From contig OY759599.1 of the NCBI GenBank assembly GCA_963662465.1, positions 3,008,001 through 3,072,000 on the forward strand: 64,000 bases of DNA, written 5' to 3'. The stretch is from Desulfatiglandales bacterium (GTDB lineage: Bacteria > Desulfobacterota > DSM-4660 > Desulfatiglandales > Desulfatiglandaceae). Both the position numbers and the translations under genes were made by a program. Below, in pieces: positions 1 through 64,000 of this stretch (its first letter is position 1; the number at the start of each line of letters is the position of its first letter). Under the pieces are notes generated by a model. It was not told the origin of the DNA. It searched no databases and saw nothing but the letters and a program-made list of their open reading frames with translations.

Positions 1-54
1 GTTATCCGATGCACCGACAACCGCAACCGACTTGGGATTAAACAGGGCATGCAT
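1..54 (-). CDS. 5' end of an acetate/acyl-CoA ligase (NDP-forming) family protein, runs off the window
   Basis: Minus strand from ATG at 54 reads MHALFNPKSVAVVGASDN, the typical CoA-binding N-terminus; GGAG RBS upstream. Confidence 0.75.
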   Translation of the reverse strand, partial: MHALFNPKSVAVVGASDN

Positions 55-108
55 AACACAATCTCCTTCCTTCTCCATGAACATTTTTTGTCGGATATTC
101 GATATCTT

Positions 109-170
109 GTAACCGTTCACAGGGTGCAGTTGTCAGCCTCCTGCCCCCTGACAACCGCACCCTGCCCCCT
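109..170. repeat. GTAACCGTTCAC-initiated intergenic element with 7-bp inverted subrepeats (copy 1)
   Basis: GTAACCGTTCACAGGGTGCAGTTGTCAG...CTGACAACCGCACCCTG; related copies at 5493-5594, 7097-7121, 41726-41737, 62331-62355. Confidence 0.75.
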
Positions 171-3146
171 CTAAACAGTTTCCCTGACCCTTGGAAAACT
201 CAGCGTAAACGTACTCCCTCTCATTTCCCAACTCTTCACATGGATGCGCCCACCATCATTTTTCACAATCTCATTGCTGATGCAAAGCCCCAGGCCCGCC
301 CCTTTTCCGGCTTCCCGGGTGGTAAAAAAAGGCTCAAAAATCCTTTCCAACAAATCCCCGGGGATACCGATTCCCGTGTCGGACACGGAAACCTTGACCC
401 GGTTTTGTTCCGTAAAAGATCGGATCGCAATGAGTCGTCCCTTCATCTCCTCATCGGATCCTTTTCCGGCGATAATGGCCTCGCCCGCATTGGAAATCAG
501 GTTGTACATCACCTGTTCCAGTCGGTTGGCGTGACCGAAAATCAGGGGAAGATCCTCGTCCGGATCAAAGGTCGCCCGAATATCATCCAGCGATAATTGC
601 GGCCCGATGATGGCCAGGGTTTTTCGAATCACCTCATTGAGGTTAACCTTTTCTTTTTCAAATCCCCGCTTTTCTTCCAGCTCCGTGAGACGATTGATGA
701 TAACGGCAGCCCGGTCCACCTGCCCGCTGATCTCGGTAGACACCTGCAAAAGATGGTCGTCCGGAACCCTTTCCTTTCGCTGGGCCATCATTTTCAAAAA
801 CTCACTCCCCACTTTGATGGCGTTCAGCGGCTGGTTCAACTCGTGCGCAATGGCGGGAGAAATACCGCCCATGGTGGGCATGAGACGAAGCAGGTCCCAC
901 GCCGTTACCAGTTCCACATGAAGCATGATCGCCGGCAGGATGAACAAAGCCCCCACCAGCGACGCCAGCATGGTGGCCACCATGAGAAGGCCAAAGACCG
1001 CCGTGGGATTAAAATGGGAAAAAATCAGCACGGAAAACCCCATGCTGATGGCCAGGGTGGTGAATATAATCGGCCTTCCCACCCCGCGAATGGTGTCCTG
1101 GAGCGCCCGGTCCTTGTTCAGGTCTTTCTTGAACTCGCGGTTATAGCGAAACAGGTAATGAATGGTATCGTCCACGGCCAGACCGATGGCAATGCAGGCG
1201 ATAAGGCTGGTGGCAACGGAGAGCTCAATCCCCAGCCAACCCATGAGCCCAAAGCTCACCACAATGGGAAAAAGGTTGGGAAGGATGGCCATGACCCCCA
1301 CTTTCACGGAAAGGAACAGGAGCGACATGGCGGCAATGATGAGGACCAGGGTCAGGGAGAGGCTTTTCACCAGCCCCCGGGTCAACAGGCGGCTGCTTTG
1401 TGAAATCACAATCCCGAATCCGGTCACATGGCATTCAAAATCCTCTCCGAAATTCTGTTGAAGATAATCCCCGATCTCCTCCTTCAACGCCAGGAAATCC
1501 CGTGAGCTGGAGATATGGGTCCGAAGCAGGATGTTAGCTTTTTTAAGATCCTCGTCCATAAACCGACTGAACATTGCCTGCCCCAGCATGGTCTTATAAC
1601 TGTTGATCAGCATACGAATTTCAAATGATTCCGATGGGATTACGTAGGCGTCCTTGTTGTATTGACTGGCGCCGTAATTCACCAACTTAAGAAAATCCAC
1701 CAGGGAAATGGTCTTGTCGACCCCTTTCCTGGCGCTCAGGAAATCCTGAATCTCCGCAATCTGCTGGAGATGCCCGGGGTCTTCAAAATAGCCGTCAACC
1801 CTTGAATTCAACACCACGTTAACCGGAAAACTGCCCGCTGTTTGCCGGGAAACGTCTTCAAAATGACGGCTGATGGGCGTATCCTTTTTGAAAAAGCCCA
1901 CGGGATTCGTTTCCACTTTTATCTGGAAAATACCGCAGAGCGCAACGATGGTCACCATGGAAACCGCCGGCAATACCTTTTTCTGGTGACGCAGGTTCAG
2001 TTGCATAATCCAGGCAAGAAAACCGTTGATAACGCCGCGCCCCTGTCGGGAATCCATCTTGGCCTTGCGGGGCATGGAGAGGATTGAAAGTACTGCCGGC
2101 ACCGCGGTCAGCATCATCACGAGCATGCTGAGCAGACCGAAACAGGAGAAAGCGGCAAACTCCCGAATACTGTTGATCTGGTTCAGCATGAGGGAGGCCA
2201 GGCCGATAATGGTGGTGACCACCGCCAGAACCGTTGGAAATCGGACCTGAATAAAACATAAATACACCGCTTCCCTGGAAGAATCCGCGTTCAGGGCCGA
2301 CGATCGATATTCGGAAAAGAGGTACATGCAGTACGCAGTGCCCACCGCAATGAGAAAAATGGGTACAATCATGGTCAGCAGGGAAAGCGGCCTTTGGGTC
2401 CAGGCCATCATGCCGAAAGTCCAGATCAATGCGGACAGGACGGCGCCGGTGGGGATCAATACGGATCTGACATCCCGAAACAGGCATAGGAGAACAATGG
2501 CCATCACCACGAAGGTGATGGGCGGCAGTTGCAGAAAATCCCTTTCGGTATAGGCGGCAAGGGCCTGGGAAACCAGCGGCATGCCGATCTGGTAAAGGGA
2601 AAGACCTTCATTCTCTTTTTGAAGTATTTTCTCAATGGCATCGATAATCGGCGCTTTATCGGATACGTCTTCCAGAATAACCGAAAAAATGGTGGTCTTT
2701 TGGTCTTCCGAGAGAAAATTCCGTTCGAAGAGTTCGATGGGAACGATGATTTCCTTGAATTCATCCAGGGACCATCGGGAAGTAAGATCCATATCCCGTT
2801 TGATTCCCGGAAGGCTCAGAACCTTTGTCACCCCTGGAATTTTTGAGATCTCGCCGGCAATGACGGCCAATCGCTGAAAGGTTTCCGGCGCAAAGACATT
2901 CTCGGCCTTTGCCGCCACGAGGATCATTTCCTCGCTGCCGAACATCTTTTTAAATTCGCGATAATAGATACTTTCCGGCAGGTCCCGGATGGCCAGATCA
3001 TAAATGGATGTCTGAAAACGAAGGTTCGGCAGCTTCGCAGCGAAAAGCAGGGTCGCCAAAACGATCAGGATCAATACCGGAACAGGATGTCGGATCACGA
3101 ATCGAAGTCGCCGGCCGGAATTCAATGTGCGAAATATGCCTGCCAT
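171..3146 (-). CDS. MMPL/RND-family transporter fused to a C-terminal histidine kinase (HisKA + HATPase)
   Basis: About 750 aa with two TM blocks and the MMPL motif GLAVDDTIH, then H-box AHELNQPL, N-box NLISNA, G1 DTGIGI, F-box FEPFFTT, G2 GKGAGLGL. Confidence 0.85.
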   Translation of the reverse strand: MAGIFRTLNSGRRLRFVIRHPVPVLILIVLATLLFAAKLPNLRFQTSIYDLAIRDLPESIYYREFKKMFGSEEMILVAAKAENVFAPETFQRLAVIAGEISKIPGVTKVLSLPGIKRDMDLTSRWSLDEFKEIIVPIELFERNFLSEDQKTTIFSVILEDVSDKAPIIDAIEKILQKENEGLSLYQIGMPLVSQALAAYTERDFLQLPPITFVVMAIVLLCLFRDVRSVLIPTGAVLSALIWTFGMMAWTQRPLSLLTMIVPIFLIAVGTAYCMYLFSEYRSSALNADSSREAVYLCFIQVRFPTVLAVVTTIIGLASLMLNQINSIREFAAFSCFGLLSMLVMMLTAVPAVLSILSMPRKAKMDSRQGRGVINGFLAWIMQLNLRHQKKVLPAVSMVTIVALCGIFQIKVETNPVGFFKKDTPISRHFEDVSRQTAGSFPVNVVLNSRVDGYFEDPGHLQQIAEIQDFLSARKGVDKTISLVDFLKLVNYGASQYNKDAYVIPSESFEIRMLINSYKTMLGQAMFSRFMDEDLKKANILLRTHISSSRDFLALKEEIGDYLQQNFGEDFECHVTGFGIVISQSSRLLTRGLVKSLSLTLVLIIAAMSLLFLSVKVGVMAILPNLFPIVVSFGLMGWLGIELSVATSLIACIAIGLAVDDTIHYLFRYNREFKKDLNKDRALQDTIRGVGRPIIFTTLAISMGFSVLIFSHFNPTAVFGLLMVATMLASLVGALFILPAIMLHVELVTAWDLLRLMPTMGGISPAIAHELNQPLNAIKVGSEFLKMMAQRKERVPDDHLLQVSTEISGQVDRAAVIINRLTELEEKRGFEKEKVNLNEVIRKTLAIIGPQLSLDDIRATFDPDEDLPLIFGHANRLEQVMYNLISNAGEAIIAGKGSDEEMKGRLIAIRSFTEQNRVKVSVSDTGIGIPGDLLERIFEPFFTTREAGKGAGLGLCISNEIVKNDGGRIHVKSWEMRGSTFTLSFPRVRETV

Positions 3147-3161
3147 GGAAGTCCTTGTGGA

Positions 3162-3557
3162 TTAAGAGCCTTCATCACGCCCGGGTCCATTGCGCAGTAT
3201 TTCTTCGGCTCGGGTCAAAGCCGCATCAAGCGCTTCTTTCTGAACGGGCTTATGAATAAAATCCGTCGCCTTAAGATCCAATGCCTTTCCGGCCAGCTCC
3301 TTGTCCCCATGGCCCGTAATCACAATGACCACGGCGTCGGGGGAAAATATTTTGATCCGCTTTAAAACTTCAAAGCCGTCCATACCCGGCATTTTGATAT
3401 CCGTAAACACAATGCCGGGCTTTTCCTTTTCAAATACCCGTATCCCTTCTTCGCCGTTTTCGGCCGTCAAAACCTCGAAGCCATAGGCCTCCAGAAAAAG
3501 CCGAAACATGGCCAGGGTAGGTTTTTCATCATCAATAATCAAGACCTTCCGCATCAA
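3162..3557 (-). CDS. Single-domain response regulator
   Basis: IIDDE...DIKMPGMDG...ITGHG...KP receiver motifs; 4-nt overlap with upstream kinase. Confidence 0.92.
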   Translation of the reverse strand: MMRKVLIIDDEKPTLAMFRLFLEAYGFEVLTAENGEEGIRVFEKEKPGIVFTDIKMPGMDGFEVLKRIKIFSPDAVVIVITGHGDKELAGKALDLKATDFIHKPVQKEALDAALTRAEEILRNGPGRDEGS

Positions 3558-5476
3558 TTTCTCCTTAATGAATCCATCTGCGGCAATCGCACGACAAACG
3601 TGGTTCCGATCCCCGTTCCACTGTGTACACGAATATCGCCCCCATGCTCCACAACAATTTCATAAACGATCGCCAGTCCCAGGCCCATCCCCTTTCCCAC
3701 TTCCTTGGTGGTGAAAAAGGGCTCAAAAATCTTATCGCGGGCATCTTTTGATATCCCCGAACCGGTATCCGAAATAGCTATAACGATCTGGCCATTTTTT
3801 GAAAATGACCGAATGCCGATTCTGCCGCAAACCCTCTCGCCAATAGTTTCGCACTTTTGAACAATGGCGTCGCGCGCATTGGTCAGCAGGTTGAAAATCA
3901 CCTGTTCCAGGCGATTTTTGTGGGCCAGGACCGAAGGAATGTTTTTGCCTGGAAGAAACCTGAGATCAACATCCTGAAGCTTCAATTGCGGACCGATAAG
4001 CTTTACAACATTTTCAATAGGGCTGTTGATGGAGACCTCCTCCCTGCTGAAATCCGCTTTCCTGGCAAATTCCCGCAAACGGGTAATAATCTCGGATGCC
4101 CGGTCCACTTGGTCGCTCACCTGTCCTGCTACCTGGGCCAAGTCTTTCGTTGGAATCGCCCTGCCCTGTTCCACCATCAGGGTCAAAAAATCGCTCCCCA
4201 TTTTAATGGCATTCAACGGCTGATTGAGTTCGTGGGCAATGCCCGCGGACATTTCTCCCAGACTTTTCATTTTGCCGGCCTGAATCAACTGCGCGTCCTT
4301 TTCCATGATTTCAGTAATATCACTGGTGGCCAGAACGATCACGTCCCGGCCCTGATAAAGGCCCGGACAGGCCCGCACATTCACGTAGAAGGGCCGGCGT
4401 CCTTTCCGGTAATGCCGCGCCCTCGAACTCACCACGCAGACGCTGGCCATGGCCTTTTCCCCAAGGGTCTCGCTATTCCAGTCCCCATATTCAAAAACGC
4501 CCAGATCGCTGAAAGATCGACCGATCAGATCCTCCCTGGCGTACCCGTAGGTTTCAGCCGCGGCCAAATTGGCATCCAGAATCTCAAACCCCTTCCGGGC
4601 CACCACAAAAACGGGATTGGGGCCGCTGTCAAAAAGGGAACGGTATTTCTGCTCGCTTTCCTTGAGCTGCTCCCTGCCTGCCCTGAGAGATGCGGTCATA
4701 TGGTTAAAGGCGCCTGCCAGTTGCTCTATTTCATCGCCCCAATGGTTTTTGTAGACGTCGCTCTCACTGCCTGAAGCGGGTTCCGTCTCCAGATTGCCCA
4801 GACTGATCTCGTTGGCCCGTCGAATCAGTTCCCCCATGGGCCGGGTGATGTATCCGGAAAGCCAGTGGGCAATACCGAAAAAAATGAGAATAATAACGGA
4901 GATGAAGCCCAAGAATGTTATTCGAAGCCGACCTACAATTTCATCAATATACCCTTTGCTCAACCCTACATGGACGGCGCCGATTTGTGAAGCGCCCTCT
5001 TTCAAGGGAAACGTGATATCATAAGCGGATTCTTTGCCGAAAGAAAGCCGTTCGATACGGTGGGACCGTCCGGGACCGACCCGCTTGACCTGAAGCAACG
5101 CTTCGGGAAAACCACCGTCAAAGGTATGGGCCAGTACCTCTCCATCCTGGTCCAGAACGAACATGTAGGAAATCAGCGACTCCCGATTTCCAAGTCGGGA
5201 GGCATCAAAGAGCAATCGGTTTAAGGCATCCCTGTTCACTTTCAGGACATGGGCCTTGCTCTCCTCGGCAACGCTTTGTGCAATACCCACTCCCCGCTGC
5301 TCCATTCGCGTGATCAGGCTCGAAACCAGCACCCATCGCGCCACCAGAGCAATGCCGACACTGATCAGGAGAATCACGGCCACGGAGGCAAAAAATATTT
5401 TGTTTTTGTGGCTCAGCCGACGCAAAGATCCGAGGGACATCACAATGCCGCTGATGGCGTCCTTCATGATTTTCAT
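3554..5476 (-). CDS. Membrane sensor histidine kinase (2 TM, HAMP, PAS, HisKA, HATPase)
   Basis: [21 protein letters not shown]-box [16 protein letters not shown]. Confidence 0.92.
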
Positions 5477-5492
5477 ATGGGGATATCCTTAA

Positions 5493-5594
5493 GCAATCGT
5501 TCACAGGGTTCAGTTGTCAGGGGGCAGTTGTCAGGGTGCAGAAAAATCAGCTTCGAATTTTGTCCTGCCCCCTGACAACTGCCCCCTGCCCCCT
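5493..5594. repeat. GTAACCGTTCAC-type element with 7-bp inverted subrepeats (copy 2)
   Basis: GCAATCGTTCACAGGGTTCAGTTGTCAGGGGGCAG...CTGCCCCCTGACAACTGCCCCCTG. Confidence 0.75.
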
Positions 5595-5676
5595 ATAAAA
5601 TATACATAACGCTTCAAATTCAGGAGCAAAAAAGACATCTCTGGCGATAGAGAAAACCGGAAGAAGTACCTGTGAA

Positions 5677-6972
5677 TTATCCCCCGGAAGAGCCAATGAT
5701 TTGCATGGTCAGGACCTGCGTCGCAGCGCTGTCGATGCCGCCCACAGCGACGATATTCTGATCCCGCTGAATGGCCGCGGCTTCAGCCCAGTCATCTCCC
5801 TGCCCCAGGTTGAAGCTTGCCACACCGCCGTTACCGAAATCCTCATCCGCAACGCCATCGGCATCGTATCGCAAAACAAGGGCATCATAATCCGTGCCGT
5901 TGTAGGTATTGCCGGCCACGACAATCTCATCCCCCTGCTGAAGACACAGCCTTCGACCATTGTCGTTTCCAGTGCCGCCGTCATAAATCACCACCCCGTC
6001 CGTGCCAAACCCTGAATCCAGTGACCCGTCTGAATTGTATCTGAGAAGGACCACATCCAGATCACTCCCGTTGCTGTTGCTGCCCGACACAACGATTTTT
6101 CCATCTGACTGAATGACGATCCCCCGTGCGCCGGCATTTCCGTGCCCTCCGTCATATCGGACGATTCCGGCCGTGCCGAATGAATTGTCGAGGATGCCGG
6201 CGGCATCGTATCTTGCAGTCAGGAGTTCAAAGCCTTCATCCGTGCTGGTGTAGCCCGTCACAACCATTTTTCCATCCGACTGAATGGCCAGGTCGCGAAA
6301 TCCGTCGTTCCCCTTTCCACCTTCATAGGAGACAACCCCATTAAGCCCGAATGAATCGTCCAGGGAACCATCCTTTTCATATCTCAGGACCATAGCGATG
6401 GATGTTCCATCCCCCGTGCTTCTCGCCGTCACAAGGATACTGCCGTCCCCTTGAACCGCGATGGCCCGACCATAGTCATCCCTGCCGGCATTATCGTAAA
6501 GGACAATGCCGTCCGTGCCGAAAAATGGGTCCAAAGTTCCATTCGCATTCAAGCGCATGAGCAGCATGTCCACATCATTGCCGTTATGGGCATATCCCGT
6601 CAGGGTAATTTTGCCGTCCGAATCCACGACAACCAAACGCCCGCAGTCGTTTCCGTTGCCGCTGTCATAAATGAAAACCCCGTCTGTCCCGAAGGTGGTG
6701 TCCAGGGTCCCATCCGGGTTGTATCGCAAAACGCCTACATCCGAGTCCGTACCGTTCAATATTCCCGTTGAAACCAAAATCTTATGGTCCATTTGAATGG
6801 CCGTTCCCACATAGGAATCCTTGTTCCAGACCCCGTAGAGCGCATATCCGTCCGGAGCATTGAAGGTCGCATCCAGATCGCCCTGCTGCTTCCCGGTGGG
6901 ATTTGGATTGGATGAGGATGAACTGCAGGCGGACAAAACACAGAAAAAAATACAGAACAGCAGTCTCTTCAT
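5677..6972 (-). CDS. Delta-60 repeat lipoprotein (predicted beta-propeller)
   Basis: Lipobox LSAC; about seven repeats of AIQxDGKIVVxG...RYNxDGxLDxxFGxxG. Confidence 0.85.
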   Translation of the reverse strand: MKRLLFCIFFCVLSACSSSSSNPNPTGKQQGDLDATFNAPDGYALYGVWNKDSYVGTAIQMDHKILVSTGILNGTDSDVGVLRYNPDGTLDTTFGTDGVFIYDSGNGNDCGRLVVVDSDGKITLTGYAHNGNDVDMLLMRLNANGTLDPFFGTDGIVLYDNAGRDDYGRAIAVQGDGSILVTARSTGDGTSIAMVLRYEKDGSLDDSFGLNGVVSYEGGKGNDGFRDLAIQSDGKMVVTGYTSTDEGFELLTARYDAAGILDNSFGTAGIVRYDGGHGNAGARGIVIQSDGKIVVSGSNSNGSDLDVVLLRYNSDGSLDSGFGTDGVVIYDGGTGNDNGRRLCLQQGDEIVVAGNTYNGTDYDALVLRYDADGVADEDFGNGGVASFNLGQGDDWAEAAAIQRDQNIVAVGGIDSAATQVLTMQIIGSSGG

Positions 6973-7121
6973 TATGACATCTCCTTCTAAAAATTAAGTG
7001 TTTCAAAGTCCTTAAACCTTTATTTTCGAATATAGTCCATAAGAAAAGCGGGAGCAAGGGAAAGGAGGAGTAGAATGTAAAAAGTCATATTGTCCTCTGC
7101 CTGCCCCCTGTGAACGGTTAC

Positions 7122-7357
7122 GAAATCTCAAAGGAGATCTCGAACAGGGTCCACAGGGGGGTAACCATGATTAAAGGCAAGGGGGGGGGGGGGGGTATTC
7201 GGGCCGGGACATTCAGGTCCTGTACACGGTCATTGCCTTCCAGGAACTGCCGCGCCTGAAAAGGATTGCCCGGGATATTGACCCCAATGTCTTTATGGTG
7301 GTCACGGACACCCTGGAAGTCATGGACATCCGCATCGGGAATCAGCCCCACTGGTGA
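7122..7357 (+). pseudogene. C-terminal remnant of a YitT/DUF2179 protein, frameshifted at a G15 tract
   Basis: EISKEISNRVHRGVTMIKGK / G15 at 7181-7195 / YSGRDIQVLYTVIAFQELPRLKRIARDIDPNVFMVVTDTLEVMDIRIGNQPHW-stop; no 5' part. Confidence 0.75.
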
Positions 7358-7358
7358 T

Positions 7359-8276
7359 TTATGCCACATCGGATTTATTCAAATCACGAATTTCATAAAC
7401 CTCTTCCTCCTTCAACGCCTCAAATCCCGAAATAATATCCAGAAGCTCACTGGTGATCGCTGCCTGGCGCTGCTCCCGGAAGAGGGCCTGCAAGTCATCC
7501 TGAAGCTCCAGAATGTTTTTTTCGGCGGCCTGCATGGCCATAAGCCTGGCCGCGTTCTCACCGGCCAGAGACTGGGCGAAGGCCCTGTAAAAGGAGATAA
7601 AGAGATACTGCCGAAAGAGGTGGGCAAACATGGTTTCCCGGTTGGATCCCAGCATGGGCAGGCAGCGGTTGGGCCATGGGGCGCCGCCATAATCTTTGGC
7701 CCAGGAGGCGTCCAGGGGCAGAAGCCGTTGAAACACCGGCACGTACCCGCCCTGCTCCCCCAACACATGGTGGCACAGATAGAGGGTCTCCAGTTTTTTG
7801 GCGGACCGCCATTCCTCCACCTTCCCAATGGCCTCCTGAACCCTTTCGGTAACGGCATTCAAACTTCCCGGCGCCGGAAAATGAACAGGGTTGGGAACAC
7901 CCGCGTCCTCCAGCATACCGTGAACTTTTTCCCCCAGGCTCCAGTAATCCCAGTTCCGCCCCTGAACCGCCCGCTCCTTTATCTGTTCCTGCAGAAAGGG
8001 CCAAAGGGACTCGTTGAACTGGCCGCACATGCCCTGGTCGCTTCCCACCACGAGGCAGACATCCCCCTGGTTCCGGGACGGGGAAAGTGTGGGACGGCCC
8101 ATTCTCAGAAAAACCGACCACCCCATGTCCACCACGGCCCGGTATTGTTCCAGGGATTCCACGGCCCGTTCAAACTGCCGAATGTTCACCGCGGCCAGGC
8201 TTTTCATGGTCTTGACCACTCCCAGCAGGTCCTTTGCGGTCTTGATCTTTCGGTTCAGGGATTCCAGCGTCTGCAT
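7359..8276 (-). CDS. atpG: N-ATPase gamma subunit
   Basis: [41 protein letters not shown]. Confidence 0.95.
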
Positions 8277-9822
8277 GGTCTTCCTTCATCAGCTTGAAGG
8301 GGGCCAGCACCCCCTCCATAAGCGTGGTCAACTGTTTCCATAAAGGATCATCTTTTTCAGCGCGCAAAACGGCGTTTTCAAGGTCCGGGATCTCGGCTTT
8401 CACTTTTTCAAGGACAGCCGCCTCCGCCTCCACCACTTTTTCAACGGGAACCTCGTCCATGAGCCCGCGCGCCACCGCCAGCAACACCGCGATCTGCTCG
8501 CCGGAGGCAAGGGTTGAAAGCTCTCGCTGCTTTAGGGCCTCCCGAACCCGTCGGCCGTGTTCCAGCGTTTTCCGGGTCCGATCGTCCAGCCGGGTGCCGA
8601 ACCGGGCAAAGGCTTCCAGTTCCTGGAACTGGGTGTAGGAGAGCCGCAAATCCCCCGCCACCTGCCGATAGGCGGAAATCTGGGCCTTGCCCCCCACCCG
8701 GGATACGGATTTACCCACATCCACCGCCGGCAGCACGCCTTTCTGAAAAAGGTCCGGGGACAAATAGATCTGGCCATCCGTAATGGAGATGAGGTTGGTG
8801 GGAATATAGGCGGAGATGTTCTGGGCCTCGGTCTCGGCGATGGGGAGCGCCGTGAGGGATCCACCCCCCCGCTCTTCCTTGAGATGGGTGGAACGTTCCA
8901 GAAGCCTGGAATGGACATAAAAAATGTCCCCGGGAAAGGCTTCACGGCCCGGGGGACGTCTAAGCAGGAGGCTCAACTGCCGGTAGGCCAGGGCATGACG
9001 GGTCAGGTCATCGTAAACGATAAGCACGTCTTTGCCCTGTTCCATGAAATATTCACCCATGGTGGTGGCAGCGTAGGGAGCAATAAACTGAAGGCCGGGC
9101 GGATCATCCCCTTCCACCACCACCACCACGCTGTAGCCAATGGCCCCCTGTCGTTCCAGCTCGGCCACCACCTTGGCAATGCCGGAACTGCGCTGGCCGA
9201 TGGCACAATAGATACAGAGGACATCCTTCTGGTTGACCATGGCATCCAGGGCCACGGCGGTTTTGCCCGTCTGTCGATCCCCCAGAATCAACTCCCGCTG
9301 CCCCCGACCGATGGGAATAAGGGCGTCCACCACCTTGAGCCCGGTCTGAAGGGGCTTCACCACCGGCGCCCGATCCAAAATCCGTGGGGCTTCCCGCAGT
9401 ACCATCCAGCGCTCCCGCGCTTCAGGAATCCCCTTGCCGTCCAGGGGCCGGCCCAGGGGGTCCACCACCCTGCCGATCAATTGATCCCCCACGGGCACGT
9501 CCAGAACCCTGCCACTGCGCAGCACCTGGTCTCCGGCACTCACCGCTTCGGTGGAACCAAACAGGATGATCCCCACGCGATCGGGCAGAAGATCCAGAAC
9601 CATGCCCGAAATATCAGGCCCCACCGTCACCAGCTCTTCCGATTGGACCTGTCCCAGACCATCGGCCCAGACAATCCCCTGGTCCACTGATTTGACCCGA
9701 CCCACTTCCTGCTGTTTAAGGGTTGGAGAAAAATCTGAAATCCCCTGTTGAACGGCCCGGTCAACAGACTCCAGCACATCCTGAAGCCCGCTTTTTTCCG
9801 ATGTTTCAATTCCTTCGGTCAT
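8170..9822 (-). CDS. atpA: N-ATPase alpha subunit
   Basis: [28 protein letters not shown]; start 9822 overlaps atpF stop (ATGA). Confidence 0.95.
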
Positions 9823-10574
9823 GATTTCACCAAAGCGTCTTTGAACAGGTTTTCCATGATTTCCTTTTCCAGGTCCTGAAGATAGTCGGCCAGGTGCCAT
9901 GCCACCTTGCGGTCTCCGGCCACCACTTGAATGCCGAAACCCAGTTCCGGCGCCGGTTCTATTTGTATGCGGTTTTCACCCGGAAACCATTGGCTGAGAC
10001 GCTCTTTAAGGGTCTTTGCGTCATCCGCTTCAAGGGGAATGCCGGACTGAACCACCACGCCCCCTTTCACCGCATTCCGGGTCAATTCGTCCCTGACATG
10101 GGAGACCTTTTCAAGAAATACCCGGCACACCTGGCGATTCAAGTCCTGATCCGCCAGATCCCGAATGACCTTTCCACCAATGTGCATGACCTGTTCCACC
10201 ATGCGCTGTCTGAGTCCGTCCAGGAAGGCCCGCCGGTCCCGCGTCATGTTGGCCAGCCAGGCGCCCTGAAGGGTTTCCACTTCGTTCCTGGCGCCCTTGA
10301 GCGTCTCCTCACGCCATTTGGCCACCTGATCCCGGGCTTCCAGCATCAGCCCGTCACGGGCGTTTGCAAGGTCCGCTCTCTCCTTTTCGAGGGCCGAAGC
10401 CCTTTCCTCCGCCTTCTGTTCGGCCTGTTCAGCCCGGTTCAACGCCTGGGCAATGGTCTTTTCCCGCTCCGCAATGGCCCGAAGGATCGGTTTAAATAAA
10501 AACCGCTTCAGGAGCCAGATCAGAATCAGGAAATTAACGATCTGGGCCAGGACCGTGAACCAATTGATCAGCAC
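9819..10574 (-). CDS. atpF: N-ATPase b subunit (long form with delta-like C-terminus)
   Basis: [30 protein letters not shown], coiled coil, extended C-terminus; no separate atpH in operon. Confidence 0.92.
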
Positions 10575-10577
10575 AAC

Positions 10578-10856
10578 TTATCCCCCTGCCTTGGTCAGGA
10601 AGTATTTCCAGAAAGGGTTGGCGAAAATGAGAATCATGGACACCACAAAACAGTAGATGGCCGTTGATTCCACCATGGCCATGCCTACGAAGAGGGTTCG
10701 GGTGATGGTGTTGGTCTCATCCGGCTGCTGGGCAATGGAACTGAGCGCCTGGGCCAGTGCCCGCCCCTCGCCCAGGGCAGGCCCCACGGCGCCGATGCCC
10801 ATGCCGATGCCCGCCGCCAGAATTGACGCCACCGCGATCCAACCTAATGCATCCAT
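10578..10856 (-). CDS. atpE: N-ATPase c subunit with Na+-binding signature
   Basis: PALGEG in helix 1, QQP loop, ESTAIY in helix 2. Confidence 0.95.
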   Translation of the reverse strand: MDALGWIAVASILAAGIGMGIGAVGPALGEGRALAQALSSIAQQPDETNTITRTLFVGMAMVESTAIYCFVVSMILIFANPFWKYFLTKAGG

Positions 10857-10887
10857 CGTGTGTCTCCTTTATGGTTGTTTATTGAAA

Positions 10888-11556
10888 TCATTGTCCCGCC
10901 TCCATCCCCGCGCTGATATAAACCGCCGCCAGGATAGCAAAAATATAAGCCTGCACCAGCCCCGTCAACAGTCCCAGGAGCTGCATGAGGATGGGAAAGA
11001 TCAGGGGGGCAATAATCAGCAGAATGCCCCCGATCATGGAACTGCTCATGACGTTTCCGAAGAGTCGCACGGACAGCGCCAACGTCCGGCTCAATTCTCC
11101 CATGATATTAAAGGGCAGCATGAAGGGCGTGGGACGCAGATAATTTTGAAGATACCGCCCAAACCCAATTTCTCCGATCCCGTAGATGGGCACCGCCGCA
11201 AATACGCAGCCGGCAAGACCCGCCGAGGTGGAAAGGGACCCGGTGGGCGGCTCAAAACCGGGGATAATGGAGAGCAGATTACACACGGCGATAAACAAAA
11301 AAAGGGTTCCCAGGAAGGGGAGTAACCCCTTGGGTTGATGGGGCGAAATCTCCCGAAGCTGCTGATCGATGCCGTGAACCACCACCTCCAGCACATGCTG
11401 CACCCGTGAGATATGCACCCCCGTGCCCAATCTCCGCGTCACCAGCCAGGACCCCACCGTGAGCAGCGCCATGACAACCCAGGTGAACAAAATGGTGCTG
11501 TTCAATTCAAACAAGCCGAAACGCCACCAGATATGATCATCAGGACTGAGCTGCAT
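10888..11556 (-). CDS. atpB: N-ATPase a subunit
   Basis: SRTLALSVRLFGN, VQAYIFAILAAVYI. Confidence 0.95.
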   Translation of the reverse strand: MQLSPDDHIWWRFGLFELNSTILFTWVVMALLTVGSWLVTRRLGTGVHISRVQHVLEVVVHGIDQQLREISPHQPKGLLPFLGTLFLFIAVCNLLSIIPGFEPPTGSLSTSAGLAGCVFAAVPIYGIGEIGFGRYLQNYLRPTPFMLPFNIMGELSRTLALSVRLFGNVMSSSMIGGILLIIAPLIFPILMQLLGLLTGLVQAYIFAILAAVYISAGMEAGQ

Positions 11557-11842
11557 GCTCTTTTTCTCCGTTTTTGGGACCCAGGACGCGGGTCAGAATA
11601 ATTCTAACGCCGAAAAAAGCCACAACCGTAAAGAGAAGCGCCACACCACCCTTTTGAACCACAATCCAGAAACCGGCCAGAACCCCGGCCACACGCACCA
11701 GATAACTGACCGCCAGCCGGCGTTTGGGGCACTTCTTCCCCGGCATTGTCTTCAGGGTCATCCATAACCCCCCGAAATAGAACAACCCCAGGACCACACC
11801 CCACAAAAAAGCCAGTCCCCACAGAGTCACATCACAACGCAT
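11540..11842 (-). CDS. atpR: N-ATPase AtpR subunit
   Basis: Small hydrophobic protein LGLFYFGGLWMT...SYLVRV at the atpR position. Confidence 0.85.
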   Translation of the reverse strand: MRCDVTLWGLAFLWGVVLGLFYFGGLWMTLKTMPGKKCPKRRLAVSYLVRVAGVLAGFWIVVQKGGVALLFTVVAFFGVRIILTRVLGPKNGEKEHAAQS

Positions 11843-11863
11843 CCATTTCTCCTATGTCCGCCC

Positions 11864-11900
11864 TCTGACCTCCGACCTCTGCCCCCTGACCTCCGACCTC
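11864..11900. repeat. 7-bp tandem repeat (CTGACCT/CCGACCT) at the atpQ-atpR junction
   Basis: ctctgacctccgacctctgccccctgacctccgacctc. Confidence 0.65.
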
Positions 11901-12208
11901 ACCCTTCCCGCTCCCGATTAATGGCGCTCCGCTGCCGATTAATCCAGAACCACGCATTAAGACAGCCCACAATCAGGCCGATCATGAGGAGCATGAGGGT
12001 CCAGGAATAGGAACTCGGCCATTTCAAATCGATCCACACCCCCAGAAAAATGCCCAGCACCGTGGGAATAGCCACGGCCCATCCCACCACGCCGAAAAGC
12101 CCCAAACCGAACCACACCTCGTCGGTCTTCCGGTTCCGGGCCCGCAGTTTGCGTTTCTCCCGGATGTCGATCTCCCGGGAAAAGCGTTTTCCGTGTTTTG
12201 CCGCATCA

Positions 12209-12216
<8 letters not shown>
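11899..12216 (-). CDS. atpQ: N-ATPase AtpQ (AtpZ/AtpI family)
   Basis: WFGLGLFGVVGWAVAIPT...GCLNAWFW; start overlaps atpC stop. Confidence 0.85.
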
Positions 12217-14037
<1,821 letters not shown>

Positions 14038-14110
14038 TTAGTCATAAACATGATGATTTAATTCTTAACATGAATTCATGATACAATCTACTTCAAAATG
14101 AAACCGTAAT

Positions 14111-16471
14111 ATGGTAAAAATTCGCGACTCTGCAATTTGCACCAAACCAGTCCTACTGTTTTATGGAGGTTTCCCTATGAGTCCACTGCAACGTCTCCGC
14201 CCTTTCGCGGGCCGGTTGCTTTTGATGGTCCTGCTGTTGTACGCCCTTCCGGTCCTCGCCTACGAACCGGCGCCGGATCCTCGCGACACCGCCCTCGCTT
14301 CTTCCGAGGAAGAAATTGAGGATCTCCTGGGCATCATGGAAAGCCCCACAAAACGGGAAGCCTTTATCAAAAACCTGAAAGGTCTCCTGGATGCCAAAAG
14401 GGCCATGGAGGAAAAAAAGGCGCGTAAAGAAGCCGGCGAGAAGGACGAACAAACGGTAATCCTTCGCCTGGTTTTTGATCAACTGGACCGGATTTCCATG
14501 GATTTTCAAAGGGAAACCATCGCCCTGGAGCTTATGGCGGAGGAACTGCCGGAAACCTTTGCGGCGGCAAAAACATTTTTTCTCAAAACGGAAAACCGCC
14601 CTCGCCTGCGGGTCCTGCTCCTGGACGCTGCGGTGGCGCTCCTGGCGGCACTGTTGTTCACCCTTTTCCTGCGGCGTCCGCTCCGTTCGGCAACAGTCAG
14701 AATGAAAAACCTTCCCTCAAAAATAGGATGGGGGTTTGTTTACATCCTCCTCAAAGCGCTGCCCTTTGCCGTTCTATTTATCCTGTTCGACATCATGTTT
14801 CGATCCTTTCCGTCATTTTCCAAGGGCCGCACCCTTGTTCTCCTCCTGTTCACCCTGCTGTTTTTCTACCAGGTGGTCATGGCCGCTTTGCATGTCATCT
14901 TCTCCCCAGAAGAAACACATGCCCGCCTGGCGCCATTTTCCGACGAAGACGCCAACTACCTGTGGATCTGGGCGCGACGCTTTGCCCTTTACACCTTCTT
15001 CTATCTGATGGTCACCCGGTCATTTCTGTGGACCCAGGAACCGCAGATCTATTATGCCTACCTTCGAGGCTTGCTGCTGCTGCCTTTTCCCCTCATGCTC
15101 ACCGTGTTCATTTTCCAGTTGGCCCGTGAAATTCGTATGAAGCACGCACGCGCACCCGAAACGGATAAAAAGCCGTCAGGGGCTGTAAAACCAGGAGAAA
15201 ATTCAAAGAAGAAACGAAACCGAATCACCTTGGAATTCATCCGATACTGGCCCATCCTGGCCACCGGTTATGCCTGGGCCTTTTTTCTGTCGCTCATCAT
15301 GAAATATGAAAAGGGCTTCGAGTACCTTTTTCGCGCGACATTGGGAACGGCGGTCGCAGCCATCCTGCTGGTCGTTTCATTTCGCGCCCTGGACCTGATC
15401 TTCACCCGGTTTTTCCGAATCAACCAGCTTGCCAGGCAGCGTTTCCCCGGCATGGAAGAAAAAGCCAACCGGTATTTGCTGATTGTCAAGAAGGGTCTGA
15501 GAATATTCATGTTGCTGGTCGGTTCGGGGGTCGTGGGCCAGATCTGGGGAATTCCCGTATCCACTTTCGTGGCCTCGAACACGGGGGCCACAATCATCCT
15601 TCGAATCGTGGCCATCAGCTTCACCATCACCATCATCGTAGCCGCCATTGAAATCAACAATGCCATCTCCGCTTATCTTCTCAAGGAAAAGCGAGGCGGT
15701 AAAAAAAGAGAGGTCACCCAAAAAACGAAAACCCTCATTCCGGTCATTCAGACCGCCATCAACATCGCCGTCGGTTTCGTGGGAGGCATCGTCGTACTGG
15801 AACGACTGGGGGTCAATACCACGCCCATCCTGGCCGGTGCGGGAATCGTGGGTCTGGCGGTGGGGTTCGGCAGCCAGACCCTGGTAAAGGACCTCATCAG
15901 CGGCCTTTTCATTCTATTTGAAGAAAGCATTCGCGTGGGAGACTGGGCCATGGTGGGGAAACAGGGCGGGTCAGTGGAATCAGTGGGTCTCAGGACCGTA
16001 AAACTCAGGGACATGAACGGCACCCTTCATGTGATCTCCAACAGCAGTATCGATAGTCTGAGCAATTTTTCCAAGGTCTTTTCACGAACCGTCATGGATA
16101 TCGGCGTGGCCTACCGGGAAGATATAGATCAGGTCATTGAGATATTGAAGGAACTAGGTAAAGAACTTCAAAATGATCCGGAATATGGGCCTGATATCAT
16201 GGAGCCCCTGGAGGTTTTCGGGCTGGACCGCTTTGAAGACTCGGCGGTGATCATTCGCGCCCGATTCAAAACCAAACCCTTGAAACAATGGGGCATCAAA
16301 CGCGCCTTTTACCGGCTCATGAAGCGAACCTTTGATGAACGGGGCATTGAAATCCCCTTTCCCCATCGCACCCTCTATATGGGAGAACCCAAACAAGGGA
16401 CCGCCCCACCCCTATATGTCAATGTGGAACCCCATAAGACGGGGCAAAATCCGGTTGAAACCGGAAACTAA
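14111..16471 (+). CDS. Mechanosensitive channel, MscS family (YbiO-like) with large N-terminal region
   Basis: ILAGAGIVGLAVGFGSQTLVKD, GIEIPFPHR; start may be the ATG at 14177. Confidence 0.9.
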   Translation: MVKIRDSAICTKPVLLFYGGFPMSPLQRLRPFAGRLLLMVLLLYALPVLAYEPAPDPRDTALASSEEEIEDLLGIMESPTKREAFIKNLKGLLDAKRAMEEKKARKEAGEKDEQTVILRLVFDQLDRISMDFQRETIALELMAEELPETFAAAKTFFLKTENRPRLRVLLLDAAVALLAALLFTLFLRRPLRSATVRMKNLPSKIGWGFVYILLKALPFAVLFILFDIMFRSFPSFSKGRTLVLLLFTLLFFYQVVMAALHVIFSPEETHARLAPFSDEDANYLWIWARRFALYTFFYLMVTRSFLWTQEPQIYYAYLRGLLLLPFPLMLTVFIFQLAREIRMKHARAPETDKKPSGAVKPGENSKKKRNRITLEFIRYWPILATGYAWAFFLSLIMKYEKGFEYLFRATLGTAVAAILLVVSFRALDLIFTRFFRINQLARQRFPGMEEKANRYLLIVKKGLRIFMLLVGSGVVGQIWGIPVSTFVASNTGATIILRIVAISFTITIIVAAIEINNAISAYLLKEKRGGKKREVTQKTKTLIPVIQTAINIAVGFVGGIVVLERLGVNTTPILAGAGIVGLAVGFGSQTLVKDLISGLFILFEESIRVGDWAMVGKQGGSVESVGLRTVKLRDMNGTLHVISNSSIDSLSNFSKVFSRTVMDIGVAYREDIDQVIEILKELGKELQNDPEYGPDIMEPLEVFGLDRFEDSAVIIRARFKTKPLKQWGIKRAFYRLMKRTFDERGIEIPFPHRTLYMGEPKQGTAPPLYVNVEPHKTGQNPVETGN

Positions 16472-16484
16472 GGCGGCAAGCCGC

Positions 16485-16566
16485 AGTTTTAAGTTTTAAG
16501 TTTTAAGTCTTCCCATCAATCATTTTTTTGTTTTTAACTTAAAACTTAAAACCTAAAACTTAAAAC
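16485..16566. repeat. Inverted pair of 7-bp tandem repeats (AGTTTTA)n...(TAAAACT)n
   Basis: agttttaagttttaagttttaagt ... aacttaaaacttaaaacctaaaacttaaaac between mscS and corA. Confidence 0.8.
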
Positions 16567-16593
16567 CGTGTCTAAAGCAGGAGGTCATCCATT

Positions 16594-17670
<1,077 letters not shown>

Positions 17671-17744
17671 ATTAAAAATCGCCGGCAATTCCAACTGTGT
17701 TGATTATGCTCGGTCAAGCCCTCTTTGTTGATCTGGGAAAAAGA

Positions 17745-18107
17745 TTAGGCGGCAGACCTCTGTGGTTTGTTGTATCCTCTGTCGCCATATGGCGTTAGCG
17801 TCTCAGTCCAATGTTCTTCGAGAAAACTAAGATCTTCAGCAGGATCATAAGTAGGATCATCCAACGGTTTTAGGACTTCAAGCGCCTTGAACTCAAACAC
17901 TTCAGGACCAAATTGTTTCCATTCGCACTGCAACGCATTATTGCGGCAACAGCCCATCTTCAACTCAGCTCTAAACCGATTAAGTATAGCCGGCAAATTA
18001 TGGCTCGATCCGATTAGAACCTTGCCATTCATCTTGTTTTTTATCTGATAGACACCCATGGGACGAGGCGTATCTTTATATTCTTGTATCTTGGCTTTTC
18101 TGTCCAT
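17745..18107 (-). CDS. GIY-YIG-like domain protein
   Basis: GVYQIKN...LIGSS...NR...LQCEWKQFG. Confidence 0.75.
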   Translation of the reverse strand: MDRKAKIQEYKDTPRPMGVYQIKNKMNGKVLIGSSHNLPAILNRFRAELKMGCCRNNALQCEWKQFGPEVFEFKALEVLKPLDDPTYDPAEDLSFLEEHWTETLTPYGDRGYNKPQRSAA

Positions 18108-18123
18108 CTTTCCTTACCTATGA

Positions 18124-18558
18124 TTAGTTGATATTCCCACCAAGAAGACTGAGCGCACTTAATATCTCACTAAAACCGCTTTCTTCTAATTTGGAAAGGA
18201 TTTCCCGTGAAGTAGCATTCAGGCTTAGGGTTGCTTCTTGGAGAATTCTTTTTCCAGAAGTTGATAACTTGACTAAGCTCACCCTAGCGTCACGCTTGTT
18301 AGCCTCTTTATGAACAAGACCGATTTTTTCCATGGGTGTAACCAATCGGGTTATCCCGGATGCAGAGAGACCGATTTTTTCAGCTAAATCAATCCGTCTC
18401 ATCTTTTTTTCCATTGCTTGATCTAAATGAAAAAGGATCATGAATTCTGAGAAATTGATGCCATGAATACTCAGTTGATTATCTAATTTCTTTGAGATGT
18501 TCGTGTGAACTACTGAGAAATTAAGGCAAAATTTTGAGTATCGTGTAAGTTCGTGCAT
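18124..18558 (-). CDS. MarR-family transcriptional regulator
   Basis: DLAEKIGLSASGITRLV...EKIGLV...RDARVSLVKL. Confidence 0.9.
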   Translation of the reverse strand: MHELTRYSKFCLNFSVVHTNISKKLDNQLSIHGINFSEFMILFHLDQAMEKKMRRIDLAEKIGLSASGITRLVTPMEKIGLVHKEANKRDARVSLVKLSTSGKRILQEATLSLNATSREILSKLEESGFSEILSALSLLGGNIN

Positions 18559-18563
18559 GTTTA

Positions 18564-18607
18564 TATCCTTTACATATGCTTGACTACTCAAGTATATGTA
18601 AAGGATA
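18564..18607. promoter_or_regulatory. 44-bp palindrome over the marR RBS/promoter, probable MarR operator
   Basis: TATCCTTTACATATGCTTGA-CTAC-TCAAGTATATGTAAAGGATA, 19 of 20 arm positions match. Confidence 0.7.
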
Positions 18608-18946
18608 CTGTCTCGTCAAGGGTAAACTGACGCTTTAAACGGTTTTTTTTTCGTGTGTTTCACGGCTGGAAATCTTATAAAGGCCCCATTTCACCTTCAA
18701 GGCACCGTCAGTAAGAATACAGAGCGGGTTTCATGCTCAGAATGGTTCTGTAATCAATATGAAACAGGAGTAAGATAGGATTACGGAGAGTACCCTTAGA
18801 ATGAATTACCTGCTAGAATAAAAGCATTTTTCGCAATGTAATATTTCTTCAGCAACCATACAGGTTCCTTTTTTGATAGTGTTATGGCAAAAATTTTCGC
18901 TTGAAGTGGTTTAAAAAAAGACCTAAAATAAGACCCGAATATATAC

Positions 18947-19658
18947 CGACCTGTTCTCAAAAAACCATATTTTACAGGAGGTTACAAAATCATGCTCAGT
19001 GCGGAACATATGAAATCTCTACCCGACTTTTTTGCTCAAATTCCCGACCCGCGTCGATCCCGGGGACGACGTCACAGGCTCTCCACTGTTCTGGCCATTG
19101 CCACCGCCGCAACACTGTGCGGAATGCGCGGTTATCTGGCGATATCCGATTGGGTACCTGTATTTTGAGGGCTGCAACGATCCTGATTTCATACAACACG
19201 ATGCTCCCGATCATGGTCGCATCGAAGTGCGCAAAATATGGACGACTACCGAACTTAACCTATACCTGGATTTCCCGTATGTCGGCCAGGCTTTTATGAT
19301 CCAGAGAGAAGTTACAAACAAGAAAACCGGTAAATGCACAGTTGAGGTTGCTTACGGCATAACGAGTCAATCACCTGATCAGGCGAATCCCGAACGTGTA
19401 CTTTCTATCAATCGCGGTCACTGGACCATTGAAAACGAGTGCCATTACATCATCGACTGGAACTACGACGAAGATCGAAGCCGAATAAGAACCGGCAATG
19501 GTCCTGAAAACATGACCAGGCTGCGTAGATTCGCGGTGGGCATCATTAAGGCGAAAGGCGTTCGCAGTGTAGCCCAGAAAATGCGCCAGCTCACGCAGAA
19601 CGTAAGGGGTGTCTTCGACTATCTCAAGATGACCAAAAATTCAGTGCCCCAAGCGTGA
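18947..19658 (+). pseudogene. ISAs1-family transposase remnant with internal deletion and frameshift
   Basis: MKSLPDFFAQIPDPRRSRGRRHRLSTVLAIA...ISDW, then a frame change near 19155 to HGRIEVR...RGHWTIEN...DEDRSRIRTG. Confidence 0.85.
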
Positions 19659-19885
19659 TACCTGTTAGAACAAATTTACCGTGTCAAGAAGGCTGGTATT
19701 GTGGCACGGAATTTGTTATATGGGGAATGGTTCGTAATGGAAAACAGGGATGGTACGCTCGGCAAAAAAATTGGGGTTGACGGGTGTGTCTTTTCGATTT
19801 TGACTCGGCCATATTTCCAATAACGCACTAATAAACAGTGGTTCCGTATGCGAAGGAACAACTCAATGCAAAAGGAGGAGTAAGT

Positions 19886-20398
19886 ATGAAGAGGGTTTTA
19901 ATAACAGTGCTGGTGGGTCTTCTAAGTTCGGCAGTTTTGTGTATGTCTACTTTTGCGCAGACTGAAAGACCGGAGAATTCCATGGCCCAGGATATGCTGA
20001 TCAAGAGTGAGGTGGAAACTGCGGTAAGTATGCTTCAGGCAATCCATGCAAAGCATCAACGGGGGGAAATGACCCTTGAGGAGGCAAAAGAGCTTGGTAC
20101 CGACCTGCTGCGGGAACTTAGGTACGGCACTGACGGGTATTTCTGGGCCGATACGACGGAAGGCGTCAATGTGGTCCTGTATGGCCGAAAGGATGTGGAG
20201 GGAAGAAATCGGCTTGAGGACAAGGACCCAAAGGGCACGTACTACGTAAAGGAGTTTCTGGCAAAAGGGAAAGCCGGTGGCGGGTATGCCGAGTACTGGT
20301 TTCCGAAGAAGAGACAAACCATCGCACAACCCAAGAGGTCATATACGCTGCTGTTTGAAGGATTCGGATGGGTTGTCGGTAGTGGGTACTACCGCTGA
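19886..20398 (+). CDS. Secreted stand-alone single Cache domain protein
   Basis: GGAGG RBS, signal peptide, LRYGTDGYFW...GGGYAEYWFPK...WVVGSGYY. Confidence 0.85.
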   Translation: MKRVLITVLVGLLSSAVLCMSTFAQTERPENSMAQDMLIKSEVETAVSMLQAIHAKHQRGEMTLEEAKELGTDLLRELRYGTDGYFWADTTEGVNVVLYGRKDVEGRNRLEDKDPKGTYYVKEFLAKGKAGGGYAEYWFPKKRQTIAQPKRSYTLLFEGFGWVVGSGYYR

Positions 20399-20436
20399 AA
20401 ACGCCAAAGGATAGCACAAGGTTCATATCGTGAATT

Positions 20437-20497
20437 GCCCAACAAGGCAAATGCAGCCGGCGCTCGACAACTCGCACGGCTGATTTTCGCGTTAACT
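20437..20497 (+). other. attC-like integron cassette recombination site
   Basis: GCCCAAC...AAATGCAGCCG...CGGCTGATTT...GTTAACT: R'' box, L boxes with one unpaired base, R' GTT; 61 bp. Confidence 0.6.
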
Positions 20498-20800
20498 TGC
20501 GACACAAAGTCGCATAGTTTGAGTGTATTTAGGTATTTACCTTGAGTACCCGGCATGTTCCTGCCGGACCCTACGCAGGCGTGCTGCCGGCGCACTGATG
20601 CCGGGGTACGAAGCCCTACGGACAACGTACCGAATTGGGTTCAAATGGTGACGGGAGAACCCCTCCGGGAATCCTCCCCCAGTTAAGGGCCAGGGTCGGA
20701 TAATATGGTGAAGATATCTGAACGTCTTTAAGCGTCGATTACAAGCACAAACTGAAGGAATATCTCATGGTCCGCCCTTGGTATAAATCCAAGCATTTCC

Positions 20801-21667
20801 TTAAAACCCAAATATCGAATCAATCTCCTTCGTAAAAAGCGGATAGAGAAGATTTTGAGCCTTTTTCCATCGAAGCGGAAATCCCGGATCAACAATTCTT
20901 TCCTTTACCGCCAGTTCCTGAAGTCGCTGTATCATGGTATGTCCCGAAACCAGCTGACTGCACGCTTCCGTGCAAATCTGACACGTGATACACAGCCAGA
21001 TGGAGGGAGATTTGAGAATTTCTTTTTCCAATCCCAGGTTGACCATGCGAAAAATCCATTGGGGGTCAAAGATGTTTCGTTCAAAACAGATGGGACAGGC
21101 ATTGGTGCATTCCGAACAGTTGAAACATGAAGCCGTTGCCGAACGTTCGGCCTCATCCAGGAACCCCTGGGAAGGCGACAGATCCGATAAACATACATCT
21201 TCCGTTATAATCTCAATGGGGCTCTCCAGCCACTCCCGCCACTGAAATTGGGAAATGGAGGTCATCTCCCCTTTGAGGCATTGTTCTGCAACCCGCCAGC
21301 GAACCCGCTGAAACCGTGCATAGAAATCCCTGTAGCGTGAAAGGGTTTCCTCGGAATATAAATGGGTGCGAACCGCCTCTTTGAGCAAAAACCCAATCAC
21401 CGTTTCCGGCTCACAGGCATTGGGACAAGAACGGGTACAACGTTTGCACGCCAGGCAATACCAAATTTCCGGCAAGGCCACCAATTCATCCAAGAGCCCC
21501 AGGTTTGCCATGCGCAAAACTTTTTGAGGACGTAAACGGCTCGATCCCAGAAAAACCGGACATTCCGAATCACAGGCGCTGCAAGCCCAGCAAAGAGAAG
21601 CGTTGGCCTTGGTTTTTTCCTGTATCGCTTTTCTTGCTTCCGGACTGGGGGTAGAATATGTGGTCAT
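20801..21667 (-). CDS. Tandem HdrC-like 4Fe-4S dicluster protein
   Basis: Four CxxCxxCxxxC motifs in two repeated units (CWACSACDSECP, CLACKRCTRSCP, CFNCSECTNACP, CITCQICTEACS). Confidence 0.85.
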   Translation of the reverse strand: MTTYSTPSPEARKAIQEKTKANASLCWACSACDSECPVFLGSSRLRPQKVLRMANLGLLDELVALPEIWYCLACKRCTRSCPNACEPETVIGFLLKEAVRTHLYSEETLSRYRDFYARFQRVRWRVAEQCLKGEMTSISQFQWREWLESPIEIITEDVCLSDLSPSQGFLDEAERSATASCFNCSECTNACPICFERNIFDPQWIFRMVNLGLEKEILKSPSIWLCITCQICTEACSQLVSGHTMIQRLQELAVKERIVDPGFPLRWKKAQNLLYPLFTKEIDSIFGF

Positions 21668-21798
21668 GTCTCCATTTCCTCCTGCTTTATTTACACCCTG
21701 AGACTCCTTGCATTTTCTTCCCTCGGCTGACAACCGGCGTTGCAAGGCATGATAAGGGAAAAAGCGTACCATTTTCCCCGTCGGGAAGTCAATGCATC

Positions 21799-22506
21799 CT
21801 AAGATCTTTTCAAAACTTCTCCCTGGGTGCTGATGACCACGGTTTCCATTGGAATCGCCTTTTCAGCAACCGCCATGGCCCGCCTGATCATCGTGGGCAA
21901 TCCGGAGCAGCAGGGAACTTCCATAATCAATATCGTAATGCTTTTGATTTCCACTGCCTTGAAAATATCCGTAAACTTCTGAATATAGGCTTCCCCATCA
22001 TCGAACTTCGGGCATCCGATCATAACCACCTTTCCCTTAAGATAATCCTGGTGAAAATTGGCGCAGGCAACCGTCGTGCAATCCGCCGCAATCAGGAGGT
22101 CCGCGTCTTTCAAAAACGGGGCATGGGGCTGAACCAGATGGATCTGGACCGGCCAGTGGGAAAGCTTTGACATTCCCCCTTGCACGCCATCGGGAATAAA
22201 AGTCTGGATTTGGGAGGATGGACAACCGGCCGCGGGAAGGGTCTTTTCCGGTACTTTCGGCTTTTCCTTCAAATACTTTTCCACCGCTTCTTCATCAAAA
22301 TCATCTGCTTCACGCTCCACAATCCGAAGGGCATCATTGGGACATTCCCCCATACAGGCGCCCAATCCATCACAATACTTTTCCGCCACCACGCGGGCTT
22401 TGCCATCAATAACCTCAATGGCCCCTTCTGCACAGGCGGGCACGCATACGCCGCACCCATCGCAGCGTTCCTCATCTATTTCGATTATTTTACGCATGAC
22501 TTTCAT
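21799..22506 (-). CDS. 4Fe-4S ferredoxin-domain protein of the type often linked to hcp
   Basis: CDGCGVCVPAC, CDGLGACMGECP, WPVQIHL, GCPKFD, MEVPCCSGL. Confidence 0.85.
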   Translation of the reverse strand: MKVMRKIIEIDEERCDGCGVCVPACAEGAIEVIDGKARVVAEKYCDGLGACMGECPNDALRIVEREADDFDEEAVEKYLKEKPKVPEKTLPAAGCPSSQIQTFIPDGVQGGMSKLSHWPVQIHLVQPHAPFLKDADLLIAADCTTVACANFHQDYLKGKVVMIGCPKFDDGEAYIQKFTDIFKAVEIKSITILIMEVPCCSGLPTMIRRAMAVAEKAIPMETVVISTQGEVLKRS

Positions 22507-22523
22507 GCTCTTTCTCCTTTGCC

Positions 22524-23252
22524 TCATTTCAGAAGTGTTTTTTCGGCGAGTTTTCGACCGCTTTCAGTGAGAAATGATTTTGACAGCGTATGACGCAAGT
22601 TTTCCCTGTTCAATGGGTTTTTCTTTTGCGCTTCTTCCAGGTTGGCAATCAAATCCGCGTCGTAAAGACTCTTGAAATTGACGGTTTCCGCTTCTCGGGG
22701 ATGATGGTGATGGCCAATAATATCGCACACCTCATCAACGAGACCCTCAGCAGCTCCCAGCTTCTTCAAAATCTCCCTCGCAATAGGGGGGCCTTCCTGC
22801 TCCTGGTATTTGGCGGCGGTACTGTCATATTTCCGTTCAGCTTCCTTGATGCCGATGTCATGCAGATATGCCGCGGCCAGCACAACCGCCAGATTCCCCT
22901 GTTCCTCCCTGCCGATCTGCTCGGCATAGCGCGCTACGCGACTCGCATGACCGATTCTTTTAAAATCCTGTTTGAAATAGCGCTTCATTTCAATGGCGAC
23001 CCTGTCTTTCAGCAGATCTTCCTTGTCCTTAAGGAGTTCGGGAGGAAGATTTCCAATGCATTGCTCTGCGTACTGACAGTAGGAAGCACACCCGAAATCA
23101 AGATCGGGATTCAAAAAACGATGACCGCATTTGGGGCATTTTCGGGTGGGATCATCTTTAAAAAATTCCACTTCATTTCCACATTTTGGGCATTTGACAT
23201 CAAAAACCGCCCCTGCTTTCCAATACTGACTGTCCTGTCCCGGGCATTTCAT
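22524..23252 (-). CDS. HD-domain phosphohydrolase with N-terminal Cys-rich zinc ribbon
   Basis: MKCPGQD, CPKCG twice, AAYLHDIG, GHHHHP, DAD. Confidence 0.85.
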   Translation of the reverse strand: MKCPGQDSQYWKAGAVFDVKCPKCGNEVEFFKDDPTRKCPKCGHRFLNPDLDFGCASYCQYAEQCIGNLPPELLKDKEDLLKDRVAIEMKRYFKQDFKRIGHASRVARYAEQIGREEQGNLAVVLAAAYLHDIGIKEAERKYDSTAAKYQEQEGPPIAREILKKLGAAEGLVDEVCDIIGHHHHPREAETVNFKSLYDADLIANLEEAQKKNPLNRENLRHTLSKSFLTESGRKLAEKTLLK

Positions 23253-23332
23253 GATATCCTCCTTTTCGAATTGTTTCGTAAAAAGGCCCCAAAAGGCTCT
23301 TTTCAGATTTAACGACAGCAACATTTGACGCT

Positions 23333-23376
23333 ATTATGGTCCGCAAAAAAACAAATCACCTTGACTTAAGTCAAGG
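23333..23376 (-). promoter_or_regulatory. Crp/Fnr (HcpR-type) site plus -10 box, class II promoter geometry
   Basis: Perfect palindrome CCTTGACTTAAGTCAAGG at 23359-23376; CATAAT on minus strand at 23333-23338 puts the site centre near -41.5. Confidence 0.7.
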
Positions 23377-26031
23377 ATGAATCTAAAATTTCCCGAATTT
23401 TTTTGGAAAGCTCTTGTATTTTAAAAGGCTTCTGAATAAACCCGTTGCACCCGCGGTTCAAGATGTCGCTCGCTTGGCCGTCTACACTGTAGCCACTGGA
23501 CAAGAGTACTTTCAGATGGGGATTCATTTCTCTCAGCCGATCAAAGCAATCCCCGCCTGTTATATCGGGCATAACCATGTCAAGGATGACCAATTCAATT
23601 TCATTCCTTTTCTCGCGATATAGTTGGAGTGCCTCAGTCCGTTTCCGGCCGTCAGAACATGATAGCCCATTATTTTTAGAAACTCCGCACCGATATCAAT
23701 AATCATCTCTTCATCATCCACAAGAAGCACGGTCTCGTCACCCTTATGAATTTTACCGTTCAGTGAAACCGATGATTCCGCCTCCGAACCGGCCACCCGT
23801 GCCGGCAGGAAAAAACTAATGGTCGACCACATACCCGCTTCACTTTCCGCATTAATGACACCACCATGATTCCGGATAATGCCGTAGGCGGAAGCAAGGC
23901 CAAGCCCGGTACCCTCACCCACATCCCGCGTCGTAAAAAACGGATCAAAAATCCTTTTCCGGGTCGCTTCGTCCATTCCTACCCCTGCATCCGCCACGGA
24001 GACCTTTACATACCGTCCAGGATCAAGCACAAAGGGTTTTGCATCATCTTCCGACAGAAAAACATTCTGAGTGTGAACAAAGATCTCTCCCCCTTCAGGC
24101 ATGGCCTGCGCTGCATTGACATAAAGATTCAGCAGCACCTGTTCGATCTGCCCCTGGTCCGCCTCCACCATCCAAATATTTTTCTGCAATTCCCAATGGA
24201 TGGTAATCTCTTTCTTGGCCTGGGTAAACATACGGACGCCGGCTCGGATCAATTCATTCAAGTCCGTGGCTTTTACCTCATATTTTCCCCCTCTTGCAAA
24301 TCCCAGAAGCTGCCTTGTAAGATCCGCACCTTTTTGAATATATCGTTCAATATTCTTGATCCTTTCATATTCCGAATGATCCAGGGTCTGGTTTATCAGG
24401 ATCATTGAAACATTTCCCTGGATGGCCATCAGCAAATTATTAAAGTCATGGGCGATACCCCCTGCCAGGGTGCCGATGGATTCCATTTTCTGCGCCTCAT
24501 AAAACTGGGTTTCAAGCGCCTTTTTTTCAGAGATATCTCGAAGGATGACAAACAATCCCGCTGGATGCCCCTCATAACTCTCAAATCGGGAAGCGCTGAT
24601 ACTCACATCCAGCAAACGGCGATCCTTTGTGAAACGCCTGGTGTCAAAATTATGATAGGGAATCCCATCAACCACAATATCGCGGATAATCTCCATGGAT
24701 TTTTCCCGTTCGGATTCAGGCACGAATGGAATGCGTTTTTTCTCCACTTCCTCCGGCGTCCAACCGAAAATCTCAGTAAAAGCACGATTCACATATTGGG
24801 TTTTCCCTTGCAGATCGTATAAAACAATGGCATCCGCTGAAGAAAGCAGAAAAGACCGATACATTTCCTGGGCCTTCTGTGATTCTTCATAAAGGCTTAT
24901 GAATCTCTTCTCACTCTCCCTAAGCGCCTGTTCCATATGGGTTTGCTCCGTGATATCCTGGTACGTCAGAAACTGCTTGCCTTCCCTCAGGGGAACCACG
25001 CCGAAACAAATAATTTTATCCTGTCCTGATTTGCACCTAACGGTAAACGCCCGGTCGATCTTTTCCCCAGTTGCGGCGGTTTTGATTTGATCATTCTGCC
25101 AGGTTAAGCGCACTTCGCCTCGGTAGGTTTTATCAGGATAAGCCTTTTTAAACCATGTTTCCTTATCCGGTATATCCGTTTTTGTATAACCAAAAAGGGA
25201 GATAAACTCCGGATTCAAATATTCAAAACATTGATCGGCGCCGGTCATGGAAATCCCGAAGGGGGCCTCTTCACACAGGGATCGAAACATCTTTTCACTT
25301 GCCTTGAGTTTCTGATCCGCCAGGATCCTTTTCCGCTCGGTCTTGACGGTCTCCCAAATAATATAGAGGGAAAACAACAGGGCCACGATCAAGATAACCG
25401 ACATCACGATCACCATCCGCCGCGTAATAGCGGCAATCTCTTTGTGGACATCATCCACATAGATGCCGGTTCCCACAATCCAGCCCCAGGGCTCAAAGCC
25501 TCTTACATAGGAAATCTTGGGGGCCATGCGATTCGGATCATCTTTCCATTGCCACATGTAGTCAACGTATCCGGAGGTATGATGGTTGACGGTTTTGACA
25601 AATTCCACAAAGGGACGCGTTCCATTGGAATCCTTATAATCCGACAGATCAACACCTTCTAAATCCGGAAGGTATGGATGCATTATCCCCCGTGGATGCA
25701 TGTCAATAATCCAGAAATAATCTTTTCCTTCCGGCCCGTAACGTAATTTGCGAAGTCGGTTTATGGCCCTTTTCCGCGCCTCTTTTGCTGAAAAATCTCC
25801 ATTTTTAAGTTCCGCTTCATATTGTGCCAAAAGACTCCAGGCATTATCGGTCAAATCACGGATCATCTGTCGTTTCTGCCCCATCATATGCTGCTCCATG
25901 GCGGGCATGAAAAGCAGAAAAAAACTCAGAACGAACATCAGAAACGTTAATGCAACGGGAATGATCACCCTGAGAGATGCGGCCCTGAAAGACCCACCCG
26001 CGCTGATACCGAAAAACCCACTCAATTTCAC
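23366..26031 (-). pseudogene. Hybrid sensor kinase (Cache, 2 PAS, HisKA, HATPase, REC) with a 1-nt frameshift in REC
   Basis: ORF 23560-26031 leaves frame after VLTAGNG; the shifted frame reads EALQLYREKRNEIELVILDMVMP and ends at 23366; real lesion or sequence error. Confidence 0.8.
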
Positions 26032-26083
26032 TGTCTAATCCTCCCTTTGCCCCCAAAACCGAAAATGACATCCGCCGCTTTTA

Positions 26084-26115
26084 AGCTAACAGCTAACGGC
26101 TAACAGCTAATAGCT
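26084..26115. repeat. 7-bp tandem repeat (AGCTAAC)
   Basis: agctaac agctaac ggctaac agctaat agct. Confidence 0.75.
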
Positions 26116-26121
26116 GTATTT

Positions 26122-27507
26122 TCATGACAACGTCAAATCCGGCCGATCCGCCAAAAATCGGTAAAGGGTCGCCCGGCCCACGCCTAGGATTCTGGCTGCC
26201 TTGGCTTTGTTCCCACCGCTCCGGATAAGTGCCTTGCTCACATTTTGCTCATCCAGCTTACGCTTGGGACCCCTGAGAGACTTCCGGGTTTCCGATGCCT
26301 TCAGCTCGAGGGGAAGGTGCTCCGGCTGGACCATGTGTCCCCGAGACTTCACAAGGGCAAATCGAATGGCGCTCTGAAGTTCACGGATATTTCCAGGCCA
26401 CGCATAATCAATCATAACAGCCATGGCATCTTTGGAAATGCCGACGTTTTTCTGCCCGCCATCCCCGGCTGTCCTTAAAAAATGTTCCGCTAAAAGTGGA
26501 ATATCCTGTTTCCGCTCTCTTAGCGGCGGCAGAAAAAGCGGAACCACATTGATACGGTAGTAAAGGTCATCGCGGAAATTGCCATTGACCACTTCGCGTT
26601 TCAAATCGCGATGGGTGGCGCTGATCAGACGCACATCCGCCGTCAGGGTTCGTTCCCCCCCCACGCGTTCAAAAGTTCCTTCCTGAAGAACGCGCAACAG
26701 TTTGACCTGCACGGATTTGGGCATGTCGCCAATCTCATCCAGGAAAAGCGTACCCCGATGGGCCAGTTCAAAACGACCTTTTTTGTCCCGCACGGCGCCC
26801 GTAAAGGCGCCTTTGACATGGCCAAACAGCTCGCTTTCCAAAAGTCCCTGGGGCAATGCCCCGCAATTGACCGGCACAAAAGGTTCGGAGGATCTCTGAC
26901 CTTCATTATGAATAGCCGAGGCCACCAGTTCCTTGCCGGTTCCGCTTTCACCCTGTATCAGGGTCGGAATATTGACATCCGCGATTTCTTTGATGGTTTC
27001 AAACAGCTCAAGCATTCGTTCGTCCCGGCTGATGATCCCCGCAAATGAATGTTCCGTCTTCAGACGCGCACGAAGGATGGAAAGCTCGGTAATATCTTCC
27101 ATGACGACCACCGCCAACCGCTCTCTTTCATGATCGAAGGGCGCTGCGCTGACCAAGAGCGTAAAATTCCGAAGCTTTCCGCCTACCAGCAATTCCATAT
27201 CCGCCCGATTTCGGTTAATTTGCCTGCCCCCAATGGCGTCAAGGGCTGTTTTTCGAACCAGACAGGTTTGGCAATGATCGCCAAAACCGCAGCCTTCCGG
27301 GCTGTCATGAACATGGACGCACCGGAGTACCTCGCCCCCGCTCTTGCCCGTCACCGCTTCATCAGACACACCGAAAATACGCTCAATGACCTTATTGACC
27401 ACTAGAACTCTTCGGTCTCGGTCAACGATCAGCACCCCGCAGGGAATCGCTGAAAACAATCCCTTCAAGAATTCGTTCTGGTTCATCAGTTCCCGAACAG
27501 GTTTCAT
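26122..27507 (-). CDS. Sigma54-dependent activator (PAS, AAA+, Fis HTH)
   Basis: [30 protein letters not shown]-terminal HTH. Confidence 0.95.
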
Positions 27508-27601
27508 TCCGGCTCCTCATCATTTAAAAAAACATATTTTTCATTAATATAAACAATTTAAACATAATAAACACAAAAAAGCATAAACAAACAAATATGA
27601 C

Positions 27602-27626
27602 TGTCTCAAACTACCATTTTGATACA
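27602..27626. promoter_or_regulatory. Inverted repeat, possible binding site of the adjacent activator
   Basis: TGTCTCAAA-7nt-TTTGATACA in the divergent AT-rich intergenic region. Confidence 0.35.
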
Positions 27627-27791
27627 CAGAAATCAATTGAACCCGGAAATTTAACCGGATGTCTCTGACAAAAATGGTTCCCCCTTCGGCAGGGCGCTCA
27701 CCTGCTTTTTCCTTGACCTTTCCATGAAAATAAGGTTCCAATAATCAAGTATGAAAAAATTCGGGAAAATAGCAACAGAAGGGGACTGTAC

Positions 27792-28091
27792 ATGTTGAAC
27801 AAACATATCTACGAGCGAAATGACCAGGCTGACAGCAATCATAAAACCACCGAAAATCTTCAAAATAAGGATCACCCTAAAAAAAAGGTATCCTTTTCCC
27901 CCGAGTATGCAAAACGCAACAAAGAAACCTACCAAACAATTCTTCAGCTCAGCTCGGAAGGTCTAAATAATCGAGAGATTTCCGAAACACTGAATGCACA
28001 AGGAATTCCAAGCCTTTCCGGAACGGGAAAATGGTTTCCCGCAAGCGTCGGCAGAGTCATTAACGAAACACCCGTATACATGAAAGAATAG
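27792..28091 (+). CDS. Small protein with a recombinase-like helix-turn-helix
   Basis: GLNNREISETLNAQGIPSLSGTGKWFPASVGRVI. Confidence 0.6.
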   Translation: MLNKHIYERNDQADSNHKTTENLQNKDHPKKKVSFSPEYAKRNKETYQTILQLSSEGLNNREISETLNAQGIPSLSGTGKWFPASVGRVINETPVYMKE

Positions 28092-28186
28092 TCGCCGTCA
28101 TTGAAACAAAATTGCGCGGGCGCAAACCTACAGGTTCAATGAACATAACAGGGTAATGCATAAAATCTCCCATCCCGGATAAAGCA

Positions 28187-29386
28187 TTGACAAAGGAAAA
28201 ATCAGCGTTACATCCCGCTCGCCCCACCCGGCGGCGCCGTTTTCTTACTTGGTTGCGGGGATTCTGGCCCCACTGGCCCATGGCCGCTCTCATTGTGGCG
28301 GGCGGCGCCTCGGACGTACTCAAAAGCCTTAAACTCGATCTCCTGCCCTTCGGCCAATTTAGTCCTCTCATGGGCCTGGGGAAGTCGCTGGCCATCCTGG
28401 CCAACAGCACCCAGGCCATCCTGGGAATCGGGCTCGTGCTGGTGGGGTTCCCATTGCTCAGAAGGCTTGCCGCCGCTTGGTCCTTTGCCGTGATCCTCCT
28501 GCTGGTGACCCTGGGCGTAAACCTGGTTCAGCAACACTGGGGAAAGAGTCTCATCCTTCCCGGCGTGATGCTGGTGGCCATGGTAGCCCTGCGACGCCAC
28601 TTCAACCGCCAGACCCAACTGGCCAACTACGCCATCTCGCTAACCGGCATCTTCTCCATCCTCGCCTATGGCACTTTTGGCAGTTATCTGCTGGGCGATG
28701 GTTTCGAACCGGTCATCCATAACCTGACCACGTCCTTTTATTTCACGATCATTACCATTTCCACCGTCGGCTATGGCGATATCCACCCCGTCACATCCGA
28801 AACGCGCTTGTTTGTGGTATCGCTGCTGGTGGTAGGCCTGAGCGTTTTCGCCACTGCCGTTGCATCGGTCCTGGGGCCGGCGATTACCAAAAAGCTGAGC
28901 CATATTCTTTACCCCAAAGGAGGCAGAATGAAACTGGAAAATCATATCATCCTGGCCGGAGAAGGCGCCATCGCCGTCAACACCGCCAGGGAGCTGAAAG
29001 ATCGAAAAATTCCCTTTATCCGGATCCGAAACCAGGGCGACCCCCTTTCGCTGGAAGAGAACGAAATCATTGGAGACCCCACGGACGAAGCGGTGCAGGA
29101 AACAGCCGGCATCGGGAAAGCGCATATGGTCATTGCGGCAGGCGACAATGACGGCGACAATGCCTTTATTACCCTGCTGGCCAAGGACTTGAACCCTGGT
29201 GTTCGCGTATTGGCCGTGGCCAATGCCATCAATGCCATTCGAAGACTGAAACTGGCCCGGGCGGACCTGGTCTTTGCACCGGCGGCGGTGGGCAGTCGTC
29301 TTCTGGCCAACCTGGCGGAAGGGGATAAGATTTCCGAAGAGTTCCGGGATTTGCTCGAAGGCGGAGAAGTTCGCCGGGATTCTTAA
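28187..29386 (+). CDS. kch: Kch-like potassium channel with RCK domain
   Basis: TVGYGD filter, multi-TM N-terminus, RCK domain; start uncertain. Confidence 0.85.
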   Translation: MTKEKSALHPARPTRRRRFLTWLRGFWPHWPMAALIVAGGASDVLKSLKLDLLPFGQFSPLMGLGKSLAILANSTQAILGIGLVLVGFPLLRRLAAAWSFAVILLLVTLGVNLVQQHWGKSLILPGVMLVAMVALRRHFNRQTQLANYAISLTGIFSILAYGTFGSYLLGDGFEPVIHNLTTSFYFTIITISTVGYGDIHPVTSETRLFVVSLLVVGLSVFATAVASVLGPAITKKLSHILYPKGGRMKLENHIILAGEGAIAVNTARELKDRKIPFIRIRNQGDPLSLEENEIIGDPTDEAVQETAGIGKAHMVIAAGDNDGDNAFITLLAKDLNPGVRVLAVANAINAIRRLKLARADLVFAPAAVGSRLLANLAEGDKISEEFRDLLEGGEVRRDS

Positions 29387-29388
29387 CC

Positions 29389-30738
29389 ATGTTCAAGTCC
29401 CTTGCTCATTTGTTGCGGCTCCTGTTTCTCCTGCCGGCACTCTCATTCGCACTTCCCTGTTCAGCCGCTTCATCCAATGACCGTGCGATACCGGTTACGG
29501 ATACGCTGCTCAGAAGCCTCAATCTCGACCGCCGTTACCACAAATGCATTGCAGTCGCCGATGGGGATACGCTCACCCTGGAGGGACTTGGAACGGTCCG
29601 TTTCATCGGTGTGGACACCCCCGAGAAGAATCATCCGAAACTGCCCATCCAGTTCATGTCCACTGAATCAACCGCCTTCACGAAAAAGCTCTGCATGGGA
29701 AAAAACATCCGCCTGGAATATGATCCCCATGACGAAGACAAACGAGGGAACTATGGACGGGTGCTGGGATATCTTTATCTGGAGGATGGCACATTCGTTC
29801 AGGAGCAGCTCCTGAAAAATGGCTATGCTTCAGCCTACATCCGGTATCCATTTGATGAAAAAAGGAAAGGTCAGTTTCTGGCCTGGGAGCAAACAGCCCG
29901 ACAAAAGGAATTGGGCATCTGGGGGCAAAAGGCCATGAGCGAAGTCCTGTGGAACCTCAAGCACAAGCAGCTCATGATCCAGGTCGAAAGGGTTTCTTCA
30001 AATCGCTACAGGCTGCGGATTGGAACCTGGATTTCAAAACCTTTTCACCAGGGAAAAATCGCCTTGAACCTGGTCAACTTGTATACCACCGCCCATGAAT
30101 TGGGACCACGGGATCTCAGGAAACAACTGCGGCAATCCGGATATACACAAAGCGTTATCTCTGAACCGGCAGCAGTTACCATAACAGTCATGGGCATGGC
30201 CCATCGGAAATGGGGGATCATTTATGGAAATCATATCAAGCCACGCGTTCAGGCGGCAGACCTTGACCGGCAAATCCAGGCATTATCCGGGTGGAAAAAG
30301 GACCTTGACGCCGAACGTCTGGAAGTGATGTTGTCCAAAAACGGCTATCATCCTGTTCCCAAAAACCTCATACGGGCCATCGATTTCCGGAAAATCGCCG
30401 ATGGATTTTTGAAAACGGAAGCGCTTGCCAAACACAAGGGTCGAGGGATTTTATGGGAATCGGCCGGCAAATATGTTGGAAAGACGGTGAGTGTCGAAGG
30501 AAAAATCGTTCGAAGTCACAATTCAGGAACGGCTTGCTTCCTGAACTTCCACCGGAATTTCACCCGATATATGAGTCTCGTAATTTTTGAAAACAGTTTT
30601 CGAAAGTTCCCATTCCAGCCGGAAAAATTCTATCTCAACAAAACGGTTCGGGTGAGGGGAAAAATAAAGGAATACGAGGGCAAACCGGAGATCGTTCTCG
30701 AAAGCCCGAGGCAGATCGAGGTTATTAAAAGTCGATAA
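29389..30738 (+). CDS. Secreted thermonuclease (SNase) with C-terminal OB-fold-like domain
   Basis: DGDT, VRFIGVDTPE, YGRVLGY, GIW; C-terminal VRVRGKIKEYEGKPEI. Confidence 0.85.
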   Translation: MFKSLAHLLRLLFLLPALSFALPCSAASSNDRAIPVTDTLLRSLNLDRRYHKCIAVADGDTLTLEGLGTVRFIGVDTPEKNHPKLPIQFMSTESTAFTKKLCMGKNIRLEYDPHDEDKRGNYGRVLGYLYLEDGTFVQEQLLKNGYASAYIRYPFDEKRKGQFLAWEQTARQKELGIWGQKAMSEVLWNLKHKQLMIQVERVSSNRYRLRIGTWISKPFHQGKIALNLVNLYTTAHELGPRDLRKQLRQSGYTQSVISEPAAVTITVMGMAHRKWGIIYGNHIKPRVQAADLDRQIQALSGWKKDLDAERLEVMLSKNGYHPVPKNLIRAIDFRKIADGFLKTEALAKHKGRGILWESAGKYVGKTVSVEGKIVRSHNSGTACFLNFHRNFTRYMSLVIFENSFRKFPFQPEKFYLNKTVRVRGKIKEYEGKPEIVLESPRQIEVIKSR

Positions 30739-30848
30739 TCTAAGGCGGGCTATGCCCGCAACCCAAGATTCTGAGATGACTCTGAGTCACCTCTTTTGTA
30801 AAATAGATGGAGCAAACAAAAACCATCCAAAAGCGAAAGAGGTGACCC

Positions 30849-30902
30849 ATGAAAAAACTTATAGAAAGATTTTCAGATCTCGTCAAGGGTAGCATTACTG
30901 GG
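30849..30902 (+). pseudogene. 5' fragment of a transposase-like gene cut by the next element
   Basis: GAGGT RBS then MKKLIERFSDLVKGSITG, interrupted at the inverted repeat at 30903; family recalled, not searched. Confidence 0.45.
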
Positions 30903-31430
30903 CTACCGACATAAGCTGGGACAAAAAAACTGGATGGTAAATCGAAGGAGACTCCTTTTTTAAATGCGAATTTGAATTTGCCTATGGTCTTTGCTGCGTA
31001 ACTGTGCTCTATTATTTTCCCACAGGTTTTCCCATTACCCACGGAGGATAATATGATGCGATCACGTAGTACAAGAATTTTTCTGAAATTATGTTGCCCT
31101 GTCAAATGCAGCATTAGAAAAATTGGGCAGATGTTAGGGATCTCGGCTATGGCCACAAGCCGGGACAATTCAGGAAGCACTCGTTCTCACGCATTGCGGG
31201 GGAATGAAAATGTGACCTGCCGGGGCACAATGAGTTCCGCGGCGACGTTTGTAGTGACGCCGTGAGGCGTTTTCCCCGGCAATGCCCTCACGGGCACACT
31301 GCAAACCTCTCCTTCAGTCCCGACACAAAAGACGTCCTTGATCGCTGTGATGATGCTCGGCATCGTGAATGAAAAATCAAGAAAATCAAGGTTCAAACAA
31401 ATGAGAAACTATCCCGCCTTATGTCGGTAG
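30903..31430. mobile_element. Non-autonomous element bounded by about 20-bp terminal inverted repeats
   Basis: CTACCGACATAAGCTGGGAC vs reverse complement of right end CTACCGACATAAGGCGGGAT; no intact transposase, no clear target duplication. Confidence 0.65.
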
Positions 31431-31448
31431 TCCGTTTCATGGGTCAAT

Positions 31449-31618
31449 CCCGGATGGCCACTTCAAAATCTCCCACCTAGGAATCAGATTTTGGCCTTGG
31501 ATGGCGGATAAACAACTGTATGTAATGATCTATTTTCTTCTTCATCCCTGCTAAGTGACATAAGGGGTGGGGGAAAAATAAGTGGCTACAAGTGGGGGAA
31601 AGTAGGTGGCCGCCCGGG
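31449..31618. mobile_element. 170-bp MITE with IS21-like ends and 6-bp target duplication
   Basis: CCCGGATGGCCAC...GTGGCCGCCCGGG, repeated GTGGGGGAAA at right end, GTCAAT at 31443-31448 and 31619-31624. Confidence 0.75.
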
Positions 31619-31782
31619 GTCAATAGCAATCCTGTCCATCATTTAATCTTTCAAATCGTGTTCAAAGATTTTGTCCCGGCTTGTGACCGTAGCCGGTTCG
31701 TCATGCGTCAAGGTTTTTTTAGCATAAAAAACCGCCCAAAGGCGGTTAAGGGTGTATAGGCAGTATGGAATATTATTTTATT

Positions 31783-32178
31783 TCATGTGGTTTTTGATAA
31801 TGCATCAACTTCTTCTAGAATCTTATTTGCTGTCCATATGGCTTTCGTTGCCATGGCGATTGGGCTTTGACGTTTAATGGTATCGTAATAATCAGCGGTC
31901 ACCCTGTCAAAATGAAAAGATTTGAACCGGGTGGCAATCTTCCTTCTTAGTTTATCACCTCCATTTTGGAGATAATCTTGAAGATCACTATGAGAACCAC
32001 CTCTCCTGTATTCAAAATTTTCGGTCTCTTTTAGAATTCTGCAGGTCGTGCAAAAAGCCGCATAATAGGCTCTGCTAACGGAGGCACGACAACACGCTTC
32101 TTTATCAGGAAATTTGTCTAAATTCTTCGTAATACATTCAGCGAGTTCAAGGTATTTCTTCCAATCGAAACCCATCAC
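31783..32178 (-). CDS. HEPN domain protein
   Basis: FDWKKYL, RASVSRAYYAAF, RVTADY. Confidence 0.85.
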   Translation of the reverse strand: MMGFDWKKYLELAECITKNLDKFPDKEACCRASVSRAYYAAFCTTCRILKETENFEYRRGGSHSDLQDYLQNGGDKLRRKIATRFKSFHFDRVTADYYDTIKRQSPIAMATKAIWTANKILEEVDALSKTT

Positions 32179-32979
32179 AGCCCCACGAATTCGATATTGA
32201 AGCTCACGACATTCGTTTTGAGATCATAATCGTTATCAATATACCACTGCTCGAATTGATCAAAAAGCCTCATGCCTTCGTCCATTTCCCCAAACCACTG
32301 TATCCAGGCCACCAAATTCGGATTAGAATCCGGGTCCGGCATGACATCAACGACAATATTGAGCGGAACTCCGAAAATGCGCCTTATTTCCGGACCACAT
32401 TGTGTAAAAATAGTCCCTGGATCAAGATGCTCAGGAAGCAGAGCGCCTTCAGTTCCATATTTTTCCAGCAGTTCGAGACTCATTTTTTTGTCGGCATCTC
32501 TAAACAACGGTCCAATCTCTAATGGATGTCTTTTTTCCATAATCTTGTGCCACATGCATATATATTCCTCGAAATCCACCTTCTTGTTTAAAATGCAAGC
32601 CATTTCAATTGCTACGTTTATACATTCCGAATCAAGGGGATATTTTTCATATGCCTCTTTTGCATATTTGTAGGCATCCTCCATTAACTCAAGGCTTTTC
32701 AGCGAAACAATAAAATTGAGGACATGTTGTAGCGAACTACAAGACTGCTCGATTGCCCTTTTGAAAAAGCTCTTTACATTTTTTTCGTCTCCAACGAGAC
32801 ATGCAATCATACCCAAGAGAGAAAATCCCGAGGCCACATCAAAATTATTTTTGACGTCTTCAGCTTCCTTTTTGAGTCGAACCAAATCAAAGGAGGTATG
32901 ATTACGAGTCCCAGCAAAATGGTTCAATTCATAAATCAAACGACTATACTTAGAATTTAGAGCTGGTACGGAATACATT
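32175..32979 (-). CDS. Helical/TPR-like hypothetical protein coupled to the HEPN gene
   Basis: Long low-GC ORF, TPR-like helices (AYKYAKEAYEKYP), ATGA overlap with HEPN; start uncertain. Confidence 0.65.
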
Positions 32980-34248
32980 TTTTTCTTCTTTAATTTGTTA
33001 TTCGTAAGGGTGAAATTATCCCAAACGATTTCACCATCGTCAAGAGAATTGTGAGAAATCTCACAAAGCATCAAAGAAAAAAAGTGAAGATCCGCGGGAA
33101 ATCGTGTTGTGAAAATTAACGGGACTTGGTGTGACAAAAGAGTGTTTAAGAGGTCGTTCCTGATTTCCGGTTATCTCCTACCCGCGCTTCAGCTCGGAGG
33201 TTTATCACTGGTTTCGTGCCCGCCGCTGGACTTGTCTGAGGTCTTCTTTTAACTGCTCGTATGCGGGCGGGACCTCCACTTTTCCATAACCTCCGCCGCC
33301 CGTAGGTCAGGTTGTCTGGAAAAATTTCCATCTATTGTCATATTCAGACCTCGTTAGAATTTTAAAAGAATGAAGAGTAAACGTATCTCTTCTCACATAA
33401 TATCTTCGCGCTCTTGCTATGGTTCTGCCTATAATCCACTTTTTGACTATGAAAACCATCATATAGGCCGAAAATCGGGCACAGTTATCATCCTATTGTC
33501 AATCATTCTAACCCATTAGCTTGGTCCGACCCCCTGCTGGACACCCCCTGCCGGACTCTCTTATGGCACCGGTGAGTGATATGCCAAATGTACCCCGGAA
33601 TAAAATGTCGCTTTGTTCTTGCCATGATCCCAAGAAAAACGGACTTTTTGATCTCGAAAAGATCAATATAGCCCCGTTTTAGAGGGGTAAATAAAATATA
33701 TTTCTTCGTATATTAAATGCTTACCGTGGTCCGACCCCATCCGAGACTGCTTGCAAGCCGCAGACCTGTTGACTCTAACATATCTCCGGCATCAAGTTCA
33801 TAAAATATACACCAGAAACCCGGCAATGGGCAATTTTTCTCCTATATCCCTGATATATGATTCACATTCTCGCCAGTCCGTGGATGTGTTCGCCACTTTC
33901 ATGCCTCCATAAATTCGGTTTTACCATGCCTCTAGCCTATCCATATTTCCCCATCGTGCGCTTGCAGCGCCCGGGATAAACCAATATTGACGTAATGGAT
34001 GCACCAATATCCGGATGTTGCGATAGGTCTGCTGCTGAAATTCACTAAGCGTCTCGAGGCCAGGTTCCTGGTTGGAATAAATTTTCAATGAAATTTATGA
34101 GAGAGCATGATAATTACTTTTCATCCCCTCAGGGCCATAAGCGAATCTTCAGCCGAATGCCATGCGGAGGCCGGGATGGTGATAACAAGCTCGGAATTGG
34201 CTTCAAAATTGGTCTGATAATGAAAATTATAAGAAAATATGCCGAGGT

Positions 34249-36343
34249 ATGTTGATGGAACCATCGTATATTTACCACTCGAATCTCTTCAATTCCACCT
34301 ATTTTGAACGTGTTCTTTCCGACGAGGCCTTTCCCCGTAAGCGGGAACTGCCGTCTGAGGCGCAGAAACGTTTGGAAAAACTGATCGGACTCTGGCTTTC
34401 CGTTCGCCATGAGTTTGTAAAAGATTTACCGGAAAGCAAACATAAACCTATCCCATGTGTTGGATTGCCGCCTTCTCTCGAAATGAAGTCAAAAGCCATT
34501 GAAGACAGCGTTGAAAACGAATTCTTACTGCCGCTTTACGAAAAAGTGTTGGGCTTCGCATGTAAGAAACAACAGTCCATGGAGTTGACGGGGCTTTCAA
34601 AAGAAATAAAAAATCGAACCAAAAAACCTGATTTTGTCATTTTTTCAGATAAAATGAAAAAAAAGGCTGCCTTGGACCTTGTTGGTAAAACAAAAAAAGC
34701 GGTTTGTGCGCTTTCATTTTGATATACATTCCAGCTTCAAATTTACCGCCTTGACGTTTTCCCGCGAAACACCCGAAGAAGGGCACTCGTTCCCCGCTGC
34801 CTTCATGCTGCGGGACACCCAGGTGCTGGAAGGGAAAATGCAGGAGCGGGTGCTGTATTTGAGCCGGGACTTCATTACGGCCATCAGCCCCGAAAGTCTG
34901 GCCCTGATCGACAACCGTTCCGACATGGAAGTGCGGTTGATTGAACGGCTTCATCAGAGCTTCCCAGCCCTCGGCAGTGCGGATAGCGGCTGGAAGGTAA
35001 CCTATCGCACGGATTTGCATATGACCAATGACGCCTGCTTGTTCAAAACACGTGGGTGGATGGCAGCCAGGGGATTTACCCGCTTCCGGCCGGAAAAAAA
35101 TGAGGAGGGGCAGTGGGTTCGAAAAAAGCATCCGGATTCCAAAATTGTTGTTTTGCCGGATGATTTGCCCCAGGGCGGTGAGTACTGGGTATCCGCCGAT
35201 GAAAACTGGTATCGGACACGCGGGTATGCGGAACGGCAACAGCATTTCAACGGCAAGGAACGGACGGTTTTCTACCACCCGGATGACAATGCAAAAAAAG
35301 ACGGAAAGGGCAATGACCCCAACCGAATTCTCCCCGGCGAAATCTATTCTCCGCTTTATGAGGGCCGGATGGTTCACATCTTTGATCATTCCCAGAAAGG
35401 CTATGTTTCAGGAGAAGGCCGAAAGGCCATTTGGCAAGAGCAGGATATGGAGCGGAAGGTGATTACCCCCCGCGTTTTTGTCAGCAAGGTTGATGCTGAA
35501 AAGGAGGCGGATGATCGGATAGGCTTTTGTGACGTGACCGGAGCAACGAATGAGAGAAGTATTCTTTCAACAATAATAAGCGTTTATGTCCTTTGTGGGA
35601 ATACGGTTGCCACTTTGGAAGGGCTGACAGCAAAAGAAAATCTGATGCTTTTATCTATTTTTGCTTCTTTCTGTGCGGACTATTTAATCCGCCAACGCGT
35701 AAGCCTCCATTTGAACTGGACGTATGTTTCTAACCTTGTGGTTCCAAACTGCAGAGAGACAGCCGAGGACACAATAGGCGATTTAGCCCGTAAAGCCGCA
35801 ACCCTGAGCTGCACCACCCCGGAACTAGCGGAAGCATGGAATGCCGTGTTCCCTGAAGATCCCTGGACGTATGAGAGCGCGGAGCGGGATTTATGGAAAC
35901 GGGCCGAACTCCGGGCTGAGATGGATGCCATGGTGGCTGAGTTGTATGGTTTGTCCGTGGAGGAATACGCCATGGTCCTGACCGGTTTCCCCCTTCTGGA
36001 CCGGGGTCAGCCCGCCCTGCCCGGAGATGCCTTTCTGACGGAGGGGGATGAAAAATCGAAAAAAGGGGTGGAAGGGGAAAATTGGCTGGAAAGGGAGTGG
36101 GGCATTTTTGAAATCAAGCCGAGAAGCTTCATCACCCGTGATTTTGCCCTGCTCACCTACATGAAGCGAAAAGCCTATCCACTGCCGCAGGATCTGAGCG
36201 CATGGTTCCGGGATAAGGCAGGCTTGAATCCCGAGGGCCCACTTTCTCGCTTTACGATCGGGACTGTCGTGGATCTGGAGGAGCGGGTTGCACTCGCCGA
36301 AGAAAAAGGGGCGATTCCGTATGTGCCCTCCACCCGTGGTTAG
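34249..36343 (+). pseudogene. Type IIG (Eco57I-like) restriction-modification gene remnant lacking the methyltransferase core
   Basis: N-terminal fragment 34249-34722 joined out of frame to a C-terminal part with FDIHSSFKF, PLYEGRMVHIFD, ATNERS, RAELRAEMDAMVAELYGL; no DPAxGSG or NPPx motif. Confidence 0.7.
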
Positions 36344-36369
36344 AAAGGAGCAGGATATTGGATTGGGAA

Positions 36370-38167
36370 CAGCAATTCCCGCTTAGATTCTAAAGGCGCT
36401 AGGACAGTACCTTTTGGCATTTCCTTTTCGTAAAGCTTTACGTTGAATGAATAGCCTGAAAAGGCTTTTTTCTCCAATTTTTAAAATAAAACAGGAATTT
36501 TTTTGGCAATTCTCAGAAAAAGCTGGACTTTCAGATCAACTTGGCCGATGATTACTGCCTATGGGAATCAGAAGCCAAAAAGGAAGAAAAGAGAGAGGCA
36601 AGATTGGAGTTCGCAAGCATCTTAATGCAGATGCAATTTTCAAGCGTCTGCATAAAGATTTTTCTGAAGTCTCTGACTGCCGTGAGGATCCCGATATTAC
36701 TATTGCGGATGCCTTGATGTCCGGGTTTGCAATGTTTTCGCTCAAGGAGCCATCGTTGCTTGCCTTTGATGAAAGAAGAAAAACCGATAGTAATCTTGGG
36801 AACATATACCATATTGGAAAGATCCCATGTGACAGTACGATGCGCACCATTCTTGATGAAGTGCTCGCAGAAGAACTTCGGAAACCGTATAGGAATATCT
36901 TCTGGGAACTGCAAAGGGGAAAGGTGCTTGAACGTATGGTATTTTTCGAAGGTTGTTATCTTCTATCTTTGGATGGAACGGGTTTCTTCTCATCGAAGAA
37001 ACTTTCCTCTGATAGTTGTTTGGTAAAAGTATCGAAAAAAACCGGCGAAAAAACCTATTATCAGCAGATGTTGGGGGCAGCAATTGTCCATCCGGATTTC
37101 AAAGAGGTCATTCCGCTTGCTCCGGAATTCATAGTCAAGCAGGATGGCCAAAGCAAGAACGACTGTGAGCGTAATGCCGCGAAACGTTTCTTGCAAAAGC
37201 TAAAAGAGGAGCATCCCCATCTGCCTATCATTATAACAGAGGACGCGTTAAGTTCGAATGCACCCCACATTGAAGAAATACAAAAGCAAAATTTTCATTA
37301 TATTCTGGGAGTTAAAAAAGGAGATCACCATTTCTTGTTTAATCACGTCGAACAAGCGCGGATAAATGGTGACGTCACTGAATTCGAATTGGTCGATAAA
37401 GAGGATCCGGAAAAAATACATCGTTTCCGATTTATTAACCAGGTACCTCTCAATGCCTCTAACAAGAATATGCTGGTTAACTTTCTGGAATATTGGGAAA
37501 TTACACCGAAAAAAACAAAACATTTTAGTTGGGTGACAGATTTTTTAATAGGAAAGGACAATGCATACCAGCTAATGCGAGGCGGCCGTGCGAGATGGAA
37601 GATCGAAAATGAAACCTTCAATACTCTTAAGAACCAAGGATATCATTTTGAACACAACTACGGGCTCGGCAAGAAGAATCTGAGTGTTGTTTTTGCGATG
37701 CTCATGATGCTGGCATTCTTGGTGGATCAAACTCAACAGCTTTGTTGCCCTCTATTTATAGCCGCATGGCATAAACTCGGCTCAAAAAGGGAATTGTGGG
37801 AACGGATGAGAGCTTTGTTTAGAGATTTTGAATTCAAATCGATGAGGATGCTCTATGAAGCCCTCTATTATGGCGTAAAGTTTCAAGCGCCAGTTATTCT
37901 ATATAACAGTGGTTAAATTTGTCATGCCCAAGTTCGCATACAAAAATGCTCTCATTAATAAAAAACTGGAGATTCCGGAAATGGATATCTCTGCCCTAAC
38001 TCGTGCTTTTATGCTCTTACTCTTGTCAAAGAAGCTCAACCTGCAAGAAATCGAGGGAGGTAATAGTGGATTTAATACAATTTTTCTGAAAAGGATCTGA
38101 TCTCAGGGTTTGTTTTTGAAATATGTTTTTCAAACTCTGTGAGTAAATTCTTGACCGGGAATTGCTG
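36370..38167 (+). mobile_element. Intact insertion sequence (ISNCY/ISDol1-like) with 9-bp target duplication
   Basis: IRs CAGCAATTCCCG / CGGGAATTGCTG; GATTGGGAA at 36361-36369 and 38168-38176. Confidence 0.9.
36561..37916 (+). CDS. DDE transposase
   Basis: LSLDGTG, KNDCERNAAKR, ITEDAL, RARWKIENETFNTLK. Confidence 0.92.
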   Translation: MGIRSQKGRKERGKIGVRKHLNADAIFKRLHKDFSEVSDCREDPDITIADALMSGFAMFSLKEPSLLAFDERRKTDSNLGNIYHIGKIPCDSTMRTILDEVLAEELRKPYRNIFWELQRGKVLERMVFFEGCYLLSLDGTGFFSSKKLSSDSCLVKVSKKTGEKTYYQQMLGAAIVHPDFKEVIPLAPEFIVKQDGQSKNDCERNAAKRFLQKLKEEHPHLPIIITEDALSSNAPHIEEIQKQNFHYILGVKKGDHHFLFNHVEQARINGDVTEFELVDKEDPEKIHRFRFINQVPLNASNKNMLVNFLEYWEITPKKTKHFSWVTDFLIGKDNAYQLMRGGRARWKIENETFNTLKNQGYHFEHNYGLGKKNLSVVFAMLMMLAFLVDQTQQLCCPLFIAAWHKLGSKRELWERMRALFRDFEFKSMRMLYEALYYGVKFQAPVILYNSG

Positions 38168-39025
38168 GATTGGGAATATTTTTTGGATAAATATAGAGGA
38201 CGTCCGGAAAAAACGCTTTTTCATTACACCACTATTCCAAGTTTTAACGGAATTCTGGGTGATAACTGCCTCTGGGCCACCGATACCCGCTATTTGAACG
38301 ACTTGGAAGAATACCGGCATGGGGTAGCACTTTTTCAGGAAGAACTGAAAAAAGTGGCGGAGAAAAAGGAGAACCATGACTTTCTGGTCAATTATCCGGA
38401 ATGTATTGATGAACTATTGAATGTGAGGACCCGGCTTGATGGGAAACATACCTATTGTGTTTCTTTTACCGAAAACGGAGACATCCTCAGCCAGTGGCGG
38501 GGCTATGCCGGTAATGGCGGCCTCAGTATCGGTTTTGCTCCTGAAACCTTGTCATCCTCAGCAAAAAACCAGGGGTTTCGTTTTATGAAATGCCTTTATA
38601 ATGAAATAAAGAAAAAGGCTTTTGTTCATGAAGTGGTTGATGACTTTTTATGGCATTGTGATAAATGGCATAATAACGAAGCGCTCGATCATTTTACTCC
38701 GACACATTTTGGCGTATATTTGAGATCCATGATTTGTTTTTTTTCTCCGGTGCTGAAGCATGAAGCATTTGATGAAGAAGAGGAATGGCGTGCGGTTTAT
38801 AGTTCCGGCCACCTTCCTAATGAGAAGCTATCTTCACACAAATCTAACGAAATTGACATTCCACATGCTGATTTCAAACTGCAGGATGTAAATGTACAAA
38901 AAATCTATATCGGGCCTTCTAACAATATTGACAGAGTTTATCTCAGAATTCTTCATACATTGGACTTAAGGAAATTATCCCATATATGCGAGAAGTCGCG
39001 CATTCCTTACAGAGGTTCGCTGTAA
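38162..39025 (+). CDS. DUF2971-like protein; native start separated by the IS
   Basis: LFHYTT, YLNDLEE, DILSQWRGYA, KHEAFDEEEEWR, IYIGP, SRIPYR. Confidence 0.8.
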   Translation: MLDWEYFLDKYRGRPEKTLFHYTTIPSFNGILGDNCLWATDTRYLNDLEEYRHGVALFQEELKKVAEKKENHDFLVNYPECIDELLNVRTRLDGKHTYCVSFTENGDILSQWRGYAGNGGLSIGFAPETLSSSAKNQGFRFMKCLYNEIKKKAFVHEVVDDFLWHCDKWHNNEALDHFTPTHFGVYLRSMICFFSPVLKHEAFDEEEEWRAVYSSGHLPNEKLSSHKSNEIDIPHADFKLQDVNVQKIYIGPSNNIDRVYLRILHTLDLRKLSHICEKSRIPYRGSL

Positions 39026-39067
39026 CGTGAATCAATGACGTTGAAAAATATTTGAGGAAAATTTCAA

Positions 39068-39982
39068 ATGGACCTTGATTATGATGAAATGGAAAAAAGC
39101 GGGATTAAAGAGGAAGATTTTGAAATGGCTGTTCGAAAAGGCGAGACAGATTTCATCGCCTATGCGGTTAATATGTTTAACTGGGAGCCTGGCATATTCC
39201 CGAATGGCGGTCACCCGCTTTCCGTCGCGTGCGAGTCTGGATTTCTGGATGTGGCAAAGGAGCTGGTTGTATGGGGGGCCGACATTCACGACAAGGGTGA
39301 AGAACTGCCGACCCCGTTGATTCTCGCTGCCCAGAACGGCCATTCTCATATTGTTTCCTGGCTGGTGGAAAACGGAGTGGATCTCAACTATCACCATGAA
39401 GAGATCGACGCCAATGGAGACTGGGAATGGAGCGGATCCGCACTGGGAGAAGCCATCAGGTATGAACATCTGGATATTGCCGAATACCTGATGGACAAGG
39501 GTGCGGATATATCCGACAGTATTTTAGCGACATTTGAAGACCCATATGGCTTTCCGGGCCATATGATTTGCAAGACTTCATATCCCATTGTCGAATTTGT
39601 GAAGTGTGAGAATTACTATCTGTTTAATAAGGCTGTCAAACTGAATGCTCTGGAAAAGTTGCCGCAAGAGGATCAGAAATCTTTATTGGAAATATGCATC
39701 CGCAAAGGAAGGCTCGATGAAGTCCGCTTGATAGCCGGAAAGCTGCCAAAGCTTTTAAATCAGTGCATGGAAACAGAAGACCAAAATTTTCTGTTTCCTC
39801 TGGAACTTGCCGCGATCAATAAAAACAGCGAAATGCTCGAATTGCTTCTCCAAGAAGGCGCAAGTCTGGGAATACGTAATGAGGACGGAACTTTCATATA
39901 CGTGTCGATAGGCGAAATTTGGCCTGAAAAGGCTGTAGAAATTCTTTCAGCCCTTGCAAAAGAAAATACGGCTGGGTCTTGA
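39068..39982 (+). CDS. Ankyrin repeat protein
   Basis: TPLILAAQNGHSHIVSWLVENGVD, SALGEAIRYEHLDIAEYLMDKGAD. Confidence 0.85.
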   Translation: MDLDYDEMEKSGIKEEDFEMAVRKGETDFIAYAVNMFNWEPGIFPNGGHPLSVACESGFLDVAKELVVWGADIHDKGEELPTPLILAAQNGHSHIVSWLVENGVDLNYHHEEIDANGDWEWSGSALGEAIRYEHLDIAEYLMDKGADISDSILATFEDPYGFPGHMICKTSYPIVEFVKCENYYLFNKAVKLNALEKLPQEDQKSLLEICIRKGRLDEVRLIAGKLPKLLNQCMETEDQNFLFPLELAAINKNSEMLELLLQEGASLGIRNEDGTFIYVSIGEIWPEKAVEILSALAKENTAGS

Positions 39983-40214
39983 TAAACACGTTTATGTAAA
40001 ACCGTTTATGCGTTTATGAATTCATGGGCAAAACCGTACCGTGCAAAATAAGAACGAAAAAAGCCAACAGCAAAATCAATGTCCTACCTTGTTTCCACGC
40101 TGCTGTATGAGAGGCCCCTTACTCCCCTAGTTTCCAGAGCATCAACAGGCCCATTCTTTCATGACCAGGGCTGCTGTGATTCCGTGCCTGGCCTCCATTA
40201 GTTGGGCGTTCTCC

Positions 40215-40243
40215 TTGACTTTGAAAAGCAATGGCTTTATAGT
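40215..40243 (+). promoter_or_regulatory. Near-consensus sigma70 promoter
   Basis: TTGACT-17 bp-TATAGT with no credible downstream ORF. Confidence 0.75.
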
Positions 40244-40249
40244 TCTCAC

Positions 40250-40560
40250 CTCAAGGGGATATCCGCTGCGTAGGGGGGCCACCCTGGCCTGAACAGTCGC
40301 GGGTAGCTGGTCCGTGAGCCGTATCAGCCGCTGTCCTCTGCCTCTTCCGGGAAAAGGAGGCCGGGACTAAGCGGTAATAAGCCTATGGCCCGCCGGACAG
40401 CAGCACCGGCGGGGTGAAGGACTTATGTCGCACGAACCGGAAAGCCTGCTCACTTTTCCCCATCCTGGGCTTTGCTCTTGTAGTTCGACGTCTGCATCGG
40501 GGGGCCCACCCTGTCAGACAGGTGCAGATGGGCCGGATTGTGGGCGATCCGGCCATTTTA
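40250..40560 (+). ncRNA. Candidate structured ncRNA, about 310 nt, resembling an IS110-family bridge RNA
   Basis: Promoter and terminator flanks; GGGGA(40255)/TCCCC(40461) closing stem; helices CCGCTGTCC/GGACTAAGCGG, GCCTC/GAGGC, CCCGCCGG/CCGGCGGG; family resemblance is from memory only. Confidence 0.55.
40531..40560 (+). terminator. Intrinsic terminator-like hairpin
   Basis: GGCCGGATTG-TGGG-CGATCCGGCC followed by ATTTTA. Confidence 0.6.
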
Positions 40561-40624
40561 ATACTATTTCTCCTCCCAGTTTCAACGCCCTCTCCAAGTG
40601 ATCATTACTCCATCTCCATTCGCT

Positions 40625-40963
40625 CTATTCCCATTCTTTCTCATAAAGGTGCACATGCCTTCTAATCTCAAGGTCGGTTGGTTTGCCGTGGATTTCAAGG
40701 AAATTGACAAGAAACCGCCTGACCCTGGTCTGATAAAGTTGGTCAGCTCCTTTGTCTTCTGAAAGGACCCTAAGGAGTGATTCGAGTAACATGGGTGCGA
40801 GATGGGGCTCCTGTTTTTCTTCATGAATGCCGCAGCATTTCACTTGATCGTAGAGCTCATCGCTTGTCCAATGAGCGTGAAACATTTCTTCGGAGCCAAA
40901 ATGATCGAGAGCTTTCTCCCTGGCTCCTGCTTCATATGTGTTTATGGAGCGGGAATAACCCAC
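40625..40963 (-). CDS. Hypothetical protein
   Basis: 112-aa ORF right after the upstream gene; no motif; start uncertain. Confidence 0.4.
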   Translation of the reverse strand: MGYSRSINTYEAGAREKALDHFGSEEMFHAHWTSDELYDQVKCCGIHEEKQEPHLAPMLLESLLRVLSEDKGADQLYQTRVRRFLVNFLEIHGKPTDLEIRRHVHLYEKEWE

Positions 40964-40969
40964 CTGCCC

Positions 40970-41377
40970 TCAGTTTTTTTTGTTAGGCCATCGAAACAAC
41001 CACCACATTTCCTTGTTATCAATTGAGGCATCATGGGAACTTGCATCCGCTACGGTTAATTCCTTGAATCGTTGATCCGCCGCCAAAATTCGTTCCTTAA
41101 ACGGTTCGATTTCCGCTTCGCTCGCATATTGCATCACATCATAAAGTGTTTCTCGTATTGAAAGGTCATTAAGATATTCTTCACTTGTATCATCGAAAGG
41201 TATCCATTCAATAACATCTTCCCAGTCCGCAACATACGCCTCAATCCCGTTTCGCTCGATATCCCGAATTTCCGAATCCTTGCATCTTGTCAACAACAAA
41301 TGCTCTATTAACGGTGAGACGGTTCCGTTCTTTGCAAGATACCGCTTAAGCCGCATTTTATCCCTATACTTAGTCAT
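40970..41377 (-). CDS. Hypothetical acidic protein
   Basis: GAGGT RBS and ATG at 41377; EEYLNDLSIRE...ADQRF...WWLFRWP. Confidence 0.6.
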   Translation of the reverse strand: MTKYRDKMRLKRYLAKNGTVSPLIEHLLLTRCKDSEIRDIERNGIEAYVADWEDVIEWIPFDDTSEEYLNDLSIRETLYDVMQYASEAEIEPFKERILAADQRFKELTVADASSHDASIDNKEMWWLFRWPNKKN

Positions 41378-41737
41378 GTTTCCAACCTCACCAGATAGTC
41401 TCTTTCCCGCACATTTTCCATCCCTGGCAGAATCGGATTTGCAAACCCGGCAAATCATCTTCAGCAGAGTTTTCAGCAGGTCAACGATCAAAGAGAAGAT
41501 TATCCAGCATGCGAAGGCAAAAATCGCAGTAATGATGATCGCGATCACTATTCCCAGAAAAACCTCCAAAATGTTCAACCCCCTAAATATTCGCGAATGA
41601 ATCGCATTTACCGTTTTTCCAGCTACACAACCTCCGGCAAAAGGAGGTGGAAGGGTTTGTAGTATGTTCCGTAAGGGCATTGTGTCTGCAACCCGCTGCT
41701 CCCCATCCGGCAAACGTCACGCCACGTGAACGGTTGC

Positions 41738-42415
41738 CTAAAAGTTCAGTCCCGGCACATCAATGTAGAGACCCGGGCTCCCAAAAAGAAGTTCGGCGAT
41801 AGTCGGCTTCCGGTCCGGTCCGTAGATAACCCTTTCATGCTCTCCTATGGGAGTGATCAGGTCGTCCACCCAATCGACCTGATCCATGAGGTTTTCGTAG
41901 AGAAAAATGGAAAAACCCCGGTTTCTCATGCAATCAAAAATAGGATGGCAGAATGGTAAGAGCGATACGGGTATCCTGTTCTCTTTGACAACGTTCACCC
42001 TGCACTCGCGTCCCTCGCCTTTACCATGGGAATTTCTTACATTCCAGTAATGGGCGGCATAATCTCCAAGCCAGCTCACCTCAATAAAAAGAACCCATAC
42101 CACCCCGCCCTTGCTTTTCACAAAGTCATGGTCCTCATATTTGTCGTTCGCATTCGGGTATTTGACTATGCCGGTCTTCTCCTGAAAGTAAATCTCGCAC
42201 ATTGTAGCGTGGGCATAGTAGTCATGCTGATAATGACGACCATCGTTTTCTAAATGGTATTGGCCCCCTGTGACATGGGCCAGACTCTGAATTACCGCAT
42301 GGTACTTCTCAGAAGGTGGAGGGCATCCGTTGATAGCCGCAAATCGGATGTCTTGTTTCATTTTTTCGAGCAATTGTTTATCCATTGGGAGCATCCATGA
42401 TAATGAGATTTTCAC
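41738..42415 (-). CDS. Hypothetical protein
   Basis: 225-aa ORF with protein-like composition; start uncertain. Confidence 0.6.
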   Translation of the reverse strand: MKISLSWMLPMDKQLLEKMKQDIRFAAINGCPPPSEKYHAVIQSLAHVTGGQYHLENDGRHYQHDYYAHATMCEIYFQEKTGIVKYPNANDKYEDHDFVKSKGGVVWVLFIEVSWLGDYAAHYWNVRNSHGKGEGRECRVNVVKENRIPVSLLPFCHPIFDCMRNRGFSIFLYENLMDQVDWVDDLITPIGEHERVIYGPDRKPTIAELLFGSPGLYIDVPGLNF

Positions 42416-42598
42416 TTGGCGAAATGGTATTTGCCTTTTATACTAATAGCATTGCCGGATCATCATCGTTGATTTTTCGAATAATATTTCGTAGCTTCAT
42501 GGGAAATTTGAAGGTAGGCGCTTGTGGGTAGAACACTGTCAATAAAGCACTGCATGGGAAAACCAAATTAGGGATTTTCAAAGTGGAGGGCATACAAA

Positions 42599-43405
42599 AT
42601 GAAATCCGTATTATTTCATGTTCAAATATTCGTACTGATGGTTTTTCTCTTTTCATCATGCAGCACGGTTCCCTTGACCGGTAGAACCCAGCTGGATCTC
42701 ATTCCCAGTTCAACAATGCTTTCCATGAGCTTCCAGCAGTATGACGATTTTCTCAAAAACAACAAGCTCAGCACGAATCATGCGCAGACGCAAATGGTCA
42801 AACGGGTCGGTCAAAAAATTCAGAAGGCCGTGGAACAGTATATGGCGGAGAACCATCTGTCCCACAAACTGCAAGATTACCATTGGGAATTTAATCTGGT
42901 GGAGAGCCCGGAGGTCAACGCATGGTGTATGCCCGGCGGAAAGGTTGTGGTGTATACCGGGATACTCCCCATGACGAAAGACGAAGCCGGCCTGGCCGTG
43001 GTCATGGGGCATGAAATCGCCCACGCCGTGGCACGGCACGGGGATGAACGCATGAGCCACGGACTGCTGGTTCAAACGGGAGGCATCGCCCTTTCCGCAG
43101 CCCTGACAAACAACTCGGAAACAACGCGTCAGCTCTGGATGACCGCCTTCGGGGTGGGTTCCTCCGTGGGGGTCATCCTCCCGTACAGCCGCCTGCATGA
43201 GAGCGAGGCGGACCGTCTCGGACTGGTCTTTATGGCCATGGCCGGATACGATCCCCGGAGGGCCGTCGACTTCTGGGAACGGATGGCCCAACAGAAAAAA
43301 GGAGAGGCCCCACCCGAGTTCCTAAGCACCCACCCCTCCGACAAAACACGTATCGAGCAGATCAAGGCAGAAATTCCCGGCGCAATGAAGTACTACAAAA
43401 AATAG
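42599..43405 (+). CDS. M48 metallopeptidase lipoprotein
   Basis: Lipobox FSSC, NAWCMPGG, HEIAH, ESEAD, FLSTHP. Confidence 0.93.
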   Translation: MKSVLFHVQIFVLMVFLFSSCSTVPLTGRTQLDLIPSSTMLSMSFQQYDDFLKNNKLSTNHAQTQMVKRVGQKIQKAVEQYMAENHLSHKLQDYHWEFNLVESPEVNAWCMPGGKVVVYTGILPMTKDEAGLAVVMGHEIAHAVARHGDERMSHGLLVQTGGIALSAALTNNSETTRQLWMTAFGVGSSVGVILPYSRLHESEADRLGLVFMAMAGYDPRRAVDFWERMAQQKKGEAPPEFLSTHPSDKTRIEQIKAEIPGAMKYYKK

Positions 43406-43970
43406 CGGGATGTTTGCCTTTTATGGCGGCATAAAAATCCCCGATGGTTTCCATGTCCCTTTCCATACGGCCCGTGACGTAAACCGTCGGTCCGATGCCC
43501 CCGATTTTTTTTCTGTAATCCAGATACCCCAACACCACCGGGACCCCCGCTCCTTTGGCAATATGGTAGAATCCACTCTTCCAGTACGCCGTTTTTCTTC
43601 GGGTGCCGGATGGGGAAACCACGAGAACCATGGGGTCATATTTCCTGAAAACCTCAATTGACTGTGCCACAACATTATGTCCTCTCGATCGATCAACAGG
43701 AAAGGCCCCCAACCATCGCATGAAGGGCCCCATGGGCCATTTGAACCAGGCGCCCTTCATCATGATCACGGGCTTTATACCGAAGATGAGGGCAAGACAA
43801 ATGGTGTAAACAAAATCCCAGTTGGAGGTATGGGGCGCCGCAATGATGACATATTTTGAAATATCGGGTTTTTGCCCGGCGGCCCGCCATCCCGAGACTT
43901 TAAAAATCATCAGCGCCAGCCAACGCATAAGGGTTTTACAGATAAACGTATCGTGTACGGTATTGCGCAT
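43362..43970 (-). CDS. Lysophospholipid acyltransferase family protein
   Basis: PHTSNWD, PVDRS, WKSGFYHIA; SPSGTR in place of the usual PEGTR. Confidence 0.88.
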   Translation of the reverse strand: MRNTVHDTFICKTLMRWLALMIFKVSGWRAAGQKPDISKYVIIAAPHTSNWDFVYTICLALIFGIKPVIMMKGAWFKWPMGPFMRWLGAFPVDRSRGHNVVAQSIEVFRKYDPMVLVVSPSGTRRKTAYWKSGFYHIAKGAGVPVVLGYLDYRKKIGGIGPTVYVTGRMERDMETIGDFYAAIKGKHPAIFCSTSLRREFLP

Positions 43971-43986
43971 TTTTTTATTCCTTAAT

Positions 43987-45606
43987 TTAAGTTTCAGGGC
44001 GGGCACGAAACCTGCCCCCGCGGGTTTTTCGAAGGATGCTCCACAGGATCAAAAGGATTCCCAACCCCAGGGAAATCCGTCCCAGCCAATCGCCATGCCG
44101 GGCAAAGAAGGTGAGCCCCCGGCGAAGGCGGACCTCTCCCGTGAGGGTCGCCTTTTGCCACCAGGGGGTTTGGGCCGTCACCATCCCTTTGGCATCGATC
44201 AGGGCGGAAATACCGGTGTTGGCCACGCGAACCAGATCCCGGCGGCATTCGATGGCGCGAATGGGACTGAAATTGAAGTGATGTTGATACCCCGGCGTGT
44301 TTTTCCACCACCCGTCGTTGGTGATCATGCAGATAAACCCCTTTTGCTCGGTCAGATTTTGAGCGCAGTAGGGGCCGAATACCGATTCAAAACAGACGAT
44401 GGGCAGGATGCTGGTGGAACCGTCGGACAATTCAAAATGAGAACTCGCCTGTCGGTCGCTGTAGGCGCCGTTATACCCCCCAAGCTCAAGAGAGAACCGT
44501 CCCAGAAAGCCCACATATTGCACAAACGGCATTCGCTCGAATATGGGCACCAGTTTGGTCTTGTGATAGAACTGGGGGGCAGCGCCAGGGACCAGGAAAA
44601 GGGCCGTATTAAAGGCCTCGTAGTAAAACCCCTTTTCCCGGTCAAAACGACTCCCCGGCGGAACATCCCGGCCCAGCTTCCGGTAACTGTGGATGCCCAG
44701 GAGGCAATTGAGCCGTGGGTGTTTTTCCCGAAAATCCATTAATTGACGGTAATAGGGCGATGCCAAAGGGTTTTCCTCATCGATCCGTTGTACAATAAAG
44801 GTTTCGGGACCCAACAGATACCGGGTCTCGTCATTGCAAAGCGTCTCCGCAACCCTGAAAAATTCTTCCAGGTGTCGAGCCTGTTTTTCCGGGACAAACT
44901 TTTCCGTGTAGGGATCAAGATTCGGCTGAATCAGAGCGATCTTGACCGTTTCGCCCTCTTCTTGAAAATTGCGGTACAGTTGATACGATAAAAAGGAGGG
45001 GACCCATAACAAAAGAAAGATTCCCACTCCAACAAGGGCCATTGAACCCGCACCCCTTTTTTGACAGATCCCGTATGCCTTGAAGACGGCAAAATTGGTC
45101 AGAATGATCCAGAGGCTTCCACCACGAACACCGGTAAACTCAACCCATTGGATGAGCCCCGGCGCCGTGACCAGGGCGTTCCCCAGGTTAAACCAGGGCC
45201 AGGCCAGATCCCAGATGTTGTGAAAATATTCGTACCCCATCCAGATGAACAGAAAAGGGAAAAACAACGGTATTTTCACGATGGTTCGCACACGGCTTGC
45301 GGACCAGAACACAAGGGCCTGTAAAAGGGCATTGGCCAGGATGATGCATATGGCCCCCAGCCATTGGGCCTGAACAATCCACCAGGATCCCAGGATATTC
45401 CAAAGCAGGAACCCGGCAAAGGCGAGATTAAAGAGGGCGTAAGGGTTCCGGTTGTCAGGATGGTCGTGGATATCCGCTTCCAGTTGAAACAGGGGAACCC
45501 AGGCAATAAAGATCAGAAAGAAAAATACGGGAATAACCCAGGGGATACCCAGCAACAAGCCGCCGGCCAGAGCAAAGGAAAGGTCTTTTCTGATGTTCGA
45601 ATTCAT
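43987..45606 (-). CDS. lnt: Apolipoprotein N-acyltransferase
   Basis: QPN, PET, KTKLVP, VCFES, TNDGWW, ANTGIS. Confidence 0.92.
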   Translation of the reverse strand: MNSNIRKDLSFALAGGLLLGIPWVIPVFFFLIFIAWVPLFQLEADIHDHPDNRNPYALFNLAFAGFLLWNILGSWWIVQAQWLGAICIILANALLQALVFWSASRVRTIVKIPLFFPFLFIWMGYEYFHNIWDLAWPWFNLGNALVTAPGLIQWVEFTGVRGGSLWIILTNFAVFKAYGICQKRGAGSMALVGVGIFLLLWVPSFLSYQLYRNFQEEGETVKIALIQPNLDPYTEKFVPEKQARHLEEFFRVAETLCNDETRYLLGPETFIVQRIDEENPLASPYYRQLMDFREKHPRLNCLLGIHSYRKLGRDVPPGSRFDREKGFYYEAFNTALFLVPGAAPQFYHKTKLVPIFERMPFVQYVGFLGRFSLELGGYNGAYSDRQASSHFELSDGSTSILPIVCFESVFGPYCAQNLTEQKGFICMITNDGWWKNTPGYQHHFNFSPIRAIECRRDLVRVANTGISALIDAKGMVTAQTPWWQKATLTGEVRLRRGLTFFARHGDWLGRISLGLGILLILWSILRKTRGGRFRARPET

Positions 45607-45940
45607 TTGATCTCGAATTTCTGGTGCAAGATAAGCCTGATCCGGCAAAAAGCAACGGGTTATTTTCCCTTTCCAGGATTTTACCATGATGAATCGGAAC
45701 TTTAGGTTCGCCTAGCTGCAATACGGGAACCGGCGGTTCTCTCTCTCGGGCGTTATGATAAATAAAACCAGTTTAATATCAACATGTTACGATTATGGCA
45801 CGACAAATGCAGTGTCATACGGGAGAGGGGAATGCAACCCCCATAAAAAACAGGACGAAAAGGCGCCGGGTATTCCGCGTTTGCTTCGGAAGCGGAGTGC
45901 CCTATTATATTTTATGAGAAGCAATGGGAGGCAAGAAATA

Positions 45941-47296
45941 ATGGAAGAGGAGATTCTCACCGCGGATGATAGTGAACCCCCCAATATCAGGGCGGCATTT
46001 GGGGCTTGTTTAGCGGCGAAAGCGTGTTTACCCGCAAAGCGACACCGGGCCAAAAAAGCCAAGGTCACATACCTGAAAAAGGTGGCGGAAGTATCCAGGT
46101 TCCATGTAAGTCCTGCTGCCTGCGATTTTCAAAAAAAGTATTTTCCTAAAATCAGCCCGGCCGAATGGGACGACTGGCACTGGCAACTGAAAAACCGAAT
46201 CACCAGCCTTTCCCAACTGGCCCCCATGATCCATCTTTCCCATGAGGAAAACGAGGCCATCAACCATTGCAGCAGGGGGCTCCCCCTTGCCGTTACGCCC
46301 TACTATGCAAGCCTCCTGGAACAGGACAATCCTTTTCAACCCTTGCGCCGTGCAGTGATCCCCGTTACCGCCGAGCAGCAATCCTTCCCCGGAGAAGCAT
46401 CAGACCCCCTGGGCGAAGAAAACGACAGTCCGGTTCCCGGTCTAATCCACCGTTATCCCGACAGGGTGTTGTTCCTGGTCACCGATTTTTGCTCCACCTA
46501 CTGCCGTTACTGCACCCGTTCACGGATGGTGGGTCAAAAAGGCGGCGGGACCTTTCATAAGGCTCGCCTTGAAAAGGCGCTGGCATACATCCGGGAACAC
46601 CCGGAAATCAGGGATGTTCTCATTTCGGGCGGGGATCCCTTGACCTTGTCCGATACAAAACTGGAGTGGCTCCTTTCCCGGTTGAAACAGATTTCCCATG
46701 TGGAATTCGTGCGCATCGGCACCAAGGTCCCCGTGGTGCTCCCTCAGCGCATTACCCCGGCACTCACCCGAATGTTGAAACGCTATCATCCCCTGTGGAT
46801 CAGCATCCATTTCACCCATCCCGATGAACTCACCCCTGAAACGGTGCAGGCCTGCGGGCGTCTTGCGGATGCGGGCATTCCACTGGGAAGCCAGACGGTT
46901 CTCCTGAAAGGCATCAATGACCAGGTGGACACCATGAAGCGCCTGGTACAGGGTCTTCTGAAGGCGCGGGTAAGGCCGTACTACCTGTATCAGTGCGATC
47001 CGATCACAGGCTCGGCCCACTTCCGCACCACCGTGGAAAAGGGTCTGGAGATCATCAGGGGGTTGCGGGGGCATACAACGGGATATGCCGTTCCCAACTA
47101 TGTGATTGACGCCCCCGGGGGAGGCGGAAAGATTCCGTTGCTCCCGGAATATTTCATGGGCCGGGACGGGGATGATCTCGTGCTGAAAAACTATCAGGGC
47201 AGGCTTTATCGTTATCCGGATCCCGTGGATCAATGCATGGGAGACACTCCCGCCCCCACCCCTTGTCTTAACGAACAGGAGGGACCTGCATGCTGA
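45941..47296 (+). CDS. KamA-family radical SAM aminomutase (lysine 2,3-aminomutase-like)
   Basis: HRYPDRVL, CSTYCRYC, SGGDPL, YLYQCD, IDAPGGGGKIP. Confidence 0.92.
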   Translation: MEEEILTADDSEPPNIRAAFGACLAAKACLPAKRHRAKKAKVTYLKKVAEVSRFHVSPAACDFQKKYFPKISPAEWDDWHWQLKNRITSLSQLAPMIHLSHEENEAINHCSRGLPLAVTPYYASLLEQDNPFQPLRRAVIPVTAEQQSFPGEASDPLGEENDSPVPGLIHRYPDRVLFLVTDFCSTYCRYCTRSRMVGQKGGGTFHKARLEKALAYIREHPEIRDVLISGGDPLTLSDTKLEWLLSRLKQISHVEFVRIGTKVPVVLPQRITPALTRMLKRYHPLWISIHFTHPDELTPETVQACGRLADAGIPLGSQTVLLKGINDQVDTMKRLVQGLLKARVRPYYLYQCDPITGSAHFRTTVEKGLEIIRGLRGHTTGYAVPNYVIDAPGGGGKIPLLPEYFMGRDGDDLVLKNYQGRLYRYPDPVDQCMGDTPAPTPCLNEQEGPAC

Positions 47297-48291
47297 TCGG
47301 GCTGACCTATGACCTTCGAGACGACTACCTCAATGCCGGTTTCAGCAAAGAGGATACAGCGGAATTTGACAGTGAAGCGGTGATTCTGGGCATTGAAGGG
47401 GCACTGGGGGCATTGGGTTACCGCACGGAGCGGATCGGAAACATCCGGAGTCTGATCCGGAAACTGGATCGGGGCGACACCTGGGACCTGGTTTTCAACA
47501 TTGCCGAGGGCCTCAGGGGATTCGGCAGAGAAGCGCAGGTCCCCGCTCTCCTGGATGCATACGACATTCCCTATACCTTTTCCGATCCCCTGGTGCTGAG
47601 TCTGACGCTGCATAAGGGGATGACCAAGCGGGTCATCCGCGACCTGGGGATTCCCACACCGGACTTTCGCGTCATAGAAACCGGTCGGGATGCGGAAAAA
47701 ATCGACCTTCCCCTTCCCCTCTTTGCCAAACCCGTGGCCGAGGGAACCGGCAAGGGCATCGATGCCGCATCGAAGATCTCCCAAAGGGATCATATTGTCC
47801 CGGTGTGCCGTGGGCTTTTGGGCCGGTTCAACCAGCCGGTTCTGGTGGAAACCTTTCTTCCGGGAAGGGAATTTACCGTGGGCATTGTGGGAACAGGTGA
47901 AAACGCCGTCGTCATCGGCGTGATGGAGGTATTGCTCCGTCAAGAGGCGGAGCAGGGCGCCTATTCCTTCTTGAACAAGGAACGATTCGAGGATCTGGTG
48001 GAATACCGTCTCGTGGAAGATGAGGAATCAAAAAGGGCCGAAGAAGTGGCTTTGGCGTCCTGGCGAGGTCTTGGATGCCGGGATGCGGGACGGGTGGACC
48101 TTCGAAGCGACGGGAACGCCGTCCCCAACTTCATCGAAGTAAATCCCCTGGCCGGGCTCCATCCCGTGCATTCGGATCTTCCCATCCTCTCTTATCTGGC
48201 CGGGGTAACTTATCAGGAACTCATTGAAATGATAATGGAATCTGTCGAACGAAGGCTTCGAAACCAGGAATCGCCGAAAACGGAGGCCTGA
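47290..48291 (+). CDS. D-Ala-D-Ala ligase-like ATP-grasp protein 1
   Basis: VFNIAEG, KPVAEGTGKGI, GREFTVG, RVDLR, EVNPLAGL. Confidence 0.88.
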   Translation: MLIGLTYDLRDDYLNAGFSKEDTAEFDSEAVILGIEGALGALGYRTERIGNIRSLIRKLDRGDTWDLVFNIAEGLRGFGREAQVPALLDAYDIPYTFSDPLVLSLTLHKGMTKRVIRDLGIPTPDFRVIETGRDAEKIDLPLPLFAKPVAEGTGKGIDAASKISQRDHIVPVCRGLLGRFNQPVLVETFLPGREFTVGIVGTGENAVVIGVMEVLLRQEAEQGAYSFLNKERFEDLVEYRLVEDEESKRAEEVALASWRGLGCRDAGRVDLRSDGNAVPNFIEVNPLAGLHPVHSDLPILSYLAGVTYQELIEMIMESVERRLRNQESPKTEA

Positions 48292-48296
48292 TCCCC

Positions 48297-49307
48297 ATGA
48301 AAGCGGTTATCGTTTATGATAAAATCGCCGAAAAGATGACCGATCCGGACCACAAGGATGTGCTCGAACAGGTCCGGGCGGTCGGCGAGGTTCTGGGCGC
48401 CATGGGATATACGCCCCTCGAACTGGGGATCACCATGGACCTGGCTAACCTGGAGGAGAAACTGAACGCTTTTTGCCCCGACGTTGTGTTCAACCTGGTG
48501 GAGTCTCTATCAGGCGCCGGCCGGTTGATCCACCTGGCGCCCGCCGTCCTGGAGTTTCTTGGGTTCCCTTATACGGGCGCCCCCGCGGATGCGTTGTATC
48601 AAACCTCTAATAAGGCCGTTTCAAAGCGGCTGCTGCAAGGATCGGATCTCCCCACCCCGGAGGCATTTTTTCAGGAAGGCGGTCTAAACCATTTAATGCC
48701 CCGGAAGGGAACCCACTACATCATCAAATCCGTCTGGGAACATGCCTCCATCGGGATCGAGGATGATTCGGTGGTGGTGGTTCAGGATAAAGCGCAACTG
48801 GTCCAGGCCATGGCATCCCGAAGAAAGGCCCTCGGAGGGAGCTGCTTTGCGGAGAGATATATTGAAGGGCGGGAATTCAATCTTTCCCTGTTGACGTCCC
48901 CTGAAGGCCCTCTGCTGCTCCCCCCCGCGGAAATCCGGTTTGACCGGTTCCCTCCCGGAAAACGAAAAATCGTGGGGTACACGGCCAAGTGGGATACGGC
49001 TTCGTTTGAATACCATCATACCCCGCGCAGTTTCCAATTTCCCCCGGAAGATGCGCCCCTGCTGGACCGCATGGCGGATTTGGCCAAAAGGTGCTGGCGT
49101 CTTTTCGGCATCCGGGGTTACGCAAGGGTGGATTTCAGGGTTGACCATGACAATAACCCGTGGATACTGGAGGTCAATGCAAACCCCTGCCTGTCACCGG
49201 ACGCGGGATTCGCGGCCGCCGCCGCCCGTTCGGGCCTTCCCTTTGGGGAAGTGGTCGAAAGAATCGTAAACGAAACGCTCAACCGGGAACATTTGCAATC
49301 CCTCTGA
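48297..49307 (+). CDS. D-Ala-D-Ala ligase-like ATP-grasp protein 2
   Basis: VFNLVES, KSVWEHASIGI, GREFNL, YARVDFR, EVNANPCL. Confidence 0.88.
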   Translation: MKAVIVYDKIAEKMTDPDHKDVLEQVRAVGEVLGAMGYTPLELGITMDLANLEEKLNAFCPDVVFNLVESLSGAGRLIHLAPAVLEFLGFPYTGAPADALYQTSNKAVSKRLLQGSDLPTPEAFFQEGGLNHLMPRKGTHYIIKSVWEHASIGIEDDSVVVVQDKAQLVQAMASRRKALGGSCFAERYIEGREFNLSLLTSPEGPLLLPPAEIRFDRFPPGKRKIVGYTAKWDTASFEYHHTPRSFQFPPEDAPLLDRMADLAKRCWRLFGIRGYARVDFRVDHDNNPWILEVNANPCLSPDAGFAAAAARSGLPFGEVVERIVNETLNREHLQSL

Positions 49308-49322
49308 ACAAAGATCGCAACC

Positions 49323-49820
49323 ATGCATCCAAAACCCATGCGCTTTAGAGAAGCGCCCGTTCAGGGCGACAGGAAAAGGGTTCGAGAGATCATTGCCTCC
49401 TCCGGATTTTTTTCCCACGAAGAGATCGAGGTAGCCGACGAGCTGGTGCAGGAGCGACTTGGCAAAGGGATTTCAAGCGGATACCTGTTTCTGTTTGCGG
49501 AAGTGGAAGGCCGCGTCGTGGGATATGCCTGTTACGGTCCCATTCCCTGCACCCTTCAAAGCTACGACCTTTACTGGATTGCCGTGGAGGAGACCCTGCG
49601 GGGGGCGGGGGTCGGCCGGGAGTTGCTTCGAAGATCCGAACAGGCCATGGCACGAGCCGGGGGCACGCGCATCTACGTTGAAACCAGCTCCCGTGAACAA
49701 TACGGATCCACCAGGGCCTTCTACGACGCCTGTGGTTATGGGGAAGCGGCCGTGCTGGAAGATTTCTACTCCCCCGGGGATCACAAAGTGATTTATCTGA
49801 AGGTGCTGCCGGGAAAATAA
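49323..49820 (+). CDS. GNAT-family N-acetyltransferase
   Basis: LYWIAV...RGAGVGRELL, RAFYDACGY. Confidence 0.9.
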   Translation: MHPKPMRFREAPVQGDRKRVREIIASSGFFSHEEIEVADELVQERLGKGISSGYLFLFAEVEGRVVGYACYGPIPCTLQSYDLYWIAVEETLRGAGVGRELLRRSEQAMARAGGTRIYVETSSREQYGSTRAFYDACGYGEAAVLEDFYSPGDHKVIYLKVLPGK

Positions 49821-49847
49821 CTTCAGTAACGATCAGGATTCTCTCTG

Positions 49848-50231
49848 CTAATATTCCCCGAGTCCTTGCAGAATACCCTTGGTCAGGGTCACCAGTTGCT
49901 CCATGGTGAGCGGTTTTTTCATGATTTCAAATGCCAGTCCTTCCCGCTTTGCCTGGTTCAGTTCTTCCAGAAATTCACCATAAAAGGCCGTAATAATGTA
50001 AATGGGAACATCCGGATCGATGGCTCTCAATTTTGCCAGGGTTTCCACGCCGTTCATGCCGGGCATTTTAAGATCAAGGTATATCAGATCATATTTCTGT
50101 TCTTTGGCTATTTCAACACCCTTTTGTCCGGACGGCGCGGTGTCTACCTGGAAATCGGTTTCTTCCAGGGCAAGGAGGAAAACCTTCCTGATGGCCTCGT
50201 CGTCATCGATTACAAGAATTCGTTTGATCAT
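49848..50231 (-). CDS. Single-domain response regulator
   Basis: ILVIDDD, LDLKMPGMNG, KP; GGAG RBS before ATG 50231. Confidence 0.9.
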   Translation of the reverse strand: MIKRILVIDDDEAIRKVFLLALEETDFQVDTAPSGQKGVEIAKEQKYDLIYLDLKMPGMNGVETLAKLRAIDPDVPIYIITAFYGEFLEELNQAKREGLAFEIMKKPLTMEQLVTLTKGILQGLGEY

Positions 50232-52227
50232 CGGTTGTCTCCTTTTTGGATTGTTGATTGTTGATTGTTGATTGGTGATTGTTGATTGGTGATTGGTGAT
50301 TGGTGATTGTTGATTGGTGATTGGGCAGTTCCATGATGAAGGTCGTTCCTTTTCCCAGTTCACTCTCACAGCGTATCTTCCCGCCCTGAGATTCGATAAT
50401 GCTTCTGGATACGGAAAGTCCCAAACCGGTTCCTTTTCCCACGGGCTTGGTGGTGAAAAAAGGATCAAAAATCCTTTCCATCTGTTCGGCGGGGATACCG
50501 CGGCCCGTATCACTGACGGCGATCTCAATCCATTCTCCGGCCGACCGCACTTCAAATCGGATTTCTTTTGTCTTGGTTTCATGCACGGCATCCAGGGCAT
50601 TGGTCATGAGATTGAGGAAGACCTGTTGCAGGCTGTTTCCCTTGGCCCGGATCTCCCGACATTCCTCCGGGATACAGCTTATGACCCGGATGTTGTCCTT
50701 CTCGATCCGGTAGGCCAAAAGCCTTGACACCCGTTCAAAGATATCCGCACAGTCTATCCGTCGAAATCCTTCCGCCTCCAGTTGCCCCATGTGAGAAAAA
50801 GTCAACAGGTTCCGGACCAGGTCCACGCATCTCCCGGTTTCACGCAGGGCATCTTTTAAAATCCCGTGCCGTTTGTCCTCCCGGGGGGTATGTTTGAGGC
50901 AGTACTCGATAAACCCGTTTATGCCCATCATGGGATTGTTCAATTCATGGGCAATGCCGCCCGCCATCATGCCCAGGGCCGTCATCTTTTCCGTCATGAT
51001 CCGGCTCTGCTCCTCAAGCCTGCGAGCGGTCACATCCCTGATGAGCGCCCACAGGCAGCCGGGAGTTCCCTGTCCATCCTTTGTGAGCCAGAGCCTGACG
51101 GCCGCCGCAAAAACAGACCCGTCCTTGCGCACATACTCCTTTTCGTATTCATCCGAGTATCCCCTCCGCATGACCTGCTTCTCGAGTATCTCCGCTTCCA
51201 TGCGATGCCATTTCAAGGGCGTCAAATCTTTGCGGTTGAATTTTGTCAGCTCATCCCTTCCATAGCCGGTCATATCCAGAAATGCCTGGTTTGCATCCAG
51301 GAATCTGCCGTTCATGGCACAAAAGGTAATGCCGTCCCGGCTCGATTCATAGAGGGTTCGATACTTCTCTTCGCTGTTTTTCAATGCCTCCAGGGTTTTG
51401 ATGCGATCCCGCATGTCCCGCGCCACAAGGACGGCGCCGGGAGAATCGTCCTTTCCATGGCTAAGCGTCGAGGCTGATACCTGCACGGGAATCAACACCC
51501 CGTCTTTTGTCCGAAGCTGAACATCGCTGTTCCGGTACATCAGGCCTCTGATTTCATCAGGGCCGGAGAGCGCCGCGGGAGTGAGCAGCAGGGAGGCGGA
51601 TGGGGAATCCTCAAAAAGGCGGGCCAACGGCTTTCCCGTGATCTCGCCCGCTGCATATCCGGACAGGGAAACCAGGGCTTCGTTCACGGTGCGGATCATG
51701 CCGTCGCCGGAAACCACCATCACCGCATCGACCATGGAAAGGAGAATGTTTTCCAGATAACCCCTGGCCTTCTCCACCTCGATCTTTTCCACCAGTTCAC
51801 GCCGTTGCCGATCAAGCTCCAGGAAAACCCTGACCTTGGCCAGCATGATCTCGGGCAGGTAGGGCTTGGTCACAAAGTCCACGGCCCCGGCCGCATACCC
51901 CCTGAAAACATGCTGCTCATCCGAATAAACGGCCGACAGAAAGATGATGGGAAGTCGCCGGGTTTTTTCATCGCCTCTCAGGTATTCGGCCAACTCATAA
52001 CCATCCATCTCCGGCATCTGCACATCCAGGATGGCCAGGGCAAAATCGTGGTGCAACGTGGCTTTCAGAGCCTCATTTCCGCTGCTTGCACGAATGGTCC
52101 GCGCCCCCGTTTCCCGCAACACCCTTTCGAGGGCCAGCAGGTTTTCGGGCCGGTCGTCCACGATGAGGATTTCTTGCGCTTCGTTTGGATTGTTGATTGG
52201 TGATTGTTGATTGTTGATTGCCGTCAT
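50203..52227 (-). CDS. REC-PAS-PAS histidine kinase
   Basis: LIVDDRPEN, two PAS, AHELNNP, GKGTGLGL; both termini encoded by 7-bp repeats. Confidence 0.9.
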   Translation of the reverse strand: MTAINNQQSPINNPNEAQEILIVDDRPENLLALERVLRETGARTIRASSGNEALKATLHHDFALAILDVQMPEMDGYELAEYLRGDEKTRRLPIIFLSAVYSDEQHVFRGYAAGAVDFVTKPYLPEIMLAKVRVFLELDRQRRELVEKIEVEKARGYLENILLSMVDAVMVVSGDGMIRTVNEALVSLSGYAAGEITGKPLARLFEDSPSASLLLTPAALSGPDEIRGLMYRNSDVQLRTKDGVLIPVQVSASTLSHGKDDSPGAVLVARDMRDRIKTLEALKNSEEKYRTLYESSRDGITFCAMNGRFLDANQAFLDMTGYGRDELTKFNRKDLTPLKWHRMEAEILEKQVMRRGYSDEYEKEYVRKDGSVFAAAVRLWLTKDGQGTPGCLWALIRDVTARRLEEQSRIMTEKMTALGMMAGGIAHELNNPMMGINGFIEYCLKHTPREDKRHGILKDALRETGRCVDLVRNLLTFSHMGQLEAEGFRRIDCADIFERVSRLLAYRIEKDNIRVISCIPEECREIRAKGNSLQQVFLNLMTNALDAVHETKTKEIRFEVRSAGEWIEIAVSDTGRGIPAEQMERIFDPFFTTKPVGKGTGLGLSVSRSIIESQGGKIRCESELGKGTTFIMELPNHQSTITNHQSPINNHQSTINNQQSKKETTDDQTNSCNR
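50250..50322. repeat. 7-bp tandem repeat (ATTGTTG/ATTGGTG), about 10 units
   Basis: Directly visible; same family at 52190-52220, 52297-52329, 53693-53726, 59463-59503. Confidence 0.9.
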
Positions 52228-52329
52228 CGTCCCGAATACCCGTGCCCTTTCCCTTTACGCCTCAAATCAAGAATTCTGAACCCAAAATCCGAAAATTCAA
52301 TCGCCAATCATCAATCAACAATCGCCAAT
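52190..52329. repeat. Inverted pair of ATTGTTG-family 7-bp repeat tracts
   Basis: attgttgattggtgattgttgattgttgattg ... caatcgccaatcatcaatcaacaatcgccaat. Confidence 0.8.
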
Positions 52330-52898
52330 AAAAAATCGCCCATCTCCTCCAATGTCATCACCCGGTCCACCACTCCCGCATCAATAGCCGCCGCCGGCAT
52401 GAAAGGGGTTTCCGCCGTGCCGGGGTCCTGGGCGATGGTCAGTCCGCCGCATTCCTTGATCCTGCGAAGACCACAAGAGCCATCCTGATTGGCGCCGGTC
52501 AGGATGATGCCGATCAGTCCGGCGCCCCACACCTCCGCCGCGCTTTCAAACAACACGTCGATGGAAGGCCGTGAATAGTTGATCTTGGCATCGATGGACA
52601 GGGAAAAGCTTTCATCCCTTTCCACCAGGAGATGGTAATTGGCGGGTGCAATGTACACATGACCTTTCAGAATCGGCGTTTTATCTTCAACCCCCTCGAC
52701 CGGAAGTGGGCATCTCCTGCTTAAGAATTCCGGCAGATACCCCCCTTCCAATGGGTGCAGGTGCTGAACCGCGATGATGGACAACGGAAAGGTCCCGGGA
52801 AGCATCGAAAACAACTTCCCCAAAGCGGCCATGCCGCCGGCCGATGCGCCGATGGTCACGCATCTATAGGCGCTTTTGATAGATTTTTGCCTTGGCAT
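52311..52898 (-). CDS. cheB: CheB-type methylesterase without receiver domain
   Basis: GASAGG, VQH, RPSIDVLFESAA, LTGANQDG. Confidence 0.9.
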   Translation of the reverse strand: MPRQKSIKSAYRCVTIGASAGGMAALGKLFSMLPGTFPLSIIAVQHLHPLEGGYLPEFLSRRCPLPVEGVEDKTPILKGHVYIAPANYHLLVERDESFSLSIDAKINYSRPSIDVLFESAAEVWGAGLIGIILTGANQDGSCGLRRIKECGGLTIAQDPGTAETPFMPAAAIDAGVVDRVMTLEEMGDFLLAIVD

Positions 52899-53688
52899 CG
52901 ATTATCCTGAAATCTCTTCCAGCCCGCGAAAATTGAACCGATTCCTTGGACCCCAGACAGAGAAACCCGCCGCGAACCAGGGCCTCACTGAAAAGAGCGA
53001 GAACCTGGTCCTGGAGTTCCCTGTCGAAATAGATCAGTACGTTCCGGCATAAAATCAGGTGGATCTCGCTGAAAACACCGTCCGTAACCAGGTTGTGGTT
53101 GGCAAAGGTCATATTCTGTTTCAGCATCTGATCCATGGCAATCGCCCCGTATTCGGCATGATAGTATTGGGAAAAGGAACCCGTGCCGCCTGATTTCTGA
53201 TAGTTCTCGGTAAACAGCTTCATACCCCCCAGATCGAATATGCCCTCCCTTGCCTTTTGCAGAACCCGGTCGTTAAAATCGGTGGCATAGATGGTTGTCT
53301 TGTCATAGATGCCCGTCTCCTTCAACATAATGGCCAGGGAATAGGCCTCTTCGCCGCTGGCACATCCCGCATGCCAGACCTTGATGAAAGGGTAGGTTTT
53401 GAGCACCGGCAGCACATTTTCCCGAAGACTTCGATAAACAAAGGGATCGCGAAACATCTCAGTGACGGGGACGGAAAACTGCCCCAGAAAATCCGCGAAA
53501 AAGGCTTCATCGTGAAGCAGTTTCGGAACTAATTCGGAGATGTGGGCACACCCCGCCCTGGGTAGAAACTGCCTGACCCTCCGCTCCACCGAAGCCCTCG
53601 CATAATGCCTGAAATCGTGGCCGTATCGCTGAAATATCGCCTCGAGGAGAAGGTCGATCTCAATGGCTTCGATTTTCAATTCGTCCAT
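52864..53688 (-). CDS. cheR: CheR-type methyltransferase
   Basis: VTEMFRD, WHAGCASGEEAYS, ILCRNVLIYF. Confidence 0.92.
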   Translation of the reverse strand: MDELKIEAIEIDLLLEAIFQRYGHDFRHYARASVERRVRQFLPRAGCAHISELVPKLLHDEAFFADFLGQFSVPVTEMFRDPFVYRSLRENVLPVLKTYPFIKVWHAGCASGEEAYSLAIMLKETGIYDKTTIYATDFNDRVLQKAREGIFDLGGMKLFTENYQKSGGTGSFSQYYHAEYGAIAMDQMLKQNMTFANHNLVTDGVFSEIHLILCRNVLIYFDRELQDQVLALFSEALVRGGFLCLGSKESVQFSRAGRDFRIIDAKAKIYQKRL

Positions 53689-53722
53689 GGTCAATCCCAA
53701 ATCAACAATCAACAATCAACAA

Positions 53723-56700
53723 TCACCGATATAACCACACCCGCAACATGGACAATAGACGCTTGACATCAACGGGTTTTGCCAGATAATCATTGGCGCC
53801 CGCCTCAATGCAAAGATCCCTGTCCCCCGCCATAGCCTTGGCCGTAAGGGCGATAATGGGGAGCCGATGGAACCTGGCCTGGCGCCTGATCCGCCGCATG
53901 GTCTCATATCCGTCCATAACGGGCATCATGATGTCCATCAGAACGAGGTCCACATGGGGGTCTTTTTCAAGGGCGGAAAGGGCCATTTTACCGTCATCCG
54001 CCTTGACCACTTTCATTCCCTTCTCTTCCAGAATCTTGGTCAGCGCAAAGATATTGCGCATGTCATCGTCCACCATGAGAATCTTCTTATCTTTCAGCAG
54101 CAAATCCGTATCATGCAGGTTAATGATCATTTTGCGCTGTTTTTCCGGCATCTTGTCCACCATGCGGTGCAGGAAGAGAGAGGTTTCATCCAGGAGCCGC
54201 TCATCGGACTTTACCCCCTTGATGATAATGGACTCCGCATACTCCCGCAGTTTCATTTCTTCTTCGCGGGTCAGATCCCTTCCGGTGTATACGATCACGG
54301 GCGGAATCGCCGTGTGGCCATCCCGCTCAAGCGTCTTCAGGAGGTCGAAGCCGGTCATATCCGGCAGCCCCAGGTCCAGGATGACACAATCGTAACGGGT
54401 GGTTCTCAAGGCGTTCAGGGCCGATTCCCCCGTTGCCGCCTCATCCACCCGGATGTCTCCGTTCCCCACCAGACGCACCACGCTGCCGCGCAGGATATCA
54501 TCGTCCTCCACCACCAGGAGGTTTTTCATCTTTCGGTCAAGAATATCCTCGAGCCGGGAGAAGGCCGCTTCCAGATCTTCCTGTTTGACCGGTTTGTTCA
54601 GAAAACCGATGGCCCCCTTTCTGAACGCCTCGATGGTGGGGTCCTCCACGGACATCACATGCACGGGGATATGGCGAAGGGCCGAGTCTTCCTTCAACGC
54701 CTCCAGGACCGCCCAGCCGTCCATGCCCGGAAGCCGGATATCCAGAATGACGGCCTGGGGCAAATGTTCCGACGCAAGGGAGAGCCCCTCTTCGCCGGTG
54801 GCGGACGCCAGGCACTTGAATCCCCTGTCGTGGCACTGCTTCAACAGCAGCGCCGCAAACCGGTGATCATCCTCGATCACCAGGATAACCCTCTCCCCCT
54901 TTACGATATTCTCGCGATCATCGGGGATCGAGGCGATATGCCGGATGCCGGTGGAAGCGGAACGGAGAATACGCGGTACAGGGGATTGCTGAACACCCTC
55001 CACAGACCAATCTCTTCTGCTTTCCGGCTGTGGTGTTTTTTTCTCCGGTTTCAGGGTTCCACTTTCAGGCTTTGGTTTTTCCATATCCATGGGCAGATAA
55101 AGCGTAAAGGTACTCCCCTTCCCCACCTCGCTTTGCATCTGGATTTCTCCCCCCAGGAGATGGGCCAACTCCCTGGAGATGGATAGCCCCAGCCCCGTTC
55201 CACCGTACTTCCGGGCCGTGGTGCCGTCGGCCTGCTGAAATGCCTCAAAAATGATCTTCTGTTTCTCCTCGGGGATGCCGATCCCCGTATCCTTTATGGA
55301 AATGGCCACGGTATTGGAAACGGAAAGCCCGCTGCTGAAAAGGGTCACCCCTTTTTGCGGGCGATCCATGCGAACCGTGATACGCCCTCCCTTATCCGTG
55401 AACTTGATGGCATTGGCCATGAGGTTCCGGATAATCTGCTCGGCCCGTTTGCCATCCGTGTTGATCTCCGCCGGCAGGGTTTCACCCATCTCAACCTCAA
55501 GCCCGATATCTTTTTCCCCGGCCATGTGGGCGAAATGGTCCCGAATATTGCCCGCCAGGATGTCCATTTTGACCTTTTCAAACTGCACTTCCACTTTTCC
55601 GGCCTCGATCCGGCTCAAATCCAGGATCTCGTTGATCAGGGAGAGCAGTTGATTGCCGCTGTCATGGATCACCTTTGCGGATTCCATCTGCTCTTCCGTC
55701 AGGGTCCCCTCCTTATTGTCGGCCAACATCCGGGCCAGCAGGAGGAGGCTGTTCAGGGGCGTCCGGAGTTCATGGGACATATTGGCCAGAAACTCGGATT
55801 TGTACCTGCCGGCAATGGCCAGTTGTTCGGCCCTCTCTTCCACCTGTGCCCTGGCCCGCTGGAGATTCCGGTTGGTCTGCTCCACATCCCGTTTCTGCCT
55901 CTCGAGGGCTTCGGTTTTTTCCTCCAGCTCTTCGTTGGTAACCTCCAATTCCTCCTGCTGGGTCTTAAGCCGCTCTTCCGATGCCTGGAGGGCCTGGGTC
56001 TGTTCCTCCAGCTCCTCGTTGGCGGCCTTGAGTTCCTCCTGCTGGGTCTCCAGTTCCTCGGTAAGGGCCTGGGAACGGGAAAGGGCCTCGGAAAGCCGGT
56101 CCCTGGCCTGTGCCGTCTCAATACTGATGGCCGCGGCCGGCATAACCTGATTCAGGTAGAGAAGTTGAAGGTCGGTCATATCGTCCAGGGTTCCGATCTC
56201 CAGGACCCCCTTCACGCGCTCCTCATAGAGAAGCGGGGTCACGGAGATAAACCGGGGGACGGCCTCCCCCAGGCCTGAGGTGACCCTGATATAATCTTCG
56301 GGCACATTGCGCACCAGGATCGGTTTTTTCTCCAGGGCCGCCTGCCCCACCAGGCCTTCCCCCGAACGGAACCGGTTGGACAGATTCTTCCGCTGGGTAT
56401 AAGCGTAACTCCCGGTCAGTAAGAAAGTTTCCGCCGGCCCCTCCTCGGCCGTAACGTAGATGGCGCCCACCTGGGCGCCCAGATAAGTGGAAACCTCCGA
56501 GATAATCTTTCCGGTCAACTCATTCATGTCCTGCTCGCCCCGCATGACCTCGCTGAGCCTGGCGATACCGGTCTTCAACCAGTCCTGGGCTTCCATCTCA
56601 TCCCGGGATTTTCTAAGGGCCGTCTGCATCTCCCGGATGGAAGCCGCCAGTTTCCCGGTCTCATCTTCTCCTTTTGCCGCCACGGGGGTATCCAGATTGC

Positions 56701-57391
56701 CCTTTGCAATAGCATCGGCCACGCCGACCATATTGTTGAGGCCGGAGGATATGGAGTGGGACAGCATCATCCCGAGGGCCAGGGCGCCGACCAGGGCGCC
56801 CAGGGTCAGGATGATCATCAGGGTAATCGCCCTCTGAACCTCCCTGTCGCCCCGGGCCTTGCTTTCCGCCAGGTCCTTATCGTTTTTTCCCACAATAAGG
56901 GCGATCAACTCTCCGGCCTTCTGCCTGAGTTCGCGCCCTTTTCCCATGCTCAGGGCGGCAGCCTCATCTTTCCGGTCCAGTCCGGCAAACCGTTGCACCT
57001 CCCGGGTTGTCTCCAGGAAACGGCCCCAGACCCGGGCAAACTCATCCAGCGTGCTCTTCTCGTCAGGGTCTGAGAGTTCCCTCAGGCGGCCGGCCGTCTT
57101 CATGAGCTCCGCCTGGAGATCCTCGATGGCTTTTTCAAACTCCTTCCGCTCACCATCCGACTTGGCGAGGATAATATTCTTCTCCCCCCTGACAACTTCC
57201 AGTGTTTGCGCCTGCATCCTCCCGGCCAGCCGGATACTCTCGCTGTCCCGGTCCACGATCAGGTCCAGATTCGTCTCCATCCCTTTCAGAAAATAGAGGC
57301 CACAAAGGGCCACCACCACCTCAGCCGCCACAACAATGAGCAGGATGGTGAGAATCTTTTTGCCGATGGAGAAATTCCTGAAAAAATTCAC
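53723..57391 (-). CDS. Hybrid kinase: four-helix-bundle sensor, HAMP, GAF, coiled coil, HisKA, HATPase, three REC
   Basis: FLANMSHELRTPLNS, RKYGGTGLGL, three receiver domains. Confidence 0.93.
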   Translation of the reverse strand: MNFFRNFSIGKKILTILLIVVAAEVVVALCGLYFLKGMETNLDLIVDRDSESIRLAGRMQAQTLEVVRGEKNIILAKSDGERKEFEKAIEDLQAELMKTAGRLRELSDPDEKSTLDEFARVWGRFLETTREVQRFAGLDRKDEAAALSMGKGRELRQKAGELIALIVGKNDKDLAESKARGDREVQRAITLMIILTLGALVGALALGMMLSHSISSGLNNMVGVADAIAKGNLDTPVAAKGEDETGKLAASIREMQTALRKSRDEMEAQDWLKTGIARLSEVMRGEQDMNELTGKIISEVSTYLGAQVGAIYVTAEEGPAETFLLTGSYAYTQRKNLSNRFRSGEGLVGQAALEKKPILVRNVPEDYIRVTSGLGEAVPRFISVTPLLYEERVKGVLEIGTLDDMTDLQLLYLNQVMPAAAISIETAQARDRLSEALSRSQALTEELETQQEELKAANEELEEQTQALQASEERLKTQQEELEVTNEELEEKTEALERQKRDVEQTNRNLQRARAQVEERAEQLAIAGRYKSEFLANMSHELRTPLNSLLLLARMLADNKEGTLTEEQMESAKVIHDSGNQLLSLINEILDLSRIEAGKVEVQFEKVKMDILAGNIRDHFAHMAGEKDIGLEVEMGETLPAEINTDGKRAEQIIRNLMANAIKFTDKGGRITVRMDRPQKGVTLFSSGLSVSNTVAISIKDTGIGIPEEKQKIIFEAFQQADGTTARKYGGTGLGLSISRELAHLLGGEIQMQSEVGKGSTFTLYLPMDMEKPKPESGTLKPEKKTPQPESRRDWSVEGVQQSPVPRILRSASTGIRHIASIPDDRENIVKGERVILVIEDDHRFAALLLKQCHDRGFKCLASATGEEGLSLASEHLPQAVILDIRLPGMDGWAVLEALKEDSALRHIPVHVMSVEDPTIEAFRKGAIGFLNKPVKQEDLEAAFSRLEDILDRKMKNLLVVEDDDILRGSVVRLVGNGDIRVDEAATGESALNALRTTRYDCVILDLGLPDMTGFDLLKTLERDGHTAIPPVIVYTGRDLTREEEMKLREYAESIIIKGVKSDERLLDETSLFLHRMVDKMPEKQRKMIINLHDTDLLLKDKKILMVDDDMRNIFALTKILEEKGMKVVKADDGKMALSALEKDPHVDLVLMDIMMPVMDGYETMRRIRRQARFHRLPIIALTAKAMAGDRDLCIEAGANDYLAKPVDVKRLLSMLRVWLYR

Positions 57392-59466
57392 GGCGCACCC
57401 CCTGTCAGCACTTCTCGCACCTTCCGTGCCAGACCCTCAGGCGTAAAGGGTTTCTGGAGGAAGGCGGTATCCTTGTCGAGTATGCCGTGGTGAACAATGG
57501 CGTTGTCCGTGTAACCCGACATGAAAAGAACCTTGATGTCCGGTTGGAGCGTCTTCATACACTCCGCCGCCTCCTTTCCACTCATCACGGGCATTACCAC
57601 GTCAGTCACCAGAAGGTGGATGGTCTCTCCATGGGTTTTGGCAATCTCAAGGGCCGACGGACCTCCTTCGGCCGACAGGACTTTGTACCCATACTTTTTA
57701 AGGATCTTACAGGCCATATTCCTGAGCTGAGCATCATCTTCAACCACCAGCACGGTCTCCGCACCCTGGAGCGACTCCGGCGGGATCTTCAGCGGGTCCA
57801 ACACGGGGTGCGCTTTATCCACCCTGGGCAGATAGATCTTGAAACAGGTCCCTTTACCCGGCTCGCTGTACACCCAGATATGCCCACCGGCCTGCTTGAC
57901 GATTCCATAAACCGTGGAAAGCCCGAGTCCCGTCCCCTTCCCCACCGCCTTGGTGGTAAAGAAAGGATCGAAGATCTGAGACCGAACTGCTTCCGTCATT
58001 CCCTCCCCCGTATCGCTTACGGCCAGCATCACATGCGGGCCTGGGGTAACGGCAATGTGTTTTGCAGCGTATTCCCGGTCCAGTTCCACGTTTGCCGTCT
58101 CGATGGTAAGCCTCCCCCCCTTCGGCATGGCATCCCGGGCATTGACCGCCAGGTTCATGATGATCTGCTCCACCTGCCCCGGATCTCCCTCCACCTGTCC
58201 CAGATCGGAAGAAAGCGTTGTTTCAAGCGCAATATCTTCGCCGATAATGCGGCGCAACATCTTGTCCACACCCAACACCAGCGCATTGAAATTCAAGACC
58301 ACGGGCTGAATGATCTGTCTGCGGCTGAACGCCAGAATCTGCCGGGTCAAGGATGCGGCTCGCTCCCCGGCCTTTTTGATCTCAAGGATACTTTCGCGAA
58401 GGGGGTCGTCTTCCGGGATCATCATCAGGGTCAGATCGGCGTTGCCCATGACAATGGTCATGAGGTTGTTGAAGTCATGGGCAATGCCGCCGGAGAGCCT
58501 GCCCACGGCCTCCATTTTCTGGGCCTGATGCAGCTGTTCTTCCATTTTTTTCTTTTCATCATCCGCGGACTTCAGTTTTTCTTCCCGGTCGACATTGAAG
58601 AGGGCAAAGCCGATATCTTCTCCCATTTCCTGGAACAGCCCCTGCGTTTCGCGATCACGGACAAAGGCTTGCGGCACGGAAGAGGTCAAAACCCCGTAAA
58701 TTCTCCCGTCATGGCAAAGTCTCACGGAAAAAGCAGCCTGGCTCCGACAATAGCGTCTAAGGGGGCATGCCCTGCACTCCGCGAAAACATCTTCGATAAC
58801 CGATATCCCTGTTTGCGCCAGGGCTCTTTGGGCACATGGGGGAAGGCTTCCCCTTTCAAGCCATTCCTTCAACGCCGGGAAAGAAGCCTCATAACCCGCA
58901 TCCGCCCACTGAACGGATTTTTTGGATTCATCCAGGAGACTGATCCAGGTGCTGTTGAACCCCTGGGTTGCCACCAGATTCTCACAGGCCCGCCGGATCA
59001 AGCGACCTCGATCCTTTTCCTTTGTGATCAACTGGTTCACCTTCCGTATGGCACGGATCACCCGGTTAAGATGCCGAATTCTTTCTTCACCTTTCTTTCT
59101 CTCGGTAATATCGTTAAGGGAGGTCAGGAAGCAGCGTCTTCCTTCCCAGTCGATTTCCACCGACCGCATGGCGGCATCCGCCCAGCCCCCCGCCGGCCTT
59201 AGGATCTTGACATCGGAACTTCCGTGCCCGGTCATGGGAAACCCGATATCCATCCCCATCAAGCCTGATACGGAACGACCGAAAAGCGCTTCGGCGGCCG
59301 GGTTGGCGAAATGAATAATGCCGTCACGGCCCACCACAAGGATGGCGTCAGCATTGCTTTCGATGATCATTTTCAACTGTGATTCACTTTGAAGCAACAC
59401 ATCCCGCCCCTCTCCTGACTTCTCAGCATCCAACATCATCTCCTCCATGAGACTTCCATTCCCCAA
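57388..59466 (-). CDS. Hybrid kinase PAS-GAF-HisKA-HATPase-REC
   Basis: GGIAHDFNN, NARDAMP, GKGTGLGL, C-terminal REC; start may be slightly downstream. Confidence 0.92.
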   Translation of the reverse strand: MGNGSLMEEMMLDAEKSGEGRDVLLQSESQLKMIIESNADAILVVGRDGIIHFANPAAEALFGRSVSGLMGMDIGFPMTGHGSSDVKILRPAGGWADAAMRSVEIDWEGRRCFLTSLNDITERKKGEERIRHLNRVIRAIRKVNQLITKEKDRGRLIRRACENLVATQGFNSTWISLLDESKKSVQWADAGYEASFPALKEWLERGSLPPCAQRALAQTGISVIEDVFAECRACPLRRYCRSQAAFSVRLCHDGRIYGVLTSSVPQAFVRDRETQGLFQEMGEDIGFALFNVDREEKLKSADDEKKKMEEQLHQAQKMEAVGRLSGGIAHDFNNLMTIVMGNADLTLMMIPEDDPLRESILEIKKAGERAASLTRQILAFSRRQIIQPVVLNFNALVLGVDKMLRRIIGEDIALETTLSSDLGQVEGDPGQVEQIIMNLAVNARDAMPKGGRLTIETANVELDREYAAKHIAVTPGPHVMLAVSDTGEGMTEAVRSQIFDPFFTTKAVGKGTGLGLSTVYGIVKQAGGHIWVYSEPGKGTCFKIYLPRVDKAHPVLDPLKIPPESLQGAETVLVVEDDAQLRNMACKILKKYGYKVLSAEGGPSALEIAKTHGETIHLLVTDVVMPVMSGKEAAECMKTLQPDIKVLFMSGYTDNAIVHHGILDKDTAFLQKPFTPEGLARKVREVLTGGAP

Positions 59467-59494
59467 TCATCAATCGCCAATCAACAATCAACAA

Positions 59495-59803
59495 TCAACA
59501 ATCCCTCAGTCCCAGCGCCCCAAGCACCTTTTGTGCATCGCCAAAACTCCCCACTATTCTTTTTCGGGGAGGGTTGGTCTTCATCAAGGTGGGAGTGGCC
59601 AATATCTGATCTCTTTCGGCCCGTTCCAGGTCCTTTGATAAATCGATGCACTCTAAACGGCATCTTCCCGCCAGATGGACTTTTCGGATTTGTTCAACCT
59701 GAGCCATGCTCTCTCTTGATTTTGGCGTATCGCCATAAATGTAAAGGCAAAGTTCCAAGGTCTCTTTTTCTTGATCAAAACCCTCATGATTCACCGCGGT
59801 CAT
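59495..59803 (-). CDS. KaiB-domain protein
   Basis: LCLYIYGDTPKS...IDL...AERDQILATPTLMKTNPPRKRIVG. Confidence 0.85.
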   Translation of the reverse strand: MTAVNHEGFDQEKETLELCLYIYGDTPKSRESMAQVEQIRKVHLAGRCRLECIDLSKDLERAERDQILATPTLMKTNPPRKRIVGSFGDAQKVLGALGLRDC

Positions 59804-59888
59804 ATGATTTCTCCCGAGTTTCTGAGGTCTTACTGCATTTTGAAAAATCCCTGAATTTTTCCCATGTTCCGCATCAAAGTTCCCCGGT

Positions 59889-60458
59889 TTAACCACGCCC
59901 TTTCAGAAGGGACCTTACCTGTTCAATCAAAGGCGCCCTTTCAAGAGGCTTTGGAAGGTAACCGTCGGCGCCCATCGTCATAATGCGATTTCTGTTCTCG
60001 GCTGTATCGTAACCGGTCACCGCCAGAATTTTGATGTGGGAGGTGCCGGGGTCATCCTTGATTTTGCGACAGACCTCAAATCCATCCATCCCCGGCATGA
60101 AAAGATCCAGGATGATCAGTCCGGGTTTGAACGCCATGACTTTTGCCCCCGCCTCAAAACCGTCCGCGGCGATTTGTGTTTGATACCCCTGGTGCGTCAT
60201 TAATTTGCTCAGCATTTTCCGCATTGCGGGATCATCGTCCACGATCAGGATTCTGCGGATTTCAGGCTGATAAATTCCAAAGGGATAAACCCCCCTTTTT
60301 TTCAGGAAGGCCTCCAGGTCTTCCTGGAGTATCCGATAATGCCCCCCCGGCGTCGTGTGAGCTTTCAAATCACCCGATTTCACATACTTCCATAAGGTCA
60401 CCCTGCTGACGGAAGACCTTCTGGCTGCTTCAGGGACGCTTAAAATCCTGTCATCCAC
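59889..60458 (-). CDS. Response regulator with N-terminal excisionase-type HTH
   Basis: LSVPEAAR...TPGGHYRI then ILIVDDD...LDLFMPGMDG. Confidence 0.9.
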   Translation of the reverse strand: MDDRILSVPEAARRSSVSRVTLWKYVKSGDLKAHTTPGGHYRILQEDLEAFLKKRGVYPFGIYQPEIRRILIVDDDPAMRKMLSKLMTHQGYQTQIAADGFEAGAKVMAFKPGLIILDLFMPGMDGFEVCRKIKDDPGTSHIKILAVTGYDTAENRNRIMTMGADGYLPKPLERAPLIEQVRSLLKGRG

Positions 60459-60627
60459 CGGGTTGAATCCCTTCTGTTTGAAAGATCAAAGATTAATTAC
60501 TTTAATAAAAGCAAAGCAAACTATCCAAATAAACCTTCTTAACATTCTAAACCTTACGCCTACGCATATGTCAAGAAAATAATCCCAAAAGAAACCCATA
60601 TTAGACCTTCCAGAAATCGGGAAATTA

Positions 60628-61023
60628 TCAAGGCAGGATGACTCTCAATGAGAAATGATCTGATATGGGTGTAAAATCCTTATCATCATGAAGCAACATC
60701 AATTCATTGACCATACAAAAAGCGGCGATAATGACATCAATGGTTTTTCTAACGGTAATGCCTTTCTTTCGAAGCCCCCGATAAATGCTGACGCTCTTTA
60801 ACGCAACCTCATAACCTCCCAATTCCCGAAAAGGCAATTCTTCGAAGAATGATTTTGCCTTTTCATAGTCGCTGTCCGACCGAAAACCTTGAAGAACTTC
60901 AGTAAATATCAAGTCGCCCATTATGATGGGAACATGGGGGAGCAGTGCGTCAAGCGTGTCCGTTTGCCAGCTGGATATGCCATTGAAATAGTCAATCCAA
61001 ACCGACGAATCTACCACAATCAT
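60628..61023 (-). CDS. vapC: VapC PIN-domain toxin
   Basis: VDSSVWIDY, EVLQG, TIDVIIA, LLHDDKDF. Confidence 0.92.
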   Translation of the reverse strand: MIVVDSSVWIDYFNGISSWQTDTLDALLPHVPIIMGDLIFTEVLQGFRSDSDYEKAKSFFEELPFRELGGYEVALKSVSIYRGLRKKGITVRKTIDVIIAAFCMVNELMLLHDDKDFTPISDHFSLRVILP

Positions 61024-61214
61024 GGGTCAAGTCTCATGGAATCGAGATCGCCTTCCCATTTCAGTTTTCCGCGCAATCCTTTAAGACGTTCTTGTCTTTT
61101 CAGTTGTATTAAAAGCTTCAGTCCTTTTTCAACGACTGCTTTTTTGGTTTTCAACCGGCTCAGAAGCATTGCATCGGACATGAGTTTATCATCAATCACA
61201 ATATTTGTTCGCAT
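61020..61214 (-). CDS. vapB: VapB antitoxin
   Basis: MRTNIVIDDKLM...LRGKLKWEGDL, ATGA overlap with vapC. Confidence 0.9.
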   Translation of the reverse strand: MRTNIVIDDKLMSDAMLLSRLKTKKAVVEKGLKLLIQLKRQERLKGLRGKLKWEGDLDSMRLDP

Positions 61215-61279
61215 GGCGGCCCCCGTTTGTGTATAATATTGTAAACGTATACACCTATAACGAAAAATACAAGCGAAAA

Positions 61280-62206
61280 TCAAATACCTCTTGTGGGAAA
61301 AACCGTGACGTTTCCGCTCTTGAAATTCACGATCACAATGCCTGAAACAATCAGCGCTAAAGCCAGCAGAAGCTCCCAGGTGATCAGCTCTCCGAGTACC
61401 AGCCCGCCCAGCACGACACCGGCGATGGGCATAATAAAGATGAAAGAATGCAACGCCACGGCGCCGTATTTCAACAGCAGGGTGTTCCAGGCCACAAATC
61501 CGAAGGAGGCGGTCACAAGACTCTGGTAAAGAAGGGCGCACAACACTTTCCCATCCAGATGAAAGACCATGGTTGCATCCATGAAATATCCCGCAACCAG
61601 AAAGACGGGAACACAGAAAAGCATGGGATAGAACACGATCTGAAATGGAGAAAAGAGATGGATGATGCGTTTGGTATAGATCGTATTCACGGCCCAGAGA
61701 AATGCGCTGGCCAGGATCATTAAATCACCCACCTGAATATCCGCGGTAACCCCGTTTTTGCCTGAAAAAACCAGGACCATTCCGATGGCGCCCATTGTCA
61801 AACCCATGACTTTTTTCCTTGTAATCCGGTCTCCGGGAATAAACCGGTGGGCCAGGAGCAGGACGAAAAAGGGTTGAAGGTTCATCATCAATGTTCCCCT
61901 TGAAGCGCTGGTTTTCCCGAGCCCCAGATACAACAGTCCCAACTGCAATGTAAACACAACGGAGATGATCAGAAGCTGAAAGGCCTGTCCCTTTCTCAAC
62001 GCAAAAGGTCTCCCGGTCAATCTGGCCCATAGGTAGATGGCTGCGGCGGCGACGGCAAACCGGATACCCGCGGCCGAAAACGGCCCCAAGCCCGAAAGAC
62101 TGTACTTGATGGCCACGGCATTGGCGCCGAACAGCGTACAGAGAAAACCCGTAAACAGGGCGGCGGGCAGTGGGATATTCTGGTTGCTGAGATTATTCTG
62201 GGTCAT
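61280..62206 (-). CDS. DMT/EamA family transporter
   Basis: About ten TM helices in two EamA repeats. Confidence 0.9.
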   Translation of the reverse strand: MTQNNLSNQNIPLPAALFTGFLCTLFGANAVAIKYSLSGLGPFSAAGIRFAVAAAAIYLWARLTGRPFALRKGQAFQLLIISVVFTLQLGLLYLGLGKTSASRGTLMMNLQPFFVLLLAHRFIPGDRITRKKVMGLTMGAIGMVLVFSGKNGVTADIQVGDLMILASAFLWAVNTIYTKRIIHLFSPFQIVFYPMLFCVPVFLVAGYFMDATMVFHLDGKVLCALLYQSLVTASFGFVAWNTLLLKYGAVALHSFIFIMPIAGVVLGGLVLGELITWELLLALALIVSGIVIVNFKSGNVTVFPTRGI

Positions 62207-62479
62207 TTTTTCCTATGGGTCCGTTGAAGCAGGGAGTTCAGGCGGTATTCCTAATGCATTGGAAAACAAGCATGATAGTTTACCACAAATGCATTTGAGA
62301 TGCATAAAAAAGGATTGATCCTTGTGTGGCCAGGGGGCAGAATAAAATTCGAAGCCTTAGATATTTGGAACAAGAACGTTCTTGACCTTACGTGGGAGTT
62401 TTTCTATTATCTTTTTCACGGAAAATGACCTCTTTCACCCCAACCCACCACCGTCAAGAACTAATCAGGAGTACTGGAA

Positions 62480-63166
62480 ATGAAAGAAAAGACATACGGT
62501 GAAAACGCTTTCCCGGGCATCCCCGATGAAAATGAGGCATATGCCAATCAGGTCCTTGACACAACCCTGAGTCATTTTAACATTGCTGTCAATGAACCTG
62601 TTGTGCGGGCGCTCAGAAGACGGATTTGGTCTCTCATCAACATAAAGGAAACCGAAAGTCACCATGTTTCATATCTGGCATTGTATGAACAAAACAAGGG
62701 ACGGGAAATCTGGCATGCATTCCTGAGCGGCAATACGGACCGGGTGTTGATGTCCAACCGCAGAGGGCTGGAAGGCGAGGCATTCAGAAAACGCATTGTG
62801 AAGATCTATCCCAGGGATCAACCTTACGGCGAAGCGATCACCCCGGATATGATGAAGCGGGAAAGGCCTACGGAAGAGCTGAAGGCATACTATGAGTTTC
62901 AAACCGACCAAAATCAATTGATCGGCATCACGGACATTGCAAACATCGAAGTCATTGCACTCAAGGATGGACGCGTTTTCTGCATTTCCCAAGGCGCTCT
63001 CACGCGATCAACGGAAGAAATGCGCATGATACAGGGATTGCTGGTCAAGGTGACACAGCTTGCCGATAGGGTAACCGGCATGGAACAAACCCTCAATGAA
63101 ACGCTTGAAACCCTTGTAAAGGATGTGGATCACCTTCGTGGGAAAACAGAAAGGAGACGACCATGA
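62480..63166 (+). CDS. Hypothetical protein with C-terminal coiled coil
   Basis: 228-aa ORF with GGAG RBS; ATGA overlap with next gene. Confidence 0.7.
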   Translation: MKEKTYGENAFPGIPDENEAYANQVLDTTLSHFNIAVNEPVVRALRRRIWSLINIKETESHHVSYLALYEQNKGREIWHAFLSGNTDRVLMSNRRGLEGEAFRKRIVKIYPRDQPYGEAITPDMMKRERPTEELKAYYEFQTDQNQLIGITDIANIEVIALKDGRVFCISQGALTRSTEEMRMIQGLLVKVTQLADRVTGMEQTLNETLETLVKDVDHLRGKTERRRP

Positions 63167-63723
63167 AAACTAAAAGTAAAAGACTTCAAACCCTAAAGAT
63201 GATGATCATGGGGATTATCATTCTCTTCACCGCGGGCGTTGTCAATGCCGCGCAAAGCGAAATCACCAAAGCGGAAATCCTGAAGGCTCAGAAAGCCTGG
63301 GGCGATGCGCTGGTTAATCTTGGAAAAACCTACACGGATGGCCGGGACTATCAAAAAGCGGCGGAGACCCTGGTTGACGATCTATACGCATACCAGACCG
63401 GCCAGGTACTCTTTAAACCCACCAAGGCCTCCGATATCAAGTTTCGGACAACAAAAGAAGGCGCCATATCCTATTTCATAGGACATAACAAGAATTTCCC
63501 GGAAGACAACGGTTTCGCCCTGGCCCCTTGGACGAAGGTCCGATTCAAGAATGCGGCAACCTACATCAACGGCAATATCGCCATGGCCATGGGGAAATAT
63601 TACTTCACGCCCCAAAAGGGAGACACGGTAAAAGTCGAGTACACTTTCGGCTATGTTAAAAACAATGACGGCAAACTTAAGATCGTTTTACATCATTCCT
63701 CTCTGCCATATGACAAAAAGTAA
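63163..63723 (+). CDS. Secreted iota-class carbonic anhydrase-like protein (COG4337 type)
   Basis: Signal peptide; LFKPTKA, FR, SYFIG, EDNGFA, VEYTFGY, HHSSLPY. Confidence 0.75.
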   Translation: MKTKSKRLQTLKMMIMGIIILFTAGVVNAAQSEITKAEILKAQKAWGDALVNLGKTYTDGRDYQKAAETLVDDLYAYQTGQVLFKPTKASDIKFRTTKEGAISYFIGHNKNFPEDNGFALAPWTKVRFKNAATYINGNIAMAMGKYYFTPQKGDTVKVEYTFGYVKNNDGKLKIVLHHSSLPYDKK

Positions 63724-63745
63724 AAGCCTGTTCAATTGTTCAATC

Positions 63746-64000
63746 TTATCGAACGGATTCAACATAATCCTGAAGAACATCGTTGATTTTACATTGCCAC
63801 CCCTTACCCTGTGCCTTAAAGAAATCCAACACCTCAGCGTTAAGTCGAATCGTGGTTGATTTCTTGGTAGGCGCTTTCTGCGGACCCCGAACCCTTGCTG
63901 GGACATGCGGATGCATTTCGGCCACGGGCCGCATTCGAGACAAAAACTCATCCGACAAAGACGGTGATTCAACCGCCTTCAGGTTCTCGCTGGAGACATT
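63746..64000 (-). CDS. brnA: BrnA antitoxin, 5' end outside the window
   Basis: RGPQKAPTK...TIRLNAEVLDFFKAQGKGWQCKINDVL; frame open to the window edge. Confidence 0.85.
   Translation of the reverse strand, partial: NVSSENLKAVESPSLSDEFLSRMRPVAEMHPHVPARVRGPQKAPTKKSTTIRLNAEVLDFFKAQGKGWQCKINDVLQDYVESVR

Follow-up and report, generated by a model that had tools for sequence, protein, structure and literature searches.

The 64,000-nt window analyzed here (positions 3,008,001 to 3,072,000 of contig OY759599.1, assembly GCA_963662465.1, from a Desulfatiglandales bacterium) carries a block of four genes, in which a Cache-HAMP-PAS kinase is followed by a receiver-only response regulator, an RND transporter fused to a histidine kinase, and an acetate-CoA-ligase-alpha-like gene (Table 1). 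The kinase and regulator genes overlap by 4 bp, and gaps of 15 bp and 50 bp precede the fusion gene and the ligase-like gene, respectively, in keeping with a first-pass annotation, made from the letters alone, that had placed the fusion third in a kinase-regulator operon. The same annotation had described one unbroken ORF joining a two-module MMPL protein to a kinase core with H, N, G1, F and G2 boxes; we find that the ORF starts with ATG, has no internal stops and encodes both Pfam domain sets and all five boxes. The partner kinase is the closest kinase-core paralogue of the fused core in the genome (47% identity, 109/233 by BLASTP; 37% for the runner-up), and the two kinases carry the same 12-residue H box. 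Pfam detected no output domain in the regulator. The NDP-forming acyl-CoA synthetase that had been reported downstream is present as a gene for 481 aa with a GTG start at window position 120 and CoA_binding and Succ_CoA_lig domains; however, its score of 397 bits against TIGR02717 (NDP-forming acetate-CoA ligase; cutoff, 567) indicates a likeness to the alpha subunit only, and no ATP-grasp beta part adjoins it. An AMP-binding gene is located 4.8 kb downstream.

Table 1. Features of the four-gene block, in window coordinates
Feature	Position	Strand	Basis
RND-kinase fusion gene (991 aa, P0001)	171..3146	-	ORF/translation, Pfam, NCBIfam, 37-sequence family alignment
RND module (HAE3-like, Pfam MMPL x2), residues 1-741	924..3146	-	Pfam, AF2 secondary structure, Foldseek
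TM10 motif D659-D660-T-I-H663, candidate proton-relay residues	1158..1172	-	Alignment, codons checked
Juxtamembrane linker, residues 742-767, motif HVELVTAWDLL	846..923	-	Alignment; W750, D751 invariant
DHp/HisKA domain, residues 757-830	657..878	-	Pfam HisKA 765-825, alignment
HATPase_c catalytic domain, residues 872-986: N886, D923xG925xG927, F940 F941, G951xG953	189..533	-	Pfam, alignment, codons checked
Receiver-only response regulator (131 aa, TTG start after AAGGAG)	3162..3557	-	Pfam Response_reg 5-114 only
Partner kinase (640 aa): sCache_3_2, HAMP, PAS, HisKA, HATPase_c	3554..5476	-	Pfam
Acetate-CoA-ligase-alpha-like gene, first 40 codons	1..120	-	Rest beyond window, L001 13675-15120

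The joining of the two parts is not an assembly artefact produced, for example, by collapse of two kinase genes, since the fused and partner cores are only 47% identical, the genome is closed (one 8.16-Mb contig), other contigs bridge the junction, and an RND body is joined directly to a kinase core at 40 other loci. A 14-kb contig built by another assembler from runs X1/X2 (one sample, possibly the source of the genome) matches window positions 1-2951 with 0 differences, and a contig from a second sample (X3) spans positions 730-930, again with 0 differences. Nor is the architecture confined to this genome, since many relatives among sulfate reducers have it. When the 120 best-matching clusters (built at 90% identity; 49-93% identity, about 990 aa) were examined, MMPL and HATPase_c occurred together in 119, so homologs as a rule keep the kinase. 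The 40 loci are the best tblastn matches and are mutually related, and counts over them are not counts of independent samples. In a sample of 401 genomes of the phylum, with two candidates per genome scored at E<=1e-60, at least three had full-length matches (G000, G366 and G040), a number that does not translate into a frequency. Among the best 150 matches to 50%-identity representatives, a single full-length protein (P0100) was accompanied by fragments, which fits a narrow family. Metatranscriptome run X10 yielded short contigs only, 95-99% identical and from a relative, with no bearing on expression of the operon.

The membrane part has the traits of the RND superfamily, namely, 12 TM helices, large periplasmic loops after TM1 and TM7, and an internal 2-fold repeat. 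In the AlphaFold model, which is a monomer (pLDDT 79.3, pTM 0.66), the loops form two alpha/beta periplasmic domains at about residues 45-188 and 410-576, and TM12 ends near residue 741. Pfam assigns MMPL to two stretches of the protein (E = 3.1e-38), with additional matches to Sterol-sensing (235-355) and Patched SSD (605-741); RND-type families alone were found in the membrane part, and SSF, Amt and STAC were absent. The best Foldseek matches of the body are MmpL5, MmpL4, MmpL3, HpnN, NPC1 and Patched, with TM-scores on the target of ~0.76 for the three MmpL proteins and 0.63-0.65 for HpnN. We call the fusion HAE3-like rather than a certified HAE3 member because its score against the HAE3 model TIGR00921, 233.6 bits, falls below the cutoff of 351.9. 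A sequence search of solved structures returned separate kinase and MmpL/HpnN/Patched matches and no fused structure.

RND proteins are proton driven, and the residues that are candidates for the relay in TM10 (D659, D660 and H663) are invariant in all 37 aligned fusions. They match those of plain relatives: among 129 RND representatives, plain transporters included, D659 is kept in 126, the DD pair in 107, and H663 in 125. TM4 of the fusion (AVGTAYCMY) has no acidic residue and offers only Y272; an acidic TM4 residue occurs in 53 of the 129 relatives. Since the RND machinery bears no sign of degeneration, the fusion may still transport.

The first-pass annotation had also pointed to a very short linker after the last TM helix, and this was borne out: the predicted phosphoacceptor His768 (codon 843-845, checked) comes 25 to 27 residues past the end of TM12, with no HAMP or PAS domain in between. 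Residues 747-766 of this segment have a pLDDT below 50 in the monomer model, which does not give the geometry of transmission. The kinase part combines a HisKA match at 765-825 (28.0 bits; cutoff, 26.9) with a HATPase_c match at 872-986 (77.9 bits) and has the traits of a HisKA-type kinase, with the H box in the DHp domain and the N, G1, F and G2 boxes all present. All 37 aligned family members share H768, N886, D923/G925/G927, F940/F941 and G951/G953 without exception, ruling out a degenerate kinase. One polypeptide thus contains both the kinase core and an entire transporter fold.

The sequence HVELVTxWDLL after TM12 is common to RND-kinase and RND-cNMP-GGDEF proteins. Its [TS]xWD core was found in 62 of 76 representatives of at least 880 aa versus 3 of 49 under 830 aa. 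Whatever the tail, a [TS]xWD linker connects it to the RND body. A cNMP-binding domain is the sole tail in 16 of 32 scanned RND representatives, all six long sister proteins tested carry GGDEF, and P0229 represents a second, independent RND-kinase type. In a tree of kinase cores, a single clade (SH-like support 0.945) takes in all 38 fused cores and is nested among 31 cores of partner kinases, from which we infer one origin of the fused core, through duplication of the partner kinase. Unlike this single clade, the tree of the RND part mixes kinase and cNMP-GGDEF forms (node support 0.92-0.97).

Conservation of gene neighborhoods was uneven. A paralogous second kinase is present at 30 of the 40 fusion loci and a regulator homologue (at least 50% identity) at 28; both occur at 27, and at 15 of the 18 loci having at least 4 kb on each side. 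In contrast to this pair, the acetate-CoA-ligase-alpha-like gene is found at 7 of the 40, so the acyl-CoA context is restricted to the clade of the window gene. [NiFe] hydrogenase clusters house 22 of the 40 fusion loci, often next to a regulatory-type hydrogenase, and 33 of 48 loci of the sister RND-cNMP-GGDEF proteins lie inside periplasmic [NiFe] hydrogenase clusters; five more genome loci (L113, L114 and L116-L118) also have a hydrogenase context. The usual order is small subunit (SSU), large subunit (LSU), protease, RND-kinase, Tat-less SSU, LSU with a short tail, PAS kinase, regulator and HypF, with the Tat-less SSU at 16 and the short-tailed LSU at 14 of the 40 loci. The link does not extend across the whole cNMP-tailed superfamily, in that 0 of 14 distant loci had hydrogenase matches. 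Those distant loci differ in their partners, too: LolA-like/DUF1302 export partners adjoin 6 of the 14 but 0 of 94 near-clade loci, none is present in the window, and adenylate cyclases lie nearby at 2.

The window clade has left the hydrogenase context and is flanked by acyl-CoA-synthetase-type genes. None of its eight loci has hydrogenase genes; the acetate-CoA-ligase-alpha-like gene closes the block in seven, and an AMP-binding match immediately precedes the Cache kinase in all eight, with the ORF at L005 confirmed by Pfam. The window genome contains no regulatory-hydrogenase homologue, the best matches to the Tat-less SSU and the short-tailed LSU being Hyn subunits at 27-35% identity, and its sole Hyn cluster holds an RND-cNMP paralogue instead of the fusion gene. 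No fatty-acid degradation or lipid-synthesis gene was seen next to the fusion.

Several known systems resemble parts of this arrangement. HAE3, MmpL and HpnN proteins share the fold, the internal duplication and the TM10 Asp motif; the fusion differs in scoring below the HAE3 cutoff, in lacking an acidic TM4 residue and a LolA-like/DUF1302 neighbor, and in having a kinase tail. Patched, SCAP and NPC1 act as receptors or sensors, and in them, too, an RND fold with a sterol-sensing-domain signature (by Pfam and Foldseek) is used in a signaling pathway, but the homology is distant and Patched and SCAP have no direct enzymatic output, whereas the kinase of the fusion is covalently attached. HoxBC-HoxJ-HoxA and HupUV-HupT-HupR combine a regulatory hydrogenase with a kinase and an NtrC-type regulator and are not known to include an RND-kinase. 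Compared by gene features, relatives of the fusion resemble HoxBC-HoxJ and HupUV-HupT in their Tat-less SSU, LSU almost without a C-terminal extension, and PAS kinase; the window locus and genome differ in having no regulatory [NiFe] hydrogenase.

The closest parallels in architecture are the transporter-fused kinases CbrA and CrbS, to which the first-pass annotation had compared the fusion, aptly, in that a whole secondary-transporter body stands N terminal to a HisKA/HATPase_c core in one polypeptide. The regulator that pairs with CbrA is of the NtrC type, unlike the receiver-only one beside the fusion. The Amt fold is trimeric and channel-like with ammonium as the ligand, in contrast to the 12-TM proton-driven pump fold of the fusion. 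CbrA and CrbS are SLC5 proteins, unrelated to RND. In CbrA, according to PMC11109136, STAC and PAS modules separate the kinase from the transporter, compared with a 25-residue linker in the fusion. Both transport and kinase activities are reported for CbrA in PMC7096432. In PMC5764959 and PMC11152129, Ks-Amt5 (Amt-kinase) and Sd-Amt1 (Amt-HAMP-GGDEF) are ammonium sensors in which a transporter fold serves as the receptor for a kinase or diguanylate-cyclase tail, a parallel to the RND-kinase and RND-cNMP-GGDEF pair. The BceS/BceAB system, as covered in PMC11109136, shares the concept of a kinase that reads transporter activity, but there the transporter is of the ABC type and a separate protein rather than of the RND type and fused. 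The fusion thus appears to resemble transporter-fused kinases in its working but belongs to neither the SLC5 nor the Amt family. In a literature search that lay outside subscription journals and supplements, we found no description of an RND/MMPL-kinase fusion or of RND genes in hydrogenase clusters, in line with the earlier remark that no characterized fusion of this kind was known to the annotator; the available sections of PMC13101534, PMC11887813 and PMC11109136 contain nothing on either.

Judged from domain content and conservation, the fusion probably works as a transporter-shaped sensor kinase that feeds the shared regulator, a reading in which we place somewhat more trust than doubt. 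The conserved juxtamembrane segment past TM12 would relay the state of the RND body to the kinase. Both kinases would target the one receiver-only regulator, phosphorylating it, dephosphorylating it or both, which would bring two inputs together: the ligand of the periplasmic Cache domain, and anything that the RND body binds, moves or senses. For most of the family, the signal would be tied to periplasmic H2 oxidation. In the window clade, a carboxylic-acid or hydrophobic-acid signal is possible because the acid-CoA ligase-like gene (7/8) and the AMP-binding match (8/8) flank the block. If transport is retained, flux sensing and a regulated pump would be as compatible with the protein as pure sensing is.

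The first-pass annotation had favored a flux sensor, with an RND body that moves a lipid or fatty acid and a kinase that reports turnover and regulates acyl-CoA metabolism. The match of the fold to the lipid movers MmpL3/4/5, HpnN and NPC1, the retained TM10 relay residues, and the flanking genes of the window clade, with the AMP-binding gene kept downstream in the window genome, agree with this proposal, and its acyl-CoA element stands to that extent. Its lipid element fares worse: the acyl-CoA context is limited to the window clade (ligase-like gene, 7/40), and the family as a whole keeps company with the kinase, the regulator and hydrogenase genes; no LolA-like/DUF1302, fatty-acid degradation or lipid-synthesis genes were seen alongside; and the downstream enzyme resembles acetate or short-acid ligases, not long-chain ones. 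Every observation suits ligand sensing as well as flux sensing, and we consider the proposal unlikely. The direction of control could also be reversed, with the RND body as the effector of a regulated pump whose transport is gated by the nucleotide or phosphorylation state of the kinase tail, as set by the partner kinase and the regulator. The half of the scanned representatives that end in a cNMP-binding domain have an input domain without an output, and distant relatives adjoin LolA-like export partners (6/14) or adenylate cyclases (2); the cNMP domain of such relatives most likely controls the transporter, and the linker could therefore transmit from tail to RND body. One linker type serves all tails, the transport residues are intact, and the regulator itself lacks an output domain. 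A mere gate, however, would not need the strict conservation of all catalytic boxes; to our knowledge, HisKA/HATPase_c and GGDEF are transmitter modules in every characterized case, and we are aware of no case in which a kinase core gates the transporter that it is fused to. We doubt that the fusion is such a pump.

The hydrogenase context raises the further prospect of an RND body that responds not to a transported substrate but to proton-motive force, to protons in the periplasm or to a membrane redox carrier, for example, menaquinone. The share of fusion loci (22/40) and sister loci (33/48) in periplasmic [NiFe] hydrogenase clusters, the additional hydrogenase-linked loci, and the invariant D659, D660 and H663 of a proton-driven family are all compatible with energy or redox sensing. 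For the gene at hand this seems improbable, given a clade with no locus in hydrogenase context (0/8) and a genome whose Hyn cluster houses the RND-cNMP paralogue and which lacks a regulatory-hydrogenase homologue; gene neighborhood, moreover, is equally compatible with sensing of proton-motive force, a quinone, a metal or a protein partner. Because output-type tails (kinase, or cNMP with GGDEF) stand in place of the cNMP-only tail of distant relatives and LolA-like partners are missing, we infer that the near clade turned from hydrophobe export to signaling. Tentatively, and with more reserve than conviction, we suggest a wider history in which a clade of hydrophobe exporters may have become membrane receptors, counterparts of Patched and SCAP, wired through [TS]xWD to a histidine kinase or a cNMP-gated diguanylate cyclase. 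These would originally have reported periplasmic hydrogen oxidation (through the proton gradient, a membrane redox carrier or the hydrogenase itself) alongside the regulatory hydrogenase, and the window gene would belong to a branch redeployed to organic-acid metabolism.

Transporter-shaped receptors are rare in bacteria, and those studied are built on SLC5, Amt or ECF S-component folds; with an RND body coupled directly to a kinase, the largest proton-driven pump family would join this class. The fusion would offer a tractable system for reading out RND conformational cycling, with a bearing on Patched/SCAP signaling in eukaryotes. The hydrogenase link points to an undescribed layer of H2 or energy sensing in sulfate-reducing Desulfobacterota, which are key to marine carbon and sulfur cycling. 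In the databases, these proteins are named "MMPL family transporter" only and the kinase is overlooked; the [TS]xWD motif could serve as a simple sequence marker for signaling RNDs.

The gene that the first-pass annotation had read as an MMPL transporter fused to an intact histidine kinase, third in a kinase-regulator operon, is the third gene of a tight same-strand block, and its ORF, domains and gene order were borne out at each point checked. Pfam detected MMPL in two stretches together with sterol-sensing and Patched SSD signatures, followed by HisKA at residues 765-825 and HATPase_c at 872-986. The top NCBIfam model for the membrane part was the HAE3 subfamily; the RND fold is common to both, but the fusion scores 233.6 bits, below the cutoff of 351.9. 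For the kinase part, AtoS/ZraS-type models ranked first. An AlphaFold2 model built from a 37-sequence family alignment (pLDDT 79.3, pTM 0.66) shows 12 helices in the membrane and, on the periplasmic side, two alpha/beta domains, and Foldseek grouped the membrane part with MmpL5, MmpL4, MmpL3, HpnN, NPC1 and Patched. The last membrane helix, TM12, stops close to residue 741; 25-27 residues further on comes the phospho-accepting His768, with neither a HAMP nor a PAS domain in between. In the same alignment, the kinase residues H768, N886, D923, G925, G927, F940, F941, G951 and G953, the TM10 residues D659, D660 and H663, and W750 and D751 of the linker are invariant, the linker being as conserved as the catalytic boxes. 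The RND body may still transport; like plain relatives, it keeps the TM10 D-D-x-x-H (DD in 107 and H in 125 of 129 relatives), and its TM4 has no acidic residue, which is also so in 76 of the 129.

The window genome is one contig of 8.16 Mb. The two kinase cores of the block share an H box but are only 47% identical, so that a collapsed assembly cannot account for the fusion and was ruled out as its source. The junction, proposed earlier as a point to verify, held: contigs from another assembler for runs X1 and X2 (a single sample, possibly the source of the window genome) match window 1-2951 with 0 differences, and a contig from a second sample spans 730-930, across the junction. The architecture also recurs. 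MMPL and HATPase_c occur together in 119 of the 120 top clusters from a 5.8-billion-protein collection (identity 49-93%, length mostly 960-1036 aa), the sole exception being the 769-aa P0043. Source names, where present, are "MMPL family transporter" or one other description, and the sequences come from Desulfatibacillum, Desulfobacteraceae, Desulfatitalea, Desulfatiglandales and NaphS2, apart from one record that bears the label Pseudomonadota. Clustered at 50%, the family comes down to about a single representative, P0100, plus fragments among the matches listed; the RND-kinase family is thus narrow.

Coordinates of the RND-kinase block and of other features discussed (L001, window genome region around the block; L002 and L003, other loci of the window genome, G000; L010, a related locus)
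Feature	Locus	Coordinates	Strand	Remarks
481-aa gene, CoA_binding + Succ_CoA_lig	window	from 120, running beyond the window	-	50 bp after the fusion
RND-kinase fusion	window	171-3146	-	single open frame, 991 codons
Receiver-only regulator, 131 aa	window	3162-3557	-	4-bp overlap with partner kinase; 15 bp to the fusion
Partner kinase, 640 aa: sCache_3_2, HAMP, PAS, HisKA, HATPase_c	window	3554-5476	-
Predicted lipoprotein, 431 aa, six DUF5122 beta-propeller repeats	window	5677-6972	-	directly upstream of partner kinase
ATP synthase gamma	window	7359-8276	-	upstream of signalling block
ATP synthase alpha	window	8170-9900 as listed	-	upstream of signalling block
Kinase-core matches	window	about 23806-24543, 50308-50988, 55088-55780, 57817-58518
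Second signalling block: PAS-GAF-PAS kinase (746 aa), receiver protein (164 aa), PAS kinase (388 aa)	L001	4309-8426		outside the window, 6.7-10.9 kb downstream
AMP-binding enzyme gene	L001	8491-10287		adjoins second signalling block
Large subunit, RND + cNMP_binding (915 aa), HycI-type protease, cytochrome c3	L002	3870-11057 (G000:C1:6003885-6011054)		outside the window
TetR, RND (1025 aa), LolA_like, DUF1302	L003	3474-9648 (G000:C1:7987474-7993648)
Tat-less [NiFe] small subunit, large subunit with 5-residue tail, triple-PAS kinase, receiver-only regulator	L010	11108-15780

The product of the 481-aa gene has similarity to the NDP-forming acetate-CoA ligase alpha subunit, at a score below the cutoff, and no ATP-grasp partner was found adjoining it. 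The ATP synthase ORFs as listed overlap each other, which makes a later start for alpha probable. With more than 140 kinase-core matches in the whole genome, several of them in the window, the two-component repertoire is unusually large. The AMP-binding gene beside the second signalling block is also kept in L004, a 93% relative.

Gene neighbourhoods were surveyed by tblastn with Pfam-confirmed reference proteins at 8 genome and 80 metagenome loci. Among 40 RND-kinase loci, 30 encode a second paralogous kinase and 28 a receiver-only regulator; 27 have the two together, the pair being found in 15 of the 18 loci whose flanks are each 4 kb or longer. Hydrogenase-related genes, one or more per locus, were found in 22 of the 40, with a typical layout of small subunit, large subunit, maturation protease, RND-kinase, (regulator), second small subunit, second large subunit, PAS kinase, regulator, HypF. 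At L010, a Tat signal is missing from the second small subunit, and just 5 residues follow DPCxxCxxH in the second large subunit; from these features we infer that this enzyme resembles a cytoplasmic regulatory hydrogenase. The L010 arrangement, also seen in L021, L023-L026, L030-L032, L038, L043, L049, L052, L116 and L117, resembles a HoxBC-HoxJ H2 sensor in a Desulfobacterota form that has no NtrC-type regulator. This hydrogenase and H2-sensing context of the family is not visible from the window alone.

The 18 RND-kinase loci without a hydrogenase match comprise the eight of the window clade (L004-L009, L019 and L020; 71-93% identity) and Cache-kinase-type loci or short contigs. All eight window-clade loci have an AMP-binding match, the Cache kinase, the regulator and the RND-kinase; in these relatives the AMP-binding gene occupies the place of the window's lipoprotein gene. 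The acetate-CoA-ligase-alpha-like gene follows in seven, a glycosyltransferase standing in its place in L005. No regulatory-hydrogenase homologue was found in the window genome. The PAS-kinase part of the Cache kinase shares 49% identity with the PAS kinase of hydrogenase-linked loci; the window partner would thus be the same kinase lineage with its input swapped, a periplasmic Cache domain replacing the PAS domains beside the regulatory hydrogenase.

Beyond the kinase-tailed proteins, the other best representatives (900-1135 aa) align to the fusion only over residues 12-756. Pfam typing of 32 RND representatives gave tails of cNMP_binding only (16), cNMP_binding plus GGDEF (5), only GGDEF detected (2), HisKA plus HATPase_c (2), C-terminal LolA_like (2) and none detected (5). 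The kinase-tailed pair is P0100 and P0229 (1071 aa, HisKA at 808-875); the latter is apparently an independent fusion, since it branches with cNMP-tailed outgroups, has a longer linker and is 29% identical. All six long sister proteins of metagenomic origin have full GGDEF domains. HVELVTxWDLL directly after TM12 is common to kinase-tailed and cNMP-GGDEF-tailed RNDs, and [TS]xWD occurs there in 62 of 76 representatives of at least 880 aa versus 3 of 49 below 830 aa; we infer that this segment is a common coupling element joining RND body and tail.

Sister loci, encoding RND-cNMP(-GGDEF) proteins, were hydrogenase-linked in 33 of 48 metagenome cases, the genes usually running small subunit, large subunit, RND, protease, cytochrome c3, and the receiver-only regulator was found in none of the 48. 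Both neighbourhood patterns recur in further genome loci (L113, L114, L116, L117 and L118). RND-cNMP_binding-GGDEF proteins (about 1055-1090 aa) are a repeated component of hydrogenase operons across L050-L098, L113, L114 and L118, an arrangement for which the literature searched yielded no description. The closest RND paralogue in the window genome (57% identity) is an RND plus cNMP_binding protein. The L002 cluster with the 915-aa paralogue is the genome's only periplasmic [NiFe] hydrogenase (Hyn) cluster.

In a FastTree of kinase cores (rooted with four other window-genome kinases; matches below 215 residues or 40% identity dropped), all 38 fused cores group in a single clade (support 0.945) that branches from within the 31 partner cores; this suggests a single duplication-and-fusion event. 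In a second FastTree, built on 86 RND parts with two plain transporters as the root (loci with RND matches below 680 residues dropped), fusions and sisters fall in one long-branched clade (0.962), within which kinase-tailed and cNMP-GGDEF-tailed forms interleave (nodes 0.92-0.97), implying later tail exchange or tree error.

The RND-kinase fusion is genuine and conserved, and adds an unstudied variant to the transporter-fused sensor kinases. It is predicted to work like CbrA/CrbS (SLC5-kinase), Ks-Amt5 (Amt-kinase) and Sd-Amt1 (Amt-GGDEF), but belongs to none of these families. To our knowledge, the eukaryotic Patched and SCAP are the sole RND-fold proteins known in signalling. Full-text searches of open-access articles turned up nothing on RND/MMPL-kinase fusions or RND genes in hydrogenase clusters, and the main text of a survey of prokaryotic transceptors (PMC11109136) is without RND or MMPL.

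The RND body would serve as input and the kinase as output, with the receiver-only regulator as target of both kinases. This direction is favored by the nature of kinase and GGDEF as transmitter modules, by the conservation of the linker and by the loss in the near clade (fusions and sisters) of the export partners of distant relatives: LolA-like matches were found in 0 of 94 near-clade loci, none in the 64-kb window and none in L001. The reverse, a pump gated by its tail, is a serious contender, since that is most likely how the ancestral cNMP tail acts. As to the signal, context points to periplasmic H2 oxidation for most of the family (with the proton gradient, a redox carrier in the membrane or the hydrogenase as the thing read) and to an organic or hydrophobic acid for the window clade.

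Distant cNMP-tailed RNDs (14 loci, L099-L112; 27-30% identity) had no hydrogenase match at any locus. LolA_like and DUF1302-type envelope proteins adjoin them at six loci and adenylate/guanylate cyclases at two (L099 and L102), suggesting cyclic-nucleotide-gated hydrophobe export. Two such RND genes stand in tandem at L110. The window genome also has a classical RND cluster at L003, which is like the 'Nanopod' MMPL cluster discussed for benzene degraders in PMC13101534.

Follow-up and report, generated by a model that had tools for sequence, protein, structure and literature searches.

What does a GC-rich stretch encode when promoter-like and terminator-like signals frame it and no gene is evident within it? 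This question is raised by positions 40215-40560 of the window, by which we mean the whole 64,000-nt stretch of a Desulfatiglandales bacterium genome that was analysed here (genome positions 3,008,001-3,072,000). The original prediction saw in it a free-standing structured RNA resembling the bridge RNA of IS110 elements, and offered an orphan guide RNA or a new RNA class as possible identities. In this study, our results part these two ideas from each other. The stretch is not an IS110 bridge RNA and the idea of an orphan IS110 guide finds no support, and what stands is a structured, free-standing RNA of a family absent from Rfam 15. Based on the homologs that we describe below, we consider it probable that the stretch is a small-RNA gene, and that the family to which it belongs is borne by mobile elements.

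The signals that had been read in the sequence are where they were said to be. On the forward strand, a sigma-70-type promoter-like site, TTGACT-17-TATAGT, lies at 40215-40243 (10/12 matches to the consensus in the promoter scan), a core of 207 nt is limited by GGGGA at 40255-40259 and UCCCC at 40457-40461, stable local helices and a further hairpin are found, and the terminator scan places a GC-rich hairpin of 10 bp at 40531-40554, 3' of whose stem the T-rich tail ATTTTAAT can be read at 40555-40562. The AT-richer surroundings were also borne out, the GC content being 0.585-0.605 at the locus (stretches of 200 nt starting at 40200-40300) as compared to 0.35-0.48 in most flanking ones, and the locus ranks 4th in GC among the 1306 ORF-free segments of the genome. 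The remaining 19 of the 20 most GC-rich segments comprise 11 group II introns and 8 segments without an Rfam match, and these eight (G000:C1 at 2624755, 7288, 403870, 91960, 162858, 4330799, 8151598 and 2802842; loci L092, L093, L095, L096, L102, L105, L107 and L110) are candidate unknown structured RNAs. The promoter-plus-terminator pair is not significant when taken alone, because its genome-wide rate is about that of chance: a strong terminator lies 100-450 nt downstream of 13 of the 1648 promoter-like sites, with about 10 expected (a figure derived from random positions, 18/3000), and the local promoter scan returned one site in 1.7 kb with 2.0 expected from shuffles. tRNA operons make up 3 of the 12 promoter-plus-terminator units in this genome, so these signals are used in this organism. 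The decisive support for the locus is homology and covariation.

That no credible ORF would be found proved correct as well, and the stretch is non-coding. The longest ORF from the -10 hexamer to the terminator has 18 aa, and 3-base periodicity is absent at the locus (p 0.56) and in each of its sub-parts; among neighbouring coding stretches of equal length, 5/5 gave p <= 0.006. None of the 18 translated frames of the locus has a paralog in its own genome, and with neither periodicity nor paralog we discarded the idea of a pseudogene. A 94-aa open frame at the locus matches only two tandem-repeat proteins among 1.84 billion.

Known RNA families were considered too, and no covariance-model match to Rfam 15 supports any of them at the locus, where a search at E <= 10 returned four chance matches. 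At gathering scores, the only match in the whole window is a group II intron at 20549. Its 5' part (RF02012, 66.8 bits) occupies 20549-20690, opposite-strand ORFs follow directly, domain V/VI has no match anywhere in the window, and the intron is probably truncated or interrupted. As an identity for the locus itself, group II intron domain V/VI (RF00029) was rejected, since none of its 54 genome matches falls at 3,048,200-3,048,570 and the domain V sequences differ. The tRNA and tmRNA identities were tested and rejected, and 6S RNA, for which RF00013 has no match in the genome at E <= 0.001, was set aside in view of the strain-specific island and the branched fold; a tmRNA at 8,081,765 and an RNase P RNA at 5,160,271 were seen in the same genome. 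We also discarded a CRISPR-repeat mimic (an RNA anti-CRISPR of the creA-like kind), the best local alignment to host repeats, 14/17 and from one of four tests, being reached by 19/500 shuffles. Three CRISPR arrays were noted in the genome (590,450; 1,267,237-1,270,858; 7,638,422-7,639,809), the last with a 28-nt repeat that is presumably of a type I-F-like kind, and long runs of the heptamers GTTTTGG/GTTTTGA occur near both ends of the one contig (G000:C1 near 86,289-101,180 and 8,160,950).

The first homolog lies in another genome. BLAST over 400 genomes of the phylum gave one 27-nt match of 93% identity, in a genome that we call G256, and the order of parts there (TTGACC-17-TATACT, a short leader, a hairpin and a second GC-rich hairpin) is that of the 5' end of the window RNA. 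The stem of the G256 hairpin differs from the window's and its loop is nearly identical; the promoter spacing is 17 nt in both, and the distance from promoter to hairpin unit is nearly equal. We derived a covariance model of 74 nt, R2, from no copy but that of G256. Run unfiltered over the 64-kb window, it gave exactly two hits, one of 48.1 bits (E 7e-10) at 40259-40332 and one of 24.5 bits (E 4e-4) at 40487-40557; the next best had E 0.69. The window RNA therefore comprises two tandem copies, A and B, of one module. This module of about 72 nt consists of a covarying stem of 7-10 bp, and an inner stem of 4 bp with a conserved G-rich loop around UAGGGGGGCC(C)ACCCUG; a GCCGG...CCGGC hairpin completes it on the 3' side. 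A further model, R3, built from copies A and B and the G256 copy (it gives A 82.3 and B 71.9 bits), matched 2/150 genomes of a phylum sample centred on G256 and 5/119 genomes in the family of G224. On re-scoring at E 0.01, genomes G642 (44.3 bits), G621 (41.1), G619 (35.7) and G224 (33.5) were retained, each relative's genome having one match; a match of 34 bits in G703 failed this threshold, sits in apparently coding sequence and was dropped.

The alignments indicate that the module's stems have been kept while their sequence changed. With three copies, 96.6% of 59 cells are paired and both sides have changed in 10/20 pairs; with seven, 94.8% of 134 cells are paired and both sides have changed in 12/20 pairs, among which are all 7 pairs of the outer stem. 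None of 500 shuffles of the seven-copy alignment was as good, and slid structures were 37-47% paired. These seven copies come from six genomes, the window contributes two of them, the four lowest scores are 33-44 bits, and the pair counts lean towards the model because the alignments were fitted to its structure, which was taken from one member. Searches with larger or looser queries returned little. The whole locus had no match in its own genome or in 60 relatives, and none in plasmids, phages or E. coli genomes, and in 209 genomes of the class it gave matches of at most 37 nt, two of which looked coding on inspection. Model R1, which describes the three-way junction of the core, found only itself in its own genome, 150 genomes of the class and 150 of the phylum. 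Two-anchor junction patterns gave 0 viral, 9 metagenome and 8 genome matches, all by chance, and in viral contigs the loop patterns picked out the G256 prophage alone. Around the locus, short repeats, whether direct or inverted, do not exceed the chance level.

The fold of the window RNA is best described by its parts, in which the two direct copies stand 228 nt apart with two hairpins in between. As a whole its predicted stability is ordinary (z -1.2 to -1.5; -1.35 and -1.24), and the local helices are stable (z -2.7 to -4.2; -2.67 to -4.17), with pair probabilities of 0.88-0.99. Within copy A, hairpin HP-A (about 40263-40303) carries the conserved loop and is followed by a local GC hairpin at about 40305-40327. 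This last competes with an alternative long-range stem in which 40299-40316 pairs with 40431-40449 (pair probabilities 0.78-0.96) and which would close a three-way junction (z -2.67 for 40305-40440). The hairpins in between, P2 (40327-40375; pair probabilities 0.89-0.98, z -2.75) and P3 (40377-40426; 0.88-0.99, z -3.90), are specific to this locus, model R1 having matched no homolog of this middle part in the genomes named above or in 32 IS110 loci. Copy B (fold z -3.60) contains hairpin HP-B at 40489-40530, and its GC hairpin with the U-tail is the terminator.

The settings of the relatives are of several kinds. The G256 copy belongs to a Mu-like prophage, a phage that is also an IMG/VR contig; the unit stands there in antisense orientation, flanked by the genes for MuF-PBECR2 and Gp36, and its second hairpin has no U-tail. 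The product of the MuF-PBECR2 gene (L123, 216-1469) joins a Mu F-like head protein to a PBECR2 nuclease domain, and it is the 3' end of this gene to which the unit is antisense. A further 19 loci of Mu-like phages that have Gp36 homologs carry a different intergenic element at that spot and lack the unit, so the unit behaves like a moron. In G642 and G621, the module stands directly 3' of the gene for a P4-type tyrosine integrase, shares its strand and has no promoter evident to the eye, and the next feature after it is an int-alpA RNA (RF02996; 53.7 and 52 bits). This RNA motif reportedly comes from a motif survey of 2017; in one paper that uses it, the term int-alpA denotes the gene order int-alpA-pri and not the RNA. 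The weak copy of G224 fills a 167-nt interval within a CRISPR array of 61-nt period (L152, G224:C1:1106442-1109515; 28-nt repeats), where a promoter-like site, the weak module and a terminator are seen, all antisense to the presumed direction of the array. The G619 copy is neighboured by ORFs without a family. U-runs follow the second hairpin in copy B, G224 and G642. We considered a conserved mini-ORF that would cover the loop and dropped it, since the differences between copies alter amino acids and G224 loses the frame, as read by eye.

The window locus itself lies in a strain-specific island of 11.7 kb (30739-42448), as seen by comparison with G010, a genome of the same genus, where only 7 nt separate the two flanks, in two copies. 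The locus is placed between convergent genes, an ankyrin-repeat protein gene upstream on the same strand (39068-39982) and, on the opposite strand downstream, a gene for a 112-aa protein without a family (40625-40963). The island also contains a DUF2971 protein, several family-less proteins, an IS4-type element (DDE_Tnp_1; 36350-38167) and, adjoining it, the C-terminal fragment of a type IIG restriction-modification gene (34679-36343). In sequencing runs the IS4-type element has a contig depth of about 10x that of its surroundings, and its end is repeated in same-genus genomes. In contigs of two sequencing runs, the 3' end of the ankyrin gene recurs as a diverged copy that extends to 40181. 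The sequence CGTTTATG occurs three times in close succession at 39983-40018, directly 3' of the ankyrin stop codon and about 200 nt upstream of the RNA promoter; these copies could be a protein-binding site. The 112-aa neighbour has no close relative among genome contigs, partial matches in 1/400 phylum genomes and no likeness to the MuF-PBECR2 protein, and an Atlas search with a 225-aa neighbour gave no usable match. Neither an integrase nor an alpA gene is found near the window locus, and an integrase is absent among the island ORFs scanned.

With these settings in hand, the proposed kinship with IS110 can be judged. According to Durrant et al. 2024 (PMC11208160), a bridge RNA is defined by two prominent internal loops and is encoded in the non-coding end that adjoins the recombinase gene, and the same paper indicates that it is active when supplied in trans in the laboratory. 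An orphan bridge RNA (or seekRNA, in IS1111) that works in trans with the single IS110 recombinase of this genome would be conceivable on that footing, and the motif resemblance noted in the original prediction pointed the same way. Neither BLAST, nor model R1, nor the fold, nor the neighbours of the relatives supports it. As had been stated beforehand, no DEDD_Tnp_IS110 or Transposase_20 gene is present in the window; the genome has one complete IS110 copy at 5.363 Mb, about 2.3 Mb off the window, and one weak fragment (PF01548 at 5,363,032 and, weakly, at 1,958,728; the sole PF02371 match at 5,363,833). BLAST of the candidate against 32 IS110 loci of the same class gave only matches of at most 20 nt with E > 3, R1 reached a best E of 4.2 on them, BLAST at word size 7 found no match in the genome's own IS110 locus, and BLASTN found none to the locus in E. 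coli genomes. The loop segments of a bridge RNA are complementary to the donor, meaning the ends of its element, and to the target, around a core common to both, and this locus has neither element boundaries nor a donor. Sixteen related IS110 elements (L002, L060-L086) have AT-rich left ends, unlike the candidate. The left end that they share starts CGTTATATA, and in it the ribosome-binding site of the recombinase gene is paired within an invariant hairpin, whose 7 pairs are the same throughout and do not covary. Rfam 15 has no match on an IS110 locus either and is therefore unable to test bridge-RNA membership. Minimum-energy and pair-probability structures, both single-sequence predictions, give P2 and P3 internal loops of only 1-2 nt, and the modelled fold thus appears to be without the two-internal-loop architecture. 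Furthermore, the relatives of the module adjoin P4-type tyrosine integrases or sit in a Mu-like prophage and never adjoin IS110 genes. The window locus is not an IS110 bridge RNA, the contrary reading being close to refuted, and a false lead is removed.

Three other explanations have to be set against a small-RNA gene, and they draw on the same observations. The module could be a 3'-end cassette, namely an intrinsic terminator joined to a stabilising hairpin and placed after genes by mobile elements, and the window would then hold two terminators and a chance promoter with no RNA function of its own. The copies in G642 and G621 lend themselves to this, because integrase-linked copies that start after the gene on its own strand, without an evident promoter, may mean a 3' end element and not an RNA gene in its own right; the U-runs seen after three second hairpins agree, and terminator stems also covary. 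Nevertheless, we hold the cassette to be unlikely, as termination does not require a conserved loop sequence, the window and prophage copies share a promoter of 10/12 consensus matches at the same spacing and nearly the same distance, and the prophage module runs antisense to its flanking genes with a second hairpin that ends in no U-tail. It is quite unlikely, in our judgement, that the module is instead a DNA site for attachment or recombination and that the window copies are leftover attL/attR-like direct repeats around a decayed remnant. Its position at the 3' end of a P4-type integrase gene in 2/6 genomes, the direct duplication in the window, the interrupted CRISPR array and the copy between prophage genes would all suit such a site, but pairing that is kept through changes on both sides speaks for a folded strand and not a shared att core, each relative's genome has one match and not two flanking copies, and the position of the promoter is conserved. 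The remaining explanation is a relic without function, in which foreign GC-rich DNA lies in an orphan-gene island and matches a promoter and a terminator by chance. The chance rate of such pairs in the genome, an overall fold z that is not significant and an island that is strain-specific and rich in family-less genes are consistent with a relic. Homologous modules with covarying stems in distant genomes, together with a locus that bears no trace of coding, make it very improbable.

The small-RNA gene is the explanation that we retain, and its workings can be sketched. Transcription would start near 40250 from the promoter-like site and stop near 40556, yielding a transcript of about 305 nt. 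Its recognition surface may be the conserved G-rich loop, which would either bind a protein or pair with a target, and since two copies of the module are present, we propose that the RNA is bivalent. It would act in the service of its carrier element, a role also supposed for the int-alpA RNA beside the relatives. Our guess is that integrative or phage elements most likely use it as a regulatory RNA that acts in trans, and any particular target is to be credited with much less confidence than the gene itself. A bolder idea, speculative and doubtful in our own eyes, is that the module represents a new class of mobile-element RNA and a distant kin of int-alpA, a promoter-bearing cassette that moves between elements with no relation to each other (P4-type integrative elements, a Mu-like phage and an orphan-gene island) and has even entered a CRISPR array; the control of integration or excision, or of host defence, would lie with the protein or nucleic acid recognised by its loop, and the window would show a doubled and expanded version of it.

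What the analysis provides is a concrete motif, for which there are a covariance model that works, compensatory base changes and genomic settings of four kinds. This motif of a small RNA of mobile elements is new relative to Rfam 15 and akin in kind to int-alpA. The structured RNAs of phages and integrative elements are poorly catalogued, and several of them have proved to be regulators or guides.

In comparison with known systems, the window RNA has in common with the IS110 bridge RNA (IS621) and the IS1111 seekRNA that it is a structured non-coding RNA of a mobile element with a sigma-70-type promoter, those RNAs being 150-250 nt long according to PMC11208160. Unlike them, it has no adjacent DEDD recombinase, no predicted pair of large internal loops and no similarity to IS110 ends. 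The G256 module, self-contained, equipped with its own promoter and placed between two late genes, can be likened to phage morons and to the small antisense RNAs of temperate phages. These antisense RNAs include the OOP RNA of lambda and the CI / C4 RNA of P4, and the C4 antisense RNA family is in Rfam; the window locus differs in that it is matched by neither C4 nor any other Rfam family. The closest comparison is with the int-alpA RNA, itself a candidate small-RNA motif of integrative elements. The two are distinct: the module lacks the second inner hairpin of int-alpA and is followed by a separate GC hairpin, the window locus has no integrase or alpA gene nearby, and RF02996 (gathering score 35.8 bits) has no match at E <= 10 in 39950-40750, its matches in this genome being only those at 156,442, 1,253,947 and 3,799,454. 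Nevertheless, both are borne by mobile elements, and the int-alpA consensus (outer stem, UAG, small hairpin, CUG, stem, U-run) resembles, by eye, the first hairpin of the module. This link makes the role of integrase-side RNAs a testable question.

Follow-up and report, generated by a model that had tools for sequence, protein, structure and literature searches.

Gene organisation and upstream region

Four genes are closely packed on the + strand of the 64 kb stretch of DNA analysed here (the window); the upstream elements, ribosome-binding site and hairpin described in this section are on the + strand too. The first, kamA (45941..47296), encodes a KamA-family radical SAM/PLP lysine 2,3-aminomutase of 451 aa with an N-terminal extension of about 65 aa. 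It is followed by lig1 (47290..48291) and lig2 (48297..49307), encoding Ddl-like ATP-grasp ligases of 333 and 336 aa, and by a gene for a small GNAT N-acetyltransferase of 165 aa (49323..49820). The end of kamA and the start of lig1 share 7 nt, lig2 begins 5 nt after lig1 and the GNAT gene 15 nt after lig2, in agreement with the tight packing described in the initial annotation. The kamA start is most likely at 45941, since a GGGAGG ribosome-binding site, read from the sequence (45927..45932), lies 8 nt ahead of it and orthologues begin with MEEE or MKK; a longer ORF from 45755 was rejected, as its start would lie ahead of the predicted promoter. A consensus scan marked a hairpin with a trailing T run, resembling a terminator, 74 nt past the GNAT stop (49894..49915), such sites being no more numerous in the region than in shuffled sequences.

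Upstream of kamA, a putative sigma-54-type -24/-12 promoter, TGGCACGACAAATGCA (45796..45811), is the only match to TGGCAC-N5-WTGCW in the 64 kb, where 0.14 were expected. It carries the -24 GG and -12 GC at the canonical spacing of the consensus TGGCAC-N5-TTGCW. Relatives have the motif ahead of kamA at 10 of 15 loci, an alignment of 11 loci matches it column by column, and no good sigma-70 match was found upstream of kamA on the same strand. A putative IHF-like site, TATCAACATGTTA (45777..45789), fits the IHF consensus WATCAANNNNTTR, and its AATATCA is partly conserved in the promoter alignment of relatives. Further upstream lie two activator-like sites, putatively bound by an enhancer-binding protein and 30 nt apart: the half-palindrome GGAACTTTAGGTTCG (45696..45710), with one mismatch to GGAAY-N5-RTTCY, and the palindrome GGAACCGGCGGTTCT (45726..45740), which has none and aligns with GGAAC-N5-GTTC in relatives. 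Taken alone, this pattern is no commoner in the window than expected by chance (46 matches vs 44 expected); of 15 related loci that bear the sigma-54 motif, 9 have activator-type sites ahead of it, often paired 30 nt apart. The genome holds 53 strong enhancer-binding-protein genes, none adjacent to the cassette, and a candidate at C1:730696 is proposed on similarity only. The conserved, predicted sigma-54 promoter with its paired upstream activator sites is new here, and the operon is likely transcribed from it.

The aminomutase and its N-terminal motif

KamA scored 373.8 bits against the NCBIfam family model TIGR00238 (cut-off 199.2), which places it in the KamA family, and contains the Pfam domains LAM_C and Radical_SAM. 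Alignment with lysine 2,3-aminomutase 2A5H (E 3e-141) showed that the equivalents of D293, D330 and K337 are kept (YQCD, IDAPGGGGK); D293 and D330 are the aspartates that bind the epsilon-ammonium group, and K337 is the PLP-binding lysine. Across 24 cassette KamAs, C184, C188 and C191 (CxxxCxxC), D353, D390 and K397 are invariant. Both alignments thus confirm that the enzyme retains the radical SAM cysteines, the PLP lysine and the two lysine-binding aspartates, as had been claimed.

Among the substrate-specific models, all of which scored below their cut-offs, AblA ranked highest (TIGR03820, 486.8 bits vs a cut-off of 525.4), followed by the glutamate (447.5) and arginine (417.1) aminomutases; the EpmB model gave 265.8 bits against a cut-off of 369.3. 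As the AblA equivalog cut-off is not reached, the substrate is assigned from residues and not from a curated call: the reaction predicted for KamA is that of L-lysine to beta-lysine. The initial annotation had left beta-lysine or beta-arginine as alternatives. Every lysine-type residue tested is present; beta-arginine appears the less likely product, since the AblA model scores best and the arginine model lowest of the three, though all are below cut-off.

The N-terminal tail of about 65 aa, absent from 2A5H, bears a motif newly recognised here: an almost invariant acidic-E-P-P-(S/G) element in a disordered region, written in rare codons. In this gene it reads D-D-S-E-P-P-N (codons 9-15, 45965..45985). 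The acidic-[ED]PP pattern occurs in 67 of 74 complete KamA N-termini, compared with a mean of 2.3 and a maximum of 8 in shuffles; P13 and P14 are invariant in the orthologue alignment (n = 24), and codon-bias analysis found that E-P-P-(S/G), codons 12-15, uses the rarest codons in the gene. In the AF2 model the core of KamA is confident, while residues 1-51 have pLDDT <50. A small-molecule pathway does not explain a conserved peptide motif on KamA. In eukaryotes, a PPW pause is a site of polyamine action on eIF5A. By analogy, and quite speculatively, E-P-P-(S/G) might be a programmed ribosome pause relieved by beta-lysylated EF-P, so that beta-lysine/EF-P status, or a polyamine-like product competing with EF-P, would gate KamA synthesis; the cassette would then represent both a new class of beta-lysine amides and a new kind of feedback.

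Ligases, acetyltransferase and conservation of the cassette

Both ligases contain Dala_Dala_lig_C (Pfam; 73.2 bits for Lig1, 59.2 for Lig2), and every one of their best solved relatives is a Ddl or VanA enzyme. All Ddl/Van models nonetheless scored far below cut-off, including NF002378 (134 and 104.5 bits vs 243) and TIGR01205 (98 and 83.4 bits vs 245.65). In an alignment with E. coli DdlB, the equivalents of K144, K215, R255, D257, E270 and N272 are kept in both proteins, as expected of the ATP-grasp superfamily, and the ATP, Mg and catalytic (phosphoryl-transfer) residues, shared like the fold with Ddl/Van enzymes, are invariant in the ligase orthologue alignments. In contrast, the equivalents of E15 (of GGxSxE), H63 and Y216, which form the D-Ala1 site, are absent or replaced in both; position 215-216 reads K-E in Lig1 and K-W in Lig2. 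These residues are present in the housekeeping Ddl of the same genome (C1:5778235, 177 bits, GGWSKE), which is 27% identical to Lig1 and 22% to Lig2, the two ligases sharing 24% with each other. The earlier observation that both lack GGxSxE and differ from one another therefore stands, and these comparisons support the view that neither Lig1 nor Lig2 is a housekeeping Ddl.

The GNAT protein contains Acetyltransf_1 (Pfam) and is nearest to RimI-like enzymes in NCBIfam (43.6 bits, below the cut-off of 86.4). Its eight NCBIfam matches at E <= 0.01 are of RimI, ArsN, HaaN and AAC type and include no AblB-named model, one of which the library presumably holds. Its solved relative 2R7H (E 4.9e-37) was named 'putative D-alanine N-acetyltransferase' by its depositors. 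In 16 of 62 related loci, drawn from the best 80, an accessory deacetylase gene is found, its product having a further, GNAT-like domain at the N-terminus; two loci carry a fusion of the deacetylase (HDAC) and GNAT. The best solved relatives of this deacetylase are acetylpolyamine amidohydrolases (APAH; 6phr 243.3, 9gkz 235.9, 3men 206.3 and 3q9b 198.8 bits), single-domain chains of protein-deacetylase type reaching about 124 bits, and APAH activity is thus predicted. No close copy was found in the present genome, whose best match (34% identity) lies outside the cassette.

Orthologues of Lig1 (E < 1e-90) occurred in 15 of 41 related genomes; the 15 fetched loci all encode KamA, Lig1 and Lig2, 13 also encode the GNAT, and gene order is shuffled in two. 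A search of 185,579 species genomes gave at least 600 pattern matches, 594 of these 600 being confirmed, and 666 representatives at 50% identity reach E <= 1e-30. Hosts comprise hundreds of mostly anaerobic bacterial species, many of them freshwater or sludge anaerobes by their genome records. Among the best 80 loci, which come from many phyla, kamA lies ahead of lig1, its constant partner, in 74/75, lig2 follows in 70/73, the GNAT gene is present in 53/62 and all four genes in 50/60; loci without GNAT still keep ligases (six KamA-Lig1-Lig2, three KamA-Lig1). Natural fusions join the same partners: the 120 fusion proteins listed include 25 KamA-Lig1 and two Lig1-Lig2-GNAT proteins, most of the remainder being Lig1-Lig2, and a Lig2-GNAT fusion was found in one locus. 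The four genes, which had been said to recur in other bacteria, clearly co-occur elsewhere, and the proposal that such clusters have no known product also holds, as neither a paper on the cassette nor an identified product was found in the literature. These data support kamA-lig1-lig2-GNAT as one conserved functional unit. As a refinement, KamA and Lig1 would form the minimal core, given their occurrence as two-gene versions and as fusions, with Lig2 and GNAT as an extension.

A candidate pathway to a beta-lysine amide

Bacteria and archaea use beta-lysine as a precursor of compatible solutes, as a building block of antibiotics and to modify EF-P. The explanation that we favour, at a probability of roughly one half, is that the operon builds a small, cationic, polyamine-like beta-lysine amide. 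KamA would convert L-lysine to beta-lysine, Lig1 and Lig2 would build it into the compound by forming one or two amide bonds at the expense of ATP, and one of the compound's amines would be acetylated by the GNAT. Lig1 probably acts directly on beta-lysine, being the only ligase in two-gene versions and in KamA fusions, and Lig2 and GNAT would act after it, as the Lig2-GNAT and Lig1-Lig2-GNAT fusions suggest. In relatives the acetylation may be reversible through the APAH-type deacetylase, which argues for such an amide rather than a cell-wall precursor; as the gene is missing here, the polyamine-like reading leans on relatives. In the neighbourhoods of related loci, transporter, peptidase and second-substrate genes show no consistent linkage to the cassette that would point to the ligation partner of beta-lysine. 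Candidate roles include compatible solute, polyamine substitute and nitrogen reserve. The freshwater and sludge anaerobes among the hosts do not argue for an osmolyte.

Carnosine synthase, glutathionylspermidine synthetase and the Ngg protein that belongs to the N-acetylglutaminylglutamine-amide pathway are other ATP-grasp amide ligases, with beta-amino acids, polyamines or acetylated dipeptides as substrates. They offer a working analogy only, in that ATP-dependent acyl-phosphate chemistry joins a carboxylate and an amine into small cytoplasmic amides and Ngg combines GNAT and ATP-grasp domains like the Lig1-Lig2-GNAT fusions; the cassette ligases belong to the Ddl branch. Similarly, the GNAT and APAH-like deacetylase of relatives recall the pairing of SpeG-type GNAT with acetylpolyamine amidohydrolase, except that theirs sits in a biosynthetic cassette.

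The ligases might instead attach beta-lysine, or some other residue, to a protein or peptide, in the manner of RimK, LysX or tubulin-tyrosine ligases, with the GNAT and deacetylase acting on protein amines and the KamA tail being modified or recognised. The affinity of the GNAT to RimI-type protein acetyltransferases, though below cut-off, weak matches of Lig2 to TTL, RimK and ATPgrasp_ST, and the disordered, conserved peptide with its invariant PP are consistent with this. We nevertheless consider it unlikely: the deacetylase shows far more similarity to acetylpolyamine amidohydrolases, which act on small molecules, than to protein deacetylases, the cassette includes no conserved candidate for a substrate gene and, as weak evidence, AF2 left the tail undocked both in KamA and in one natural KamA-Lig1 fusion. 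Beta-lysylation of elongation factor P by EpmA/EpmB also draws on a KamA-family aminomutase, but attachment is by a LysRS paralogue and not an ATP-grasp enzyme, and efp lies next to epmA elsewhere in this genome, already providing for that modification.

Iterative ligation into a beta-lysine homo-oligomer or polymer, serving as a nitrogen reserve like cyanophycin or as a cationic polymer and capped or neutralised by acetylation, seems rather improbable. Having two different ligases would allow for priming and elongation, Lig1 weakly matches cyanophycin synthetase (29.3 bits), sigma-54 control is common for nitrogen-related genes, and lysA lies 1.8 kb downstream of the cassette in six Smithella-type loci. 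Against this, no degrading enzyme or granule protein was found in cassette neighbourhoods, two-gene versions have a single ligase and an APAH-type deacetylase fits small amines. Still more doubtful is an exported secondary metabolite containing beta-lysine, such as an antibiotic, a siderophore-like compound or a signalling amide. ATP-grasp L-amino-acid ligases make dipeptide antibiotics elsewhere, and transporter genes, judged by N-terminal sequence, adjoin the three two-gene loci; yet exporter, resistance and tailoring genes are not conserved with the four-gene cassette, and its wide, uniform distribution fits housekeeping or stress metabolism better.

N-epsilon-acetyl-beta-lysine is made by AblA and AblB in methanogens, green sulfur bacteria and some Bacillota. 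These two enzymes resemble the cassette in pairing a KamA-family lysine 2,3-aminomutase with an acetyl-CoA-dependent acetyltransferase, and the top score of KamA to the AblA model and its lysine-binding aspartates extend the likeness. A pathway of this kind is very unlikely here, in that two ligase genes separate those for the aminomutase and the acetyltransferase, with fusions to them in many species, KamA adjoins Lig1 almost without exception, GNAT-less loci keep ligases, and the GNAT is a small single-domain protein. An alternative peptidoglycan precursor, a depsipeptide or dipeptide made for the wall by enzymes of the Ddl branch and in keeping with the 2R7H name, is highly improbable given the complete housekeeping Ddl, the replaced D-Ala1-binding residues, the low Ddl/Van scores, linkage to kamA with no mur or van genes in the window or related loci, and an aminomutase of a radical-SAM type that, to our knowledge, has no place in known wall pathways. 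Of the acetylated beta-lysine product first suggested, the conserved unit, the lysine-type residues and the non-housekeeping ligases stand, and the cell-wall option is unlikely.

At least about 600 species from many phyla couple predicted beta-lysine synthesis to two amide ligases, which points to a probably abundant, undescribed beta-lysine metabolite in sediment, sludge and gut anaerobes. The N-terminal E-P-P element and the sigma-54 architecture offer handles on the regulation of the cassette. Knowing the product would give thousands of genes annotated 'D-alanine--D-alanine ligase' a function and extend the Ddl branch of ATP-grasp enzymes by a further substrate class, and the product itself could be a new polyamine-like or osmoprotective compound.

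Four-gene operon and its protein families

The initial annotation had proposed an aminomutase, two Ddl-like ligases and an acetyltransferase encoded in tandem, and all four open reading frames are present at the positions it gave, on the forward strand, with every family call matched in family scans. The operon comprises kamA (45941-47296, 451 aa), encoding a KamA-family aminomutase; lig1 (47290-48291, 333 aa) and lig2 (48297-49307, 336 aa), each encoding a Ddl-like ATP-grasp ligase; and the GNAT gene (49323-49820, 165 aa). kamA and lig1 overlap by 7 nt, and the remaining gaps are 5 and 15 nt. The kamA reading frame extends open to 45755; its start was placed at 45941 because of a GGGAGG ribosome-binding site 8 nt ahead, the N-termini of orthologues and a promoter motif lying downstream of 45755.

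KamA scored 373.8 bits against the family model TIGR00238 (cut-off 199.2), 486.8 against the AblA equivalog (cut-off 525.4), 447.5 against glutamate 2,3-aminomutase (cut-off 650) and 417.1 against arginine 2,3-aminomutase (cut-off 600); it is therefore a family member claimed by no curated equivalog. In the alignment with the solved lysine 2,3-aminomutase of Clostridium subterminale (2A5H; E 3e-141), the residues corresponding to D293 and D330 (the two aspartates) and K337 (the PLP lysine) of that structure are conserved. Across 24 cassette KamA orthologues, no variation occurs in the three cluster cysteines, D353, D390 or K397, which bears out the lysine-type residues recognised earlier. Given this conservation against 2A5H and among orthologues, lysine is the best-supported putative substrate of KamA.

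Both ligases matched Dala_Dala_lig_C (73.2 and 59.2 bits), and their solved relatives are all Ddl or VanA, with every Ddl/Van model far under its cut-off. Alignment with E. coli DdlB retained the equivalents of K144, K215, R255, D257, E270 and N272 in both proteins; GGxSxE (E15) and H63 were gone, and the Y216 position read K-E in Lig1 and K-W in Lig2. The absence of the housekeeping motif, already remarked in the initial annotation, thus holds against DdlB, and the genuine Ddl of the same genome, 2.7 Mb from the cassette, carries GGWSKE. The two ligases also differ from each other as had been claimed, sharing 24% identity, with Ddl at 27% to Lig1 and 22% to Lig2. Of the features of Ddl, they share only the fold and the catalytic residues, failing every other test of membership, and in the ESM Atlas Lig2 reached only generic RimK and ATP-grasp clusters (0.88-0.90). 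From these residues, Lig1 and Lig2 are expected to function as ATP-grasp ligases on substrates that are not D-Ala.

The nearest solved relative of the GNAT protein is 2R7H (E 4.9e-37), named merely "putative D-alanine N-acetyltransferase". Before or after the GNAT gene, 16 of 62 loci encode an accessory protein of about 584 aa, combining a weak GNAT-like N-terminal domain with an HDAC domain, and in two loci (L029 and L033) this deacetylase is fused to GNAT. Among solved structures, acetylpolyamine amidohydrolases match the deacetylase best (243, 236, 206 and 199 bits), outscoring single-domain HDAH/HDAC6 chains (about 124 bits), and this points to a small amine as substrate. The accessory gene suggests that acetylation may act as a protecting group or as a switch that can be undone, and that it need not be the last pathway step. 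The own genome lacks a close copy of the deacetylase, its best match having 34% identity.

Distribution, fusions and gene neighbourhood

A close Lig1 orthologue (E < 1e-90) was found in 15 of 41 genomes (the own genome and 40 relatives), with a patchy distribution that covered 4 of 11 genomes of the same genus. All 15 fetched loci contain KamA, Lig1-like and Lig2-like genes and 13 contain GNAT, which was not found within the stretch fetched for L023 and L027; two loci are arranged Lig-Lig-GNAT-KamA. Across 185,579 species, each represented by a single genome, at least 594 loci were confirmed from the 600 pattern matches listed. The best 80, picked by Lig1 similarity and hence uninformative on forms devoid of Lig1, span Desulfobacterota, Bacteroidota, Planctomycetota, Acidobacteriota, Bacillota, KSB1, Bdellovibrionota and Alphaproteobacteria, as judged by record title. 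Among loci whose sequence extends far enough on the side concerned, KamA lies directly upstream of Lig1 in 74/75, Lig2 directly downstream of it in 70/73 and GNAT downstream in 53/62. The expectation that similar clusters occur in other bacteria is thus upheld, the complete four-gene set being present in 50 of 60 scorable loci. Three loci (L046, L048 and L082) consist of KamA and Lig1 only; they are followed by transporter-like genes, judged by eye from N-terminal sequences to encode a MarC/NAAT-like protein, an efflux pair and an AzlC-like protein.

Gene fusions are the most compelling computational support for one shared pathway. At E <= 1e-30, a search without word index returned 666 representatives of clusters at 50% identity, and 719 longer proteins met the same threshold, of which 120 were listed. 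Among these 120, 25 are KamA-Lig1 fusions and most others are double ATP-grasp Lig1-Lig2 fusions, two of which, among the matches listed, additionally carry GNAT; a Lig2-GNAT fusion occurs at L114. Every neighbouring gene pair of the operon is therefore fused in some protein, which argues for one pathway and suggests the order KamA, Lig1, Lig2, GNAT.

In the closest relative (L021, on G010:C7), the Lig2 match at about 6180-7161 falls into two pieces that share a few residues (query 1-184 and 181-327), a pattern suggesting that lig2 is frameshifted, a pseudogene or misassembled there. On contig C2, this genome carries another lig1 copy, which is fragmentary and interrupted by a TAG codon.

In the window, the cassette is preceded by divergent genes for Lnt-like, PlsC-like acyltransferase and M48 peptidase proteins and followed by convergent response-regulator, kinase and CheB/CheR genes; among the fetched loci, these flanking genes are common only to the closest relative. 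Downstream, a receiver-domain ORF (49848-50600, reverse strand; domain at residues 128-239) remains open far upstream through ITNQQSP/ITNHQST/ITNQQST repeats and overlaps the 3' end of a hybrid kinase ORF (50203-52227); its true start is probably near 50231. Neighbour clustering revealed no universal extra gene across the 80 loci, and the Fpg, PhoU-like, PHO4, lysA and transporter neighbours are lineage-specific. In six Smithella/Syntrophaceae-type loci (L075, L085, L094, L101, L102 and L080), lysA lies 1.8 kb downstream of the cassette (TIGR01048, 300.4 bits against 297.9), within a same-strand series occupying 0.1-1.9 kb after GNAT, and this lineage-specific synteny places lysine synthesis near the cassette. 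The order after GNAT in these loci is PhoU_div (DUF47), PHO4 phosphate transporter and lysA. A 160-aa gene follows lysA in four of them (L085, L094, L101 and L102); the L085 copy, the only one scanned, resembles YbaK without reaching the cut-off (141.3 against 153.25 bits).

Predicted promoter region and the E-P-P element of the KamA tail

The sole window match to the sigma-54-type motif TGGCAC-N5-WTGCW (0.14 expected) lies at 45796-45811, 145 nt before kamA. Ten of 15 relatives' loci carry the motif ahead of kamA, and it aligns position by position across 11 loci; only 17 of 76 loci from the 80-locus set have it within 600 nt, so it is a lineage feature, not a universal one, with sigma-70-like boxes seen by eye in other lineages. 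Since the strict motif occurs 141 times genome-wide against a chance expectation that we estimate at about 90, the promoter is called from its position and conservation, not from the motif alone. Upstream of it lie paired GGAAC-N5-GTTC half-palindromes 30 nt apart (45696-45710 and 45726-45740), and sites of this type precede the motif, often at equal spacing, in 9 of 15 motif-bearing loci. An IHF-like site, TATCAACATGTTA, lies at 45777-45789. Rfam returned one chance-level match (E 0.95) for 45500-46100.

The own genome encodes 53 strong enhancer-binding proteins, none adjoining the cassette; such a gene is adjacent in 11 of the 80 loci. The best own match to a cassette-adjacent one, at C1:730696-731730 (63% identity, 465.8 bits; next 303.5), is a candidate activator of the cassette. 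A regulon search of the own genome, combining activator sites with the sigma-54 motif, gave seven candidates with no shared theme. At C1:431588 (L131), the motif TGGCATACCTCTTGCT and two GGAAC-type sites 30 nt apart precede an operon for two small family-less proteins, a PALP-fold PLP enzyme, a DUF1611 protein and a long creatininase-domain protein, which may be under a related activator.

In cassette KamAs, about 65 residues precede the core alignable to 2A5H, and within this tail P13 and P14 are invariant and E12 exceeds 90%, the rest being unconserved (24 sequences). The element, MEEEILTADDSEPPN in the window, follows an acidic-[ED]PP pattern that 67 of the 74 complete N-termini share, whereas 500 shuffles gave 2.3 on average and 8 at most; the following residue is S in 33 of these strict matches and G in 32. 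A looser pattern matched 70 of 74, with the initiator Met exactly 11 residues ahead of the motif E in 43 of the 70. The motif is present in 14 of 15 relatives' loci, the exception being L035, which lacks the extension, and is absent from the two-gene Bacillota loci L048 and L082. The first ligase of L035, whose ORF is open 32 codons further upstream, has an E-P-P stretch that was considered as a transplanted tail motif and rejected; this stretch lines up with the E-E-T-A-E-F-D loop inside Lig1, is probably that loop and was left out of the motif counts.

The element is conserved at the codon level too, in rare codons. The first Pro codon is CCT in 54 and CCC in 11 of 65, never CCA or CCG (background in the same genes CCT 17%, CCG 41%), and the second is CCA in 30 of 65 (background 8%); the following Gly is GGT in 29 of 32 (background 15%) and the following Ser AGT in 20 of 33 (background 10%). 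The effect is large, with nominal P values overstating it, these loci being mutually related.

Pairing of the CCUCC codons with the gene's own ribosome-binding site was rejected (duplex energy -8.83 own against -8.71 cross, permutation p 0.35), and Bacteroidota loci retain the codons without such a site. A universal downstream hairpin was likewise discarded, 72-nt windows giving a mean z of -0.76 with only 12 of 71 below -2; strong stems after the E-P-P codons are confined to one lineage. In that Desulfobacterota lineage (L042, L049, L052 and L076), the roughly 70 nt that start with the E-P-P codons contain a strong 11-bp hairpin (z down to -5.3) with the Pro-Pro-Ser codons as its 5' arm, and in L052 a CCT-to-CCC change is paired with GGAG-to-GGGG on the opposite arm. 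This hairpin is lineage-specific, not common to the family.

A simple tether to Lig1 is argued against by the natural KamA-Lig1 fusions, 11 of the 15 read keeping xPP (two have [ED]PLG and two no clear motif). AF2 models placed residues 1-51 of KamA and 1-52 of one natural KamA-Lig1 fusion in disorder (pLDDT <50), with no sign of tail docking in either model. Two readings remain, namely a short linear motif for a putative partner and a putative translational pause site. A link between EF-P, beta-lysine and the putative pause is conceivable, because the genome has efp-epmA and three KamA-family paralogues, the cassette copy included, none of which reaches the EpmB cut-off. The adjacent efp and epmA genes lie at about C1:5883300-5884800 (L136), with epmA at 332.6 bits (cut-off 286.9) and a PGKGQ loop in EF-P; the non-cassette paralogues lie at C1:595431-596468 (L118) and C1:4882650-4883594 (L119). 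A paralogue of 609 aa adjoins a NAAT-family transporter, and one of 448 aa is AblA-like (422.9 bits).

Relation to described systems

The closest described system is AblA/AblB, from which the cassette differs in its two added ligases, in a KamA below the AblA cut-off and in a GNAT without an AblB match. Text in PMC9337991 deals with ablA riboswitches, and a full-text literature search, with subscription journals outside its coverage, found no paper on the cassette. The cassette falls within known kinds of biochemistry, beta-lysine metabolism and ATP-grasp amide ligases, and is a real, widespread and orphan gene set.
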